Of a stretch of 64,000 bases of DNA, positions 1-64,000 are shown in pieces; within the stretch, counting starts at the first letter, position 1; each line of letters starts with the position of its first letter. Both the position numbers and the translations under genes were made by a program. The stretch lies in the NCBI GenBank assembly GCA_964057225.1, contig OZ059895.1:14322001-14386000 (forward strand). The letters run 5' to 3'. The notes beneath the pieces are model-generated. The model was not told the origin of the DNA and did not search any database. It worked only from the letters and a program-made list of their open reading frames with translations. This DNA comes from Auanema rhodensis (taxonomy: Eukaryota; Animalia; Nematoda).

Positions 1-1830
1 CTCATCCTCGATACTCCTCTTCCACTCAACAATCTAGTGTTGATAGTGCGTTTCTTGGAAGTTATCAGGTTTGTAAACATATTCTCTGCGCTGATGCCTT
101 ATCTGGAATTTTTTTAGGAGCGTGATATTGACGCTGAAATCTTGTCTAGGCAGACTGTATCACCATTAGCTTCAACTGTTGATCAATCCCCATCTATGGA
201 ATCTTCTCTGGGTTCAATTCCTGATACTAGTCGTACTGATCCTGGAATATCCTGTATTTCTGATGCGGAAGAACGTAAACGGCGCCAACAGGTACGAAGT
301 TTCGCTGAGCCAGCTCGGATTTACATTGTTTTCCTCAGGATATGTATTCTGCTCGTCGCATTTTCATAGCTGGTCCAGAAGCCGAAGCTCTCGCAACTGC
401 GAGTGATTCGAAAGCCATTGATGCCTTAGTTAATCATACACATCACTTAAACATTGCCAATAGTCCAGCTTTAGATGTAAGATATTTATCAGAAAATTAG
501 TGGAATCTCATTCATATTTTCTAGGTTCTGTCTGAAGAGACCAGAGAAAAAATTCGTAAAATGCAGCGGAAACAAAATTTATTAGATAAGCCAAGGGAAG
601 GACCTGTTGTTCTAGATAGTATGAAAGAATCTACAACCAAGGTAAATCCTTTTCAAATCTTCTCACCAACTTTCATTATGACTTTCTCGTCAGACAGTGA
701 GCTCATCCACTATCAAGGACCAAATTGACTCCATGTCTTGTACATCAGACTACTCTACTACCAGCTCCGCTCCTTTAACGACACCCTTAGCTGTAACTTG
801 CGGAGCTGATGCTCCAACATCGTCTGATTATGCCTCCAGGTAGCGTTTATATTCGGTTGTTCGGAAAATACTGTAGAGAATTCCCAATTTCATTATACAT
901 ATATATATGGTGTATTATTTTTATTCTCAATTTTTCTTCAATACTTTATATTTCGTTTGAAAATATATTTGATTATATTTCTACTTATAAACTTAAAATT
1001 GATTTTTAACTCAATATTAGGTTTAAATTTTATTTCTTTGGACTATTAAATTTCGAATACGGTTTTTGGATTCTTCAAATTTGGCAGTAGTATAACTAGT
1101 ATAACTGATAATGAATATATGAATAATGAAGGCTTCGAAGTTGTAAACTCAAAGTGCCTAACGATTAAGCCAATAATAGCTGCCCGCCATCATGAAATTG
1201 TGATCAAAGATGATTTATAGACGATCTTCTTCTATAATATTGCTTTCAATATTAATAAAGTTTATGATTAAAGTAAACAGAAAATTTTGAAAAGTAAAGT
1301 TACGGCTGAAATCCAATTCTATTTTCCTAATAAAGTAATCTATATAGACAGTTGTAACTTGTAATCTTTTTTAGCGATCCCAGTCCATGTGCCCGCAACC
1401 TATCTACCTCACCCTATTCACGACCATCAGCTCTTGCTGTAATCAACAGTTCCGTGAATAACACACCGACATCAACAAATTCAATATCATCAAGCAACAA
1501 CACTACTACTACGACGACAGAATCACGATGCCAGCAGAAGATTCGTCTGCGAACTAAGTCTTCTGTAGCCAATCGTGACTCTTCTCGACGACATACTCTG
1601 TCTGATGTCGATCTTCTTAAGGTATTTCCCACACATAATCTATTTTGATCTAAGCTTAGATGTTGCAGGAAGGTCGTTTAGACAAGTTAGCTCGTTGGTT
1701 CGGATTACGAAAATCGTCGCCTGATGTCAGTCAAGATCCAGCCAGTGTCCCTCAGTTCATTTCACCTCCGGCTATCATTCGAACATCGCCTAATGAGCTG
1801 ACGCCGGTCAGTGGAGACGAATTGCTGTGA
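1..1830 (+). CDS. pac-1: 3' portion (multi-exon, 5' end outside window) of a PAC-1/ARHGAP21-23-like RhoGAP; low-complexity C-terminal tail
   Basis: Manual splicing across short GT-AG introns gives ...SAFLGSYQ|ERDIDAEILSRQTVSP...ESSLGSIPDTSRT...KRRQQ|DMYSARRIFIAG...SPALD|VLSEETREKIRKMQ...RRHTLSDVDLLK|EGRLDKLARWFGLRKSSPD...TPVSGDELL*, with TGA at 1828-1830. The RRHTL motif and these blocks match my recollection of nematode PAC-1. The GAP domain itself is not in the window. Confidence 0.65.
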
Positions 1831-3617
1831 TGAATCTCTATCTGAGCATGATTTGGTTCAATCTCATGCGTAGCTTCCACATCAAACTGTTCATGGCATG
1901 TATTTTCGTTTTTGAAAATTCATGTAACTGTGGCACATGATGAGTTATTGCCGACGCTTCTTGCTCATGAGAAGAGGAACATCTTAAGTCATGCTACAAC
2001 TTAGGAAAAATCGCATCATTTGAGCAATACACCTTCCGCCTTATCCAGCATTACCACCATCTCAATGACTAGCTGTCTTTGGTTTCAAGAATTTTGTGCA
2101 GAACACAGAAAAATTAGTAGTATGTTAGGTATATATCTATAGATATCTTTTTTATTTTTTGCAATTGGTCATGTCGTCGTTTCGGTTTCTTGTGCGAGCC
2201 ACAAATTGTCACTCATATTCCCATTTCTAATCTTGGATATCTGAGTCTCTTGTTCTCAATGTTTATTGGCCTTTCTTTTCACTTCATCATCTACTTGTTC
2301 AACCAAAAAAACTGAATGATTCTACTTTCCTTCTCAGTCATTTTATCTTTTTCTTTTCCGCGAAGAACTTTCACACCTTGCGTCTGAATCTGAAACTAGT
2401 CAATTGTCTTGTGCGGATTTTCAAGTATTACCCTCCACTTTCTGATTGTAAAGCCTTGTAGTCATGTTTTTTCAATTTTCCGTCCAAAATTAACCGCATA
2501 TTGCCGTAAAACAGATCTCGTAATCGGTCAAAACACGGGATGTAAATTACAGTTTACTACCTACCTACCTACCTGCCTGGTCGTCTTCGTCTTCTACTCC
2601 AGTCTTTGGTTCCCTTTTTTTTTATTTTTATTTACCTGAAATTCAATTAATATCAATAAGATGAATGATGGCCTTATACACGTTCTAGGATAGAGACAAA
2701 GTTTCCAACAAATGTTAAAACTTGCCATGTGGGTTCAGTCAACGATTTAAAACTCTTGAATATTACCTTTCATATTTCTCTCCAACCTGCTAACATCAAC
2801 GACTTATTGTCTCTCTATAATAATATTTCTTACCTTTTGAAGTATTTCAATATATTGTCCTTTCTATATGTGTATTTTCCGGACGACACCACTTGTTGTA
2901 GATATTATGAAATTGAAAAACAGCTGCTATAATCTACGAAGTATATTATGAAACTTAGAAATTTCCTTTTAAAATCATTGCCAGATTCAGCGCAAGCGGA
3001 AACTAATAAAATTTTGGTTGTATATCCACTATTATGGTATGTTTAACTATCATCATTTTCGTTTTTCCTCGTATTGTTTTCTATTTTTTTACTATTCAAG
3101 TATTAGCTAAGCATTGTGGTCTAGCCACAATTCTAATTATTGTGATCCTATATCTGGTAGTCGACCATTGTCGGTCTTAATGAACGATCTTATGACCTGT
3201 TTTTTCTTTATTTATATGAACATACACATGAAAATCATACATATTCAATTCAATACAAATATCATATAATTTACCAAAAATGAACAACAAACAGACAAAT
3301 ATCCAGAATGAAGATACAGCTTATGACTTGCAATAACCTATTACATCAATTACATATCAGAGGAAACTGTCAAGTTTGACCTAAAACACACAGCACGTGT
3401 ATTAGAGAGAAGACGTGAGATGTATCTTTTCTCAGAAGATCATGGGTGAAGAATACTGTATTCAACCAAAAGATGAGTAACTAAAGAAATGAATCGCATT
3501 CAAGTTATTAGATTGATCTATGTTATCTATCGTTGCAAGCCAGGGCTTTACGCCCACTTTGATTTTTCAATTTTAAGAATCCGAAGAACTTGATTCATCT
3601 AATGATTTTCGATTCAT

Positions 3618-3712
3618 ATTGCTCTCCAGTGGAGAGCGTTCCAAAATTTAATTCGAACACAGAATGTTTCTGGTTGAATCAGGAAAGTACCTCAAACTTG
3701 GGTAATTAAACC
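3618..3712 (-). ncRNA. sls-1: SL1 spliced-leader RNA
   Basis: The minus strand reads GGTTTAATTACCCAAGTTTGAG (3712-3691, canonical nematode SL1), then a GT donor, stem-loop II, Sm site AATTTTGGA and terminal hairpin GCTCTCC-ACT-GGAGAGC. Length is about 95 nt; the 3' end is approximate. Confidence 0.96.
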
Positions 3713-3753
3713 GACGAAGCAGTGTCACCTCCCAGTGGCATAAATGCACGTGT

Positions 3754-3778
3754 CGTATCCCATTGGGGTGTTGTGTCT
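3754..3778 (-). promoter_or_regulatory. Candidate proximal sequence element (PSE) of the SL1 RNA promoter, about -42 to -66; recurs in each unit
   Basis: The plus-strand block CGTATC.CAT....GTG(T/C)T begins exactly 42 nt from +1 in the standard unit (3754) and in the otherwise diverged promoter (4442). This is the position expected for a nematode snRNA-type PSE. Confidence 0.7.
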
Positions 3779-3958
3779 CTCCCCCCAACATGGTATAGAC
3801 CGTCTCTCTTGACTAGATACCATGGGTCATACACACGTGTAGGCTACATCTAAACTTGGCTCATCTCAACTATAATTCCCAGAATGATTATCATCTTCGT
3901 TGATTTTTCATTTTTAAAAATCCAAAGAACTTGATTCATCCAATGATTTTCGATTCAT

Positions 3959-4053
3959 GTTGCTCTCCAGTGGAGAGCGTTCCAAAATTTAATTCGAACA
4001 CAGAATGTTTCTGGTTGAATCAGGAAAGTACCTCAAACTTGGGTAATTAAACC
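3959..4053 (-). ncRNA. sls-1: SL1 spliced-leader RNA
   Basis: Leader at 4053-4032, with donor, Sm site and hairpin as in the first copy. Confidence 0.96.
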
Positions 4054-4305
4054 GACGAAGCAGTGTTACCTCCCAGTGCCTTTAATGTAAGCGCCGTATC
4101 ACATAGACGTGTTGTGTCTCTCCCCCCCCCCCCCAACATGGTATAGACCGTCTCTCTTGACTAGATACCATGGGTCATACACACGTGTAGACTACATCGA
4201 ACTTGGCTCATCTCAACTACAATTCCCAGAATGATTATCATCTTCGTTGATTTTTCAATTTTAAAAATCCAAAGAACTTGATTCATCCAATGTTTTTCGA
4301 TTCAT

Positions 4306-4400
4306 GTTGCTCCCCAGTGGAGAGCGTTCCAAAATTTAATTCGAACACAGAATGTTTCTGGTTGAATCAGGAAAGTACCTCAAACTTGGGTAATTAAACC
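4306..4400 (-). ncRNA. sls-1: SL1 spliced-leader RNA (variant hairpin, diverged promoter)
   Basis: Leader at 4400-4379. The terminal hairpin reads GCTCTCC-ACT-GGGGAGC, where the A>G change is tolerated as a U-G pair. Confidence 0.94.
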
Positions 4401-4731
4401 AAAGAGAAAGTGGTCCCACCTAGTGCCGTCAAAATATGCACCGTATCCCATTCGGGTGTTCTGTTTATACCAATCTGAATGGACTTTCCTTCCCTACATT
4501 AGACATTGATTGCCTCATTTGCGTCCCAACTTTCTTTAAAATATTAAATAAAGATTATAATGAATTATAAATATTCGTTGTATCTCTTTTCTCTTCTATC
4601 TCAACGTGTGGTGTTTTGTACTTGTAATTTTAAATTAGTACTGTAAATATAAATAATATAAAATATATATTTGAATGTCAAAATGAAAAAAAAACAAGAA
4701 ACATTTGAAACAAACAATTTCAAAAAGGAAT

Positions 4732-7700
4732 TCAATCCAAATCTGGTTCTGGGACCTTAGTGAAAGTGGGTCCTGAACTGGCATTGCTGGCATTACTGGC
4801 AGCTGGCTCTGGAGCTGGATCAGCAGGTCCGCCGCAAGCACTGTCAGAACAGTTTTCGGATGAGCATCCACCTTAATCAAAGTAAATTCCCAAAATGAAG
4901 TGTGATAAACAAACCTCCAAACATGCCTCCCATATTGCCAAACATTCCAGATCCTCCAGCTCCAAACATTTGGGAGCAGAACTTCATGATTTTGGGATTT
5001 CCAGCGTATTTGGAAATGTTTCCTGGGTTAGACATGATGTCGTTCAAAGCATTCATAAGCTAAAATATCTTATATTATATAAATACTAATTATGCAAACC
5101 TCAGGATCCTTCAAAACTTCTTGGAAGTCAGCAGGCATACCTCCGGCCCCACCGGGCATTCCGAAGTCAAAATCTTCATTCTAAAGAAATAAGGTAATAC
5201 CTTAAAAAAAAAGTATTCAACCTGAGCAGCTTCTTCAGCAGCCTTTCTATTGGCCTCGCGAATCTTTTGAGATCTCTTAACCTTCTCCTTAAGTTCTCTG
5301 CGATCCAAAGCACGGTTATACTCTTGTAGTTTCTTTGCCTATAAAAAGACATTAAGTAATGAAATAATGCTGTCATGTGTCATGAGAAAAGTATTTGCAC
5401 AACACTCATCAACGGTGGAAATCAACGAGAAAACAAATTTCGCACGGAAGTCGAGATAAAAACAATCGAAAAATCGCAGAAACTTTAATATCAAACGTGT
5501 TGAATCTATAGATTTTTTGAATATATAATAAACTTTCAAAATCATTCGAAATGCTTTCAAGAATAGCTTTTCACCTCGAGTTATCATGTACAGCTTAATA
5601 TATAGAATTGAACTGTCTTCAAATCGTACATACTTAACTCCTATGTATCATCTAATAGAATAGTTTCGTCAAATACAAATAGAATGAGTTGAGCTAGACT
5701 AGTGATAGGTTAGTCAACTGCAACTCACCCGCTCAACTTAACTCAAATCATTCAACTTTACTATTTGATTGATCACAACCATTTTCTATAATAATTCTGT
5801 GATTTACGTCACAGAATTTGAGTTTTCTTCCATACTATGAGCAAATACAGTGCTCAATTCGTACCATATAATCTTCACGAAAAAGAAAATCACCTCTTGG
5901 AATACAGAACAGACACTGACGCCATTTTGTTTAATTCTGATTCAAAGCATGTTTTGTCAAAGAGCCGACTTCTAGCCCATTCAACAGTCGTCAGCAGTCG
6001 AGAAGACAGCTGTGTTGAGCGGTTCGAAGGGAGATCCGCCAGCAATAGCAGCAGCAGTAGCAGCCAAGAAACCAGCCGAAGAAGCCAGTGTGAGGCATGT
6101 CACGCTGCTAGTGGCTGTTGCCGATATCGAAATATTGTAACGAAAACGAATTACCCTACGAAAAGCCTTTTTAGTTATTTTACCTACTCATTCAACATGT
6201 CTAGTATTACTATATTATTGAAGCTATTTGTGCTGGCTGTGCTCTTGACCACTACCACAGGTTCGTAACATTCCTTTCGATATCCGTTTCATCTCTCACT
6301 CGCATGCATGCATGCTGAACTCATATTCAATAAAGTATTTCTTTAAGCAAACACTAAATTGCTGATTGTGGGACAGAGTAGAAACAATAACTACAAGTTC
6401 TCTTTGGCAGAACAATATTTTCCGGAAATCGGCAAATATGTTAAAGGTACGTCATCATCATTGATGTTCAATCAATTTTTTTCCAACCAGTGTAATAACC
6501 CATTTAACTTTCGCATTATTTTTACCAAAGAAAAATCGGAAGTTCAAAGCTTTCTGTCGAAATCCTCGTAACTTATGGTATATATACCCTTTCACAATGC
6601 TGCGTGAAAGTATAGATTGTACAAAAAATAACTTTTGAATAGGATTTGACTCAAATCCATCTCAGCCTCTCTTCACTAAGCGAAATTGATATCATGCTTC
6701 AACATGTGTGTTCTCTCTCCGTCGGTATTACTAGAGACCAACGAAATTTAAGAGACACGCTAGATCCACAAGGTGTAATATCTCAACATATTCGCCAAAG
6801 TCCTCCTCTCCACCACATGCCCTACTCTACTAAAGATTTCGTTTTTGCTACAAGCCAATAAAATCAAGAAATATATGAACTTCCTTTCATTTTTCTCCTT
6901 TACCACCTTGATAGATTAAATCAGCTGATTAGATATAAGTCTTAAGCAATCTTGTAGGAAAAAAATGGACACAAATGAAAACATCATAACTGGCTATACG
7001 AGAGCTAATCAAAGAAAGAAAATGAATGTCCAGCAAACAAAATTCGAATTTTAGATTTTCTTACGATTAATGATTTTTCTGCAGAACCACAAGCAAGTTT
7101 TTATGTTTTCTCACAAAACTATTGTGGAGAAGAATTAAATGCCGAAGTATATTCACCCTGCTACAAAGTATCGTCAGTAACAGGAAACTTCTCAACTATT
7201 ATTATTTCTCAACGTGGTACGGATGAGATGAGCTTCGCAGAAATTGAAGTCTTTTATAATTTTTTGGACAAAATAAATTCAATGCTGGTGATCGAAATTG
7301 GTTAGGCATCCATTCACTTTTCTTCATATTTTGATATATTTCATAGGTGACGAAGCTGTTCAGACTAGAGCACTTCTAAGAAAAGGCTCTCAATGCTGGG
7401 GAGAAACATCTATCTCAGTTGTATCTCCGAACAGAGCTTTTCTCTGTAATGGATTTCAGCCATCAGAAGCCCAGTTAGTATTCCAATATATGACTTCTTA
7501 AAATCATAAGTTTCAGTGATATCGTCACTCTTGAATCTATCAACTTGATTCAGACAGAACAAATCACATTGCCGAATATCCAAAATAGACCATTCTGGCC
7601 ATGCTTGTTCGTGTCCGCATCCCCAAAATCTTCAAAAAAATCAAAGCAGGTTCGTAATTTTACAGTGATACCGGGATATTTTCTCATTCAAGGCTACTCC

Positions 7701-10700
7701 TGCTCCAAAAGTACAGGAAGAAGATGAGGAAGATGAAGACGTTTATGACGCAGCAGCAGATAATGATGACAGAGATGAAGATGAAGATCACAGTAATAAA
7801 GCCAAAAGCAGCGCCGCCAGCAAATACAAACCACACAAAGCTCCAAAAAGTGTGGAACAGAAGAAACTAGAGTGCAAGTACAGGAAATCATGCTATGATA
7901 CTGGAAAGCTTCCTGACATAGACCAAGATTACAACATCTGGCCTAGTTTTATGAGCAATGATGAGCAAAGTGAAGATGAGGATAAAGATGACGACGATGA
8001 CGATATAGATGATGATGATACGGCCAGAATTACTGCTATGAAACTTAAATGCAAGTATCGCCTGGATTGCTACAAAAGCAAGAACATCCCATTGTCAGCC
8101 AAGGAAATGGAACACAACGAAAAGAAAATCGCTTCAACAGCTACATCAGCCCCTACATCCGGGAAGAAAAAATCATTGAAAGATATAGCCCAAAAGGCAG
8201 TTAAGAAAGTTAAAGCAGCTGAAGAAAAAGCCGCAGCTCGCCCAATTCCTAAAGCCGTCAGAGTTGAGAGAAAAATGGAGCAAATGGAAGATGAAATGAA
8301 CAAAAAGCTTAGATGCAAGTACAGAAAAAGTTGCTACGAGACCGGTATATTACCCCCAATTCAAGAAATGTGGGTATCACAGTCGTCATCCGAAAATAAG
8401 GTTGATGAGGAAGAGAAGGACTTCAATGAAATGACGGAATTGGAGCAAAAATTCTATTGCAAATACAGAAAGAGCTGTTACTCTACAGGAACCAAGCCGG
8501 AGATTCAGCCGGAAATACGCATCCAAAGCTTGTCAGATCTTCAAGATCTTCCGGATATTGTTCAAACTAGGAAAATAACTATTCAAGAAAAGTGCAAGTA
8601 CAGAAAATCCTGTTACAAGACAGGAATTCTCCCTGAAATTCATCCTCCTGTTGAATACGTCGTGGAACAGAAGCATGTTAGCTCAGTGGTACCAACAAGT
8701 CTTGATGACTTGAAAAACCTTTGCAAATATAGAAAATCATGTTATGAAGAAATAGCATCATCAGGAACTACAGAAGTCGTTAAGACTATTCGCAAGAGAC
8801 GACTTATCGAGAAGGAAGAGAGAAAGAGAAGACACCGCCGTGAAAAGCTTCGTAAACGTGCTAAAGGTACAATAGAATTCCAAGAAGAACAAGACGATTA
8901 TGAAGATAATAAGCAGTTAGATGAAGTCGAGGAAAAGAAGAAGGAAGAAGTACCTACCCACAAGAAGAAAGACCGTAAGGAGAAGAAGCAGAAAACTATC
9001 GTCCAGGATATCGTGGAAAAAGTACCAATTGTAGTTCAGGTTCAGAAAACTATGGAATCTGCAGCAGATCCACAAGAAGGAAAAAAATCCAACAGAAAAA
9101 ACAAAAAGGCTAAACAAGGATCAAAATCAGAGGATTCAGAACCTGAAGTTGCTACCGAAAATATCGAAGAGCCACAGAAGGAAGTAGAAGAAGTTATTGA
9201 AAAAACGGCAAAGAAAAGCCTCAAGAAATTGAAAACTCCAAAACCTGAACAGGTGGAAGAAGAAATGGTTAAGGTTGTTGTAACCGAAGTCAAGGAAGAG
9301 CCAGTCAAGAAAGAGAAGAAAGAAAAAGAGAAAAAGGTCAGCAAGGAGCAACATAAGAAGGAAAAAACGACTAAAGTTAAGCCAACAGAAGCAACTCATA
9401 CAAAGAGTAAAGATGAGGATGATGAATTTTTGGAAAGACAGAAACAAAGAGATCATTGCAAGTATCGCAAATCTTGCTACGATTCTGGAAAGCGACCTGT
9501 TATTGATCAGACTATCAGCACCATGTACAACACCTTTAACCAACATGTGGACAAGGTTTATGAACAACGACCAAAATCTGAATCTGACCAAAAGCTCGAT
9601 TGCAAATATCGTAAATCCTGTTATGATACTGGAGAGCTACCAGACTTAACAATCCATCAAGACATCGTTGCACCAAAACTTGAAGACATTCACGACAAAA
9701 AGCTTCAATGCAAATATCGTAAATCATGTTATGATGATAGCATCGAAGACAAAGTCGAGAAAGTTCAAACTCAAGAAGAAGCGAGAAAGCCTTCAATCCA
9801 AAAGGTGGTCTCAGAACCAAAAGTTTCTAAAAAGAGTGGAGAAAAGAAAGTAGAAAAATCTGAAGAAGCTAAGAGACAAGAAAAGAAGCAGGAAAAGAAG
9901 AAATTGAAGGATGATGATGATGACGATGACGATGATGATAAAGATGATGATGACAAAGAAAAGGAAGAAAAGAAAAAGGTAATTTCAATTAGGTTAGATT
10001 TATTGAAATTTTGAATTAAAGGCACCCCATGTCCATGCTGAAATACGCCGTGGGCATGATTTGGATGCAGATGAGAAACTTCAATGCAAGTATAGAAAAT
10101 CATGTTATGGAACCGTAAAGCCGAGATCAAAAAATCAAGATCACAGTGGAAGCATGGCTCGGCAAGCTCAACCCATTACTAGAACAAAGTGTAATGAGTA
10201 TTATCTTTCATGCAGAGAAGAGTTGGGTCTTCCTCCAAAGGTGGCACATTCCATTCTTCATAACTTTTCGAATAAGCTGAATATTTTTCAGGAGAAAGCC
10301 CCAATGGGTCCTAGTGGTCGCAAACTCTGCCGAAAGAAGAAGCAGTGATTCAATTACGGTTCCAAACAGTGCCATTAATATTACGTATTTAGCTATATTT
10401 ATATACCCAAATTATCTAGTCTAGCTTTACGGATAGAATAAATTTTTCAAATTGCAACAAACTTACATTTGGTTCAACTTCCTTGAGCCACTCATTAGCG
10501 GTATCATCAAAATCAATTTTGCATGCAGTAGCCAAATCTTTGTGAGCTTCGAGCCATTTTCCAAGTAATCTAGATCACACAATTATATTCGTAGTGATAA
10601 AAACTACAACCTGTAAGCGCGACCACGGAACTTGAAAGCTTGAGCTGAATCAGGGTTCAATAAGACGGCGCGATCGCAATCAGCAATAGCAGCAGTAGGT

Positions 10701-11408
10701 TTCTTCAACTTAAGAAGGGCACTAAATAGAATAACATAATTTTGTATTGATCCAAATTTAGTCTTACTTAGCTCTCTTAGCATATAAAACTGCAGATTGG
10801 GGATTGAGTTCGATAGCGGCAGTGAACTTTTGAACAGCCTCATCCAAATTGCCTGCAATATAAATCAAAAATATATAAAAGGAGCTTATTGCCAACCTTC
10901 ACTGAAGGCGGCCATGGCGGCATCGCGCAGTTCGCTGGCCTTTTCCATATCATCATCGGAAGGCTGAACGATAACAAATAAACATAGCTGTAAAAATTAT
11001 AAACTTACACTCTTGTTTTCATCTCCCATTGAAAGTGGTACACTGTCATCAGATTCAATAACACCAGAGTTATCAAGTTCAGGGTATGGAATCTCAGGTT
11101 CTTCCTCCTAAAGAAAGGGAAAGTACTTTGACCTATAATTATTCAATAATACTTCTTCAGAAGCAGCTTGAGTGGTTTCAGGTTCTGGCTTAGGCTTTTC
11201 GGGCTCAGACATAGGGCATTTCTTCTCTTTCTTAGGTGGGAGAGTAGCTCCAAGACTAAAACCAGTTTTCCAGAAAAAAAAATAAAATTCATTGTTTTTA
11301 CCTGACAAGATAATCTGCGAAAAACTTCAGCTTAGGTTCGTGTAACATATCGGGATTCTGCTGAAGTCCCATGACAAAGCCTTTAAGCAACTCGAAATGT
11401 TGTTCCAT
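4732..11408 (-). CDS. hip-1: Hsp70-interacting protein HIP/ST13 (N-terminal dimerisation domain, TPRs, GGMP-like region, STI1/DP domain); multi-exon with a 5.1-kb intron at 5339-10466
   Basis: ATG at 11408: [35 protein letters not shown]|[12 protein letters not shown] region [36 protein letters not shown]. The frame continues across the large intron as WLKEVEPN|[18 protein letters not shown]...[10 protein letters not shown]...LKDPE|[18 protein letters not shown]...VPEPDLD*, with the stop at 4734-4732. Confidence 0.93.
6197..10348 (+). CDS. Secreted, highly charged protein with ten CKYRKSCY-type repeats; nested antisense inside the hip-1 intron
   Basis: ATG at 6197 encodes a signal-peptide-like [21 protein letters not shown] followed by a donor. 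Further exons lie near 7085, 7347 and 7517. A long exon at about 7693-9978 contains the 720-aa ORF, followed by a 43-nt intron at 9979-10021. The last exons end [13 protein letters not shown] at 10348. There are nine exact CKYRKSCY motifs plus one CKYRLDCY. Confidence 0.88.
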
Positions 11409-11416
11409 TTCTGCAA
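11409..11416 (-). promoter_or_regulatory. Probable trans-splice acceptor immediately upstream of the hip-1 ATG
   Basis: The minus strand reads TTGCAG-AA-ATG. The same arrangement precedes bas-1 (TTCTAG + 7 nt), dpy-18 (TTTAG + 8 nt) and the gene at 35406 (TTCTAG + 6 nt). Confidence 0.6.
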
Positions 11417-12385
11417 TTTCTAAACCATTAATAAAAAATTAGAAAAATATTAATAAACTATATAAAATAAATAAATAGGAAAGAAATTATTAAAATAAAT
11501 TGCAAACGAAATGGAAATAAAATTTTCCTTTGCAATAAAGTACATTTACCAATTCCAAAACATGAAAATACAATAAAGATGGGTGGAATAAATAGTTTTT
11601 TATACAAGATTTGGCGCCAAGGCGCGAAATTTTTAAAGTATACAAGTATTCATACTAATACAAAACATAAGCAGATAAGATCAAGGACATAGATTAAGAA
11701 ACAGAAAAAAATTAAACATAGAAAGGATAGAGAACGTAGACACAATTGAGGTTTAACATCTTATAATATTTGGAAATAGCATCACTTTCTATATACGATT
11801 TGGTAACCAGATTGACAACGTTTTTATTAAATAAAATTTTAATGAAGTACGAAAAATGAAAATTTAGAAAAACTAACTTTCTTGAAAACTAAGTCATCCA
11901 AATGATTATTATTTTTTGGAAATAACATATGTATATCCCCCTAACGCAGTATTGCGTATTTAAAATTTAAAATAATCAAAAGTGATGAATGATCGAAAAA
12001 TTACATCTAAAACACCTGACAACTTCGTGTCAATGTTGTCTTGTATTAAAAAGTATTAAAGAAAGGAAAAATTGTGAGAAAATATCAAAATGATTAAATA
12101 TAATATTATGTGACTAAAATGGTTTTTTCGAATCATAATCAAACAATGAGAAAAAACACGTGCCAATTTGTCACCAATTAAAAACACGTATCTACATTAG
12201 ACACCGTAGGTCATGTATGAGCCTGAGCAACAGAAATCTTAGATTTGTGAACAACTCTGAATGTAGCCTGAATACAACCGTTCATCTCGCCCAGAAGTTT
12301 TAAAATGAACATCTTCCTCCTTAGGCACCAACTTTCAATTTTAAAAATCCAAAGAACTTGATTCATCCAATGATTTTCGATTCAT

Positions 12386-12480
12386 GTTGCTCTCCAGTGG
12401 AGAGCGTTCCAAAATTTAATTCGAACACAGAATGTTTCTGGTTGAATCAGGAAAGTACCTCAAACTTGGGTAATTAAACC
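12386..12480 (-). ncRNA. sls-1: Solo SL1 RNA gene (intact RNA, promoter truncated within the PSE; possibly silent)
   Basis: Leader at 12480-12459 with a perfect body. Homology to the repeat unit runs from about 12333 to 12532 and stops inside the PSE-like block. Confidence 0.9.
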
Positions 12481-14239
12481 AATGAAGCAGTGTCACCTCC
12501 CAGTGGCATCAATGCACGTGTCGTATCGCATATGTTTTGAAAGACTTTTGAACTGTTTTAGAAAGACAGAGAGAAAGAGATCGAAAGCTTCAGAAAGATT
12601 TTGTTCTTTCAAAAACATTTTTCATGAATTATTAAAGAAATTAGTATTTTTTCCGTCAAGTAATAGAAATTTTAGATTAGATTGATACGACGGATATGCA
12701 TAGTGATGTCAACGGTTGATGAAAGATCATCTTGTCCTTCATCTTCTTTATTCTATCTTCTTTTTCGTCTTCTAGTATTTATCTGTTTCCGATAGCCATG
12801 ATATGTATGTTTGCTTTGTTATTTTCCTAATAAAATTTTGAAAATATCATGAAAATTTCTTGAAAATATTACAGAACATCCTTATCTTTCATATGCGATG
12901 ACTATAAATCTTCAGAGATAATTATCAAATTTTATTGTTAGAGTTTGAATAAACTATCCAAAACAAGATTTCTGATAAGATTTTGGCAAAATTCAGAATA
13001 AATCGTATATAATTCATCATTAAGTTTCAAATTCAAGCTTCTGCGTTGTGCCGAATCTCTGCAGCTTCTCATCTCCACCTTGTGCTCGTTGCCTTTCTCA
13101 ATCTCCGTTCTTGCTCTTTTCTCTCTATCCTACTCTTCTTCCCGAATTATCTCTCACACCGTTCGTCTTCCTCCACCCTCTAACCCATTGCTCCTGATTC
13201 ATCGTCTGCATCTACTGCACTAGTGCGGCTTCATCTCCCATCTCTTATTTCTCTGTGGCTTGTGTCCATCTCTGTTACAACACTCAATGTCCGTCTGTCC
13301 ATCCTCTATATTCCATTCCAATACAACAAACCAAGTCACCAACTAACAATCGACTGACTGACCGAAAAGACATAATACGGGCATCATCTTCATCATTCGC
13401 ATCACAGTCATCGTCTACTAACACCATCTATCAGTCACCACCACATCGTCATTATCCTGGAGATGTCTGTCAGGTTTTCGTCGTCGATAGTGGTCTTGAC
13501 GTCTTCGCTTATTCCATCTTCTGCTCTCAGCTTCTTCTCTTTCTTTGTGCTGTCTCCCTCGTCGTCTTCTTGATCCACTGTTTTTGCTACTTCGCTTTCA
13601 CTTGTTTCGTTGGGCTTCTCATCCTCAGATACAGACTCAATCGTACAGTAAGACATAAGGCTAACACGAGAGATTGTAGACAACTAGAGAAGATACAAAG
13701 TGTGCTGAACAACACAACGATAGGCAGAGAAGGTCAACGCTCCACCACAAGGCTCTCTCGTCGTTCACCGACAACCGTCTTCTTATTCCTTTCTCGTGTC
13801 TTCCTCATACTCTCTGCTTTCTATCATACTACCATCACATCTTCCCTCCTTTCCTCGCTGTTTTCCCCGAAGCATCATCGCTGTAGGGGTCACTCACATA
13901 CATACATATACACAGAGACTATCTGCAAATGAAGAAACAAAGACTAGAGAGAAACTTCTTTCTTTTCCCCGCCACCTCGTGTCTTCCACCCCCCCCCCCC
14001 TCCCTCTCCTTTCTCTTTCCCTCTCCCTCTTTCCGTTTTCTCTCTTAGTTCTAGTCTTATACACATGTACATTCAGAGCTCAACTGTTTCATATAATTCA
14101 ATCGATCTTCTCATTTTGAATTTACCTCTGTTTTCAATTCCATAGATGACTTTTGCAACAAAATCTTACAGCTACATCATCGTAATTTCTGGTCAACCTG
14201 TGTATCTCTAGTTCGCATCCTGTCCACCCTCCCCCAACT

Positions 14240-16308
14240 CCCCCTCTCTCTCTCTCTTTCTCTCTCTCTCTTTCTCGTTCTCTCTCATAAATCAAATCAT
14301 CTGTTTTATTTAGAAGAAGGAAAACCAAATAATATTCACTTATCTTCAGAAGTTTTGTTGTCGATGTTAGACGTTCATTACCTGTTATGGTCTTGGTTCT
14401 TAGGCTCGTTTCTTCATGTGATTGAAAGTCTTCTGTTGATCGCCGTTAAAGTCATCTAACACACACACATACACACAGTCAACGCCTGTTTTCTCATTGA
14501 CCACCCAACAACATCTTCCTACATACGCAGTTCGTTTAGTTGATCTTCTGTAACTGTTTCGCATAAAATCATTCAAATATCTCTGTCCCTCTCTTCATGA
14601 TTCTCTCACAAACCCCTCTCTCTCTCTGTATCTTATTCTCATTGTCTCTCTTTCTCTTATACTATACTCCCCTCTTATCAGATTTTTCATTTATGATTCA
14701 AATCAATTCACACATCTTATCCTTCTTTTAATATTTTTCGGAAGCTTCTCTCCCTTCTTGTTGCTTCCTCACCTCTCTCCTCGAGTACACAATACTATCA
14801 TCTTACACACCTGTTCCAATTGCACTTGTATTTCCAAAGTCAATTTTCTGTTTCAATTAGCTAAGATTCATTCTTTATTCTTCTTTCTACTTTTACTTTG
14901 TTCTTTTAATTTCGATTTCCAAGTCGTTTATCTTCCAAGTTTTTCAAATTATTTTCATTTAAAAAAAAACGAAACTTTACTCTCTTCTTCATTTCTAAAT
15001 ACAAACAATTTTAATTTTTCATTCATTTCGTCAACTTTTCTTTTGAATATTCTTCATTGACGTCGTCGTCGTCGTCGTCCTCCTCCTCCTCCTCGTTCTT
15101 CTTCTTCTTCTTCATCATCATTGTCTTCTTCTTCTTCTCTTCTTCTATTTTTTCTTTTCAAAACCTCCATTAGATAATCCAATTTCGATACGTTTTTTCG
15201 CACTCCGTCCTGGGAATATGCTGTTTTATTGTTAAGATTTCAAATAAGATATGAAGAATGCTTATACTTCTTCTCATTCTTTCCAAATCTCTCTCTCTCT
15301 CTCTCTCTTTCTTTTTTATTACAATCAGATGTTTTTCCTTTTTAATCTCATACTAGTTCATCAACATCATTAGCGTCTTCTTGTCAACCTGATTTACAAT
15401 AAAAATAATTTTTTTCCGCGAAAAAAAAAACTTTTCTCTTGCAATGTTGAAAAGATGAAAAATGCATTTTCTAATCTCTTTTCAAGGCAACTATGTATTT
15501 GTTTATATTTGCTTTTTCACTAGCTTTGCTTTCAAATAATCCGTAAGATGATGATGATGATGTTCATCTTCATGATTCTTGCTATTTCCGTAGTTACAGG
15601 ACAATCTATATGGTCAAAAATTTATTTTTATTTAGAAAGAATCATACAATCTCTCTGTGTCCCTCCCTCTCTCTCTCTCCCTCCCTCCCTCCCTCTCTCT
15701 CTATATTTATATATATATTTATCTTAACTATGCTAATCTATTACTTGTATATATTATATAGTTTTTTAAACTTATTTTCTTGTAATCATGATTAATTTGA
15801 TCTAATGAGAATCATTGTGATATAATTAAATATGATCAGTTAATTATTTCTTATACAAGTTTTTCGTATAGTTAACAAGCTTAATAGTAACTTTTGATAA
15901 TCTCTAGCGGCTCATTCCTTTTGATAAAAAGAGTTTCAACATTGATATCACGATAGATTGATGGTAATAGATTGGGATGTAGAAAGACAAAGACGAGATA
16001 AAGAGGGAATGAATGAGATTTCAGATATAGTGTCTTCATCTTCTATCATTGATAGAAAAGAGAGAGTAAGAAAGAAAGAGAGAGAGAGAGAAAGTGAGGG
16101 AAAGAGGGAAAGAGAGAGAGAGTACAGGTACTGCAAGAGATACGATGATGCCAGAGGAAATTAGCTTCTCCTACTTCTTCTTTTCATCTCAAAGAGCCAA
16201 TAATCAATGGTGGTCGATCACCTGCTCATCTTCTTCTCCTTGTGTCTGATCAGAAGCTCAGAGCGAAAATGAGTAAGATATTAAGTCTCACTCTCTCTCT
16301 CTCTCTCA

Positions 16309-16377
<69 letters not shown>

Positions 16378-17076
16378 ACCCTCCCACAACAACAATTCAT
16401 AGTTTTTCTAAGATTTTTATCATTTTTTTTGTTTAAAAATATAAAAAAAAGCAAAATCTTAGATAAAGATCATATCAAATGCTGTGTTTCTTATCTTTTT
16501 TTTCTTCTTTCGCATATTTCTATGAATGTATTTCGTTGATTTGATGAGAAAATAGTAAACGAAGTTGTAAAATTCCTCAGCATTAGTTCATCCAATTTTC
16601 AACTTGGTAAAGCTTGTTATACTTTTCTCCTCTTTTCGTTCATTCACTAGTTCATTTGAATTTCTTATGAACAAATTTTTTATTCAATAAGAATGTTTCA
16701 ATTCATATCTCTCTCTCTCCCTCTCTCCTTCCCTCTCTTACATCTCTCCTCTCTCTCTCTCTTTATTTCCTTTTTTCATTATCCATGTGTGTATGTCTTC
16801 CTTTTCAACAAACAAAAAAATAGAATTATTGATTGATATTGATTGATTATAATTTGATTAAAAATCTTTTTTCTTCTATAAATACTAAATCTTTATATGA
16901 TCTTGTATGTATTTCCTTCGTTTGTCCTGTGTTATTTCCATCACAGCTGGGCGTCCTCCATCCCCCTTCATACTCAGAGTCGCCATTTCGTCTCTACTCC
17001 TCCTCATCTCACTCCTCCTTTCTAACCCTTTCAAATCTCGTCTTTACCCCATTCCCCTTTTACTTTCTCCCTCCCA

Positions 17077-17111
<35 letters not shown>

Positions 17112-19170
17112 CTTCTCTTAATATCTCTCTCGTATTGTTAGTTCTTGTTTCAAACTACTTTTAACTTAATCTTACTCAATTTTCAACATCATGTCCTTTT
17201 GCCAAATTTTTTTAACGCAGCCGAACAAGAGAAAAGAAAAAAAAAAACTTTCTATTTCCAGGTAAGATGTAATTGAATTCGAAGCACAGCAACCGTTCAA
17301 TTAAGTTTCTACTTCGATGAATCAAAGCATATAACTTCGATTATACGTGTCATCCAATTCAATATATTAACTAACTATATATTTATAATTTAAGTTAATA
17401 CTTTCACTTTTACTTATTCGTTCATATTTTCATCTTTTCTATTCTACTTTTCAACTTCAAATTTATATTTTTTGCTATTAAAATCATAAAATTCATCAGC
17501 TTTACATTACGTTTTATATTCTTTTGTTCACACAATATTCTTTTTATTTATTATTATTCTCATATTCTCAACTATTTCTCTCTCTCTCTCATGATTCCTC
17601 AAAGAATTTTTGTTAAAATTCTCCTTTTACTTTAATTTTTTTTCAAATTTGCAATCAATTTTCATTCACAAAAACCGTTTTCATACTTGTCTCAACTTGC
17701 GTATTCATCTCAGTTGTTACAGTCTCCTTATTACAGGCTAAATTGCTAGTTGACTACCAGCTGTCCGCTTGACTGTGGGCAAAGCTGTTGTATAGCTTCA
17801 GAAGCACAGAATGAGCTTCGGCTCATCATGGCTTGAATCGTCATACAGTCGATGGCGACTACACACAACACGACGTCTAATCAGTCATCTTCTAATCATA
17901 TTCAGTATAGCACACTTGGTTAAAGCATTAGTTAATGCTCCATATGCTATTGCTGCTCGTCAGGCTTTGCTGGCCATAGCAGCCATGATACTGCATGTCG
18001 TTTTATTAGTTAAAAAAGGTATGTATATAAATATAAATAGTTAATTATATATATATATATATATTACACATAATTAACTTCTTTTTTTTCAGATCGTCCT
18101 TTGTTATTGCAAATCAGTACAACTATTATATTATTATCTAGTTTCTTACTATTTCTACCAGATTATTCTTCTGTATTTCCAGCTTTAACTAATATTTTTA
18201 TTATTTATACATTTTTTACTTATCGATTTTTCATAAGTTTAACTATAAATGTATTTGTATCTATTACTCAAATCAGTGGTTTAGTATTATTTCATGATAC
18301 TCTTAGTACTAATGAGGTATGTTATCTTTTCATTTTCTTCTTTCAAATTTTCATTAAATTCAAATCTATTTTGCTTCAACCGTTTAATGCATAATTTAAA
18401 ATTAAAAATGATATTTTTCACGTCAAAATTTCACGTTAAATACGTCAAAACTTCACGTTGAATACGTGCTATTCAAATTCAAAGCTTTCTTCTGCTCCTT
18501 TTCTCCATACCACAAATTTTATTTTCAAGTAATTTGCTCATTTTTGTTTACAAAAAAATTAATTTATTTATAAAATTTCAAATATAATGAGTTTGAAAGT
18601 TAAAGTAAAAACGTGAAAGAAAAATTTTTGAGAATTTAACGATTGTTTTATCCATTTTGCCTTCATCATCGCCATCATCTGACAGCAGATGTCAGATTTT
18701 CTTTTATTGTTTAGTTTGAAGAGAATCGATACGAGAAAAAAAAATACAATACAACAATTCAAATTAGATAATAGTATAGTTATAACTCTATACTATACGT
18801 ATAGTTTAGAAGAAATAATTTAAAAGAAAATCAATAACCATATGTATTCAAGAAATTCTTCTTCAATTTTTTTTCTTTTTTTTTTCAGTTATTATCCATT
18901 ATACTTGTGCATTTATGGTGTCATTTCATATCAATTTATTTGAATTTACAAATTGATCGTCTATCACGATCATCATTCCTTAGCTCAAGAAATTCAATCG
19001 AAGCTGAGACTTTAGCTCTTAGTCAGTCTGATCGTTTGGTAAGTATATTTTGACCTTTGATTCATAGTAAAAGTTATAATCTTAAAGATGAAAAATGATA
19101 TAACCTTTAATCTCTTTCAAACATCTCTCTCTCTCTCTCTCTCCTTCTCTCTCTCTTTCTCTCTCTATTT
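14240..19170. repeat. (TC)n microsatellite-rich region upstream of and within the 5' end of the cyclase gene
   Basis: (TC)n at about 14244-14306, 15288-15307, 16287-16372, 16708-16762, 17077-17117 and 19124-19166. Confidence 0.88.
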
Positions 19171-22100
19171 CCCTCTGTTTATGAGATGTTTCGATCAAAA
19201 ATTCAGATATATCGTTAAATATTGTTAGATATGAGACAAACGAAAATTTTCCTTCTTCAAATCATCGGAGACATTGTCTTTTCTTCTTCTTCTTCTCTCC
19301 TTTTATGATTTTCAATAAATGACAGATCGTCTGTCTTTCGATTTTCAGAAAATTCAAATAACCTCATAGGAAAGCCGAACTCTCCGGGGATAGCTAGGCC
19401 AGTAGGAGAAGAGGACGAGAAAACGAGAAGACACTGGGCTTGGGGACGATGACCCAAAGAGTAAAGAGAGTGGACATCTGAAGAAGATGAAAGTAGAGTG
19501 GACAGGACGAAAAGGAAATGCAAAGCGAATACCCGAACAGATGACATGAATGAGAAAGATTCTCTTGACAAATCAAGAGAATCTATCTTTATCTATTTCC
19601 CTTCCTCTCTCACTCATCTGAAGTCCATTCCTCTTGTATGTCAAGTAAAATGGAAAGAGAAGACAATTTGAGTTAAATCACATATGATTCTCCAATTTCA
19701 AAATAGTATTTGAATGCTACAACCCATAAAACATTCTCAGAAGAGTGGAGCAAAGAGAGAAAGAGAGAGAGAGAGAAAGAGAGAGATAAGAGAGAGAGTG
19801 AGAGATCTATGTAAACTATACTAATTATAAGAAAAGCTAAGATCGTCTACCTTTATCATATATTATTTAACAACCAGGCTTTAAGTTGGTTTGTAGTATG
19901 TGATGCCATCCATAATTTGTCTTTTTTCGTTATCCAGGTTATATCAATTTCATCTTTAATAATCTAAAATTAAATATATTATATATTCTATTAATTATAA
20001 TTAATATAATTAATTTTTAGACAAGACTTTTACAAACTTTTTTACCAACTCATCTTATTAATCGAGCTCGTCATCAAATAACCTTATATAGTCCACATAT
20101 TTATACAGAATACTATTCACAGGTAGATTATATATTTTAAAATAAAATAAATAAAAATAATTATTATTATAGGTTACTGTAGCTTATGCCCGTTTAATTG
20201 GATTTGAAGCTGTTCTTGCTCAGTGTTCATCTTCTGATGCAGCACGTGTTCTTAAAGAATTTGATGTTCGTATTAATCGATTAGCAGCATGTTATGGATG
20301 TACCAGAATCATCTCAGAAGGTAAATCTTTTACATCAAAATTGAATACTAATCGTATAATATTGATTAATATAGGAATAACTGTTGTATCTTCAATACCG
20401 AATAAGATAGCAGATCATGCTGTTAAAGTTTGTCAATTTGCACTTGACCTCGAAGCTTTAATCAGGTAACTAACTGCAACTTAACGGTAAAAAAAACTCA
20501 AAATTAAACGATTTCTAGATCATTTCGTGAATCAACAACAGCTAATGTTACCTTATCAATTGGTATTGATAGTGGAAGCTTAACAGCAGGAATTGTAGGC
20601 AATTCCAAATGGCATTATGATGTTATTGGACAAACAATTGATAATTGTATTTTACTTCAAAGTAATACTCCAACTAGGTAATATCTCAAAATACATCTCA
20701 TAATCTCTATAAAATTCTAAATTTTTGATTTAACAATCTTCAATATTCAATCTTCAATTTTAAAAACCATTTCAGTGGTGTATATGTAACAGATGAAACA
20801 TACCAACTAGTTGGAAATAGTTTTGAATTTCAACGTATTGGAGAATTTTGGAAAATTACTTCGAAACAGAATGGAATGGAAGTTTTTCCAATTAATAAAA
20901 GGTTTTTCTTTCTTTATTTTTTCTAAAAAATTTCATATTTCTAAATAGATTTTCATTGGTTACTGTACCACAAGCTATAAATCGTTTATTACAAACAATG
21001 TCATCAACAATGAAAGTTACAAATACAACGAAGAAAAGGTAAAAATTTCTTTTTTTTTTGCCAAAAAATTTTGTTTTTTTCAGACAACAACCAACTGTAG
21101 ATGATCAACTTAATGATATTAATTCAAGTTCTACAAGTTCTAAGAATAGCTTTATGAATGTTGTTGATCTTAGTTTTCGAAATCAGAAAATGGAAGAAGA
21201 GGTAATACACACTGATCCTAGATATGAGTTAGGACAGCATCGCATATGATATACACTGAGCTGTGATCTTTCAAGCATTACGTTCATAATTCAAGTTTTA
21301 AACATCTGAAACTATTCGTGTAGATTGTGTGCAATGTGTAGTGAATGCTTACAGCATGTTCCAACTTGATTTTGAAACTTAAAATAATTTTTGTTTTCAG
21401 TATCATAAGGAGATGGATCACTGGTTTATACCAGCTATAACTATATCAATATTCTTTTTAGTTATATATGGTATATATCATATGCTTGTTATGCCAAGGT
21501 ATATTTTGAATTTTTCAAATAAAATTTGAGAAAATAATTTTTCAGATTAGTTATAAGTTTATTGGTTATAATCATTGCTTTAACTATAATGTTTTCTGTA
21601 TTACTTATGCTATATATCAATTTTTTCCACGTAAGTCACGTAAATATTTTAAAAAAAAAAGTTCAAACAAAATAAATTTAGAGCTTTACACAATTTATAA
21701 CAAGAACACCTTCTGGTCATACAATAACTGTAATTATTATTCTTTTAATATTATTATTATGTGGAATAGTTAATACGGTAAATTTCATATAATTAATATA
21801 ATTAGTAATATATTCTTCTTCTTCTATTTATAGTTTTCTTGTCCGCAATATAGTATTGTTGAAGAACAAACATCTAATTCGTCTAGTGTTTGTCGATCAA
21901 TTCACTTTGCTTCATTCTCGTTCCTTCTGTGGATTCTGACAGCAACCGTATTTCTTCGATTCTCATCATTGTACTTGCTGCTCCTACTGTTCGTCTCTGT
22001 GCTTGTCTACAGTAGCCAGATTGGCTTCAATCATCCACCAATTGGACCACAAACGTGAGTCAGTTGAAACATGAGCAATAACATTTGCAGCTTCAAAATT

Positions 22101-25100
22101 GAAATTTGAACTGAAAAAAAAAATTAATGCGAAAATCATTGTTTATATCTTTCGTTACAATATCATTTTGTTACGATCGTTTTTGAACTATCATCAATTC
22201 ATCTGTCGAAATCATTTGACAGCATTTTTACACAGCCGGAGGCAAAACAATTGGAAAGTAGAGTTGTAAACAGAGTGCAAAGCGATGTTCAAACTATATG
22301 AAATTTATTTGAGAAAAAAGTGTATAATGAAAGAGAGAAAGAGGAAGAAAAGTAAAGAGAGAGAGGGGGGGGAGAGAGGGAGAGAGAGATTAAGAGGAAA
22401 AGATCAAACGAGAAGGTAATTAATAGAAAAAGAGAGAAAAAGAAATAATTTATTGAGAATTGTCAAAAAGTTGAGACCACTGGCCAAGCCGACTGTTGCG
22501 TTATGTTACGTTAAAATGCCCATTAAATAAGATTTGTGAAAGACTTATTGCGCAAAGATGCCTGAGGGAACATAGAAAAATCTAAATTTATTTTATTATT
22601 TTCAGATTTGTTGTTGAATTCGATATATTATCATCGTTGGTTTATATCATATTAGTTATATTTGTGCGTGCTAGATTCTGTGAATTGTTGATGCGATTGG
22701 ATTTCTTAGCTGTTATAAAGGTACGTCAAACGTGAATTATCTAACTATATGTATAATATGCTAATTATTTTTAATGAAAAAGACCTTTATTTTTATTTTT
22801 TACACTGTCGTAAGCGGTTGCATATGCATTAATGTGCGATGAAAGTCGGACACCTCTATCTTAGAGGCCTCAGAAAACCCCCATTTTTTCCGAATTTTTG
22901 TAGTTTGTTTGAGAAGATATAAGGATTTCTAGTGAGCGTCCGGCTTTCATCGCACAAGGCTGTAGGTACAGCAGCTGAGCATCTCATCCCTCACTCTCCC
23001 ATCCCCCAAACCCCTAAAATTCATACAAATTGCAAGAAAAATAATTTGTTTATTTTATAGGGAGTTGAAGAAACAGCAAGCAAAGATCAATTATCATTAT
23101 TGAATAGTCAAATTCTATTGAATTTGGTTCCTCCACATGTAGCACCATGGATAGCAATGAAAGGAAATGAATCATGGCATCATGCTCATCATTCAGTTGG
23201 TGTAGCTTACATGGCTGTGTCTGGCTTTGATCTTGAAGGCGAAGATGGTCTGAATGCTTTGAATTTCGTCTTTTCACATTTCGATCAGGTACATTACATA
23301 GTTAAGAACTAATTATATAAATATTATAATTTGAAGGCTTTAACCAAATATAAAGGAATTGAAAAAATCAAAAATGCTAATAGATTCTATACGGTAGCTG
23401 TTGGAATGTTGCCAGATGTATCGCAAAACGTAAATAATTTGTTTTCTTGTTGTTGTAAATATGAATATGTGTTATAGGTTAATGAAACACCATGGACAAT
23501 AGGAGAATTATTGAATACATTAGCTCAATACCTACTTCATATAACTCAATTTGCTTGTGATCATGATTTTCATGTTCAAATAGGTACTGTAATCAGATTG
23601 AATTGATGAGTTATTGATCCATCTCATTATCATCTAGGTATTGACTGTGGAAGTACATTGACGATGGTATCGGATACAGAATATCCACGATACGAGCTGT
23701 GGGGTGATACAGTAGAGAGAGCTAGACGCTTAATGCAATCAGCAAGTCATAATCGTATATTGGTATCTGAAGAAATCTACTTAGCATTACGACCACGTGA
23801 TTTGGAATTCAGCTCTCAGCCATCGAAGGTACTTGTAATTCGTATAAAGAATCTGTATCATATACAATATGCTTACGTTTAGATTGATAATAATCTGAAT
23901 GCTTATGTGCTATACTGTAGAGGACATGGAGCTGCTGATGAAGAAACAATAGCAATGACGTCATCACTAATGATGCCAAAAGAAGAACAAGAACGTCACA
24001 CAAAGCAGATGTTTGAAACAGCAATTAATCAAGAAGAGGTAAGACATAATAGATTCAGTGAGAATTATTGGATGTATGTTCTAGCTTCCCTCATCTATGG
24101 CTTCATCCTTCTCATCAGAATTACAATCAATTGATGGAGATGTTGAAACTGATAGTGATCTCGAATGGATAACGCCTGAAACAGCATTGATGCAAGAAAA
24201 GAAACGACAATACTATGAAGACAAACAAGGAAAAGCTGGTGAATGCTCCATATCTCGTGAACGTGATCCAGAATCATCTTCTGTTCAATTGGAATGTCAA
24301 TCAGTTCATCGACGTGGATCATCATCATCATCATTCAGACGACGATACTACTGGGAAACTGATTATGATCCATACAAGTACGTGATATCAATGTTATAAC
24401 TTTAATATCAATTTATCGTTTCAGAGTTCCGGTTAAGCCTGTCAGACCTTCAGAGCCATATTATGCTCAACCATATAAAGCGGAACAAGCAATTCAGTAT
24501 TCTGATTGGTCTGAACAAGAAAATAGTCGAGCTGGCAGTCGAACAAGCAATTATCGAAGTAATTTTTTTCTGCTGAAGAAATAAAATTCAAAACTTTGTT
24601 CAGATCATCGTCGATGGAAAAGATCAGCATCAAAGAGTTCTATAAGAAGTGCTTTAAGTTGGCTACGAAAGGTAACTTTGGCTTATTTCAACTGAAACAT
24701 TCGTAACTTATAGGATTCAAATCTGGATGTTAGTGATTCATCTCAATGGGATGCTAAACAACGGCTTGATGCTGCATCATCTCGTGTAGACAAGATGCTT
24801 CAAGAGCTGAATGCCTATGGAGAATATGCTGATATTAAGCCAATTGTCTATCGGCCATTCCCAACAAATTTTTCGGGAACAGTTGGATCAATCAAATCAC
24901 TACATCGAGCATTATCATCGGCTTGTCATACGGAATATGATAATGATGAGTCTGATGTTGCATTATCAGATATTGAATGTAATAACATTGGAGCAACTGA
25001 TGATGTAACACAACATCCAACAAATAGATCAATCCCGTAAGCTTTTTCTTTATTAAAACTTGAATTAATCAAGCTATATGTTTGTACAGTTTGAAGAAGC

Positions 25101-25444
25101 ATCGCATTCCGAAATGGCGTCGAGATGGCACTGATGCTGATGCTGAATCACAGTGCAGCAGTCGAGCAAGTAGCATTGATGTGAGAGGACAGAGGTACAA
25201 CGCATAGTATCAAGTTTATACCTCAAGTTTTATATTTTGTAGATGGAAATCAGTTCATTCAGTTGGATATGATAATGAATATGAGATTGTTAGCTCATCA
25301 GAAGATGAAGCTGGAGATCATGGAGTATCAGATGAACGTCCATTACGTCTACTAGCAAGAGATGAAATGTGTGCCTTATCACGAGATATTCGAGCTAATT
25401 TCGGTGAATTCCAATTGGCAACATTTGATGATATCGATAACTAA
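17811..25444 (+). CDS. acy-3: Atypical transmembrane adenylyl cyclase-like protein (TM-C1-TM-C2 plus long tail), acy-3-like; many exons
   Basis: ATG at 17811 (MSFGSSWLESSYSRWRLH), then hydrophobic exons. C1-like domain: LLQTFLPTHL...VTVAYARLIGFE...SIGIDSGSLTAGIVGNSKWHYDVIG...GVYVTDET. A second TM cluster follows, then the C2-like domain: ILLNLVPPHVA...GIEKIK...IGIDCG...PRYELWGDTVERARRLM...ILVSEE. It ends FQLATFDDIDN* at 25442-25444. The family is secure; the acy-3 paralogue name is from recollection. Confidence 0.8.
22833..22964. mobile_element. Small MITE-like element with terminal inverted repeats in a cyclase intron
   Basis: TGTGCGATGAAAGTCGGAC (22833-22851) and GTCCGGCTTTCATCGCACA (22938-22956) are 18/19 reverse complements. 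The right end continues AGGCTG-TA, resembling a Tc1/mariner TA-CAG terminus. The left end appears eroded. Confidence 0.55.
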
Positions 25445-25841
25445 ATTGATTTCTTTTATTATTATTAATATTTTACCATATATAGTATATAGTATATAAT
25501 TATAATTTCTTTTTCTGTTCTCATTTAGATATTTGGACTCATGTGATCTTCGGTTTAACATCAAAAACGGGTTTTTTTGCCTTTTTGTTCAAAATAATTT
25601 CATTTTTTTTAAAAACTTCTTTTATATCCTCAGTTGCACCAAATACTATCTTGCCATTCATCATTATAAACGGTATTTTCTGTTTTAATATTCCTTGTAA
25701 CAAGGTATTTGTCTTGAATAAAACTTTATTATTATTATTAATAATAACATTCTTAAATATTAATATCATTAATACACAAAAACAAATTAAAGAGAATTAA
25801 ATGTTAATTAAAAGGTTTTTCATTCATCACACAACATCATC

Positions 25842-28425
25842 TTATGAAGAATTTTGAAGTTTTAAATGAATTTCTTTGATTGTTTCATAAGCAGTTTTGA
25901 TATCACTTGCTTCAGTCAATTGACTACAAACAGCTAATCTTAGGAAGAATGAGCCGTGAACCTAAAAATAAAAATTTGAATTTAAAAAATTTGAATATTG
26001 AGAAAATAAACCTTGGATGGAACTAAATGTATACGACGATCATCATTAATAGCATTACAAAGTTTTTCATTTTCTTCATTAGAACTCTGAAAAAAAATAT
26101 TTTTTATTATTTTAAATTCAAAAAATATTAGAATTAATGTAAATTATAATATACATTTTTAATTCTGAAACAGACGAGTCCTAAATGTTGTGGAACAAAT
26201 AGTTCAAACAAATCATCTGTTTTGATATATTCAGCAAACTGAGCAGCTAGATGATTTTGCTGTAACAGTTAAGTTTCATTTATGGGCATAATGTGATGTT
26301 GTAACCTTCTTAAGAATATTCTGAATTGCTTCAACTCCTAAATTTCTTAGAACAAACCAAATCTTCAAGGATCGGAAACGACGACCTAACGCTACTTGAA
26401 GATGCTGAAAATCATTTTTCAAAAAAAGATAGGGATGAACGATGAAAAGGCTTACGCGGTAATCGGAAGCTACAGCCTGATGTTCATGCTTAAGATAGAT
26501 AGGATCGACATTGAAATAGCTGGCAGCCTTAATTCCATCGGCAAACCTGAAGTAATAATCGTATTCAGTTTTTGTTTCTAAACATCATCAAACTAACCAC
26601 ATGGGAGAGCAATCAAAGTTTACAAACATTCCTTTATGGGCATTGAAGTTAAAGGAATCGCAAAAACGAATACCCGTTGATAAGTAGCGGAATTCGCGGC
26701 AAAGAAGGAAAGATCCTGAATTATGCTTTACTCTCGATTACAAGCGAACAAATTTACCAGCATAAGCTGCATCACAATGAAGCCAAATATGCTCACGTTG
26801 ACATATGGGACCGAGCTCTTCCAAATGATCGTATGAGCATGAGTTGGTTGTTCCCATAGTAGCAATCATAAGGAAAGGAATTAAGCCACGATTAACATCT
26901 GCCTTAATCATTACACCATTAAGATAAGTTCTAAGTTTTTAAGAACCAATCATACTAGAGATGTTAGTTATCTGACAAACCTTAATAGCTGCTTCGAAAT
27001 CAGTTGGAGTTACGGTATAATTGCCATTCTCATCTCTAGTTGATTTCAGCTTTCTCAGCCGAATTCCACTAAGCATAGCTCCTTTCTCAACAGATGAATG
27101 AGCCTATAAGACAGTGTTATTCCAAATCATTTGAAAGTTCTTACTTGATCAGAGCAATAAGCTACAAGCTTCTCAAACACAGTTGGATCATGATAATGTG
27201 GAACAAGCACCTCACTATCTTTATCTTCAATCTATTTGAATAAATTTGAGATCATCATTGCTTGTTTCCAAACACTTACAGTATTCTGACGTACTTTAGC
27301 TAAAAGATTTTTAACTGTTTTTCCAACTTCTGTAGCTGCAAGTCGTCCAAGAAAGCCGCTTGATTCACTGGTTTTCACATTCTAAATCATTGCCAGCTTA
27401 ATCTCAATGAAATTAAGACCACAAATTGCACCTCAACAGCTCTAGCTCTAGCTGACATGATAGCAATCAGAGTTGCATCACTAGCTGTACTCTGAATAAT
27501 TCCGCAACCAGGTCCTTCAGCCGAATTCTATATGAAGAAAAGAAAAATTCGTCTTCTATTTGTCTTCAGGAAATGAGAAAAAAACCTTAAAATGTTCCGG
27601 CAGACCCATTACATCAACTAGCCAATCTAATGATGCCATTTCCAATTCGGTCATTGATGGACATGATTTCTAAGAAGATTCAAATTCATTTTTTGGAATA
27701 AATATACATAAATGAATGAATTTCATGAAAAGACAGTACAACACACACCCATGTAAATCCAATAGCTGATATGCCACCACTAAGTATATCAGCCATAATC
27801 GCTTGATAACTGCAAGCTGTTGGGAAGTATGCATAGAAATTTGGATGATGCCAATTAGTAACTCCTGTAAATATTTTGAATAATAAGATATATGTATATT
27901 GATTTTTAGTGTTATTGATTGATTTTTAAATTGTTTTTCATGTTATCGCATCTGAATACGTAACGTCTATGTTCACATGCATCTGAATACGTAACGTCTA
28001 TGTTCACATGCATCTGAATACGTAGTAAACTCTACGTGAACTATCACATGAACTTTCATACTATTTTAAAATATTTTTATCTTATCGAACGATTGATTAT
28101 CATATCAAATCATTGAGTGTTTTGTTTGGAATACATTCAAGAAGTATTGATAAGATTAAAGGAAAAGTTACCTTTCATGACAACTTCTTCCAAATCGCCG
28201 AAAATTGTTTGCCAATCTTCTGGTGTTTGAGGTGCATGACTAGGTATCTTAATGATTATATATAGTTAATATAGTTTAAATAGAAATCTTTTATAAAATT
28301 ACCAAATCAGATATATATCCTGGTTTGATGTCAGGTAATGGTTGACGATCACGTATAGTTGACCAGTAATTGGCAACAAAATCAACCATTTCTTTTCCGT
28401 GTTTTCGAAACTCTTCTGGATCCAT
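25842..28425 (-). CDS. bas-1: Aromatic L-amino acid (DOPA/5-HTP) decarboxylase, PLP-dependent group II; multi-exon
   Basis: ATG at 28425: [21 protein letters not shown]...PLPDIKPGY...[13 protein letters not shown]...GFTW|[10 protein letters not shown]...[13 protein letters not shown]...YCSDQ|AHSSVEK...HCDAAYA|G...SFNFNAHK (PLP lysine)...FFLRLAVCS...LQNSS*, with the stop at 25844-25842. The [10 protein letters not shown] block and the insert before HDPTVFE are bas-1-like. Confidence 0.92.
27948..28024. repeat. 31-bp tandem repeat, about 2.5 copies, in a bas-1 intron
   Basis: GCATCTGAATACGTAACGTCTATGTTCACAT at 27948 and 27979, with a partial copy at 28010. Confidence 0.9.
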
Positions 28426-29045
28426 ATTGATTCTAGAATAAATATAAAATTAAATATAATAAAACTAAACTATATTCATATAGTTATATCTTGAAATTTT
28501 AAGAGGGAAGAAGAAAAGAGAAGGGATTGAAGAAAGTATAGATTAGGAGGGAGCTGCAATGGTGAATGGAGGGATATGGAGAGATGGAGAGCAGGAACCT
28601 GTGATGCAATTCGTTACAAAGCTTTAATGATCCGTATATGAATGTTCTCAATTGTTTAAAACATACATATACATATATTTCTTATGAAATAAATTATTTT
28701 GTGAAAGAAAATAGCGGATGTTGTCAATCTTTTGGAATAGATTTTACAAAGAAATAGTAAATAAGGCAACGATCATGGCTAGCAAAAGCATAGGAAATAA
28801 GACATTAAATGGAAAATCATTAAAGAAATATATACATATCTATATGTATATATAGTGAGTATAAACCATATAATCTAATCAATATACTTTAAAAAATATA
28901 TTTAATTTAATGAAAAATTGAGATAGAAAGGAAGAAAATGATGAAGAATGTTATCAGAAACAATTTATTATCATCAGGATCTTGTAGTCATTTATAGGAA
29001 GGACACACTTAGACAACACATTTGGACTGCAAAAATTAAATTTAT

Positions 29046-29047
<2 letters not shown>

Positions 29048-29112
<65 letters not shown>

Positions 29113-29433
29113 CAAGAGAGAGAAATAAAAAAAATCTTGAGATGTACTCATAGTTATAGATGAATTCTGAAAAAGAGTTTATGGAATAATTGACATGGTT
29201 CTTCACAAATTTCAAAGATGTGTCATGTTGTGTCAAATAAAACTAGAAATGATCTCGAATCTTACAAGTATTTGAAAGAAAATATAAAGATGAATATTAA
29301 ATTGAATCAATAAATAAAGAAAATATAATTGGCTTATATACGAATTTAAAATTTAGAATTAATGAAAAGCAAATAAGGAACCTAGTACACTTCTAAGACA
29401 TAGTTAGGTAGATGATGAAGAAAGTGGGAAAGC

Positions 29434-29508
<75 letters not shown>
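29048..29508. repeat. Two long (GA)n microsatellites upstream of bas-1
   Basis: Pure or near-pure (GA)n at about 29048-29110 and 29434-29508. Confidence 0.95.
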
Positions 29509-29511
<3 letters not shown>

Positions 29512-30156
29512 AAACTGTTGAAAGAGAAGAAGGAATGATTCCTTTAGTGCAAATGCAGATTTTATTCTTTCCTTCTGTTTATAGTTTAGAATTAACGATT
29601 ACAAGATATGATGATTGATGTATGAAATGTAGAAAAGCTAGCCCATTCATGAGCTCAGCCGCTGCAACAATACGATATCTTCTATAAATAATCTCAAGTT
29701 TTCTATAAGAATTAATTGTTTCTGCAATCTTGAACTCTAAATGAAATAGACGATAGTGATAGCCTTTGGATTCGGGGTCAACGTATATCAAAGCGCGTTC
29801 CTTTCATGTGCTTACCTTCAAGTCCTCCATATATTAGGAAATGAGTGAAAGAAGAAAACTATCCATGTACATATTATTATTTACTTTTTCATCTCAAAAA
29901 TATGTCTTGACCGGACAAGTGAACAACATACTCTTGAACTCAACTCAAGTATTGTATCACATAGACGTGTTGTATCTCTCCCCCCAACATGGCATAGACC
30001 GTCTCTCTTGATTAGACACCGTGGGTCCTGCACACGCGTAGACTACATCGAACTTGGCTCATCTCAACTATAATTCCCAGAATGATTATCATCTTCGTTG
30101 ATATTTCAATTTTAAAAATCCAAAGGACTTGATTCTTCCAATGATTTTCGATTCAT

Positions 30157-30251
30157 GTTGCTCTCCAGTGGAGAGCGTTCCAAAATTTAATTCGAACACA
30201 GAATGTTTCTGGTTGAATCAGGAAAGTACCTCAAACTTGGGTAATTAAACC
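30157..30251 (-). ncRNA. sls-1: SL1 spliced-leader RNA
   Basis: Leader at 30251-30230, with donor, Sm site and hairpin. Confidence 0.96.
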
Positions 30252-30496
30252 GACGAAGCAGTATCACCTCCCAGTGGCATCAATGCACGTGTAGTATCAC
30301 AGAGACGTGTTGTATCTCTCTCCCCAACATGATAAAGACCGTCTCTCTTGACTTGACACCATGGGTCATACACACGTGTAGGCTACATCGAACTTGGCTC
30401 ATCTCAACTATAATTCCCGAAATGATTATCATCTTCGTTGATTTTTCATTTTTAAAAATCCAAAGAACTTGATTCATCTAAGGATTTTCGATTCAT

Positions 30497-30591
30497 GTTG
30501 CTCTCCAGTGGAGAGCGTTCCAAAATTTAATTCGAACACAGAATGTTTCTGGTTGAATCAGGAAAGTACCTCAAACTTGGGTAATTAAACC
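30497..30591 (-). ncRNA. sls-1: SL1 spliced-leader RNA
   Basis: Leader at 30591-30570, with donor, Sm site and hairpin. Confidence 0.96.
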
Positions 30592-30837
30592 GATGAAGCA
30601 GTGTCACCTCCCAGTGGCATCAATGCACGTGTCGTATCACATAGACGTGTTGTGTCTCTCCTCCCAACATGGTAAAGACCGTCTCTCTTGACTAGACACC
30701 ATGGGTCATACACACGTGTAGGCTACATCTGAACTTGGCTCATCTCAACTATAATTCCCGAAATGATTATCATCTTCGTTGATTTTTCATTTTTAAAAAT
30801 CCAAAGAACTTGATTCATCCAATGATTTTCGATTCAT

Positions 30838-30932
30838 GTTGCTCTCCAGTGGAGAGCGTTCCAAAATTTAATTCGAACACAGAATGTTTCTGGTTGAATC
30901 AGGAAAGTACCTCAAACTTGGGTAATTAAACC
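30838..30932 (-). ncRNA. sls-1: SL1 spliced-leader RNA
   Basis: Leader at 30932-30911, with donor, Sm site and hairpin. Confidence 0.96.
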
Positions 30933-31180
30933 GACGAAGCAGTGTCACCTCCCAGTGGCATCAATGCACGTGTCGTATCACATAGACGTGTTGTGTCTCT
31001 CCCCCCCCAACATGATAAAGACCGTCTCTCTTGACTTGACACCATGGGTCATACACACGTGTAGGCTACATCTGAACTTGGCTCATCGCAACTATAATTC
31101 CCAGAATGATTATCATCTTCGTTGATATTTCAATTTTAAAAATCCAAAGAACTTGATTCATCCAATGATTTTCGATTCAT

Positions 31181-31275
31181 GTTGCTCTCCAGTGGAGAGC
31201 GTTCCAAAATTTAATTCGAACACAGAATGTTTCTGGTTGAATCAGGAAAGTACCTCAAACTTGGGTAATTAAACC
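31181..31275 (-). ncRNA. sls-1: SL1 spliced-leader RNA
   Basis: Leader at 31275-31254, with donor, Sm site and hairpin. Confidence 0.96.
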
Positions 31276-31521
31276 GACGAAGCAGTGTCACCTCCCAGTG
31301 GCATCAATGCACGTGTCGTATCACATAGACGTGCTGTATCTCTCCCCCCAACATGGTATAGACCGTCTCTCTTGACTAGACACCATGGGTCATACACACG
31401 TGTAGGCTACATCTGAACTTGGCTCATCTCAACTATAATTCCCTGAATGATTATCATCTTCGTTGATTTTTCATTTTTAAAAATCCAAAGAACTTGATTC
31501 ATCTAAGGATTTTCGATTCAT

Positions 31522-31616
31522 GTTGCTCTCCAGTGGAGAGCGTTCCAAAATTTAATTCGAACACAGAATGTTTCTGGTTGAATCAGGAAAGTACCTCAAA
31601 CTTGGGTAATTAAACC
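31522..31616 (-). ncRNA. sls-1: SL1 spliced-leader RNA
   Basis: Leader at 31616-31595, with donor, Sm site and hairpin. Confidence 0.96.
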
Positions 31617-31862
31617 GATGAAGCAGTGTCACCTCCCAGTGGCATCAATGCACGTGTCGTATCACATAGACGTGCTGTATCTCTCCCCCCAACATGATAA
31701 AGACCGTCTCTCTTGACTAGACACCATGGGTCATACACACGTGTAGGCTACATCCGAACTTGGCTCATCTCAACTATAATTCCCGAAATGATTATCATCT
31801 TCGTTGATTTTTCAATTTTAAAAATCCAAAGAACTTGATTCATCCAATGATTTTCGATTCAT

Positions 31863-31957
31863 GTTGCTCTCCAGTGGAGAGCGTTCCAAAATTTAATTCG
31901 AACACAGAATGTTTCTGGTTGAATCAGGAAAGTACCTCAAACTTGGGTAATTAAACC
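31863..31957 (-). ncRNA. sls-1: SL1 spliced-leader RNA
   Basis: Leader at 31957-31936, with donor, Sm site and hairpin. Confidence 0.96.
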
Positions 31958-32203
31958 GACGAAGCAGTGTCACCTCCCAGTGGCATCAATGCACGTGTCG
32001 TATCACATAGACGTGCTGTATCTCTCCCCCCAACATGGTATAGACCGTCTCTCTTGACTTGACACCATGGGTCATACACACGTGTAGGCTACATCTGAAC
32101 TTGGCTCATCGCAACTATAATTCCCAGAATGATTATCATCTTCGTTGATATTTCAATTTTAAAAATCCAAAGAACTTGATTCATCTAATGATTTTCGATT
32201 CAT

Positions 32204-32298
32204 GTTGCTCTCCAGTGGAGAGCGTTCCAAAATTTAATTCGAACACAGAATGTTTCTGGTTGAATCAGGAAAGTACCTCAAACTTGGGTAATTAAACC
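32204..32298 (-). ncRNA. sls-1: SL1 spliced-leader RNA
   Basis: Leader at 32298-32277, with donor, Sm site and hairpin. Confidence 0.96.
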
Positions 32299-32546
32299 GA
32301 CGAAGCAGTGTCACCTCCCAGTGGCATCAATGCACGTGTCGTATCACATAGACGTGTTGTGTCTCTCCCCCCCCAACATGATAAAGACCGTCTCTCTTGA
32401 CTTGACACCATGGGTCATACACACGTGTAGGCTACATCTGAACTTGGCTCATCGCAACTATAATTCCCAGAATGATTATCATCTTCGTTGATATTTCAAT
32501 TTTAAAAATCCAAAGAACTTGATTCATCCAACGATTTTCGATTCAT

Positions 32547-32641
32547 GTTGCTCTCCAGTGGAGAGCGTTCCAAAATTTAATTCGAACACAGAATGTTTCT
32601 GGTTGAATCAGGAAAGTACCTCAAACTTGGGTAATTAAACC
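32547..32641 (-). ncRNA. sls-1: SL1 spliced-leader RNA
   Basis: Leader at 32641-32620, with donor, Sm site and hairpin. Confidence 0.96.
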
Positions 32642-32887
32642 GACGAAGCAGTGTCACCTCCCAGTGGCATCAATGCACGTGTCGTATCACATAGACGTGC
32701 TGTATCTCTCCCCCCAACATGGTATAGACCGTCTCTCTTGACTTGACACCATGGGTCATACACACGTGTAGGCTACATCTGAACTTGGCTCATCTCAACT
32801 ATAATTCCCGAAATGATTATCATCTTCGTTGATTTTTCAATTTTAAAAATCCAAAGAACTTGATTCATCCAATGATTTTCGATTCAT

Positions 32888-32982
32888 GTTGCTCTCCAGT
32901 GGAGAGCGTTCCAAAATTTAATTCGAACACAGAATGTTTCTGGTTGAATCAGGAAAGTACCTCAAACTTGGGTAATTAAACC
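32888..32982 (-). ncRNA. sls-1: SL1 spliced-leader RNA
   Basis: Leader at 32982-32961, with donor, Sm site and hairpin. Confidence 0.96.
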
Positions 32983-33228
32983 GACGAAGCAGTGTCACCT
33001 CCCAGTGGCATCAATGCACGTGTCGTATCACATAGACGTGCTGTATCTCTCCCCCCAACATGGTATAGACCGTCTCTCTTGACTTGACACCATGGGTCAT
33101 ACACACGTGTAGGCTACATCTGAACTTGGCTCATCTCAACTATAATTCCCGAAATGATTATCATCTTCGTTGATTTTTCAATTTTAAAAATCCAAAGAAC
33201 TTGATTCATCCAATGATTTTCGATTCAT

Positions 33229-33323
33229 GTTGCTCTCCAGTGGAGAGCGTTCCAAAATTTAATTCGAACACAGAATGTTTCTGGTTGAATCAGGAAAGTA
33301 CCTCAAACTTGGGTAATTAAACC
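33229..33323 (-). ncRNA. sls-1: SL1 spliced-leader RNA
   Basis: Leader at 33323-33302, with donor, Sm site and hairpin. Confidence 0.96.
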
Positions 33324-33571
33324 GACGAAGCAGTGTCACCTCCCAGTGGCATCAATGCACGTGTCGTATCACATAGACGTGTTGTGTCTCTCCCCCCCCA
33401 ACATGATAAAGACCGTCTCTCTTGACTTGACACCATGGGTCATACACACGTGTAGGCTACATCTGAACTTGGCTCATCGCAACTATAATTCCCAGAATGA
33501 TTATCATCTTCGTTGATATTTCAATTTTAAAAATCCAAAGAACTTGATTCATCCAACGATTTTCGATTCAT

Positions 33572-33666
33572 GTTGCTCTCCAGTGGAGAGCGTTCCAAAA
33601 TTTAATTCGAACACAGAATGTTTCTGGTTGAATCAGGAAAGTACCTCAAACTTGGGTAATTAAACC
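33572..33666 (-). ncRNA. sls-1: SL1 spliced-leader RNA (terminal copy, diverged upstream region)
   Basis: Leader at 33666-33645. The upstream region keeps the PSE-like CGTATCCCATTGGGGTGCTGTGT and then diverges. Confidence 0.95.
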
Positions 33667-35405
33667 GATGAAGCAGTGTCACCTCCCAGTGGCATCAATA
33701 GAAGCGCCGTATCCCATTGGGGTGCTGTGTCTGTCTATTACACGCACAGAGATTGCCTCTCCATACTAGATATGTACTATCTGATTTGAACCAGCAGTCA
33801 GTCACACAGCAACAAGATTGTTCTCCTTTCTTAATTCAAAACAGAAAACCCCTTAGAAGCCATTTGACCTGAGTTAACTCGAATCCTTGGCTTGTATGAA
33901 TAGGAACGTAAAATTCACAGAGCAAAGTTACTGTTGATATGAGGTAGTTCTCAGACATCCTGTTGTAACTCAACTACAACTGCGTTAGTCGATATTCTGT
34001 TACAAAGTATTTTAATGAGCTTACTATAAGTTCTGCCTGGCTCAGCAAAGCTTTAAGATTCATCAACCTCGAATGCTGCACCCATCTTGTATGTTACATC
34101 GACCTATAGGAAGGAAAATCATACAAGGTCTTACACTATTGACTTCGGAAAATATTCAATTTGATCCTGTTTCTTTGTTTTTGTTTATTTAGATTTTATT
34201 TAAAATTCATTTTTGTCATAAAAACAAACAAATAAAACCTTTTTTTTTTTGTTTTTTCTCGTAATATTTCGTAGATTTAATTGTTTTTAAAACTTGAAAA
34301 CCCGAATGTTACGTAAATATATGTATAAATTAAATTTTTTTGATTATTCTCCAGAAATAATTGTATTTTCGGTATAAATGTCACATATATATCTTAGATT
34401 TGAAGAAATATATAACAAAATATTTGTGTGATGAAACAACATTGTTGGACGACTGGCTTGAAAGACAATGTTCGTGATGGTCCTCATCATTCCTGAGCAA
34501 CATGAGCTGAAACTCACATTTCCGTGAACTTTCTCAGACATCTCTCAACAACTTTAAGAAACACGGAGTAGAACAGATGCTATATAAAGTAAAAACTCAT
34601 TTATATTACATGAGTTTTTCACATTTTACAAGATTTTTCTATCTTGAACTTCCAGGCTTAACTTACAGGCTTAAGACAGTTTCCATTCAATGTTATCGAA
34701 TAAATTGAAGTTTGTTTATAAGATAAATATCTACCAACGTATCCTTCTGATAATGAAAAGAGTTCAAAGTTTTCTAGCAGTAGAGTGGAGAGAGAGTGAG
34801 AGAGAGAGAGAAAGAGGGAGAGCGAAAAAGAGGGAGAGAGAGCAGAAACACCGACATAATCATTTTCTTATTATCATAAAAATACAGTTCTAATCATATT
34901 CTCAATACAAAGTTTATAAATTAATGTCACAAACACAAAATAAAGAAAAAACTTGAAAAAAGTGTTGTATTGAGCTTAAAAGAGAATTATTAAGAATATA
35001 AGAATTATCTTTCTAAAAGTTTAACTTCATAATATGTTTTGTTTATTTAGCCCTTTTTCCATCCTCCATCATCCATGACTTGGCAATAAAATTGATTTGA
35101 AGTTTGTAAGAATTGCACAACTTTGACATCAATAAACACAAATATTCACATAAATGTATATATCTGTATAATTAAATAATATTTTATAATCTTTTTGATT
35201 TGTAATTGTGAAGATTATATTGTATTCAATGTTTATCATAGTTAACTATATGAAATATTATCAATTAATTATATCACTTATCATTAATATATGTATATAT
35301 TGAATTGCTGATAACATTTTTTTTCGAAAAACTGTTGCGTGGATTGTCTCAATAACTAATATAACTTCAATTGAATATTATTTATTTTACGTATTCTAGT
35401 TTAAT

Positions 35406-38001
35406 ATGATAATTCTATGGATTATTGGTATAGTTGCTTTCTTCTTGTTTGCTAAAGATCCAGTTCCTCTTCTGAATATCTATAGCCAACCTGGAAAATG
35501 GTATGAATTCATTAGATTTCAAATTTTATATATAATAAAAATTAAATTAACAACAATAAGCAACCGATACGACGATTTTTTTGAAATGAAAATGTTATGA
35601 TAATTCAAAGTTCACGTGATCATCACGTACAATATTATTATTGGATATGCTAATTATAGGTATTGGCTTAAATTCTATTTTATGAAAATAATAATTGGTT
35701 TACGTCAAAGAAAAAGCCGTAAATCTACTAAGAAAGATGATTTGATGAACTCAAATTTTGGTGGAAGTGGTGCAAGAGATATTAATGATTTGGAAAAGAA
35801 GCAATATTTGCCAGAATGCGAAACTGTAAGTTACTATATCGATTTTGATAGTTAGCATGATTAGTATAATTAAGAGCAGAGCAGTTGACGCTGTTTTCTT
35901 TGATGGATCCAATAAGGATGGTTGGTATTTTACAATTGGAACAGCTCAAAGTCGCTTTAATGTTATGAATACGTTTATGGTTCTCAGAATACCGAATGTT
36001 GGAACATACATTCTGGGAGACATGTTAGAGAAAACTATTTGGGGGGTTAGTTACTATTCTCATTATGCATTTAGTTATTATAAAATTTGTTATTTTTTAG
36101 TCCAAAGATACCTTAGATTCATGGACTTCGCGTGGATGGTGTATTACATGTATTGAGCCAATGAAGAAGTGGCAAATCACTTTTGAAGGCATGATTACTC
36201 CATCACCCGGACTGAAAACCTTTACTACCATCGGCAAAGAAGAAAAGCCAGACGATGCCGTTCTCATTCCAGCAAAGTTCAATTTAGAATGGACAAACTT
36301 TGGTATTGTTATATTGATCGTATGAAGTTCACAATACAAAATTTCAGGAGAGTATTTTGATTTCGATTTAGAAGTATCACCAACTGCTATTGCTCATTCA
36401 TTAGCTATTGAGCCATGGAGCAGAGAATTATTCGATAAACTCAAGAAAAGTCACCAAACTCATTATGAACAGGTTAACTATATCGAATATACTATGTCTT
36501 TCTCTAACAAATTCTTATTATAGTTTGGATTTTTGAAAGGAACATTTGAAATTGATGGTAAAGTGTATGAACCAGCTCAGTTAACCAGTATGAGAGATCA
36601 TACTAAAGCTCACTATCGACGCTGGACAGACATTCGAAGGTTGTTTTGATGGAAAATTAAAATTTTTGGGGAATTGTAATATGAATTATAGATATATAAT
36701 GATGATTTACCACTTAGAAGATGGAACATGCATTCATACATCAGTTATATCCATGCCAGAAACTGTTTTTACTCATTTAGAATTCGGATATGTTATAACA
36801 CCGTAAGTTTAAATTTATTTTTCTTTTCAAGACCATATAATAAGTTTAAAAAAATTGAATCCCTCTTACTGTCTTCTTTTACTTCTTCCTGAATCTCTTA
36901 TTAGTTTAAAAGATTTTCTATATATAAGTAAGTTTGTAAGTAAAAGAAGAAAACTTATAATTCATACAACTCTTTCATGTATTTACATCTGATTAATGCT
37001 TTTGGCTACTTAGAAAACGGTTTATAATGATATCATACTTTATTTAAATTTTATATTTCACCCTCAACATAATGACGTCAAAATTAGCTCGTTATGTAAA
37101 ACTTTTTAAGCAAAAGCTTATAAAATGTTTTTCTTTTATTATTTTTTTTGTTAAAAAAAGAAGAAAGATATATTATATGTTGAATGTTATCCAATGAGAT
37201 GACGAATGAAGCTTAAGACAATGTATTATTTATCATAAAATGTGTTTTATGTTTGAAGTTTATTTTGAAAAAAATCAAAATAATTAGGTGAAAAATCATT
37301 AAGAAGTTCGTTTTTTATGACTTTAAATATCATTATATATCGTTTAATATCAGTAAATTGGTTTCTTTCCATTAAACTAACTATATCATATAGTTAATGC
37401 TTATAAAGTTTTTATATATTAGAATATTTAAACTTTTATTTTGCTACATAAAGCGTCGAAGAAATTGTTGTAGCTATTGATCATTAAAGGATGTAAAGCA
37501 TGCTTCTTATCGTTGTGCTACAATGCTCAAGATAAAGCCTTATATAAAACTTTTTTCTGAAGATAAAGCCTGATAGAAAACTTAAAAAATTGATTTTTGC
37601 TTATTTTCAAGAGATCAGAAGAAGTATGCAGTTGATCGTGTCCATTTCCAACTTCCTCATCATGGCGAAGACAAGAATTTCCCATCCAAATTCCATTATT
37701 CATTTAAGGCTGCTCATTTAGAATATGATGTTGAGGTATAGTTTACTATATATAGTTATTTAAACAATATTTTATATTTAATAGGTTAATATCATTGATA
37801 CAGCTTCATTCAAAATGGGATTGGATCTTGCATGCCAGGTAGGATATCGTCATCCTCTTCTTCTTCTTTTAACATTTTTCTTCTATAAACACAAACAAAC
37901 AAACAATGTTTCAGGTTAATGAGAATATGGCTGAGTTTGTTGCCAACGGCATCAAAGGCTATGGATTTGCTGAAGTTGAATATAGAATTTCTCCATATTA
38001 A
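35406..38001 (+). CDS. Uncharacterised N-terminally anchored protein with AVDAVFF, HYEQFG and RDH...R.W motifs (possibly an AttH/CrtC-like beta fold); multi-exon
   Basis: ATG at 35406: MIILWIIGIVAFFLFAKDPVPLLNIYSQPGKW|YWLKFY...AVDAVFFDGSNKDGWYFTIGTAQ...CIEPMKKWQITFEG...YFDFDLE...AIEPWSRELFDKLKKSHQTHYEQ|FG...SMRDHTKAHYRRWTDIR|...GIKGYGFAEVEYRISPY*, with TAA at 37999-38001. The splice structure is coherent; the fold assignment is inference. Confidence 0.85.
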
Positions 38002-39263
38002 TTACTTAAGATTTGCTATAAATTATTGTAAAAAAAAAAGAAGAAAAATACAAATAAAACAAACATTTTATTTCATTTTTGTTTATTTTTTGTATATAAT
38101 TTGAAAAAAAAAAGATGAAATGAATTAATATTATTATTATTATTATTAAAACTACAAATAAAAATAATAATTATAATAGTTTTACATATAAAGTTAAACA
38201 TATATAATATATATAATATTTGCCTTATTTAGGCGTATACAAAAAAATAGCCCGCGGATTTTATGCCTATACTATATGTACAATTAACCAATTATAACAT
38301 AATTAATCTTTTTTTATTATTATTTAAACTTCAATAATTTCATTTTTTTTTTAAATAAATTTGAAATTTCTCATTGAATGTCTGAAAATTCAAATATAAT
38401 ATGAAGTTATGATGATAAAATAAAGTTTTAAATGTTTTGAGTAGTTTTATAAGTAGAAAAACTATATTTTAATAAATTCTATTAGAAATATCAAATAAAT
38501 TTTATACTTTTTATCGAAAAAAAAGATATAATTAGTCAAACATTTAAGAGAAAAACTTTGAATTATTGAAGTTTAAATGTTAAAAAATCTTTAATTTGCT
38601 ATCAATGGCACTGTATATAGTTTGAAATTTTAAAAAAAAAATTGAAAACGAATATTTGTTAAAATAAAAAAAAATTAATTTGAATAGTAATTGAATGAAA
38701 AAAAAATTTGAAAGAAAAAAAACGGAAAAAAAAACTTTTGTTTCTCAAATTTTTGGGAAGAAAAACAAAAAAACAAAAGAAAACAAAAAAAAAATAATTA
38801 TTATCGTGCTTTTTGAATGGAAGATGGTAAAGTGATAATAGGAACCATATTAGTAATAAGTGAATCTGTAGGCCAATTTTTAATTTTTTTTTTGTTCGAC
38901 AACTGACTACCCAAATGGAAAATGTTTCAGAAGTCGATGATGTACGATGATGCGGAAGAAGATGAAGAAGACGAAGATGATGATAAAGAAGAGGAACTAG
39001 TTATATAGTTAAGCTAGAAGATTATAGTTAAGCTAATTGAAAATGACTATACAGAAGTTCAAGATAAAAGGAAAGATGTGTGTGTGTGTGTGGGTGGCTG
39101 GCTGGCTGGTTGAGGAGGAAGTAGTAGATGAGATGGTAACTGAATGAAATGAAGAGCTGACGTCGTGATGTGGCAAGTAATCGAAAGATCCTGAGAAATA
39201 TGGTAATAGATGATAGAGGTTTATGGTTTTAGAAGAGAAATAGCTTGAAATCACATATAATCA

Positions 39264-40320
39264 TTATAAGAAAGTTGGTTCATGTTGTGATAGAAGTCGA
39301 ATATCAACAGATTCTGAGCCATCATCAACAACTTCACTCGGCTGCAACTGATTGTACGCAGAAGATCCATTTATCTGCAAATGAAGTACTAACGTCAAAA
39401 ATCATGTTTTCACGATGATAGGATGAAGAAGAAAAAAATTTAAATATACTATATCATATAGCTAACCTGAGATTTATTATTATTATTATGTGCTGCACTA
39501 TTCGGACTAATATTATTATGATTTGTGTTCGTATAGCAAGTTGTTGCTGGTGTTCTTGATGGCTGTTCTTTGATTTTTTGACCATTTTTACCAGACCTAT
39601 ATTTCTGTTGAAGTTGACTATTCAATGCACCTAAAATAAATGTATATTATATGATAAATAGCCTGCTTAACTATACCATATAATATCCAGTTAACAGCTG
39701 AGTTTGTAAAAGGCAAAGCATGAATGAAATACATAACGTAAACAAAAACTGGAGGAATTGATCCTTCTGAGTTGTCTGAAAACAAATGAAACATAGAGTA
39801 TCGTCTGATGTAGATAGGTAGATAGGTAAGCAGGTAGGAATGAAGGAAGGAAGGAAGAACGACAACACAAGCAGGTGCTGCTTGAAACACTGACTGACCA
39901 GAATTTTCCAGATAAACAGCAAAGACAGTTGCTAGCCAGAATGGTGTCCAGCATATAAAGTAAAAGCAGGCTACAGCTAATGTGTACAATGATATTCTCA
40001 TAAGTGGTATATGAGTTCCCTGAAATATAGACTCATATACTATATACTCTTTATTCTATGTATATATTTAACTAAATATATGATATAGTTAAGAAGAGGT
40101 GAAGCATGCATTTGCTAACTCAGTTCTCGCTTGCTTTTGCAGCTACAGAGGGAAATGGAGAGAAAAACGAAATTTTCTTGATGTCATCATCATCAGAAAG
40201 CTCAAATGAATAATGATGATGATGATGGTGTTACTGCAGCTAGTGCTAATGCTTCTAGTTGTAGTTGGAACATCGAACTATCTTCCTCTCTAGCATCCAT
40301 TAAGCCTCATCACCATGATC

Positions 40321-40352
<32 letters not shown>

Positions 40353-40628
40353 GTGCTTTTAATCTTTCAGAATTACTGTTTTCCAAGCTATATCAAAAGG
40401 AAAAGCATTCTTGATCTTTCATTTCATAACTCCCTTTCCTTTCATTTCTTCTCTCCAACGAGATTTGAATTGCAAAAATCGTTTTTTTTTCTTGAATAGT
40501 TAGTATTCACATCATTTTCGTATTCTATCAATAATAATTTCTATTTTACGTATATTTAACTATATTACTATTCATATATAGTTTAAATAGCATTAAAAGC
40601 GGAAGTTGCCAAACAACACCTACATACC

Positions 40629-40675
<47 letters not shown>

Positions 40676-43035
40676 TCTATCTATCTCTTTCAGATTCACT
40701 CTTAATTGAGATGCTCAGAAGACAATGTTCTAGTTTGTCATTCAAGCTTACCAATAAGAAGACGAGTTAGTACGATGACGTGAATGAATTAAGCTCTGAC
40801 TCTTCGTCAGCTTTCTCACTCTTTCAAGCACTCTTCAATCTCTTCTAATTTCTTTCTATCTAACACCTTTTTAAATCAAAAAATTTTTTTTTCAAAATTT
40901 TCTAATTAGAAAATGTTCAAAACGAACCTTAAATCCACGAGCATGTTGTCGTAATTTAGTTAATAACGTTGTATAAAAGAATGCTATAAGTAATAGTGGA
41001 AGACAATAACACAAAACAAATTGATAGATTGTGAACAATGTGAACATGATTGAATCGATATCTACAGTACACTTCTCTACCATCATACGAGTTAGTGTAT
41101 TAGGTCCTTTAATTATAATTATAAGATTTGTATAGTTAAGTAGTTAGTTAGTTATATACCTGTCATACGTTGAAACATGACCAGTTCACGTGATGTAAAT
41201 GACCAAAGAAGTGGGAAAAGCGTGATGAGTGCATAAGCAGCAAGACCTAGAAACATTGTTTTTTTTTAATTTTAACTATATTATTTGATTATATATATAT
41301 ATATATAGTTAACTGATTTTACCTAAGAGTATTCCGATAGCTACCCGTCGTGATCGAAGATACTTCTTTTGTGGATGACAGACACCAGCATAACGGTCAA
41401 AAGCCATAGCTGTCATAATCAAAGCTGACAGAATTTTGCCGAAATTCTCGAATACAGCATGAAGCTTACAAGGAATAACCCCAAACATCCAGAAACCCAA
41501 AATCTGTAACAGATAGCATTCATTAATAGAAAAATACTCTCTCTATCTGTGTCTCTCTTTCTTTCTTTACGCTAAGAAAGATTTTTGGAATGAATGATAA
41601 ATGAATTTGAAGACATTGTCCTCAATAGATACTTATGTAATTCATATTTCACGTGAATCATCATATCATTCAGGTCAAATACATTCATTTCCGTGTATAC
41701 GCATATGGACGAACAGTTGCATTTCTCACGCTTTTTCCAGAATCTCATCTTCACTTATGTATTCCATTCACTCCGATTATAATATATTTTATTCTTTTAA
41801 ATACCAAAAAATTCAAAAGTACTGCCCCACATAGTTAAGCCAACCTGTCGTCGACGCCGCTCAGCTCCTTCTTCTTCCTCTCACGCGCGCTTTCTCTCGT
41901 TGTGATTTCAGGAACAAAAAAATAAATAAAATAAAAGAATTACCTGATCTATGACCGTAAATGGAAGAGAAAGACATACACCAAAATCAACACATGAAAG
42001 AACTATTACATATAGTAATGTATTATCAATTGTCGTATTTGAAGATCGAACAACATGATATATAGTTGTTAAAACAGCCACATTTCCACATGTACCTATA
42101 TGGACACATTATATATTATTTTATAAATAAAAGTCAATATTTCTATATTATATACTATAAATACAAACAAATAAACAAACAAATAATATAATATATATAG
42201 ATATTTAGATATATTTATAAGCAATTATCTATACCTAAAAGGAATAATAGGAGATAGGATATGGCCATTATCATTACATGTAAATCTTCATGATTCGGTG
42301 GTGGCAGAACATTGTTTACTGTTAAACCAGACTGAAATACAACTAATTATCTTATTGTGCTCTTAACTATATCATATAGATAGATATATATAATATTTGA
42401 ATAAAGAATATAAATATATATAGATATATAGTTAACTTTATAATGTTATAAATGGATTTTTGAATTAAAAAGTATTTTAAAGTATTAATCATAAATGTCT
42501 TTAATTTGCATAAATAGGTTCACGTCTAATATGACGTGATTTACGTCATTATGTTAATTTTATTTTATTATGTAAACGTATAGTAATCGGTTGTTTTTAT
42601 TATAACTATATAACTAACTAACTATCATATCATTTAAATGTTTCCCTTAATCATTCAAGGACTAAATTTCTTTTTTTGAATATTTGCAAAAAAAAAAGTC
42701 TTATGGCGCTTAAAATAAAAAAATTCAGTATAGCTTCTGCGATTTTCAAGAATAATAAAGAAGTAATGTTGGTTAATCTTGCAATATTTCAATTTTATGT
42801 CAAAAATATTTATGCTGACTGGTTATTGGATTGAATGATAAGAAGAAGCTTTCATCATATTCTAGTTTTAACAAATAGTATAGTAATACTAACTATGTGA
42901 ACTATGAGTACATTAACATAGATTATCTTATTATCTTTATGAATAAAGAAACATGTGTTTGTTGTAAGAACTTACGGAATTCATTGGGTACTGCGATGAG
43001 ACGAATTCATCCGTCTCATTGAGAAAGTCGAACAT
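39264..43035 (-). CDS. npr-17: Class A neuropeptide GPCR, somatostatin/opioid-receptor-like; multi-exon
   Basis: ATG at 43035: MFDFLNETDEFVSSQYPMNS|SGLTVNNVLPPPNHEDLHVMIMAISYLLLFLL|GTCGNVAVLTTIYHVVRSS...VIDQ|ILGFWMFGVIPCKLHAVFENFGKILSALIMTAMAFDRY...CWTPFW...LPFTNSAVNWILY|GALN...DIRLLSQHEPTFL*, with the stop at 39266-39264. This matches the C. elegans NPR-17 (C06G4.5) sequence as I recall it. Confidence 0.87.
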
Positions 43036-43099
43036 GGTTCAGAAGATATCACTAAGTATTCTGATGAAGACGGCAATGGTCGTCGTTGTATGTTTGTGG

Positions 43100-56820
<13,721 letters not shown>

Positions 56821-57169
56821 CACAAGCTACAGTTTACCTAATGATGATGAAATCTATACGAATAGAACATTGGATGAGTGATGAAGAATACAGAAAATAG
56901 AATGCATATACTACAAGTTCTGAACAAATCTTTCATATGAAGTTGAAGAAACTGCTGGTAAAGTTGGACGGGTGAAAGGAGAACGGAGAAGGGGCTAGTA
57001 GAGTAGTACACGGAAGGGGTGATAGAAGGGAGGCAAAAGGAAATTAAATGAAAAATGAATGAATAGAAAAGGCGGTTGATGATTGATATGACTGAATTTG
57101 ATGAGAAAAAAACATTTTTTTAAGCCAAAATGAAAGCATTTAAGGCTTTGGTCGGTTGGTAAACTAGGT

Positions 57170-59955
57170 TTACAAGGTTTCCCAGATATCCTTTGAAAGG
57201 ACTGGACTGAGATTAGGGGTGTTGCGAGGTTCACCATAAACTCCAAGATCTCCGACGTAACGCTCGTTATCAGAAGGCTTCAAGCCACATGGACGACGGA
57301 ATTCATTCTGACGTTCGTGAATCCACTTGTTGGCAACCCATTTGAGTCCCACAAGAACAGGGCATCCAGCATGACGAGTCATTGGATTACCATCACCTTG
57401 ACGATAAAGGTTATACCAGAAGAGAGCATCATTCTTCGATACGGTAATGGTTGATTTAGCATCTGTGAATACAGTACTTCCTCCAAGTTGAGTCTGAGAC
57501 ATCTGCAACAAATTTATTTTTTTCTTTTAAGAAAATTTGTTTTTATGAATGATGCAATGATACTTACGTAAAGAAGTACAGTAGCAACTCTGTTTCCGGT
57601 TCCTAAAGATTCGAAAGATTTACTTTCTTCCTTACGAGCATGATCGAAATGAGGGTCGTAATGTCCTCCAATTCCATAGTTTTGAACCTTAAAATGGAAA
57701 TATAGAGTATATGGAAATTTTCAATTTTTACGTAAAACATGACGGAAAACTTCAGCTTGATTTCTAATGTAGGTGAAGCTGAACTGGTTGCAACCATGTT
57801 CTCTATCTCTTTCATCTCGATCGCCCTTTCGCGCCCAGTCTCTCTCTCTCTCTCTCTCTATCCCTCTATCTATCCCTCTATCTATCTACCCACAAACATA
57901 CAACCAGTGCTTGTTTTCGTTTCAAAATCGTTTAAGGGGGATACAATGAAAGATTCAAACATACTTGGAGTTCTTCAGCTGTCTCTTGATCCAAGTTAGT
58001 CATGTAATCGATACGGTTATTCACACGATGAACAACTTCATGTTCCCAATCCTTAAGCCAAGCACTGAAATAATACAAAACGAATTACACGAAACATCAT
58101 CCATAATACTAACCTCTTACTGATACGGTAACTGGCAGTAACAAGCTTTCCTGAAGCAGCATCATGGACAGTGGCTCTAGCAAGCTGTAAAGGTTGCAAG
58201 TTATAAAAGCTTATATAGAATGAAAATCTACTTACTCTTGGGGCAGAAAGCTCTTGAATAAGCTCAATTTCTTCGTCACTAATAACATCTTTGAATAATA
58301 CAGCTAAAGGATTGAAACGAACAATTTCAATCTTAATAGGAGCATAAACAAGGAATGGACGATCACGCTTGTAATAGCAATACAGCTTGCTCTTTTCCTT
58401 TTCAATCTAAAAAAATGAAGTTCGATGACTAAAATCTATGTACGATGTGAAACGTACGACTGGAATTTCTCCACGACAAAGAGCTTCATACATAGTGCGT
58501 TCCTTGTTTCCGAGTACACTGGATGGACGAGAGTTACTGATAGGTCCGAGATTTCTAAAGAAATTAGAGAATAAGCTGATGATAATGCTTTTACTTGAAC
58601 TTACTTTCTCCAGTTACTTTTCTTGATTCCATCTTGTTGAAGAAGATCCTCATACCATTTGACATTTCCTTTAGCACGTGGATGAGTTGGATCTAGAAAA
58701 GAATCTTTAGATCAACGGAAAGAGAAAGAAACGAACTCAGAGCATATAATTCATCAGTAAGCTTAAGAGCGTGTTTAAGATTTCCTTGTTTGTAGAGAGA
58801 ATAAGCCAAATATTCAAGAACCTATACGATTTTTAATGAAAAAACTGTCATGAGAAGCTGTATAGTCTCTTACATCTTCCTTATTGGCATATGAAAAACC
58901 ACGAGTTTCAATCTCTTTCTCCAATTGACGTTTAGCTTCGTCCATCCAAAGAATTGTATGATAATAATCTTCATCATTGTAAGCTGAACGTCCAATTTCG
59001 AAGCAATCATTTGCTGAAAAAATGATATTTCATTGATAACTTCATGAGGTATAATCCTACAATCAAAGGTATAGTTTCCTTGAACACGATAGATACGTCC
59101 TTCAGAAAGCTCACGGGGATCAAGACGATATGTATCTTGAAGGCGGAGAATTCCATTAGCGGCTCCAGTCAGATCTTCCTGTAAGGCATTGCTTTTGTTT
59201 TGAGACAACCAAAATAAATCAAAACAATTTGCAAAAGGTACTGCACGGAGTGGGATTTGAACCCACGCCCTCATACGAGGACCAGAACACTCAACTCTAT
59301 ACACAGAGTAAGAGAGAAAGAACTCTTGAGTCTGGCGCCTTAGACCACTCGGCCATCCGTGCTTATGTTTCGTTGATAACAAAACGTTAAAAAAGGGAAA
59401 CAGAAAAGACGAAAAGAAATAAATAAAACGAGTTTTGTATTACCTGAGTTGGATAACGGATGCCATAGTTGGCGTTGGTTATCTTGTCCAAGAAACTTTG
59501 AGCTTTGTTAATATTCATCTGCTGTTCGATTTCCTTCCAATCAAAGATCTGAAGAGAAAAAAATAAATTGAAGCCGTTGGAGATCGAATTTCAAAAAAAA
59601 AAAAAGAAGGAAAAACTAAAAGAAATACAAAAATATTTCCTTACCTTTCTCTTGATCATGAGGAAAGCATTAATGGGATTGGTGATATCCTTGATACCAG
59701 TTTCAATAGAATCTTCATTTCTCTTTTGATATCTTTCAGCTAATCTTAAAGAAATAAATGAAATAAGATGATTCGAATGAAGAATTTCAATTACTTTCTA
59801 AGCGTTAGAAGACGACTTTCCTCTTCCTCAATGTATTTATTCAAAATATTTGGAATAGCTTTCTCTGAATCTAAGAGATTTTGCATATCAGCCACAGAGG
59901 TGAACAGATCAGCAGCAACATAGCCAGTTAGAGCTAGCAAGATTACCGCCCTCAT
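57170..59955 (-). CDS. dpy-18: Collagen prolyl 4-hydroxylase alpha subunit (PHY-1); multi-exon
   Basis: ATG at 59955: MRAVILLALTGYVAADLFTSVADMQNLL...ITNPINAFLMIK...YPT|QEDLTGAANGILRLQDTY...YRISK|SAWLK...NYGIGGHYDPHFDHA...GNRVATVLFY|MS...RHAGCPVLVGLKWVANKWIHE. The C-terminal extension ending KDIWETL* fits phy-1/dpy-18 rather than phy-2. Confidence 0.93.
59242..59362 (-). tRNA. tRNA-Leu(CAA) with a 37-nt intron (59324-59288), inside a dpy-18 intron
   Basis: The minus strand reads GCACGGATGGCCGAGTGGTCTAAGGCGCCAGACTCAAG[intron]TTCTGGTCCTCGTATGAGGGCGTGGGTTCAAATCCCACTCCGTGCA. It has A and B boxes, a long variable arm, an 84-nt mature length and a TTTT terminator just downstream. Confidence 0.97.
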
Positions 59956-62900
59956 TCGAAGTTCTAAATAGAATATTTATAATTATATGAAGATAATAAG
60001 CAAACTAATCAGTGGCAAGAAAGATAAAAGAATAAAAAGAAGTGAAAAAGTAACAAAAAGTCAAAAAAAAACTTAAAAAAGGGAAAATACATGTTAACTA
60101 TACGTATAGTTGTAAGATATAAAATGTGAATTAAAAGGGAAAATATGTAATAAATGAAAGGAAAAGCAACTTGAGATACTAATTGAAAACAGAAAAGAAG
60201 AAGAAGAATAAGAGAGAGAAGGTGAGAGATGAAGAGATGAGAGAGAGTTTGTAAGCATGCGGCATGCCGAAGGTGTTGATCAAGCGCCAATCTCATATAA
60301 GGTGAAAAGTGAGATGGCAAAACTGAAAAAGTGGTTTTAGATTGTTTTAAAGTGAAAAAACTGAGGAAAAGATGTAAACAAGAAGACGATGATGATGATA
60401 ATGTTCAAAGACGAGGACGATCATCCACACCAACAAGGAAATCAGAATGTCGACGTGCATTTTCTGGTCTTGCAAAACCGATATCGTTAGTTGATGCTTG
60501 TTCAAATGACCACGGAATTTATAAGACTGGATCTAACATAGAACGAAGAAAAAAAGAATTTGAAAGAGAATATGAAAGAGAGAGAGAGCGTTAGATAGAA
60601 AGAAAGATAGAGAGAGAGACGAAGAGAGAGAAAGAGAAACACAACCGTTCACTATCTATAGACGGGAGATATATTGAAGGCTCAAGCTGTTCCACGTGAA
60701 TTTCACGTAGAATTCAAATTACAATAGCGCGTAAAGTGAAGAGAAATTAAGAATGAAGATAGTGAGACGACAGGGGGAGACGATAATCAAAAAAATTGTT
60801 TAAACAATCCCAGCGAAACAAAATATGAAAAAAAGAAAAAAAAGGAAAGTGTATGTAAGTATATGTGTATGTAAGAAAACTGGATTACAAATTTGAATCT
60901 TTGTCACTCGTCGTCAACGACAGCAGAAGAACAGAAATCGTTTTTGGAGAAAGCCACTGTTTCGACGACGGTCACAGCATTGCCTGTATGATGGGACGGG
61001 GCAGAGAGAGAGAAAAAGGCTTTTTTCTCGGATGATCATGATGAGTTTTAATGAAAATATATGAAAAGATCGAAAGAACGATCAGTTCAAGCTTCAAAGA
61101 TTACAAGAAATTATATGATTATGAGCAATATACATGGGAAAACGATACAAATGTATGATGATGTGACCTATGCAAGAGGGTTGAGTCTAATGGTTTAAGG
61201 TCAGATCGGCATCTCTGAGCTCTTTGTCCATTCATCAACATCTCAACCATAAATCGGTATAAGTAGCTAAAATTAGATTAATGTGATAAAAAATAATATT
61301 TGAGGAGAGAAGGGAAAGTAACAAGTTGAAAAGTTGAAAGAGGATTCTGGTGACGACAGCATGCTGACAACGAGGCTAGCTCGACGACCGAAATTTCTTA
61401 AATAAATTCATAAATCGTTGTGATTTCAAAGGGTATGTCAGGAAGCATAACTATCTATCTTCGATTAGTCGTCGGCCCGAATAAGAAAGAGAGGAAAATG
61501 GATGGGATGGTTGGGTTATCTAGCTACTGGTCGGTCTAGGTGACCATTCTGACACGAAAGGAAACCAGTTCTTCAGATATGTAAGATGCATATAGCTAGT
61601 ATATAGATAGAACATGAATACTGAAAGGAATTTGGTGTTTCAAGACTCAGCATATACTTCGGAATCTTGTAACTTCCACTTCATACTTCTTGGATTTCAT
61701 TTTCACAATAAGGTGGTTGAGAAACTAGCGCACATCTTGTGTATGGCTAGTATCTCAAGAAGGGAAGATGAGCTAGAATGTGCGGTAAAATACGTCAAGA
61801 ACTTGCATAGTTAGTAGGTTGAATAAGGATTAAGACGGAATACAGATCGTATACAGCCAAAGGTTGCTGTTGATTTGAATTGAATTAGAAACCAATAAAT
61901 GGAAAACGATTCAGAAGAATCACACCTTCAACACGTCGATCGTCTTCAGATGCCAGTCGCGGTGACCACTCTTTTAAAGCCTTCGAAGTGCCAATGATGA
62001 CGAAGCATTAGCTGGGCATCTCCGCTATAAGAAAGTGTACAGACACGACTGATGCTGATGATGATGACGTGACTTTAAGGAAAACTGATCGCATACGACC
62101 CAGATCGAGCAGAAAGCAGCACTACTAGCAACAGTCAGCATTAGCAACTGGCGACGACATCGACGACGCTGATGGTGACGATCAGCGGTTCTTGGGGGCC
62201 TCGTCGCTGTCTCTGTTTCTCTCTTCTTCTCATCCTATCCATCTTTTCTTGTTTAGTGTAGGATAGTCCGGTCGAATAAAGGACACGTGGCCAAGTTGGA
62301 AGACAGGCTGTAGTGATTGGGGCTAAGGATTGTGGGAGGGGGGGGGAGTGAATCGGGTGTATAAGCAGAACGGATAGAAGGTCGAGAGACGATTAATTAA
62401 TTAAAAAGAAAAAATTAACATGATAACGATTCAATTGAAGAAATATAAAAAAATTTATATAAAGAAATGTATACATATAGTTAGCATAGTTAACGATTTG
62501 AGGGCAAAATGAGCGAAATGAACTAACTGTGTGGAAGAGGCAATGGTGGATATAAACAATCAAATGAACTAAAGATAAACATCAAAGGGTCAAAATATCA
62601 TCATCATCGTCATCTTGTTCGCCATTTTTTCTTCCAAAAAACACTAAAATCTGCCATATACAAAAACTAAGTCGGAGATTGATGAGCCATAAAGTGATCA
62701 AGATGAGGCTCCTGCTGCTACTGCTACTGCTACTGCTACTGCTCAACTTCTTCCTTATAGCAATATGTATGCTCAATATTAGGTCATGAAGAATATAATA
62801 TATTTACTTTTTCATAGAAAATCTTTGAATATATCTCATAAGTACTATGGATATAATGGTAACAGGCAAAATAATTCTTGAAAAAAAATGAGTTTTTCAT

Positions 62901-64000
62901 GAGAAAATGTAAAGAAACCTTTAAAACAAAGGCGGAGTAGATTTTAAGAATGTTTCAGAAAATTTCGAGAAAAAAACTTAAAAGAGATTAGGCTGACAAC
63001 GTTAGGAAAACCAAATGTAGACCAAAATTTAAAAAAATAAAGACAGAGAGAGGGAGAGAGAGAGAGAGAGAAACAGTTAAGAATCGAAGGGAGTTAATGC
63101 TATAAAACAGAAGAAACGGTGAAGACTGAAGTTCAGACAGTAGTTAGAAAGATATACGAAAAGAACACAGCTGACCTTATAACTTTGGCCGTGAGGAAAG
63201 AGAAGAGGATAGTGAACGTCCAATTACAACACAAAAATCAGAGAGAAATGAGAGAAAATAATATAATAAATAATAGTATATAAGTATAAGAGAGTATATA
63301 GATAATGGAAAAAAAAAGGAAAATTTAATGACTAAATCTTGAAACTTAGGTTCAAACTATAGCCAACAACTTGAAACATTTTTATTTATTTAAAAGACAG
63401 AGCAATAGATAGATACATTGATGCAAAAACATGAAGAAAAGAGAGGGAGATTGAAGAGTACAGAGGTGAAGGAAATAGTTAGAGAAACAAAGTCTATAAG
63501 ATGTGTTAGAGATACAGGGAAAAGTTGTAGAATGATCGAGAATATTTCAAAAATTAAATTACCTATTAGAATTTGAAAATCTTTTTATTTTGTTTTTAAA
63601 ACTTATTCTGTTATAATACTAATGATATTCATTAAATTATTACAAAAATAGCATTTAATTTGAATAAACTATATGGATGATGTGAAAATCAAAACGTTTA
63701 TGAAGAGAATTTATTATAATATAAGAATTAATATTTTACATTTATGAAAGGGAATTATCTGAATTAACTAGAACATTTCAAATTTACATTTTGCACGGAA
63801 AAGATTGGAAAACGTATGTAAGAATGGGAAGACCATCTTTAGGATTATCAGTCTGGAAACAGCTGTTGTTAACTGAAGTTTAACGTCTAGTACACATGAT
63901 AGAAATGAAACATTAGACATCAAAAACATTTGAAATTGATAAATTCAAATTGGTTTCGAAAAATAATTTATGTTTCATGTTTCGTTTTAATAAAAAAAAT

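What the first reader, a model, noticed from the sequence alone, without database searches (positions are those of the whole stretch)
12523..29963. Solo SL1 copy and the 11-copy array rejoin exactly across a 17.4-kb gene block bounded by a 10-bp direct repeat
Seen: the solo copy's homology ends at ...GCACGTGTC-GTATCGCATA (12523-12532), and the large array begins at GTATCACATA-GACGTGTTG (29954-29963). This is the same position within the repeat unit, with a 9/10 overlap. Deleting the intervening DNA (cyclase + bas-1) restores one complete SL1 unit. Inference: the array was split by insertion of a gene-bearing segment with a target-site-like duplication, or by microhomology-mediated rearrangement. 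No transposase is visible.
Basis: partly seen in the sequence, partly recalled or inferred. Interest (0 to 1): 0.8.

Follow-up and report, generated by a model that had tools for sequence, protein, structure and literature searches.

The report
SL1 gene array split around resident genes
A roundworm's tandem array of SL1 trans-splicing RNA genes lies in three pieces whose cut ends fit together, but the genes between the pieces are old residents of the site, so the SL1 DNA is the newcomer and not the 17.4-kb gene block.

Summary
The solo SL1 copy ends at 12532, which is unit position 74. The 11-gene array starts at 29954, unit position 65. The two decamers match 9/10, and an in-silico join gives a 340-bp unit that is 94.7% identical to the consensus. 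Contigs from three independent studies carry the right junction.

The main interpretation, that a gene-bearing segment was inserted into an array, is not supported. In Auanema sp. JU1783, the closest relative I could reach, the genes T12D8.9-like, cyclase, bas-1, gene X and GPCR are fully collinear with the window and have no SL1 DNA between them. Diploscapter pachys also has bas-1 next to gene X. Four-fold sites between the window and JU1783 are saturated (48% identity). The block has no terminal inverted repeats and no transposase domain, and its two flanking repeats differ in length (10 and 12 bp).

So the SL1 DNA arrived in an old gene row. Why the edges fit remains unsettled. My best reading (0.42) is that one former array was taken apart locally at two promoter-proximal positions. 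The strong rival (0.30) is separate seeding with recurrent break positions, because both arrays' right edges fade at the same unit position (127-129).

An earlier first-reader note on this same window (s1-422538) records the 12-bp repeat pair. This is an unusual arrangement of known parts and of moderate interest.

The parts
3559..4505 (-). SL1 array A: 3 SL1 RNA genes. Left edge at about unit position 208; right edge fades at position 127-129.
   Evidence: TRF; leader matches at 3691, 4032 and 4379; blastn and nhmmer; edge alignment; no significant homology beyond the edge.
4494..4505 (.). 12-mer CTACATTAGACA at the right edge of array A (unit positions 118-129).
   Evidence: This 12-mer occurs exactly twice in the window, at 4494 and 12192. 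Neither copy extends on either side.
4506..12191 (.). Resident block H: hip-1 (minus strand; exons about 4732-5356 and 10455-11411) with a nested T12D8.9-like gene (plus strand, 5925-10360; 720-aa ORF at 7852-10014).
   Evidence: tblastx to L002 and L001; protein hits; the same nesting in Ancylostoma ceylanicum L003 and in L002.
12192..12532 (-). Solo SL1 copy B, unit positions 118 through 341 to 74. The SL1 RNA gene is at 12386-12480. The right part (from 12337) is about 98.5% identical to the consensus. The left part is diverged and carries about 45 extra nt.
   Evidence: Rfam RF00198, full-length match, 54 bits, E=9e-9, below the gathering score of 75; alignments.
12523..12532 (.). Decamer GTATCGCATA at the end of B's homology (unit positions 65-74, which is -43 to -52 from the SL1 start).
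   Evidence: GTATC.CA is the longest invariant block of the upstream region across all copies (alignment A1).
12533..29953 (.). Resident block C. It holds a conserved upstream stretch (12996-14416), a class III cyclase gene (plus strand, 17806-25425) and bas-1 / aromatic amino-acid decarboxylase (minus strand, 25854-28425).
   Evidence: Collinear tblastx and nhmmer matches to JU1783 loci L001 and L004; PF00211; PF00282; no inverted terminal repeats or transposase domain.
29940..29953 (.). Weak 9/14 similarity of the flank to unit positions 51-64. This is either homeology or a decayed part of the overlap.
   Evidence: Extension score 4, P=0.006; nhmmer starts at 29937; local alignment starts at 29940.
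29954..29963 (.). Decamer GTATCACATA at the start of array C (unit positions 65-74).
   Evidence: The junction is bridged by an identical contig in 3 runs.
29954..33772 (-). SL1 array C: 11 SL1 RNA genes. The right edge fades at unit position 127-129.
   Evidence: TRF, 11.0 copies, 96% matches; leader matches; edge alignment.
35409..43035 (.). Resident right-hand neighbours: gene X (plus strand, 35409-37995; 356 aa in relatives) and a 7TM receptor gene (minus strand, 39255-43035).
   Evidence: Collinear with JU1783 L004. Gene X is also next to bas-1 in Diploscapter L005.

Best explanation
Shown: the hip-1/T12D8.9, cyclase, bas-1, gene X, GPCR row is an old, conserved gene neighbourhood. The three SL1 clusters A, B and C sit in three consecutive intergenic gaps of it and are missing from the same gaps in the relatives. 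The 17.4 kb is therefore resident DNA, and the SL1 DNA is what arrived after the split from the Auanema sp. JU1783 lineage. Inferred: A, B and C are consecutive pieces of one former SL1 array that lay in or beside this locus. It was taken apart locally at two positions upstream of an SL1 gene. One is at -43/-52, inside the most conserved promoter block. The other is at -96/-107. Each break left a 10-12-bp duplication of array sequence, as a staggered break or a back-stepping polymerase would. The pieces ended up on opposite sides of the neighbouring gene blocks through a local swap or replication-based template switching between the array and the adjacent genes. No transposon and no gene block from elsewhere was involved. 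Since then the internal units have been kept alike by copying between units, while the outer edges drifted.
For: Synteny: window 5925-10360, 12996-14416, 17806-25425, 25854-28425, 35409-37995 and 39255-43035 are collinear with one JU1783 contig. The gap from the bas-1 start codon to gene X is 811 bp there and 6983 bp here. Diploscapter has the same bas-1/gene X pair. None of the six relatives' loci holds an SL1 leader or an SL1-like remnant. Four-fold sites are 48% identical. At that divergence a neutral 12/12 repeat older than the species split would be kept with a probability of about 1e-4, so the junctions are younger than the gene adjacency. One former array: two facing edge pairs fit in phase, 127-129 with 118-122 and 74 with 65. 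By simple arithmetic the chance for two pairs is about 0.8%. All 15 genes have the same orientation. The 12-mer pair shares two states that no other unit has, and B's left end aligns only with C1, its would-be neighbour. Each split spacer has matching divergence on its two halves: about 59% and about 56% identity to the consensus (gaps counted, including B's extra 45 nt) for the A-right and B-left halves, and 94% and 93% for the B-right and C1-left halves. There are no inverted terminal repeats, no shared block ends and no transposase domain.
Against: I found no simple one-step mechanism that yields both conserved gene order and array-side duplications. No second copy or remnant of either gene block lies in the flanks. 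Microhomology is absent at three of the four junctions. Array C's right edge fades at the same unit position (127-129) as array A's. A single split array does not predict this (about 1.5% by chance), and it points instead to a recurrent boundary. The A3/B spacer is far more diverged than any internal spacer. Only one relative at saturating distance could be compared for the left side.
Confidence: 0.42

Rival explanations
1. Separate seeding with recurrent break positions. SL1 array fragments, as linear or circular DNA released from the many arrays of this genome or as templated repair patches, were captured independently in the three gaps. Donor arrays tend to break at two promoter-proximal positions (65-74 and 118-129). 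Any right edge and any left edge made there then appear to rejoin.
For: Three edges fall at 118-129: A-right, C-right and B-left. Two fall at 65-74: B-right and C-left. The right edges of A and C have unrelated flanks. The closest match to A's diverged right edge is C's right edge; the reverse does not hold, since C's edge matches A1's upstream spacer and C's internal units better. GTATC.CA is the longest invariant upstream block, so a bound and accessible promoter site is plausible. The genome holds many small SL1 clusters among housekeeping genes (earlier notes). The unit spacer has about 160-270 times single-copy depth, and a B-like spacer variant occurs elsewhere. This reading fits the conserved gene order without any gene movement.
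Against: It needs an unproven hot spot. The 65-74 position has only the two edges in question. It does not by itself explain why three seeds sit in adjacent gaps, share one orientation and have facing edges that match. Nor does it explain why the 12-mers share private variants. No locus-side target duplication flanks B or C. Array A has only a 6-nt TTGATT repeat, which I read off the sequence.
Confidence: 0.3
2. A cyclase plus bas-1 segment was inserted into a contiguous SL1 array with a target-site-like duplication. The event was old enough to be shared with the relatives, which later lost their SL1 DNA. The sharp junctions were preserved by copying between SL1 units.
For: A direct duplication of array sequence flanking a block is the classic sign of insertion into the array. 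JU1783 has lost the hip-1 exons next to where B would be, so it has had deletions there.
Against: It needs SL1 loss at the bas-1/gene X gap in both JU1783 and Diploscapter, with no remnants. It needs a 12/12 repeat in a non-homogenised spacer to persist across saturating divergence. The block has no inverted terminal repeats and no transposase domain, and the duplications are of unequal length.
Confidence: 0.07
3. Chance. The clusters are unrelated insertions or decayed copies, and their edges fall close in unit phase by coincidence.
For: Edges of decayed repeats are hard to place. Flank tests have low power. I examined several boundaries after the fact.
Against: Two facing pairs within 30 nt have about a 0.8% chance. 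On top of that come the exact 12-mer with private variants and the 9/10 decamer at sharp homology ends.
Confidence: 0.1
4. Assembly artefact. One or both junctions are chimeric joins in a repeat-rich region.
For: Tandem arrays are error-prone. The depth suggests many more unit copies than are assembled here. Run X4 lacks a contig over 29456-29887. I did not lay reads on the left junction.
Against: The right junction is carried without differences by contigs of 3 runs from 3 studies. Nine runs hold 0.90-0.97 of the words across the left junction region. A chimeric join would not produce two complementary in-phase edges.
Confidence: 0.03

Closest known systems
C. elegans SL1 / 5S rDNA tandem cluster (established knowledge; the cluster is described in PMC11822377 and bioRxiv 10.64898/2026.01.07.698080)
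   Same: Head-to-tail repeats, each holding one SL1 RNA gene with its own upstream promoter, kept alike by copying between units.
   Different: Here there is no 5S gene. The unit is only 341 bp. The array lies in three pieces separated by ordinary protein-coding genes.
Spread of tandem RNA-gene arrays (rDNA, 5S) to new sites by ectopic recombination or re-integration of extrachromosomal circles (review PMC10946416)
   Same: Tandem RNA-gene DNA appears at new chromosomal sites without a transposase.
   Different: A re-integrated circle should have both of its own ends at one unit phase. Here the ends of each cluster differ (208/129, 118/74, 65/129), and it is the facing ends of neighbouring clusters that fit.
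Target-site duplications of DNA transposons, for example Mutator-like elements with 9-11-bp duplications and captured host genes (from memory)
   Same: 10-12-bp direct repeats flank a gene-bearing block.
   Different: There are no inverted terminal repeats and no transposase. The two repeats differ in length. The block is resident by synteny with relatives.
Replication-based template switching (FoSTeS / MMBIR, chromoanasynthesis; from memory)
   Same: It can interleave two nearby templates in order and orientation, with small duplications where the polymerase returns and without any transposon signature.
   Different: Microhomology is weak or absent at the junctions, and no extra copy of the gene blocks remains.
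Site-specific retrotransposons of spliced-leader genes (NeSL-1, SLACS, CZAR; from memory)
   Same: SL RNA genes are a preferred place for breaks and insertions.
   Different: Those elements insert within the leader exon and encode reverse transcriptase. Here the breaks are in the promoter and no such ORF is present.

Membership tests
SL1 spliced-leader RNA gene (Rfam RF00198) | Canonical 22-nt leader GGTTTAATTACCCAAGTTTGAG followed by a GT splice donor | tested here: met
   15 exact matches, all on the minus strand. GGUA follows the leader in the Rfam alignment.
SL1 spliced-leader RNA gene (Rfam RF00198) | Full-length fit to the covariance model at the curated threshold (stem-loops plus Sm site AAUUUUGG) | tested here: inconclusive
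   Model positions 1-103 are matched, with the Sm site and terminal hairpin present. The score is 54 bits and E=9e-9, but the gathering score is 75.
Transposon-mediated insertion of the 17.4-kb block | Terminal inverted repeats or other defined element ends | tested here: not met
   The ends of blocks C and H were aligned to each other and across blocks. The best case had p about 0.04 and lay internally, not at the termini.
Transposon-mediated insertion of the 17.4-kb block | Transposase, integrase or reverse transcriptase gene | tested here: not met
   Ten ORFs of 74-720 aa were scanned against Pfam, eight of them in the block and two outside it. Only the cyclase domain was found. Small or split ORFs were not scanned.
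Transposon-mediated insertion of the 17.4-kb block | Block absent from the orthologous site in relatives (an empty site) | tested here: not met
   The relatives have the block in place and lack the SL1 DNA instead.
Transposon-mediated insertion of the 17.4-kb block | Target-site duplication of fixed length | tested here: not met
   The two flanking repeats are 10 bp (9/10) and 12 bp (12/12).
Re-integrated extrachromosomal circle of array units | Both ends of one insert fall at the same unit phase | tested here: not met
   A has 208/129, B has 118/74 and C has 65/129.
Replication-based template switching (MMBIR/FoSTeS) | Microhomology at breakpoint junctions | tested here: inconclusive
   There is 9/14 homeology at 29940-29953 (P=0.006) and nothing at the other three junctions.
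Replication-based template switching (MMBIR/FoSTeS) | Copy-number gain of the templated segments | tested here: not met
   No second copy or remnant of either gene block lies in the flanks inside the window. The rest of the genome could not be searched.

The most novel reading that the evidence does not exclude
Two fixed positions upstream of SL1 genes are preferred break or join points: one inside the invariant GTATC.CA promoter block at -43/-52, the other at -96/-107. SL1 array fragments would then act as a transposase-free mobile cassette with defined ends. Such cassettes would seed new SL1 clusters in the promoter gaps of ordinary genes and could leapfrog neighbouring genes.
Probability: 0.2. 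Interest if true: 0.65.

Novelty: new variant of a known kind. Interest (0 to 1): 0.4.

Why it matters
SL1 genes supply the leader for most nematode messenger RNAs, and little is known about how their arrays move and multiply. This locus gives a base-level view of an array in pieces around genes whose order can be shown to be ancestral. That makes it a natural experiment on how tandem RNA-gene arrays colonise a genome. If the break positions recur elsewhere, array fragility would be tied to the SL1 promoter complex. If they do not, the locus records a complex local rearrangement that preserved gene order. It is also a caution: a repeat that rejoins across a block does not show that the block was the thing inserted.

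Tried and rejected
- Rfam at gathering threshold found no SL1. At the E-value threshold it did.
- A word search with a 66-aa bas-1 exon found nothing because of the length window. I reached the JU1783 bas-1 by way of the representative search and a full-length strongylid protein.
- Exact look-ups failed for the ORF spanning the left junction, for a 39-aa ORF inside the unit, and for the Mesorhabditis spiculigera T12D8.9-like protein and the Necator bas-1 protein.
- Tests for decayed SL1 units in all six flanks were not significant (p 0.46-0.77). By eye, the left flank of B resembled a decayed unit, so I dropped that idea.
- Tests for homology between the right flanks of A and C, and for continuation of either into the unit, were negative.
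- A search for remnants of duplicated gene blocks was negative.
- A 50-nt similarity between the JU1783 bas-1/gene X gap and the reverse complement of the unit spacer (p about 0.02) found no support in Diploscapter or in the window flanks.
- I worked through tandem duplication plus deletion, inversion pairs, and crossover between arrays. None explains the array-side duplications together with the conserved gene order.
- Runs X10 and X11 looked like possible diverged relatives (share 0.27). Their shares vary between regions and they carry the same organism label as X7, so low coverage is more likely.
Full report
**What is in the sequence**

The window comes from a rhabditid nematode. The closest protein relative I could find is Auanema sp. 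JU1783, at 56% identity on a fast-evolving nested gene. The run organism labels are coded, so I cannot name the species.

The canonical 22-nt SL1 leader occurs 15 times, always on the minus strand:
- array A, 3559-4505: 3 genes;
- solo B, 12192-12532: 1 gene;
- array C, 29954-33772: 11 genes.

TRF gives a 341-bp unit, and C units are 95.6-100% identical to each other. Rfam's SL1 model matches solo B full length at 12386-12480, with the Sm site and hairpins present (54 bits, E=9e-9). That is below the curated threshold of 75 bits. There is no 5S gene.

**Check of the observation**

I number the unit from the C of CTCAAACTTGGG. On this numbering the SL1 start is position 22 and the decamer is 65-74.

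- blastn, nhmmer and a local alignment all stop B at 12532, position 74. There is no extension beyond it.
- Array C starts at 29954, position 65, by TRF and blastn.
- The decamers GTATCGCATA and GTATCACATA match 9/10.
- The in-silico join is 340 bp long and 94.7% identical to the consensus.
- nhmmer and the local alignment extend C by 14-17 nt to the left (9/14 matches). This is unlikely by chance (P=0.006), but it was one of several boundary tests.
- A 499-nt contig lies on 29519-29983 without any difference in three runs from three studies, so the right junction is in the reads. It reaches 30 nt into the array, which is what a 31-mer graph allows.
- I could lay reads only once, so the left junction rests on word shares of 0.90-0.97 in nine runs.

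**A second in-phase pair**

An earlier first-reader note on this same window (s1-422538) pointed to a 12-bp repeat, and I checked it. CTACATTAGACA occurs exactly twice, at 4494 and at 12192. The first copy is the end of array A's homology (positions 118-129). The second is the start of B's homology. Neither copy extends on either side. So both gene blocks, hip-1/T12D8.9 and cyclase/bas-1, are flanked by short direct repeats of SL1-unit sequence.

**The gene block is resident**

The nested T12D8.9-like ORF led to a JU1783 contig on which it is followed by a class III cyclase. I reached the JU1783 bas-1 protein in three steps. It lies on the same contig.

tblastx and nhmmer show full collinearity, in the same order and orientation:

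| Feature | Window coordinates |
|---|---|
| T12D8.9-like gene | 5925-10360 |
| 1.4-kb upstream stretch | 12996-14416 |
| cyclase | 17806-25425 |
| bas-1 | 25854-28425 |
| gene X | 35409-37995 |
| 7TM receptor | 39255-43035 |

The gap from the bas-1 start codon to gene X is 811 bp in JU1783. It is 6983 bp in the window, where it holds array C. Diploscapter pachys also has bas-1 and gene X as divergent neighbours about 2.1 kb apart. In Mesorhabditis belari, bas-1 has other neighbours.

None of the six loci from relatives holds an SL1 leader, even with four mismatches allowed, or any nhmmer match to the SL1 gene.

Four-fold degenerate sites between the window and JU1783 are 48% identical, a distance of about 0.9. 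The gene adjacency is therefore far older than any neutral 12/12 or 9/10 repeat could be.

The block has no terminal inverted repeats, and its ends do not resemble those of the other block. The ten ORFs I scanned against Pfam show no transposase domain.

**Why do the edges fit?**

Evidence that A, B and C are pieces of one array:
- Two facing edge pairs fit in phase. The chance is about (31/341)^2, or 0.8%.
- All genes share one orientation.
- The two 12-mers share states that no other unit has.
- B's left end aligns only with C1, its would-be neighbour.
- The two halves of each split spacer are equally diverged from the consensus: about 59% and about 56% identity with gaps counted for the A-right and B-left halves, and 94% and 93% for the B-right and C1-left halves.

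Evidence for a different view:
- The right edges of arrays A and C both fade at position 127-129, and their flanks are unrelated.
- The closest match to A's diverged right edge is C's right edge. The reverse does not hold: C's edge matches A1's upstream spacer better.
- Three edges therefore fall at 118-129 and two at 65-74. This suggests recurrent break positions.
- The decamer holds GTATC.CA, the longest invariant block of the upstream region even in the decayed edges. It is probably part of the proximal promoter element. That is my inference, not a tested result.
- Earlier notes of this scan report many other SL1 clusters among ordinary genes on this chromosome. I did not check them.
- The unit spacer has about 160-270 times single-copy depth, and a B-like spacer variant exists elsewhere in the genome.

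**Mechanism**

A direct duplication of array sequence around a block is what insertion into the array produces. Conserved gene order says the block never left. I could not derive both facts from one simple step.

- Tandem duplication plus deletion, inversion pairs, and crossover between arrays all fail to explain the phase match.
- The flanks hold no leftover copies of the gene blocks.
- What remains is one of three routes: a local swap of an array end-piece across the adjacent gene block; serial template switching between the array and the neighbouring genes, with a 10-12-nt back-step on each return; or independent capture of fragments cut at preferred promoter-proximal sites.

I put 0.42 on one former array taken apart locally. 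The other readings get 0.30 (separate seeding with recurrent breaks), 0.10 (chance), 0.07 (an old insertion of the gene block followed by loss of SL1 in the relatives) and 0.03 (artefact).

**Comparison with known systems and verdict**

The parts are known: 5S-free SL1 arrays, the spread of tandem RNA-gene DNA (PMC10946416), and copying between units that leaves the array edges decayed. What is unusual is the in-phase interleaving with genes whose order is demonstrably ancestral, and the break inside the promoter core. I rate it a new variant of a known kind, with interest 0.4.

**Limits**

- Only one relative, at saturating distance, covers the left side.
- I could not search the rest of this genome.
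- Bins 26144-27439 have no depth in X1 and X4 except 7.1 in one X1 bin, and almost none in X2. They overlie conserved bas-1 exons, where the reads tool filters, so this gap is not a finding.

Noticed in passing
L001 (Auanema sp. JU1783), whole 24 kb; compare window 4732-5356 and 10455-11411: The hip-1 exons that surround the nested T12D8.9-like gene in the window, in L002 and in Ancylostoma ceylanicum (L003) are absent around the JU1783 orthologue. That lineage has lost or moved hip-1 while keeping the nested gene.
   Followed up: partly
window 29456-29887: Run X4 has no contig here, although it has about 370x depth just to the left. Three other runs carry an identical 499-nt contig, and X4's word share for 27000-30200 is 0.78 against about 0.92. 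This may be a strain-level structural variant right next to the array edge.
   Followed up: no
window 7852-10014 (+): A 720-aa single-exon ORF with many copies of a CKYRKSCY motif and long acidic/lysine-rich runs has no Pfam match. Orthologues occur across nematodes, one named as T12D8.9 in Haemonchus. Its nesting inside hip-1 is old.
   Followed up: partly
window 12996-14416 and L001 14880-16281: A 1.4-kb stretch upstream of the cyclase still aligns at the DNA level with JU1783 (nhmmer E=3e-24), although four-fold sites are saturated. It may be a conserved 5' exon or a regulatory region.
   Followed up: no
window 29888-30290 (depth) and 30057 (loose end): The unit spacer has about 160-270 times single-copy depth, so the family is much larger than the 15 copies assembled here, or array C is collapsed. 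One contig carries a B-like spacer variant (TACAGCCTGAATACAACT) joined to C-type sequence, so B's odd left half belongs to a subfamily present elsewhere.
   Followed up: no
L004 reverse complement 12893-12943 and unit spacer (for example window 31416-31468, minus strand): About 79% similarity over 48 nt between the JU1783 bas-1/gene X gap and the reverse complement of the SL1 unit spacer (p about 0.02). There is no support from Diploscapter or from the window flanks, so it is probably chance.
   Followed up: yes
window 3559-3564 and 4506-4511: Array A begins with TTGATT, and the DNA right after its last 12-mer also begins with TTGATT. This 6-nt direct repeat around the whole cluster could be a locus-side duplication from the arrival of array A. 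I read it off the sequence and did not test it statistically.
   Followed up: no
window 59242-59362 (-): A tRNA gene matches Rfam (52 bits) over 121 nt, so it probably carries an intron.
   Followed up: no
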